In this document: positions 1 to 16,853 of the stretch, one piece after another
Layout: every line of letters starts with the position of its first letter
How positions within the stretch are numbered: position 1 is the stretch's first letter
Source: Candidatus Micrarchaeota archaeon
Lineage (GTDB): Archaea; Micrarchaeota; Micrarchaeia; Norongarragalinales; SBBD01
Direction: 5' to 3'
Assembly: GCA_038046605.1 (NCBI GenBank)
Contig: JBBSVW010000080.1
Coordinates: 1 to 16,853 of the forward strand
Length of the DNA: 16,853 nucleotides
Program-made: the position numbers and the translations under genes
The notes under the pieces: model-generated
Told to the model about the DNA's origin: nothing
The model's input: the letters and a program-made list of their open reading frames with translations, nothing else
Databases searched by the model: none

Positions 1-687
1 TGAGGATACAGCCCTTTTCATATCCACAAGCGTCCGATCCATCCCTTTCATTCTTTCCTTGAAAAGCCTTGAGGTCGCAACAGTTTCCCTCATGCCCGCC
101 CTTGAGGGGACCTTCTTTTTTTTTGCATCAACAATTGCAATCACATTCCGGATTTGCAGCCAGTGGTTTTCATCGGCGATTTGCACCGCAAACGAATCCG
201 TTCCGTCCGCCTTGGTTCCTTTTTGCCACTCCACAAAACCGCCGTAAACGGATCGCGATGCCGAGCCGGAGCCTAGCCTTGCGATAATGGATAGCTCTTT
301 TCCGGATAACTGAAGGCCCAGTGCCGCATTTATTGCAAAAGCAAGGGCGGCATAACCCGAAGCGGAAGACGCCATTCCTGCAGCTGTTGGAAAATAGTTT
401 TTGGAGGTTATTTTTGCATGCATTTTTACATCGTATTTATCGTGCAAGTAGGAGAATACTTTGTTGATACCAGCAAGTTCGGCGCCAATTATTTTTTTTC
501 CATCCAAAATGAGCGATGTTTCCCTAAGCGATTTATCAAATCCTATTTCCGTTATGGTTTTGAGCGTTTCATCCATCGTAAAACTGAGCGAGGAATTTGT
601 AGGCAGCATCAATTCCTCATCCCGCTTGCCCCAATATTTCACGACGGCAATGTTTGGGGTTGCAAGTGCGGTTGCGAAATAAGCCAT
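1..687 (-). CDS. mvaD: Diphosphomevalonate decarboxylase (MvaD/MDD) family GHMP protein, 3' end runs off the window
   Basis: Not in the ORF track. Manual minus-strand translation from ATG at 687 gives MAYFATALATPNIAVVKYWGKRDEELMLPTNSSLSFTMD...NYFPTAAGMASSASGYAALA...ARLGSGSASRSVYGGFVEW...KKKVPSRAGM, which are the hallmark MDD motifs. Confidence 0.93.
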   Translation of the reverse strand, partial: MAYFATALATPNIAVVKYWGKRDEELMLPTNSSLSFTMDETLKTITEIGFDKSLRETSLILDGKKIIGAELAGINKVFSYLHDKYDVKMHAKITSKNYFPTAAGMASSASGYAALAFAINAALGLQLSGKELSIIARLGSGSASRSVYGGFVEWQKGTKADGTDSFAVQIADENHWLQIRNVIAIVDAKKKKVPSRAGMRETVATSRLFKERMKGMDRTLVDMKRAVSS

Positions 688-750
688 AGACTAAAACCCA
701 AACAATTGGGATTTTGCGCTTTAAAACAGTTGGCTGCGAAATGAGGGCGC

Positions 751-1452
751 TCACTCATGCTCACTGCGCTCAAGTATGCCTTTTCCTCGGATTATGGTCC
801 TTCGGGCGTGCTTATCTTCCTCGTGGCTGATTCTCAAGGAAAGTGGCGCTGATTTCAATGCCTTCATGCTCGAATGCAAGTTTAGCCAGTTTGTCGAAGC
901 CTCACCGGATGATTCCGATGTAATGAACCGCTTCGAGGTGAATGGATTCCCTTGCGGGTCGGTAGCCTTGGCAACGAGCAGTATATTCTTTGGGTCCCGG
1001 CGGTCATATTCGGCCGAAATCTCAAACTCCCCGCCCTTCATTTTTAACCGGGTTCCAAGCATATGGTCAAGCTCCACAATCCCCGTGCTCGGCTGCAGGT
1101 CTGAAATTTTCCTTGCAACATAGCGCCTTGCATCCCGCCTGTCCGCATATGTTTTTTTGACTATCATAAGCGCGTCCCCCACGCTCGACATGACCGGCTT
1201 AACATTCAAATGCCTGTAATTTTCAGCAATCGCATCAACCTGGTGAAGAAAATCCCTCGCTGCGTCTTTTGCGGGGAAAGAAAAGCTATTGGAACGGATC
1301 CGGACTTTGCCCCCCCGTTCGCCGCTAAGGTCCAGAAGGACCGTTTTTCCAACAATCCTAAAGCCCATTTTAATTGCAGTATCCGAATGCAGCTGCCGTT
1401 CAATTGTATTTTTTACAACTTCTAATTGTGTTGCGTAGGGGTATTGCGCCAT
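751..1452 (-). CDS. Hypothetical soluble protein (233 aa)
   Basis: Long ORF with GGTGA Shine-Dalgarno just upstream of ATG, co-oriented between the HAD gene and mvaD. No recognisable motif. Confidence 0.75.
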   Translation of the reverse strand: MAQYPYATQLEVVKNTIERQLHSDTAIKMGFRIVGKTVLLDLSGERGGKVRIRSNSFSFPAKDAARDFLHQVDAIAENYRHLNVKPVMSSVGDALMIVKKTYADRRDARRYVARKISDLQPSTGIVELDHMLGTRLKMKGGEFEISAEYDRRDPKNILLVAKATDPQGNPFTSKRFITSESSGEASTNWLNLHSSMKALKSAPLSLRISHEEDKHARRTIIRGKGILERSEHE

Positions 1453-1488
1453 TTAACTCACCATCAGGATTTATGCCCAAATCATTTA

Positions 1489-2334
1489 TTAAGAGTGCTT
1501 TGGGGCAAGAAGGCTAGGTAGGTTAGAGGGCATTTTGGCAACAGTGCAATCAACATACCCCCGGGGCAATTTCCCATACCCCCACTTCGCAAATAACAAG
1601 TTGGCTTGCCCCTCCACCTTTTTAAGGTTGAAGGGAATGTCATCGATGAAGGAATATTCTATTTTACCGGGAGATTTGGATGCATGGGATGTGCCGGTTT
1701 GGGCGGATGCCGTTTTTCCTAATAAATCCGTTTTTTTGCCATTCACATCCCCATATTTTTCCTCAAAATGCCCCTTCAGCATGGAAATCTGCATTCCCTT
1801 GACGTGCCTATCGCCCTTGTTCACCTCATGGCCGATTATGTATTCAAAATGGCGGAGGAGCTTGAAATGAGTTAGGATCTGCTTAATTGAATGCGAATCG
1901 CGGGCGGACATGATCGCATGCTTGATTCCAAGGTTAGAAAGGGATTCTAGGGTTTTAGGTATGCCGGCATAAACTTTTAACGTCCCGAAATATTCCGCTT
2001 TGTTTTCATTCATCAGCCTATCGCGCTCCTCGTAAAAGACGATGTCCATTTTTTTAAGGAAGGGCTGGTGCTTTTTGGTCACTTTCTCCAGGTTCTCCTC
2101 ATTCATCTCCAGCCCGGTATGGTGCAGGATGTAATTTGCAAAGAAATCCGCCGCGTTCACGGATTTTGACCTGTAAACCTCGAAATCCGAAAAGGGGATG
2201 GGCGCAAATTTGGCAATCCCGGCCTCCCTTGCCAGGTAATCCTTTTCACGCTCAATTGTGCGAAGCGTCAGTATGTAGCACTCCCTTACGGTATCCACAA
2301 TCACACCGTCAAAATCCCAAATAAGCACACGCAC
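1489..2334 (-). CDS. HAD-superfamily hydrolase (phosphoglycolate-phosphatase-like)
   Basis: Motif I LIWDFDGVIVDT, motif II IMSAR, motif III K (HVKG), motif IV FIDD, and C-terminal AKWGY. GTG start. Confidence 0.9.
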   Translation of the reverse strand: MRVLIWDFDGVIVDTVRECYILTLRTIEREKDYLAREAGIAKFAPIPFSDFEVYRSKSVNAADFFANYILHHTGLEMNEENLEKVTKKHQPFLKKMDIVFYEERDRLMNENKAEYFGTLKVYAGIPKTLESLSNLGIKHAIMSARDSHSIKQILTHFKLLRHFEYIIGHEVNKGDRHVKGMQISMLKGHFEEKYGDVNGKKTDLLGKTASAQTGTSHASKSPGKIEYSFIDDIPFNLKKVEGQANLLFAKWGYGKLPRGYVDCTVAKMPSNLPSLLAPKHS

Positions 2335-2411
2335 TGGATATTACCCGCTTAAAATATGAGAAAGGTTATTAGTAGATCGGGATTTAAATTAAGGCTAGGG
2401 GGAAATATTTT

Positions 2412-3467
2412 ATGGCATTGAAAATCATCCATTCAAGTTCCCCAACCAAGCTCATAATCGCAGGGGAGCATTCTGTTGTTTACGGAGGGATTGCGCTTGT
2501 TGCCCCGCTTGACAACAGGAAGGAGTGCATATGCAAAATCAGGAAGGTCCCTAAAGGTAAGGGCGTGATTTCGATTGCGGATACTTTCGGGAATGGCAAA
2601 TATTTCCCCGATGGCAGATTCGAGGATTTTGACGGATGGTTCAAGGCAAAAGCGCGCTTAATCGAGCACATCCTAAAAAGCGAGGGGAAGGGGATTGATT
2701 CTTTGGATATTGCAATAACACTTTCAAGGAACTTCATCCCAAAAGGAACTGGCCATTCGGCTTCAACTGCTTGCTCCCTAGCGCTTTGCATTTATGGGGC
2801 GCTTGGAATTTCACCAACAGAGGGCAAGCTATTCGAGGCGTGCCAGGCTTTCGAGGAGGTGGCGCACGGCGGGCGGCCCTCGGGCATAGATGCACGGGCG
2901 GTGATTTCGGATAACCCCCTAAGGTTTCGGAAGGAATTTTTAGAGGGAGGCAAAATAGGATACGATTACGAGGGCATGAACCTTGAATTGCCAAAAGGAA
3001 GCGCATTCATAATCGCTAGCACCCTTTTGAAGGGCGAATCGCCGCAAACAACTGACGAATTGCTCTCAAAATTTGCAAAAATTAGGGGCATTTCCGGCCT
3101 TCCTGGCGAAATTGGGCAGGGACAGAGGGAATCGGTTTACGGCCCATTTGATTTGCTTGTGGAGGAAATTTCCCAAGAGCTAAGCCTTAAAGGAAAGCCG
3201 GAAAAACTAGGCGGGCTTCTTTTGAAAAACCACCAAATGCTAAAGGAATGCGGCGTTTCGTCGGATACCATCGAGGAGGCAATCCAAATTTGCATGGAAA
3301 ACGGCGCGTACGGCGCAAAGCTGACTGGCGCTGGCGGCAGGGGCGGCGCAGTTCTTGCATACTGCAAAAAAAAGGATGTGGGGAAAATCATTAAGTCGCT
3401 GAAAAGGGCGGGATTTGCCGGAATAACCGCGCAGATTTCAAGCAGGGGCGCTTGCATTGATAAATAA
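2412..3467 (+). CDS. mvk: Mevalonate kinase-like GHMP kinase
   Basis: PTKLIIAGEHSVVYG (motif I), E..AHGGRPSGID, GAKLTGAGGRGG (motif III). Close to mvaD. Confidence 0.85.
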   Translation: MALKIIHSSSPTKLIIAGEHSVVYGGIALVAPLDNRKECICKIRKVPKGKGVISIADTFGNGKYFPDGRFEDFDGWFKAKARLIEHILKSEGKGIDSLDIAITLSRNFIPKGTGHSASTACSLALCIYGALGISPTEGKLFEACQAFEEVAHGGRPSGIDARAVISDNPLRFRKEFLEGGKIGYDYEGMNLELPKGSAFIIASTLLKGESPQTTDELLSKFAKIRGISGLPGEIGQGQRESVYGPFDLLVEEISQELSLKGKPEKLGGLLLKNHQMLKECGVSSDTIEEAIQICMENGAYGAKLTGAGGRGGAVLAYCKKKDVGKIIKSLKRAGFAGITAQISSRGACIDK

Positions 3468-3547
3468 GCATAAAGAGTTATTCGCAGATATGAAATGCCG
3501 GGACGATTTCAATTATTACCTGCGCCTAGCTCTTGATTTCAATGACA

Positions 3548-4255
3548 CTATTTTCGTTCATACTCGAGCACTTTGCGCTTGAACGTATCGGCCGATATGA
3601 ACATCAAAAAGCCGGATGCCAAAACGCCTAGTGTGCCCGCAGCTTTAAGGAATATTGGATGGGGGAACAGGCCAAGAAGGGATGGATCGGCCAGGAATGC
3701 AGATGCAACTCCAGGAAGCAAAATGAGGGCGCCGGCGGAATAGAGCATGCGCGAAACCCTAACGACCTTTGAAAAGGTGATGGCGTAGTTTGCCAGGTAA
3801 AACATCGAAAGCGATAGCATCATCATGGATGTGGAAAAGAGCATATTGTTCAAAACGTCCCCAAAATCAGGCAGCTGAAAAGAGAGGTATACGGTTAGGC
3901 CAAGATAGGCAACAATCACTGCCGCAAAGAGGCCCGAAAGTTCCTTTCGAAGCTGCAATAGGCGGATTTGGTGCGCAAGGTATAGCAGCATAAGGCATCC
4001 CATGGCGAGCAGCACGGATAAGGAAGTCACAACCGCCCTTGCAAGCGGCACATCATAGAACAGGTACTGGTAGAATAGGAATGCCGGATAGAGGATGAGA
4101 AGGGGCAAAATCAAATAGAGCATTTTCCACTCAAGCTTGCGATTTTCAAACCGCGCATCCTTGAGGATGTCACGAAGGACCATCCCTGAAATCCCAATCA
4201 ATATCCAGCCCGCAATGGAGAGCAGGTCTAGAAGGGCAAAAAGCGAATCTCTCAT
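3548..4255 (-). CDS. Integral membrane protein, ~7 TM, unknown function
   Basis: Seven hydrophobic segments. Start placed at ATG 4255 because it overlaps the minD stop as ATGA (4255-4252). The ORF track start at 4285 lies inside minD. Confidence 0.8.
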   Translation of the reverse strand: MRDSLFALLDLLSIAGWILIGISGMVLRDILKDARFENRKLEWKMLYLILPLLILYPAFLFYQYLFYDVPLARAVVTSLSVLLAMGCLMLLYLAHQIRLLQLRKELSGLFAAVIVAYLGLTVYLSFQLPDFGDVLNNMLFSTSMMMLSLSMFYLANYAITFSKVVRVSRMLYSAGALILLPGVASAFLADPSLLGLFPHPIFLKAAGTLGVLASGFLMFISADTFKRKVLEYERK

Positions 4256-5046
4256 TTGCCCACCCGAAATAGCCTGGAGAGCCATCCGATCAATTTCGAA
4301 AGCGCGCCCTTGCCAGAAGGCCTAGGCACCTCGCTTCCCGAAATCACTTCGGCGGCATACCTAAGCATCTGGCTGGCCGCGCTATTTGGCTTGTAGAGCG
4401 TCACGGGAAGCCTTGCCGCAATCGATGCGGGCACATTGTCATCCTCTGGAATATCGCATATCACCTTGACTTCCGACATGCTCTCGATTTCCTTTTCTGA
4501 AAGCTCGTAGTTGGAGTTTGTGATGCGGTTAGCAACTATACCCACAACCTCCGTTTTCACATCCTTGCAAAGCGAAACTATTTTGGAGGCGCTTGTTATG
4601 GATGGGATATCGGGCGTCGTCACGATCACGACCTTGTCACACGCCTCAAGGATTGCCTCCACATCCTCCGTGATTCCCGGGGGCGAATCAACAATCACGT
4701 AATCGTATGCATCGAGTGATTTCAAAATATTCTTGAGGTTTTTGAGATTCACATCGGGCTTGTACTTAAGGCTGGCTGGCAAAACGCGAAGGCCCGTCAT
4801 CGGGTGGATTATGAGCCCGTCGGAAATCTTGTTTTTCCCAGCCAGCACTTCCTGAATTCCAATTGGCGTGTAAGAAAGCCCAAGATGCAGCGAAATGGAA
4901 GGATTGCTAAGGTCGGCATCAACAAGCGCAACCTGCCTGCCCATTTTGGATAGGATCGAGGCGGTGTTTACCGCAACCACGCTTTTGCCAACGCCTCCCT
5001 TGCCGGAGATGATGCCAATTATTTGAGTCCCTTTTCCTTCCGCCAT
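4252..5046 (-). CDS. minD: MinD/ParA-family ATPase (archaeal MinD)
   Basis: Deviant Walker A SGKGGVGKS, VALVDADL, DYVIVDSPPG, and a C-terminal amphipathic membrane-targeting helix LSKLIGWLSRLF. Confidence 0.9.
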   Translation of the reverse strand: MAEGKGTQIIGIISGKGGVGKSVVAVNTASILSKMGRQVALVDADLSNPSISLHLGLSYTPIGIQEVLAGKNKISDGLIIHPMTGLRVLPASLKYKPDVNLKNLKNILKSLDAYDYVIVDSPPGITEDVEAILEACDKVVIVTTPDIPSITSASKIVSLCKDVKTEVVGIVANRITNSNYELSEKEIESMSEVKVICDIPEDDNVPASIAARLPVTLYKPNSAASQMLRYAAEVISGSEVPRPSGKGALSKLIGWLSRLFRVGK

Positions 5047-5075
5047 CCGCTCACACTAAAGGGACGCTCCCATTC

Positions 5076-5089
5076 TTTATAAGTTTTGT
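5076..5089 (-). promoter_or_regulatory. Putative BRE/TATA promoter of minD
   Basis: Minus strand ACAAAACTTATAAA, with the TATA ~30 nt upstream of the minD ATG. Matches archaeal spacing. Confidence 0.55.
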
Positions 5090-5219
5090 GAAAATAGCAC
5101 GAGTGAAAAAGCAAGGCCTCTAGCTTCATCCGTTACCGATTCGCAAACAAAATAAGGTGGGAGGCGGCGATGTTGGAATTGCCAAACAATTCCGACATAA
5201 GTGGACACAAAGTCTACGC

Positions 5220-5255
5220 GACACGTGGTGGGGGGATATCCCCCCATGGAGTGTC
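5220..5255 (-). terminator. GC-rich hairpin immediately after the stop of the anchored surface protein
   Basis: Perfect palindrome TGGGGGGATATCCCCCCA (5229-5246) flanked by GACAC/GTGTC arms, 2 nt from the stop codon. Confidence 0.5.
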
Positions 5256-5257
5256 AT

Positions 5258-6970
5258 TTATTTCTCGATGTGGCGCTTGATCTGCTTTATGTAGCCTTCA
5301 CGCAGGGTGATGTGCGCTTCCCTCTCGCCCTTTTCCTTCTTTTTCCCGAGGTAGTGGAATAGCGACAGCAGGAATATGATGGTGATTATTATTGCCCCCA
5401 GGATGTATTGCCAGGATAAGGCAATTGCCCGCTGGACTGTCACATAGCCCGTTTGCGAAATGAGGAATTCGTCATCGAGAAGGACGCTGATTGTTGCCGA
5501 ATGCGTCCCATCGCTTCCTGGAGGCGCCCTGACCTTGAATTTGAGATCGGTTGTGCCCCTTGGGACCAAAACGCCCTCCAGGGTCAGGGGCTGCGTTTCA
5601 AAACCGGTTGGGATTTCAAGGGTTGCCTTGAAATTAACCGGCTCAAAGCCTGCATAGAAAACTTTCGCAAAAACCTCGCCCTCGCCGCCCTCCGAAATCA
5701 GGGTGCTGAAAATTTCCCGGATCACAACAATATCGGATAATTTTATTTCCTTGGGGGAAACCTCCACCTGCTTTACGCTCCAATAAACATATGGGCGATA
5801 TTCCTGGAGCAGCTTGTATATGGAATATGAGACGGAAGCGCGCTCAAGCGGGGCGAGTTCCCTAAAGAGCCATTTGACTTGCAGCGGATCGCCCGAAACT
5901 TCCGCTGGCTTATCCGCAAAAACAATGTCATCGCGGCTTGCCCTAAGCTCGGGAATGATTTCATCAATTACGCGCAAATACGCTATTGCTTTCGTGGAAG
6001 GGTTGATCACATCAATTGTGACCTTGGTTGCGCCAAGGGGCCTATCAAGCCGAATTGTCTTTAGGACAACGGGAAATTGCGCCCCCCTGGTTGCAGCCTT
6101 GATCCGAAGCGCAATGTAATCCGTCGCCACCTCGCTATCCTCACGCGCATCAATCCTGACAAGGTAATCGCCCGGCAGGGCGTTTTGCGGTATCGTGAAT
6201 GCGAGGTTTATTGCCCTATCCTCGGATGGGAGCATGATGGTTTTGATTGGCGTATAACTGACCCAGCTGCTTGGCACTCCAGTAATATTTACAGTTAAGC
6301 TCTTTGTGCCTCCTGCGGTATTTTTCACGGATAGGCTCTCAAATGCAGTTGTGCCCGCAAACATCTCCTTTAGGGGGGTGCTGCGTATGAATTGCACCTG
6401 CGTGGAAACGGGCCTGAGGCCATCAGGTATGACTGTTGGCCTAATTGTCACATTCTCATCAATAGCCGGGTTGGGATTCGAGCTCCCCCCTCCCCCGCCT
6501 GCAGGCGCGCCTGGCGTAGGTGTTGCGGTCGGTGCCGCCGTGATTTGGAATTGGCGCGAGAATATATTTGTCGAATTGATCCCATCCTCGTATAGCCCCG
6601 ATGCATTGGCATAATAGGCTCCAGCCGGATTCGAACCCGTTGCCCATGAGGATGAGAGGGTAATTGCCGAAAGCGGGGCTACGATTGATGGGGAAAAGGA
6701 AATGTTTTGGATAAATCCCCCGGTGGAATTGAAGATGGAAACATTGACCGAAACATTTGCCGAAATGGATCCCCCGTTTCCCAGCGTGACGAAAACATCC
6801 GTCGTGGCGCCGGCGTAGAGCGGATCAGATGAGACCGTAACGTCGATGATTGTGGCATTGGCAAAGTAGAGATCGACGCTGAAGAAGATCCTTGTTTGAA
6901 TGAAATCCGCCGAAACCATCAAGGATGCCATTAGCGCAAAAGCCAAAATCAGATTCCTTGGAAAAGCCAT
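5258..6970 (-). CDS. Secreted multi-Ig-like surface protein with C-terminal TM anchor; putative filament base/anchor
   Basis: Signal peptide (..LMVSA|DF), CARDB/NEW3-like repeats (VTLGNGG, SVKNTAG), Pro/Thr/Gly linker, TM YILGAIIITIIFLLSLFHYL followed by KKKEK. ATG 6970 is preceded by AGGAAG. Alternative GTG start at 6982. Confidence 0.85.
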   Translation of the reverse strand: MAFPRNLILAFALMASLMVSADFIQTRIFFSVDLYFANATIIDVTVSSDPLYAGATTDVFVTLGNGGSISANVSVNVSIFNSTGGFIQNISFSPSIVAPLSAITLSSSWATGSNPAGAYYANASGLYEDGINSTNIFSRQFQITAAPTATPTPGAPAGGGGGSSNPNPAIDENVTIRPTVIPDGLRPVSTQVQFIRSTPLKEMFAGTTAFESLSVKNTAGGTKSLTVNITGVPSSWVSYTPIKTIMLPSEDRAINLAFTIPQNALPGDYLVRIDAREDSEVATDYIALRIKAATRGAQFPVVLKTIRLDRPLGATKVTIDVINPSTKAIAYLRVIDEIIPELRASRDDIVFADKPAEVSGDPLQVKWLFRELAPLERASVSYSIYKLLQEYRPYVYWSVKQVEVSPKEIKLSDIVVIREIFSTLISEGGEGEVFAKVFYAGFEPVNFKATLEIPTGFETQPLTLEGVLVPRGTTDLKFKVRAPPGSDGTHSATISVLLDDEFLISQTGYVTVQRAIALSWQYILGAIIITIIFLLSLFHYLGKKKEKGEREAHITLREGYIKQIKRHIEK

Positions 6971-7181
6971 CTTCCTAACCACGAAAATAATTGCAGCGGG
7001 AATTTTAAGGCGATAACATTGGGCCCCAATGGAAAACCTCTTTGAAGCCTATCATGGAAAATCGGCAAATGATGCCGATTTATTGTGCGCACCGATGCGC
7101 AGTTTGAAAGCTACTAAAATCATGCGCAATTAGGGGGCAAAATAGTAAAAAAATACCAAGCGGCGCAAGCGGCATCCATGC

Positions 7182-8117
7182 CTAGGATTCCTTTACCTCA
7201 ATGAAAAGCATGAGCCAGGGCCTTCCTGTTCCAAAGCCACCGCCAGTGACATAGCGGTTGTCAAGGATGCTGCCCATTCCCTCATTATATTGGTCGGTTG
7301 GGGATATTGCATCTATACCAAGGGCATATTTGCCCGGCCTTAGGCCGCTGCCCGTCTTTATGCTTAGTTTAACGCGCTTTGCCCATCCAGCTGAAAACGT
7401 GGGATAGGCGGGCTCGAGCGTTAGTTCGCCTGGCGTTATCCCAATAATCCTGATGTTGCAGCGGGCATACCCAGTATCCTGCGAAACGGAATTGGATCCA
7501 TCAGCGAATGCGTTTTTAAGCGCGGATATTTTGCTTGGGTATGCGGGTACAAGCCTTAGCCCCTGGTAATTCAGGACGCCCCAATCCGCCCTCATCAGGA
7601 AATAAACCTCGAAAGAGGCATCAGCGCCGGTTGTGACGATGTATTCCGAAGGGTATGTGCCATACCCGAAAGCGGCGTGCGAATCGGTCGGGTAATTGCG
7701 CATCAGTTCAACCCCGGCGGATTCAAAATTCGGGTAGAATTCGGGCTGTTTCCAATAATCGGGCTTAACATTACCAAGCGTTAGCCTCCCTGCCTTGAAA
7801 TCGCCCCTAACCTTATCCAGATCATCGGGGAAGGGCGGAAGGTCGGCAAAAACCCTTTTTGGGAAATCGTAGCGGTCCTTGTTATCCAGCTCGCTTGCGG
7901 GGAAAAGTTTCAGGTAGGCGCCTTCTTCAAGCGCATCCTTTCCTGAAACGGGATCGGTTTGGGGCAAGCACTCCTCGGGCTTGAGCGATACGGTTGCCAC
8001 ATTCGAGGGCTTTGGGGATGCGGGCCCATTTTGCATTATGGAATAGGAAATGGCCGCAATCACTATAAGTAAGGCAATAACCATGGCCGTTTTTGCAAAG
8101 CCCCCCTTTTTCCTCAT
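7182..8117 (-). CDS. Membrane-tethered extracytoplasmic hypothetical protein (311 aa)
   Basis: Basic N-terminus plus one hydrophobic segment, a Pro-rich linker, and a beta-rich C-terminal half. Sits inside the surface cluster. Confidence 0.8.
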   Translation of the reverse strand: MRKKGGFAKTAMVIALLIVIAAISYSIMQNGPASPKPSNVATVSLKPEECLPQTDPVSGKDALEEGAYLKLFPASELDNKDRYDFPKRVFADLPPFPDDLDKVRGDFKAGRLTLGNVKPDYWKQPEFYPNFESAGVELMRNYPTDSHAAFGYGTYPSEYIVTTGADASFEVYFLMRADWGVLNYQGLRLVPAYPSKISALKNAFADGSNSVSQDTGYARCNIRIIGITPGELTLEPAYPTFSAGWAKRVKLSIKTGSGLRPGKYALGIDAISPTDQYNEGMGSILDNRYVTGGGFGTGRPWLMLFIEVKES

Positions 8118-8165
8118 CTGCTAACCCCCAACAACCCCCTACATCATCAGATATTTAAGTGGATC

Positions 8166-8227
8166 AAAAAAAATTAAAAGGTATGCTTGCGTATATCCCC
8201 GCCCAAGGGGCAAGGATGACCATACCT
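8166..8227 (-). terminator. Stem-loop plus U-tract downstream of the small secreted protein
   Basis: Nested inverted repeats AGGTATG/CATACCT, CTTG/CAAG and CCCC/GGGG right after the stop, followed on the minus strand by TTTTAATTTTTTTT. Confidence 0.55.
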
Positions 8228-8229
8228 CA

Positions 8230-8841
8230 TCAGGTGACTACAGACGCATTAAGGGTTATGACCCGAACAACCGGCAAACCCACAGTTGCGCCCGTATAGT
8301 TTGCATATAAGCTCACGTTCGTGTCAAAGCAGGGCGTATTGAGGCCAACGTTTTGGGTGATGTTCATCCACCAGGTTGCATTGAGGTTCCCAGCACCGCT
8401 TGTCAGGTCGCATACGGCAATTACCGATTGCGGGCAGCCAACTGCCTTTGTCGAATTGGCGCAAAGCTTGATGGTTGCAGGAAGCGCCGTTGAAAGGTTC
8501 ATCACAACGGAAATATTCACGTTCCCGGTGTTCCTTATGCGGTATGCAGGGAAGTTCCAACCGTCCTGGCAGCTGGTCCGATCCACATTTGAGCAGGGCT
8601 GGACAAGTTCGGCGTATGCATTTGTGGTATTGAAATAATACGATTCGGTATAGTTCCCAATGAGGGCGGATTTTGATGTTGTGAAATTGGCATATGTGCT
8701 TCCAAGCGTGAAGACGGTAAATGTGGTGGAAACATCAACTGAGAATATGACGGTCGTTTGCACGAATTGGGCTGCGGCAATTACCGCCATCATGCCAATC
8801 ACCAAAAGAACGCTAAACTTCAAGGATTTCAAAATTGCCAT
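8230..8841 (-). CDS. Small secreted Cys-rich glycoprotein; putative major filament subunit (pilin-like)
   Basis: Signal peptide ending AAA|QF, no TM anchor, 6 Cys, 11 N-x-S/T sequons, and a YRIRNTGNV motif. GGAAGGTG Shine-Dalgarno precedes ATG 8841 (track start GTG 8850). Confidence 0.85.
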   Translation of the reverse strand: MAILKSLKFSVLLVIGMMAVIAAAQFVQTTVIFSVDVSTTFTVFTLGSTYANFTTSKSALIGNYTESYYFNTTNAYAELVQPCSNVDRTSCQDGWNFPAYRIRNTGNVNISVVMNLSTALPATIKLCANSTKAVGCPQSVIAVCDLTSGAGNLNATWWMNITQNVGLNTPCFDTNVSLYANYTGATVGLPVVRVITLNASVVT

Positions 8842-8883
8842 AGGTTCCACCTTCCAAAACTATAATTTAACTAATCAGGGGCG

Positions 8884-8899
8884 GTATATAATCATTCCG
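8884..8899 (-). promoter_or_regulatory. Putative TATA promoter of the small secreted protein
   Basis: Minus strand CGGAATGATTATATAC, ~45 nt upstream of ATG 8841, leaving room for a short SD-containing leader. Confidence 0.5.
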
Positions 8900-9010
8900 A
8901 TTTCCCCCCCCAATTGAAGCCGGAGGAGGCCAACTCTCCTAAAAATAGCCTTCTTTTACGCTATTTCAAATTTAGGCATTACGCCCAAATCACAAAATGA
9001 ATAAAATCAA

Positions 9011-12000
9011 TCACGTGAGCGTCGAATTGATCGTGAGCACCCGCACAATTGGGACGCCGGGGGCAACATTTGTGAAATTGGCATAAATCGTGACATTGGC
9101 ATCAAAGCAAATGGAATCCGTCCCAAGGTTGCTTGCCGCAAGGAACCACGCGGATGCGTTGATGTTGCCCTCCCCTTTAAGATCGCAAAGCGGGATCGTA
9201 TTCGTTCCGCAGCCTGCGGGGGAGGTTGAGTTTGCACAAACCCGAACACCGCTAGCTAATACGGATGATGAAAGGTTTAGCCATATTGTCATGTTGGCAT
9301 TTGCCGTGTTCCTGACCCTGTAGGCGGGCCTGGCGGGGCCATTTTGGCAATCCGTCACACCGTCGGCATTCCCGCATGGCGCAACAAGCTGTGCGAACTG
9401 GCTTGTAGAGTTGAAGAAATATCCTTCGGTGTAATTTCCCGGCAGGGCAAGCTTTGAATTTGTGTAATTCGCGCCAGCCAAGCCTAATGTGAAAACCGTA
9501 AAGGAAGTCGAGGCGGTTGGCGTTATCACCAGATCGGAAACGCATTTCGTAAGCCCATCCGCATAGGTATCAGTTGGAGTGACACAGCAGGTCGCGTTCA
9601 TGTTTACTGCGAGCTCTTGGGCAGCTGTTGCATTTTGCCTCATCTGGTAAAGAAGGTCTATTTGCTCTGGCGAAAGAGTCGAATTGTAAATGCGGACTTC
9701 GTCGATGCTGCCGGAGAAGGGGTTTGCGTTCGCGCTGCCCTTGATTCCCACCGAGAAATTTGAAGTGGCGGTAGTTTGGGTTCTAGCGGGGGTGTCAAGC
9801 AAAGATCGGTTAACTTCGGTGCCATTGATATAGAGAATAAGGGCCGTTGTATTGTACGAGCAGGCGGCAAATACCTGCCTATTCAGCCACACCCCCGATG
9901 GCGCCCTGAAATTCACGCGCATAATTCCCGAGCTATTTTTCACCTGGCACGCTATGTGCATGTCGCCGCTCAAGCTCTGCAAATATATGTTGTAGCCATC
10001 CTGATTTATAGTGTCTTCCGTGCTTACAATATACTTGTTCGCCGCAGCGAAGGCCGTCGCATTGAACCACGTCATCCATGTGAAATTGTCCTTTACGTCC
10101 AATTGGGGCGCCGATGATATGCTGGCGGTGAACCAACCGCTCCCATCCACATATACCCCCCCAGCCCCGACCGCATTGCCCCCATATGTTGCGTTTGCAT
10201 AATTGAACCAAGCGGGCCTCCTTGCTGCGACCTGAATATATAAAGTCGAATTATGGCGCGAATAATCCTTCACAATAGGGCTATAGGTCATTTCCTTATC
10301 GAATGGCAAATACAGCAATAAAGATTCGTTGGCAAGCCCTCCGGATGCATTGAACCTGAAAGTGTAAATGTTGTAAACCGGATCGCCATCCGCATCAGCT
10401 GTGCTTTGGTTGAGGCATGTCAGGTTGGATCCGGTTTCAGGCGGGTTGGGATTGAACGTAGGCGCATTATGCGTTGGGAAGGTGTTTGGCAAAATGAGGC
10501 GAACCTGCCCGCTTGCGGTAAAATTCACTTCCCCGGTTGCATTCGGCTTATATCCATCCGCATCCCCGCTGAAATTGTAGGGGTTGTAGCAGGTTATGGA
10601 TGATTGCGGGATGCAATATGTAGGGTATGTGAACGTGCCGCTTGCATCGTACTCCGAGAGTGTCTTCCAAATCCATGTCGGAGAGCCCGTGAAATATTTT
10701 TGCTGGGGTATGGCTGCGCTTGTCGAATTGAAAATTTGGATGAACGCGTTGTTTATTCCCTCGCCGGCTGCATCGGTTATATTCACCAGCACGTACCAGC
10801 TGACATTGAAGGTGTTGACACCCGTTCCCCAGCCGTTTGCTGAATGGTTGAATGTGGAATTCACGAAAAGGTTGTTTTGCGAGTTGCTTTGGGAATTTAT
10901 GCTGTAAGATAGCGGATTTAGGTAAAGTTCCGTGAAGGAGGAATTTGTGAAATTATTCAGGCTGCTCCCGAAGAGGGAGATGGCGGACGTATTGCCGTAA
11001 AGCGTTGAATTGCCGATGCCGCCGGAAATGTTCGTTGCAGCAACGCGCTCAAAAACCGAAAAATTGGAAGATGAGATGAAAATGCCCGAGCCCTTTCCGG
11101 GAGCGGAATTGGTCCTGCCGGTGCCGTTTGCGCCGCCAAGCGAAGTGTTCATTGAAATGCCAATGAAAGTGTTGTTGTTTGAAATGAGCATGAATATGAG
11201 GGAGGAGTTTCCGCCGATGCCTCCATTGCCCCTTGTGCCAGCACCGGGACCGCCGCCATCCCCGCCCTTGCCGGCATATATTGTGCGGATCACACCGGTT
11301 TGGAAAGTATTATTGAACGATGAAGCAGCCAAATAAATGCCATACCCGTTGCCTCCTAAACCGCCATTTCCGCCGACTTGTCCACTAAACGGGAGGCCTC
11401 CATTCCCCCCCCCATATGATGAAATATTAATGAAGGAAAAATTAGTGAACAAGGAATTGGCGGAACCTTGAAGGTAAAGGAAGATCGCTTCCCCGCCATT
11501 CCCCCCATTTCCTCCAGCACCATTGCCTACTGATGAATCATCGCTCCCCAAGCCGCCTTCTCCCGAACTGATGTTTCTGACGGAAAGATTCGCAAAGCTG
11601 TTATTGAACGAATTGAAAAGGGTTAGGCCGGTTGAAAAGCCCCCGGGACCGCCAGGAGACGTTGATATGTCGCTGCCGCCTTCCCCGCCTTTGAAGGAAG
11701 TTACGCCTACAATTGTTGTGTTGATGAAAACGGAATCGTTGCTGTTGATGGAAAATAGGCCCGTCGCATTTCCCGCAGGGATTCCAGTTGTTGCCGCAGC
11801 AGTGCTTGCAGGCTTTCCTCCATTTATTCTTTCAGCCCATATGTGGGAAAAGGAATTGTTCTGGTTTTTTTCCGTGAAGATGCCAAAGCCCGTGCCGGGA
11901 ATCCCTCCGCCGGTGGTATTTGCCGCCGTCAGCCGGAACATCGACAGTTTGGTGATAAAAGTATTGGAAACATTATTCATGTAAAGGCCGGTGATGTTCC

Positions 12001-13936
12001 TCCCATTTCCCGTTGCAAAAAGCGCCGGGAAATCACTCATTAACTGCGAAGTAAGGTTGCTGTTGGAGGAATGCGTTATGGAAATCCCAAAATTCGTCTC
12101 GTTCAGGAAAGTATTGTTTATGAGAGTGAGGTTAATCGCGTTTTGCGCCGAAATCCCCCTGCTGAAATTCTTGATGATGCAATTCTTGATAACGACGTTA
12201 TTCGCATTAGTTATGTTGATCCCATAGCCGGATGTGCCGTTGCCCAAGATGAGCGCACCTCCGCAGTCCAAAATGACGTTGTTCGTTGTGATATTGAAGC
12301 ACGTGCCGGCGCTGTTGATGGTGCTCGCATTGATGGTTCCAGCCTCATATTTCCTGCTTTCCGTTATCGTATCGCAGGTGTTGGTGAAATAGGAGACGTT
12401 GTAGAAGAGGGCGTCCCATGTGACCGTTCTTGTGCCGGCTCCAGACTGGGAAAGCTGGGCGGTTAAAGTAGATTGGGATCCACCGCTGAAGAAATCCTTG
12501 CAAACCCATGTGCTTGCCATTACATTCGTGCAGGTTAGGCCCGGATCCGCGCTGGTGCCGGGGCATGAGGCGGATACTGATTTTGACGTTCCTGACCTTC
12601 CACCCAAAGCATTAATGGAACAACTGGCAACGGTGCCCGCGGTTCTCCACCACTCATAGCAGACGGTGACATTGAAAATTGCGCCGCAATTCGTAATCGT
12701 GCTATTCAGGTATTGGACTTCCCTTCCGGCAACATCGCCGCTAACCGATACCGTCTGGGTTTCCGAGTTGGCGTCATTGCAATCAACAAGGTCGTTTCCG
12801 GCGGTGCAAAGATTGCTCGGATAGGTTCCGTCGCAAATGGCGAGATAGCCAAACTCCGCATTATTGTATTCTAAACAGCTCTGGGCTCGTAGCTCCGTTT
12901 GACCCCCTGGCTCCGCAACCGGATCCGAGAGGATGATGAAATAGCCGCCGTCATCAATGCCGATTCCTTCAGCTGAAAGGGAAGTGCCAAAATCATACTT
13001 GGTTGGCGGAATGGTTCGTTGAGGGGTTTTCAGCACATATGTTTTCGAGATTGTGCCTACTTGCCCGGAAACATCCCAGCTGATCTTGCTGATTCCGGGG
13101 GAAATTTCCGTAACGATTCCGCCTGCAATATCCACAATTTGCCATTCCGTGGGAAACATATCGGATAGGATCGCATTTTGGAGGGGATCAAATATCTCAA
13201 CTGAAACCGTAATTGAAACTTCGGTAAGAGGCGGCGCCTTGTGCTGCCCGCATTTTGGGCAACCCACATTCCTTGAGAACGACTTTGAGGAAAGCGCCTT
13301 TATTTGAGGGGATGGGGCGGGAGTGGGAAGCACGGAAGGGGTGGCATTTGCATCAATGGTTGGAGTGGAGGATGAAACCGCACTTGGCTGGGCGCTTGGG
13401 GTTTCGGATGGGGAGGGTGTTGGCGCGGCCGAGGGAATTATGGAAGGGGTTGGCGAAATGGAAGGGGATGGAACGGGAGTGGCAGCTGGCGATGGGGATG
13501 CGCCAACGGAGGGGGTTGGGGAAAAAACGGGTTCGGATAGGGTGGTGAACTGGATGGCAGGACTATTCACGCAGCCGGCATAAGTGCAAGCCTCAACGTG
13601 CGCAGAATAAAGCGCAGGGGTTTCGAGGAGAGAAATGACATAGGAATGAAATAGGGCGATTTCAACCAATGGAATTGATGTTTCGGATCCACCGAAGGCT
13701 TCTTTTTTGTAAAATATTGTTGAATTCGTGAAAACGTCCGTCTCCCAGCTGAGGTTTGCGGAAGTTGAGCCCACATCAAGCGCCTGGAAATTAATTATTG
13801 TGGGAAGTGAATCCGAAAGGGGTTCTCCGGCGATGGAGGCAGGATAAAAGGCAAAAAGAAGCACGATTATGGCAACTGCTAATGCAATGAAATTGGCGAA
13901 TATGAAGTAGCCCCTAAGTTCCCGTCGAAATCCCAT
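9011..13936 (-). CDS. Giant secreted adhesin-like protein (FN3-like, P/S/T linker, Ig-like, Cys-rich, right-handed beta-helix, LamG, C-terminal pilin-like domain)
   Basis: N-terminal signal, TSANLSWETD (FN3-like), CFNITTNNVILDCGG...INITNANNVVIKNCIIKNF (NosD/CASH-type beta-helix), FSGSIDEVRIYNSTLS (LamG). The last ~166 aa are paralogous to the 8230-8841 product. No C-terminal TM. Confidence 0.9.
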   Translation of the reverse strand: MGFRRELRGYFIFANFIALAVAIIVLLFAFYPASIAGEPLSDSLPTIINFQALDVGSTSANLSWETDVFTNSTIFYKKEAFGGSETSIPLVEIALFHSYVISLLETPALYSAHVEACTYAGCVNSPAIQFTTLSEPVFSPTPSVGASPSPAATPVPSPSISPTPSIIPSAAPTPSPSETPSAQPSAVSSSTPTIDANATPSVLPTPAPSPQIKALSSKSFSRNVGCPKCGQHKAPPLTEVSITVSVEIFDPLQNAILSDMFPTEWQIVDIAGGIVTEISPGISKISWDVSGQVGTISKTYVLKTPQRTIPPTKYDFGTSLSAEGIGIDDGGYFIILSDPVAEPGGQTELRAQSCLEYNNAEFGYLAICDGTYPSNLCTAGNDLVDCNDANSETQTVSVSGDVAGREVQYLNSTITNCGAIFNVTVCYEWWRTAGTVASCSINALGGRSGTSKSVSASCPGTSADPGLTCTNVMASTWVCKDFFSGGSQSTLTAQLSQSGAGTRTVTWDALFYNVSYFTNTCDTITESRKYEAGTINASTINSAGTCFNITTNNVILDCGGALILGNGTSGYGINITNANNVVIKNCIIKNFSRGISAQNAINLTLINNTFLNETNFGISITHSSNSNLTSQLMSDFPALFATGNGRNITGLYMNNVSNTFITKLSMFRLTAANTTGGGIPGTGFGIFTEKNQNNSFSHIWAERINGGKPASTAAATTGIPAGNATGLFSINSNDSVFINTTIVGVTSFKGGEGGSDISTSPGGPGGFSTGLTLFNSFNNSFANLSVRNISSGEGGLGSDDSSVGNGAGGNGGNGGEAIFLYLQGSANSLFTNFSFINISSYGGGNGGLPFSGQVGGNGGLGGNGYGIYLAASSFNNTFQTGVIRTIYAGKGGDGGGPGAGTRGNGGIGGNSSLIFMLISNNNTFIGISMNTSLGGANGTGRTNSAPGKGSGIFISSSNFSVFERVAATNISGGIGNSTLYGNTSAISLFGSSLNNFTNSSFTELYLNPLSYSINSQSNSQNNLFVNSTFNHSANGWGTGVNTFNVSWYVLVNITDAAGEGINNAFIQIFNSTSAAIPQQKYFTGSPTWIWKTLSEYDASGTFTYPTYCIPQSSITCYNPYNFSGDADGYKPNATGEVNFTASGQVRLILPNTFPTHNAPTFNPNPPETGSNLTCLNQSTADADGDPVYNIYTFRFNASGGLANESLLLYLPFDKEMTYSPIVKDYSRHNSTLYIQVAARRPAWFNYANATYGGNAVGAGGVYVDGSGWFTASISSAPQLDVKDNFTWMTWFNATAFAAANKYIVSTEDTINQDGYNIYLQSLSGDMHIACQVKNSSGIMRVNFRAPSGVWLNRQVFAACSYNTTALILYINGTEVNRSLLDTPARTQTTATSNFSVGIKGSANANPFSGSIDEVRIYNSTLSPEQIDLLYQMRQNATAAQELAVNMNATCCVTPTDTYADGLTKCVSDLVITPTASTSFTVFTLGLAGANYTNSKLALPGNYTEGYFFNSTSQFAQLVAPCGNADGVTDCQNGPARPAYRVRNTANANMTIWLNLSSSVLASGVRVCANSTSPAGCGTNTIPLCDLKGEGNINASAWFLAASNLGTDSICFDANVTIYANFTNVAPGVPIVRVLTINSTLT
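13310..13540 (-). repeat. Low-complexity Pro/Ser/Thr linker (SPTPS/TPSP-type repeats) within the giant ORF
   Basis: SPTPSVGASPSPAATPVPSPSISPTPSIIPSAAPTPSPSETPS...; appears as a G-rich tract on the plus strand. Confidence 0.8.
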
Positions 13937-13955
13937 GCATTTGCTACTGCAGCAT

Positions 13956-13972
13956 CTTTAAAACGAGTTTCG
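13956..13972 (-). promoter_or_regulatory. Putative BRE/TATA promoter of the giant gene (likely leaderless)
   Basis: Minus strand CGAAACTCGTTTTAAAG with the TATA-like box 20-27 nt upstream of ATG 13936. No SD seen. Confidence 0.4.
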
Positions 13973-14087
13973 CTGTAATTAAGGAATGCAGTGAACACGG
14001 AAGGTTGTGTAAATATTCTCTTTTGTGTAAAAAGTAATAAATCTGCGTAAAAAAACCAGTTTATTCCCGATTTGCCCCGAAAACCCC

Positions 14088-15377
14088 CTAATCGCCAAAT
14101 TCTAAGAGTTCTTTTTGCCTTGCTTTTAAGAGCATCCATTTTATTTTAGGGTCGACACTCCAATATTTGTCTTTTCCATCCTTTCTTCTTAAATAAATGC
14201 AGCCATGAACTTCCAGTTGACTAAGATATGTTGAAATATTTGAACGGGCTATTTTTGTATTTCTCGATAGGTTTCTATTTGTGATTTCTTGAAATTTTAC
14301 AGCCTCCATAAGTACGTCTTTCGCTCTTTTTGGAAGACCTTGTAAATACCTTTTTTCAACGATGGTTTTCAGGGTAGCAGCCAATAAATTATGAGTTAAG
14401 GTTATTGGCCGTTCATTGGTAATTTCGGTTACGGCAGTTGATAAACTATTTAGGATGTTCCTAATGTTTCCCCCATATAGTTCATATAGTGTTTTGAGAA
14501 CTCCTTCGTTATAAGGAACCGAATAATTTAATGAATCGCTCATCCTTAATCTCCTTATTCTAATTTCCAATATTTTTTTAATATCTTCGAAAGAAAGTTC
14601 ATTTAGAAGTATCGGAGTATCTGACATTATTGAAGACATCCTGGGCATGCTTTGAAATGTTGTGTGAGTCGTTAAATTCCCAACAAAAACAAAATGAGCC
14701 TTATCGTTCTGAAAAAAGTCCCTCAAGTCCTCAAAAAGCTCCCTCATCGTTTTTTCAGGCAGCCTCTCCAAATTATTATAGTGCAGTATAATATCCTTCC
14801 CCGTTTTTTTCACAATCTCGTCTACTATATCGTTGAAAAAATCAATTAGCCCCAAACTTGAAGGTGCATCGTTTGTTCTTATGCTTTTATTGATATCCGC
14901 CCCAAAACCTGCAATGTTTACTGCGGTAATATTTCGTTCGACTGAACTTAGTTCCACAAAGTTGGCAAGTTTATCGAAAGATTCTTTTTGCAATATCTTA
15001 TCTTGATTCAATTTTAAAGTTGAATAAATTGCATGTAGCGTATTGGTAACAAAAGAAGCCGCATTCCAGTCCGACAGAACGCCAACTTCTTTAAAAGGGG
15101 TGAAATGCCCCCTTTCCATTGCGCGAATACGGGCTACATTTACAAAACTAGTTTTCCCAACACCAACATCCCCGCACACTAGGATTCCGTTCCCTCCACT
15201 TGAACCGAATATTTTTCTTAACCTTGCAAGTTCCTCTTCCCTGCCGCAAAAACTTTCAATAGGTAACACTCCGCCCCGAACCAATAAGGGGGAGGTTGAA
15301 AATGGGTTTGTTTTCAAACCATAAATTTCCCATAAGTTCTCGTTGTAATTTTCGTTCCGTTTTTCGTTAAAATCCAT
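14088..15377 (-). CDS. AAA-type P-loop ATPase with C-terminal winged HTH
   Basis: N-terminal YGLKTNPF, F.GREEE, Walker A GDVGVGKTS, GGNIR motif, and a C-terminal HTH/wing (ITNRNLSRNTKIARSNISTYLSQLEVHGCI...KYWSV). Confidence 0.88.
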   Translation of the reverse strand: MDFNEKRNENYNENLWEIYGLKTNPFSTSPLLVRGGVLPIESFCGREEELARLRKIFGSSGGNGILVCGDVGVGKTSFVNVARIRAMERGHFTPFKEVGVLSDWNAASFVTNTLHAIYSTLKLNQDKILQKESFDKLANFVELSSVERNITAVNIAGFGADINKSIRTNDAPSSLGLIDFFNDIVDEIVKKTGKDIILHYNNLERLPEKTMRELFEDLRDFFQNDKAHFVFVGNLTTHTTFQSMPRMSSIMSDTPILLNELSFEDIKKILEIRIRRLRMSDSLNYSVPYNEGVLKTLYELYGGNIRNILNSLSTAVTEITNERPITLTHNLLAATLKTIVEKRYLQGLPKRAKDVLMEAVKFQEITNRNLSRNTKIARSNISTYLSQLEVHGCIYLRRKDGKDKYWSVDPKIKWMLLKARQKELLEFGD

Positions 15378-15489
15378 AGTCTAACCACTTAGTCTTACCT
15401 TTTCTTATAATTATAATAAAAGCAATATTTATAAACATTACCATACGCATATTAGTTATAATAAAAGTCATAATTAAGGCATTATAACT

Positions 15490-15756
15490 ATGCGGCAAGA
15501 AGGGGAAATGCTATGGAAATGCAGCAAATGCGGGAAAACATATCTCGACTCGGCCGATGCCCAAAAGGCACTGCTGCTGAACAAGCTGAAGAAAGGGGTG
15601 GAAGTGAAGGTTGGCCAGCTCGGAAACAGCCGGGTATTCAGATTTCCGGCGAAAATATCCCAGCTTCTTGGGCTGAGGGCGGGCGCGTATGTCAAGGCGA
15701 CTCCCAAACTCCAAGACGGAAAGATGGTGTTGGAGATAAGGCCTTCGAAAGGGTAA
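15490..15756 (+). CDS. AbrB/MazE/SpoVT-like DNA-binding protein with N-terminal CxxC knuckle
   Basis: WKCSKCGKTY followed by KVGQLGNSRVFRFPAKISQLLGLRAG (AbrB swapped-hairpin signature). An alternative start ATG 15508 follows GAAGGGGA. Confidence 0.8.
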   Translation: MRQEGEMLWKCSKCGKTYLDSADAQKALLLNKLKKGVEVKVGQLGNSRVFRFPAKISQLLGLRAGAYVKATPKLQDGKMVLEIRPSKG

Positions 15757-15891
15757 GCAAGCGCGGAAGGTTCGAAAGGGTTTTCGCTTCTGTAAAAAAA
15801 TTAACCGCAATGAATCCGGTAAACTTCCAGTTGAGTTTTAATCAAACAAAGAAATATATAGAAAATCGGTCTTAAAGGATGAGGTGAGATA

Positions 15892-16071
15892 ATGCACTGG
15901 GTTGGTTTTCCTAATAGGGCTTGGAGCAGGGTGGGCGCATATGCCATGTTCTTTGGATTGGCACTGATGGCGATCACGTTTATTGCCGCCGTTGGCTTGA
16001 AGGCTGAATTGCAAACACTTGCCCTGGCACTCATAATGTTTGGATTTGCTTTCTATTTGGGGAATAGCTGA
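15892..16071 (+). CDS. Small 2-TM membrane protein (59 aa)
   Basis: Shorter than any ORF in the track. GAGGTGA Shine-Dalgarno upstream. Translates MHWVGFPNRAWSRVGAYAMFFGLALMAITFIAAVGLKAELQTLALALIMFGFAFYLGNS. Confidence 0.75.
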   Translation: MHWVGFPNRAWSRVGAYAMFFGLALMAITFIAAVGLKAELQTLALALIMFGFAFYLGNS

Positions 16072-16314
16072 TGAAAAGGCATATTGAAGGCGCAAAGCTG
16101 GACCATTCCAGATTGGTAGCCTTATTGCAGCTTAGTGCGGCTTTTTTTAAGTGCCGCGGCCATCGGGGCGCTCACGGACAAAATACCCGAAAACCTATGC
16201 TTTTCCAACAATGTTGTTCTTGCATTCTCAATTCTTGCAATTCTGGTTTCGGTGTTTCTTGTAAATGAAAACCTCGCAAAAATAGAAAGGGGCCTTGGTT
16301 GGAGAGGCTCTTAA
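16071..16314 (+). pseudogene. Frameshifted small 2-TM membrane protein (80 aa if one T is removed from the T7 run)
   Basis: ATG overlaps the previous stop (TGATG). Removing one T at 16142-16148 yields ...LVALLQLSAAFLSAAAIGAL...VVLAFSILAILVSVFLV...WRGS*, ending 1 nt before the tdh stop. Confidence 0.6.
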
Positions 16315-16315
16315 G

Positions 16316-16853
16316 CTAAGGGGTAAGCACTATTTTGCCGCAGTTCCCCGTCTTCATCAGCTCGAATGCCTTCTCGTATTCCCCCAATTTGAATTTGTGC
16401 GTTATTATTTTGCGCAAATCAACTGCGCCGGATTTTTGGAAGGCCGCAACCTTATACCATGTGTCAAAGAGCTTCCGGCCGTTAATGCCGCGGACAGTTG
16501 CGGATTTGAAGACAATGGCATTGTTGATATCAAGCGAAACATCCTTTGGGAAAACGCCCAATATGGCAGCATCCCCGCCTGCTCTTAGCGAATCAAAGCC
16601 CGATTTTAGCGCCCCCTCATTCCCGGACATTTCAAGGAACACATCAACGCCCCTGCCGGTCTCCTTTTTTATGCGTTTTGCGGCATCCTCGGTTTTGGCA
16701 TTGATCGCAAGGGTTGCGCCAAGCGATTTTGCCATTTTCAGGCGGTAATCATTTGCATCAACCGCATAAATTTCCGTTGCGCCGGCAGCTTTTGCTAGCA
16801 TCACAGCTGCAAGCCCAATAGGCCCGCAGCCGAAAATCGAAACGCTCCTACCG
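16316..16853 (-). CDS. tdh: L-threonine 3-dehydrogenase (zinc-dependent MDR family), 5' end outside the window
   Basis: IFGCGPIGL Rossmann motif, GVDVFLEMSG, IVFKSATVRGINGRKLFDTWY, IITHKF, CGKIVL; these are typical of Tdh. Confidence 0.9.
   Translation of the reverse strand, partial: GRSVSIFGCGPIGLAAVMLAKAAGATEIYAVDANDYRLKMAKSLGATLAINAKTEDAAKRIKKETGRGVDVFLEMSGNEGALKSGFDSLRAGGDAAILGVFPKDVSLDINNAIVFKSATVRGINGRKLFDTWYKVAAFQKSGAVDLRKIITHKFKLGEYEKAFELMKTGNCGKIVLTP

Follow-up and report, generated by a model that had tools for sequence, protein, structure and literature searches.

How a very large surface protein without a membrane segment at its C-terminus is held on the cell, and what the small protein encoded beside it contributes, are questions raised by a locus of a tiny groundwater archaeon of the Micrarchaeota, within the DPANN group. 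The stretch of DNA analysed here (the window) is 16,853 nucleotides long; the sequencing runs that contain it are groundwater and aquifer metagenomes, with no RNA runs among those listed. ORFs and their translations define a set of four genes, all on the minus strand, encoding a giant protein (P0001), a small protein proposed to be a pilin (P0002), P0003 and P0004. Taken together, these genes probably specify a surface fibre or a short tether held by donor-strand complementation, with the giant at its tip and P0004 as its anchor.

The giant protein P0001 (9011..13936, minus strand; ORF and translation) is 1641 aa long and is the proposed tip adhesin. It can be read as having a signal or anchor segment at the N-terminus and a pilin-like domain at the C-terminus, with an FN3-like region, a Pro/Ser/Thr linker, stretches that are Cys-rich or beta-helix-like, and a LamG domain in between. 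The names other than LamG are taken from reading of the sequence and from Beta_helix matches in relatives. A Pfam scan returned Laminin_G_3 only (PF13385; residues 1275-1426, E 9e-18), and this places a LamG (concanavalin-A-like lectin) domain at 9659..10114 on the minus strand. The same part of the protein weakly matched the LamG portion of NCBIfam TafC, scoring 23.6 bits where the cut-off is 410. N-x-S/T sequons number 72 in the giant, or 4.4 per 100 aa compared with a background of 0.95, and 11 in the small protein (5.3 per 100 aa), densities that would fit exposed glycoproteins. Residues 1-38 of the giant (13823..13936, minus strand) comprise a basic stretch and a hydrophobic segment, and the N-terminus carries R-G-Y-F-x-x-A-N, which is common to the giants of four related genomes (G002, G003, G006 and G007). 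This region would be either a signal peptide, which would be cleaved, or a signal anchor. By hydropathy, residues 7-38 form the only hydrophobic segment of the protein and the C-terminus has none, as the preliminary description of this DNA had stated.

The giant ends, at residues 1476-1641 (9014..9511, minus strand), in a domain related to the neighbouring small protein, and the interval 9011-9511 corresponds exactly to these residues and the stop codon. BLASTP aligned giant residues 1475-1640 with residues 40-204 of the small protein (84/167 identical, or 50%; 72% positives; three gaps; E 2e-52). In that alignment each of the six Cys in the small protein is paired with a Cys in the giant. The preliminary description had proposed that the last 166 residues of the giant are paralogous to the small protein, with about half of the positions identical and all six Cys conserved, and these claims are upheld by the pairwise alignment. 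HMMER found the domain once in the giant, once in the small protein and nowhere else in the 1.64-Mb assembly. It had also been claimed that homology starts exactly where the strand of the small protein ends. This stands for BLAST, in which the alignment begins at the end of the conserved N-terminal strand, but not for HMMER, which reaches a few residues further (small-protein residue 34, profile position 10), though alignment A2 shows no strand motif in the giant. In the same alignment, the place of the donor strand is taken by a Cys-containing linker of the giant, residues 1427-1475 (9512..9658, minus strand), and a C-V-S-D-hydrophobic sequence within such linkers is kept among LamG-type giants.

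The small protein P0002 (ORF at 8230..8850, minus strand) is the proposed major pilin. It is 206 aa long when read from a GTG codon, but translation probably starts at the ATG at 8841, giving 203 aa; the database copy, P0006, is 203 aa long. The proposed donor strand occupies residues 28-40, QFVQTTVIFSVDV (8731..8769, minus strand), directly after the predicted signal peptide. Conservation in the mature protein falls on T5, V7, F9 and V11 (alignment A1), i.e. on every second residue, and these residues share one face of a beta-strand. The AF2 model is a beta-sandwich (pLDDT 69.7, pTM 0.73), in which the strand has a pLDDT below 50 when the monomer is modelled. Neither P0002 nor P0003 belongs to a Pfam or NCBIfam family, and PDB sequence searches with the two proteins and with profiles A2 and A4 gave no match below E 0.1. 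Similarly, a Foldseek comparison of the pilin model with the PDB produced no match at E <= 1e-3, with the archaeal filament structure 7pnb at E 0.16. The best VIA Z for this model was 6.7, and values below 8 are frequent among unrelated sandwiches. Comparisons with Csu, CupE, CFA/I and Fim subunits gave Z 5-6.7, with the Tafi pilin 9p0a_C Z 5.4 (rmsd 4.0, 118 residues aligned), with the TasA fibre 8aur Z 6.4, and with 7ueg and 9h8b, from strand-linked archaeal filaments, Z 6.2 and 5.9, respectively. The predicted pilin fold resembles known donor-strand pilins only weakly.

A second protein with the same kind of strand is P0004 (574 aa; 5258..6982, minus strand; translation and family alignment A5). 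A signal peptide and a donor-strand-like N-terminus are followed by Ig-like domains, with a Pfam NPCBM_assoc match at residues 217-280, and the protein ends in a membrane helix and a cytoplasmic tail that is conserved. Hydropathy marks segments at residues 10-29 and 519-547, the latter being the predicted transmembrane helix (5342..5428, minus strand), and the basic tail that follows it, L-R-x-G-Y-I-x-Q-I-K-x-H-I, is conserved in nine homologues. The pilin donor-strand motif lies in residues 26-38, DFIQTRIFFSVDL (6869..6907, minus strand). When alignments A2 and A5 were compared with hhalign, the strand stretch alone was aligned, over 21 columns (E 2.4e-4, probability 43.5%), and among the 4115 ORFs of at least 80 aa in the genome the core strand motif was found only in the pilin and in P0004. 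Co-variation of the two strands was also considered as evidence and was rejected as too weak, with 5.1 identities of 13 within genomes versus 4.0 between genomes. Because it combines a pilin-type strand with a C-terminal membrane helix, P0004 would be the likely base anchor. This gene, two genes downstream, was overlooked in the first reading of the sequence; retention of the giant also needs a membrane anchor.

Between the pilin and P0004 lies P0003 (311 aa; 7182..8117, minus strand; ORF, AF2 pLDDT 80.1), a candidate membrane-tethered chaperone or assembly factor. Its N-terminus forms a membrane helix, which is followed by a helical region and, at approximately residues 150-311, by an Ig-like sandwich that ends the protein; it contains no sequons. 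Foldseek gave 97 PDB matches at E <= 1e-3, including the PapD-like/ASH domain 6fvi (2.8e-5) and the FaeE chaperone (1.4e-4), and the likeness to WxLIP (9i1y; Foldseek E 1e-4, VIA Z 6.9) is at the level of fold only. VIA Z values were at most 7.5, which is generic, and many unrelated Ig domains were among the matches; the chaperones EcpB, YadV, CupB2 and SafB scored 6.5, 6.3, 5.9 and 5.8, respectively. PapD-type chaperones have two Ig-like domains whereas P0003 has one, and neither PapD_N nor PapD_C was matched in Pfam. A protein atlas offered no usable lead (feature scores at most 0.81, structure TM at most 0.39). The model of P0003 weakly resembles pilus chaperones, and a chaperone role may be suggested for it.

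The cassette recurs in related Micrarchaeota. In the related loci that were fetched, the order of pilin, P0003-like and P0004-like genes is kept in 9/9, with P0003 conserved in every one. Moreover, a long ORF ending in a pilin-like domain lies just upstream of the pilin gene, on the same strand, in 13 genomes (G000, G002, G003, G005, G007, G008, G046, G124, G137, G151, G230, G245 and G259), as counted over the related loci and a profile search of a sample of the phylum. Directly downstream of P0004 is an archaeal MinD-like ATPase (4252..5046, minus strand), with a match to NCBIfam minD_arch (E 2e-54; 184 bits, under the cut-off of 201.75) and Pfam matches to ParA/AAA_31/CbiA. Such an ATPase gene follows the P0004 homologue in 7/9 related loci as well as in the window, and it may be linked to the cassette. 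Among the family clusters looked up, one of ten bears the name Woesearchaeota.

The distribution of strand and domain was then compared across the family. A search with P0002 as a single protein found only two longer homologues, and the fusions surfaced through a profile search, which gave 361 members at E <= 1e-3. The set analysed (n=158) contained 89 proteins of at most 235 aa and 69 longer ones. In 58/69 of the long proteins the domain ends no more than seven residues from the C-terminus. The strand motif, defined as an aromatic residue at profile position 22, T/S at 25 and an aromatic residue at 29, was present in 57/79 short proteins with an intact N-terminus versus 1/69 long proteins, the exception being P0116; aromatic residues at both strand positions were found in 7/69 long proteins. 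A survey of the cargo fused to the C-terminal domain in relatives had been proposed on the supposition that tips are swappable, and the cargo ahead of the domain does vary. Of the 69 long proteins, 29 were scanned with Pfam and 11 of these gave named families, including Beta_helix, Laminin_G_3, BNR_2, FG-GAP, CBM96 and Disaggr_repeat, among others. Many of the long relatives start with ordinary short signal peptides, and therefore other means of retention are needed. What the sequences themselves establish is that the giant and the pilin are homologous, where the strand occurs and where it is missing, that the domain sits C-terminally, where the membrane segments lie and that gene order is conserved.

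The joint between the two proteins was modelled as a complex of giant residues 1455-1641 with the mature small protein, using user-made alignments, of which the giant's included pilin paralogues. The score was 0.80 (runs 0.76, 0.80 and 0.83), and the best of three controls scored 0.00. This score is the model's own confidence, and the mark is reached by 116/157 solved complexes and 2/215 mismatched pairs, counts that serve as a rough calibration here because own alignments were used. At least 92% of contacts agreed between runs, and the partner pLDDT was at least 80. No solved structure is like either family by sequence, which makes it unlikely that the model merely reproduced a known complex of the same kind. 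On the pilin side, the modelled interface consists of mature residues 1-14 plus 83-84, and on the giant side of fragment residues 22-29, 38-59 and 170-184 (giant 1476-1483, 1492-1513 and 1624-1638). Residues 2-8 of the pilin strand run antiparallel to the last strand of the giant (fragment 177-183) and adjoin fragment 48-53, the site of a family-invariant T and F. An incoming strand that lies antiparallel to the C-terminal strand is the geometry of donor-strand exchange. The upstream linker (fragment 1-21, giant 1455-1475) is absent from the listed interface residues, and therefore filling of the groove in cis by the linker is not what the model shows. Insertion of the pilin strand into the giant's domain is thus supported by modelling. 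The preliminary description had envisaged a FimH-like architecture in which adhesin domains precede an acceptor-only pilin domain with a groove open to a partner. The model agrees in seating pilin residues 1-14, and not the linker, in the C-terminal domain, and the acceptor-only reading is supported by this complex, by the family pattern of motif loss and C-terminal position, and by the signal peptides of relatives.

[quoted passage not shown] Since this domain has no strand of its own, it could only accept one and must sit distally. At the other end, the strand of P0004, a protein with no pilin domain, would plug the groove of the last pilin, and its membrane helix would anchor the chain. P0003, N-terminally tethered to the membrane and bearing an Ig-like domain, would be the candidate chaperone or assembly factor. 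The pilin would polymerise, the giant's signal peptide would be cleaved, adhesion would be the function, and the cassette may be a means of holding on to surfaces or hosts. A shorter arrangement, in which there is no long polymer and the small protein, in one copy or a few, adapts the giant to P0004 as a short display stalk, is rather unlikely. P0004 could form such a stalk with its several Ig-like domains and a Pro/Gly-rich linker, and the complex model covers the giant-pilin joint only. However, the small protein possesses both a strand and a groove, which are the requirements of a self-polymerising subunit, one relative (G008) has two pilin genes in tandem, and stand-alone pilins outnumber long fusions among family representatives (89 versus 69).

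It is quite improbable that the giant is instead held in the membrane by an uncleaved N-terminal segment, with its C-terminal domain self-sufficient or complemented in cis and related to the pilin by shared ancestry only. In its favour, a hydrophobic stretch spanning residues 7-38 is long as signal peptides go, the C-V-S-D-L-V-I-T linker conserved among LamG-type giants is strand-like and could conceivably pair in cis, and HMMER alignments of the giants enter the strand region of the profile, with starts at positions 8-35. Nevertheless, it is the pilin strand and not the linker that the complex model sets against the giant's last strand, with controls at 0.00, and in two related giants (G006 and G002) the segment ahead of the domain is the last strand of a domain type found mid-protein in the window's giant. 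The short, ordinary signal peptides of many long relatives also argue against membrane retention of this kind, which would in addition leave unexplained the C-terminal position of the domain (58/69), the loss of the motif (68/69) and the conserved adjacency to the pilin gene. Finally, very little probability attaches to a reading in which the domain common to both proteins serves to bind the cell surface or glycans, as in S-layer or envelope attachment, with no strand exchange. Carbohydrate-binding modules (CBM32 at E 0.017) are among the top Foldseek rows of the pilin model and such sandwich folds are common, but this reading leaves unaccounted for the restriction of the motif to stand-alone proteins, its recurrence at the head of the membrane-anchored P0004 and the use of that very strand as the modelled interface.

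With a strand-exchange fibre or tether as the preferred reading, the closest analogues are the Pam pili of CPR bacteria and the Elr/WxL pili of Bacillota, both described in 2026 preprints. Pam pili comprise a PamT tip, PamA/B/E pilins, the membrane-anchored chaperones PamC/D and a PamR anchor (PMC13278184). The likeness to the present cassette lies in a monoderm, ultrasmall, host-dependent organism, the lack of an usher, an acceptor-only tip, pilins joined by donor-strand exchange and membrane-tethered PapD-like helpers, and the counterpart of PamR would be P0004, with its extra N-terminal strand, Ig/FnIII-type domains and C-terminal membrane helix (PMC13278184). The comparison is one of described architecture alone, between Bacteria and, here, Archaea, and the parts differ in build: the two domains of PamA/B are joined by a linker strand, while the pilin here would have one domain and carry its strand at the N-terminus; PamT consists of one truncated Ig domain, in contrast to the multi-domain adhesin of 1641 aa proposed as the tip here; and PamC/D carry two domains and a helix at the C-terminus, as opposed to the single Ig-like domain and N-terminal tether of P0003 (PMC13278184).

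The Elr/WxL pilus of Enterococcus faecalis consists of an ElrA tip, an ElrD pilin, the membrane chaperone ElrE and an ElrB base, and is reported as confined to Bacillota (10.64898/2026.10.17.759780). As described there, the tip similarly carries a variable payload and ends in a pilin-domain copy that can only accept a strand, and tip payloads are modular across genomes; a donor strand is present both at the N-terminus of the pilin and on the base, which lacks an acceptor domain, and the chaperone is membrane-anchored (10.64898/2026.10.17.759780). The base would be anchored by a membrane helix in the archaeal cassette, whereas that of Elr is attached by sortase to the cell wall (10.64898/2026.10.17.759780). 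WxL, DUF916 and DUF3324 had no Pfam match in P0001-P0004 at E <= 0.1.

The classical chaperone-usher pili (FimH/FimA/FimC/FimD, Pap) are alike in having a two-part tip adhesin with a pilin domain that lacks its own N-terminal extension, and in polarity, in that the tip is the acceptor and strands point away from the cell. The archaeal cassette differs in having no outer membrane, the organism being a single-membrane archaeon to judge from what its homologues are named, and no usher; FimH-like denotes an architectural analogy, with no sequence membership. Neither Usher nor PapD was matched in Pfam among the cassette proteins, and Usher was not matched in any of the 13 window proteins scanned. 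Within Archaea, the Tat-fimbriae of haloarchaea, or tafi (TafC tip, TafE, TafA and TafF anchor), are strand-donation fibres with a LamG-bearing tip (PMC11821415) and a membrane-anchored terminal protein, all encoded in one cluster (PMC11821415, PMC12337348). However, the tafi tip is described as donating its N-terminal strand to a chain that ends in an accepting anchor, and the polarity proposed here is opposite, the strand-less tip accepting and the anchor P0004 donating (PMC11821415). In addition, a twin-arginine signal and a signal peptidase gene of its own are both lacking from this cassette, in which it differs from tafi as described (PMC11821415, PMC12337348). DUF1102 (Mth60 class) gave no match at E <= 0.1, and the NCBIfam TafA, TafC and TafE models indicated no membership, the sole TafC match being with the LamG part of the giant. 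TasA and the archaeal bundling pili gave no Pfam match, and no PDB sequence match was obtained with protein or profile.

Sulfolobus threads also have Sec-secreted, heavily glycosylated beta-sandwich subunits linked by N-terminal strands (PMC9715654), and Pyrobaculum bundling pili and Pyrodictium cannulae appear to be the same kind of strand-linked archaeal filament. These filaments are described as chaperone-free or as having unknown machinery, and as being without a giant acceptor-only tip adhesin, and the proposed thread cap, Saci_0405, is donor-only (PMC9715654). By sequence, no membership of the cassette proteins in any known family was found, and a full-text literature search on DPANN and donor strands turned up no description of such a system.

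It may be speculated, with some doubt, that the cassette is an archaeal counterpart of the chaperone-assisted, usher-less donor-strand pili of CPR bacteria and Bacillota, and that it is the first archaeal example of a chaperone-type strand-exchange fibre. On the same tentative footing, it would define three new unannotated families (the pilin domain, the P0003-type membrane-tethered chaperone and the P0004-type strand-bearing anchor) and would form a modular DPANN attachment organ in which giant tips are repeatedly swapped while the joining domain tracks its cognate pilin, and which the MinD-like ATPase could place via the cytoplasmic tail of the anchor. The attachment of DPANN archaea to surfaces and host cells is largely unknown, and the cassette supplies a concrete machine that can be tested, each of its parts fitting its proposed place, with an accept-only tip, a give-and-accept shaft and a strand-giving membrane base. 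Because the joining domain closes many large proteins whose cargo is variously lectin, beta-helix, sialidase-like, integrin-like or carbohydrate-binding, it could be used to look for adhesins in uncultured archaea. Should P0003 prove to be a chaperone, pili of the strand-exchange type with chaperones tethered to the membrane would occur in both domains of life wherever there is a single membrane, and this would bear on the origin of chaperone-usher systems.

The homology between the C-terminus of the giant protein P0001 (1641 aa; 9011-13936, minus strand, from ORF and translation) and the adjacent small protein P0002 (8230-8850, minus strand, from ORF and translation) is confirmed. BLASTP aligns residues 1475-1640 of the giant with residues 40-204 of the small protein with 84/167 identities (E 2e-52) and with six of six cysteines in register, and the preliminary description was therefore right in placing the match over the last ~166 aa of the giant, in estimating identity at about half and in counting six conserved cysteines. 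It had also claimed that homology starts where the putative donor strand, a conserved strand at the N-terminus of the mature small protein, comes to an end. This is borne out by an alignment of 15 small proteins with seven giant C-termini, in which homology begins at S-x-S-F-T-V and the sequence upstream of this point in the giants is unrelated. In the giants of two related genomes (G006 and G002), the sequence before the C-terminal domain is the last strand of the domain type placed mid-protein in the window's giant, and in LamG-type giants, the window's included, a conserved cysteine-bearing linker precedes the domain. The whole assembly contains two copies of the domain only, those of the giant and the small protein. 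The ORF of P0002 is listed from a GTG at 8850; an identical database protein (P0006) has 203 aa, and a putative translation start at the ATG at 8841 fits this length. The giants of Micrarchaeota have in common an unusual N-terminal motif, R/K-G-Y-F-L-x-A-N-L, that opens a long hydrophobic segment (13823-13936, minus strand, in the window; also in loci L013, L014, L017 and L020) and may specifically direct export or retention, unlike the ordinary short signal peptides of long relatives from elsewhere.

The domain has many relatives. Searching 1.84 billion representatives with the profile of the combined alignment returned 361 proteins at E <= 1e-3 (220 at E <= 1e-10). The analysis covered 158 proteins, namely the 150 listed from this search and those from two single-protein searches; 89 are of 235 aa or fewer and 69 are longer, one long relative being named Candidatus Woesearchaeota. 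Among the 69 long proteins, the domain ends within seven residues of the C-terminus in 58 and within 18 in 64, and many of these proteins carry short, ordinary signal peptides. The strand motif was defined by aromatic residues at profile positions 22 and 29 with T/S at 25. Of the 79 short proteins still having that region, 57 carry it, compared with one of the 69 long proteins (P0116); a looser test (aromatic at 22 and 29) is passed by 7/69. The proposed survey of “swappable tips” found varied cargo, with Pfam families named in 11 of the 29 long proteins scanned: Beta_helix (5), Laminin_G_3 (3), BNR_2 (2), FG-GAP (2) and, once each, NosD, Disaggr_repeat, CBM96, fn3 and Pepdidase_M14_N, with no Pfam family in the remaining 18. 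Terminal position, missing motif and varied cargo together argue that the family in general has a joining domain without a strand at the C-terminus, with variable cargo ahead of it. A minority of long fusions, among them P0116, P0045, P0124, P0137 and P0139, keep a donor-strand-like segment just ahead of the C-terminal domain; instead of being tips, these may complement themselves or occupy internal positions. In a FastTree phylogeny of 149 domains, the long and short labels need 18 changes, compared with 49 when labels are shuffled, and the starred branches force at least 10, in a tree of a short domain labelled by length alone, where some of the “short” entries derive from fragmented long proteins. 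The domain of the G006 giant is sister to that genome's own pilin (support 97).

The small protein, the proposed major pilin, belongs to no family in Pfam or NCBIfam, and single-protein and profile searches found no sequence relative among solved structures. In 17 aligned stand-alone relatives, the signal peptide ends at a small-x-small site and is followed by a conserved mature N-terminus (consensus E-F-V-Q-T-T-V-x-F-x-V-P), in which T5 and F9 never vary and V7 and V11 are almost invariant; a beta-strand with one buried face would be conserved at alternate positions in this way. The AlphaFold2 model, built with this alignment, is a beta-sandwich (pLDDT 69.7, pTM 0.73) with the first 14 residues below pLDDT 50, for which Foldseek gave no PDB match at E <= 1e-3. 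The best match with the structure aligner VIA was the Csu pilin 7zl4 (Z 6.7), and the top 50 also contained the TasA fibre (6.4), the Pyrobaculum bundling pilus (6.2), cannulae (5.9), the Tafi pilin (5.4), CupE, CS17, CS20 and CFA/I subunits, and unrelated Ig-like domains. Because Z scores below 8 are common among sandwiches, these matches show only that the modelled fold is of a general type shared by donor-strand pilins.

Residues 1455-1641 of the giant, with 16 aligned relatives, were modelled in complex with the mature pilin and the alignment of its stand-alone relatives. The complex scored 0.80 (runs 0.76, 0.80 and 0.83), compared with 0.00 for the best of three controls; among solved complexes 116 of 157 attain this mark, as do 2 of 215 mismatched pairs, counts that are rough here since our own alignments were supplied. 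At least 92% of contacts agree between runs and the partner, the pilin, has pLDDT of at least 80. A like complex already known to the modelling program is an unlikely source of this score, because no solved structure is similar in sequence to either family. The pilin side of the modelled interface comprises residues 1-14, the proposed donor strand, and 83-84; the giant side comprises fragment residues 22-29, 38-59, 170-184 and a few others, these stretches being the first strand of the domain, a segment with a T and an F that do not vary in the family, and the C-terminal strand. The residue pairs of lowest error (giant fragment:pilin) are 182:3, 181:4, 179:5-6 and 177:7-8, with 48:4, 51:5-6 and 53:8 on a second side, and the order from 182:3 to 177:7-8 places the pilin strand antiparallel to the giant's last strand. 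An antiparallel strand in this position is the donor-strand exchange geometry of chaperone-usher pili. The alternative that the giant's own upstream linker (fragment 1-21) fills the groove in cis is countered in part, in that the model puts the pilin strand in the groove and leaves the linker unlisted in the interface, although unlisted means uncertain and not absent. The model supports, short of proof, pilin binding by the giant's C-terminal domain and, with the strand motif in a single one of the long proteins, supports the FimH-like reading of this domain as a predicted acceptor that takes a strand without having one of its own.

A second candidate strand donor, which the preliminary description does not discuss, is P0004 (574 aa; 5258-6982, minus strand, from ORF and translation), in which a signal peptide is followed by D-F-I-Q-T-R-I-F-F-S-V-D-L; eight homologues start alike. 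The pilin-family and P0004-family alignments match by hhalign in that N-terminal stretch only (21 columns, E 2.4e-4, probability 43.5%). A core pattern from the two families occurs in 2 of 4115 ORFs of at least 80 aa in the genome, P0002 and P0004, right behind the signal peptide in both, a count that speaks for specificity and not for independent discovery because the pattern was drawn from these families. The strand is followed by CARDB/NPCBM_assoc-type Ig-like domains, a membrane helix (residues 519-547) and a conserved basic cytoplasmic tail, in which L-R-x-G-Y-I-x-Q-I-K-x-H-I is common to homologues (5258-5341). These are the features that a terminating base anchor should have, and P0004 is the likely anchor because it has a strand to give, no pilin domain and a membrane end. 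A gene for an archaeal MinD-like ATPase (4252-5046, minus strand; minD_arch E 2e-54, just under cut-off) comes immediately after the P0004 homologue in seven of nine related loci and after P0004 in the window, a pairing that spans three genome families and, together with the conserved tail, may reflect a link to positioning or assembly.

P0003 (311 aa; 7182-8117, minus strand, from ORF and translation) is retained in each of the nine related loci and belongs to a family of 29 “hypothetical” proteins, whose named members are mostly from Micrarchaeota, with one “Thermococci archaeon”. It has a membrane helix at the N-terminus, and its AlphaFold2 model (pLDDT 80.1) combines a helical region with a beta-sandwich at the C-terminus (150-311). 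Foldseek gave 97 PDB matches at E <= 1e-3, headed by the PapD-like/ASH domain 6fvi (2.8e-5) and including WxLIP 9i1y (1e-4) and the fimbrial chaperone FaeE (1.4e-4), as well as GH123 N-domains, Calx and cohesins; VIA gave Z up to 7.5, with WxLIP (6.9), EcpB (6.5), YadV (6.3), CupB2 (5.9) and SafB (5.8). P0003 contains no N-x-S/T sequon, compared with 5.3 per 100 residues in the pilin, 4.4 in the giant and 0.95 in the background, and no invariant Cys, His or Ser hinting at an enzyme. A chaperone role is a lead and not a finding, because the fold matches are generic and there is a single Ig-like domain.

The minus-strand gene order is P0001, P0002, P0003, P0004 and the MinD-like ATPase, on contig C80 of a 1.64 Mb assembly (106 contigs, 90.7% complete) whose window DNA is contained in groundwater metagenome runs; close homologues carry the source names Candidatus Micrarchaeota or Candidatus Norongarragalinales archaeon. 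The window shares the order pilin, P0003-like, P0004-like with eight related genomes (G002 to G008 and G024). In 13 genomes the pilin gene is immediately preceded, on its own strand, by a long ORF whose product ends in the domain, and in G004 and G006 such an ORF is on a different contig. G230 has a 3752-aa open frame that ends in the domain (C103:5648-6142) and adjoins a 203-aa pilin, and G024 (L022 15241-20001) has a cassette without an upstream giant, with exported proteins of 418 and 1586 aa after the MinD-like gene. At E <= 1e-5 the domain is present in 20/301 sampled genomes of the phylum (14/176 among high-quality genomes), clustered within a small number of families (f1 5/6, f17 4/7, f11 4/15), and was not found in the searched genomes of the four largest families. 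P0005 (14088-15377, minus strand) is an AAA/STAND-like ATPase whose C-terminal region is of winged-helix type. Its gene was probably inserted recently, because GC is 35% at 14001-15000 compared with ~50% elsewhere and no counterpart occurs in related loci, where a Zn-dependent dehydrogenase gene directly adjoins the giant. A 245-aa membrane protein of no family (3548-4285, minus strand) comes next after the MinD-like gene here and in G002-G005, all of the same genus, and mevalonate-pathway genes (diphosphomevalonate decarboxylase-like gene, mevalonate kinase, HAD hydrolase; 1-3467) flank the cassette there likewise.

Similar architectures have been described in bacteria in two 2026 preprints. 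In the Pam pili of CPR bacteria (PMC13278184), compared by description only, the tip PamT is reported to accept a strand without donating one, PamC/D to be PapD-like and anchored in the membrane, and PamR to bear a strand and a membrane anchor. In the Elr/WxL pilus (10.64898/2026.10.17.759780), ElrA joins a payload to a WxL domain that only accepts, the base ElrB only donates, and ElrE is a membrane chaperone; a Pfam scan of the cassette proteins gave no sequence membership in Elr/WxL. PamR and ElrB are described in terms that also fit P0004 as a proposed base anchor with a strand to give. The polarity of the tafi model (PMC11821415, PMC12337348) is opposite, its tip donating and its anchor accepting, with Tat signals, and the Sulfolobus threads (PMC9715654) differ in that their proposed cap only donates and no machinery is known for them. 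A full-text literature search for “DPANN” and “donor strand” retrieved no description of such a system. The pilin may polymerise or may serve as a single adaptor, and the giant's N-terminal segment may be cleaved. The confirmed homology widens into a proposed four-part, strand-linked fibre or tether, consisting of tip, shaft, candidate helper and anchor.
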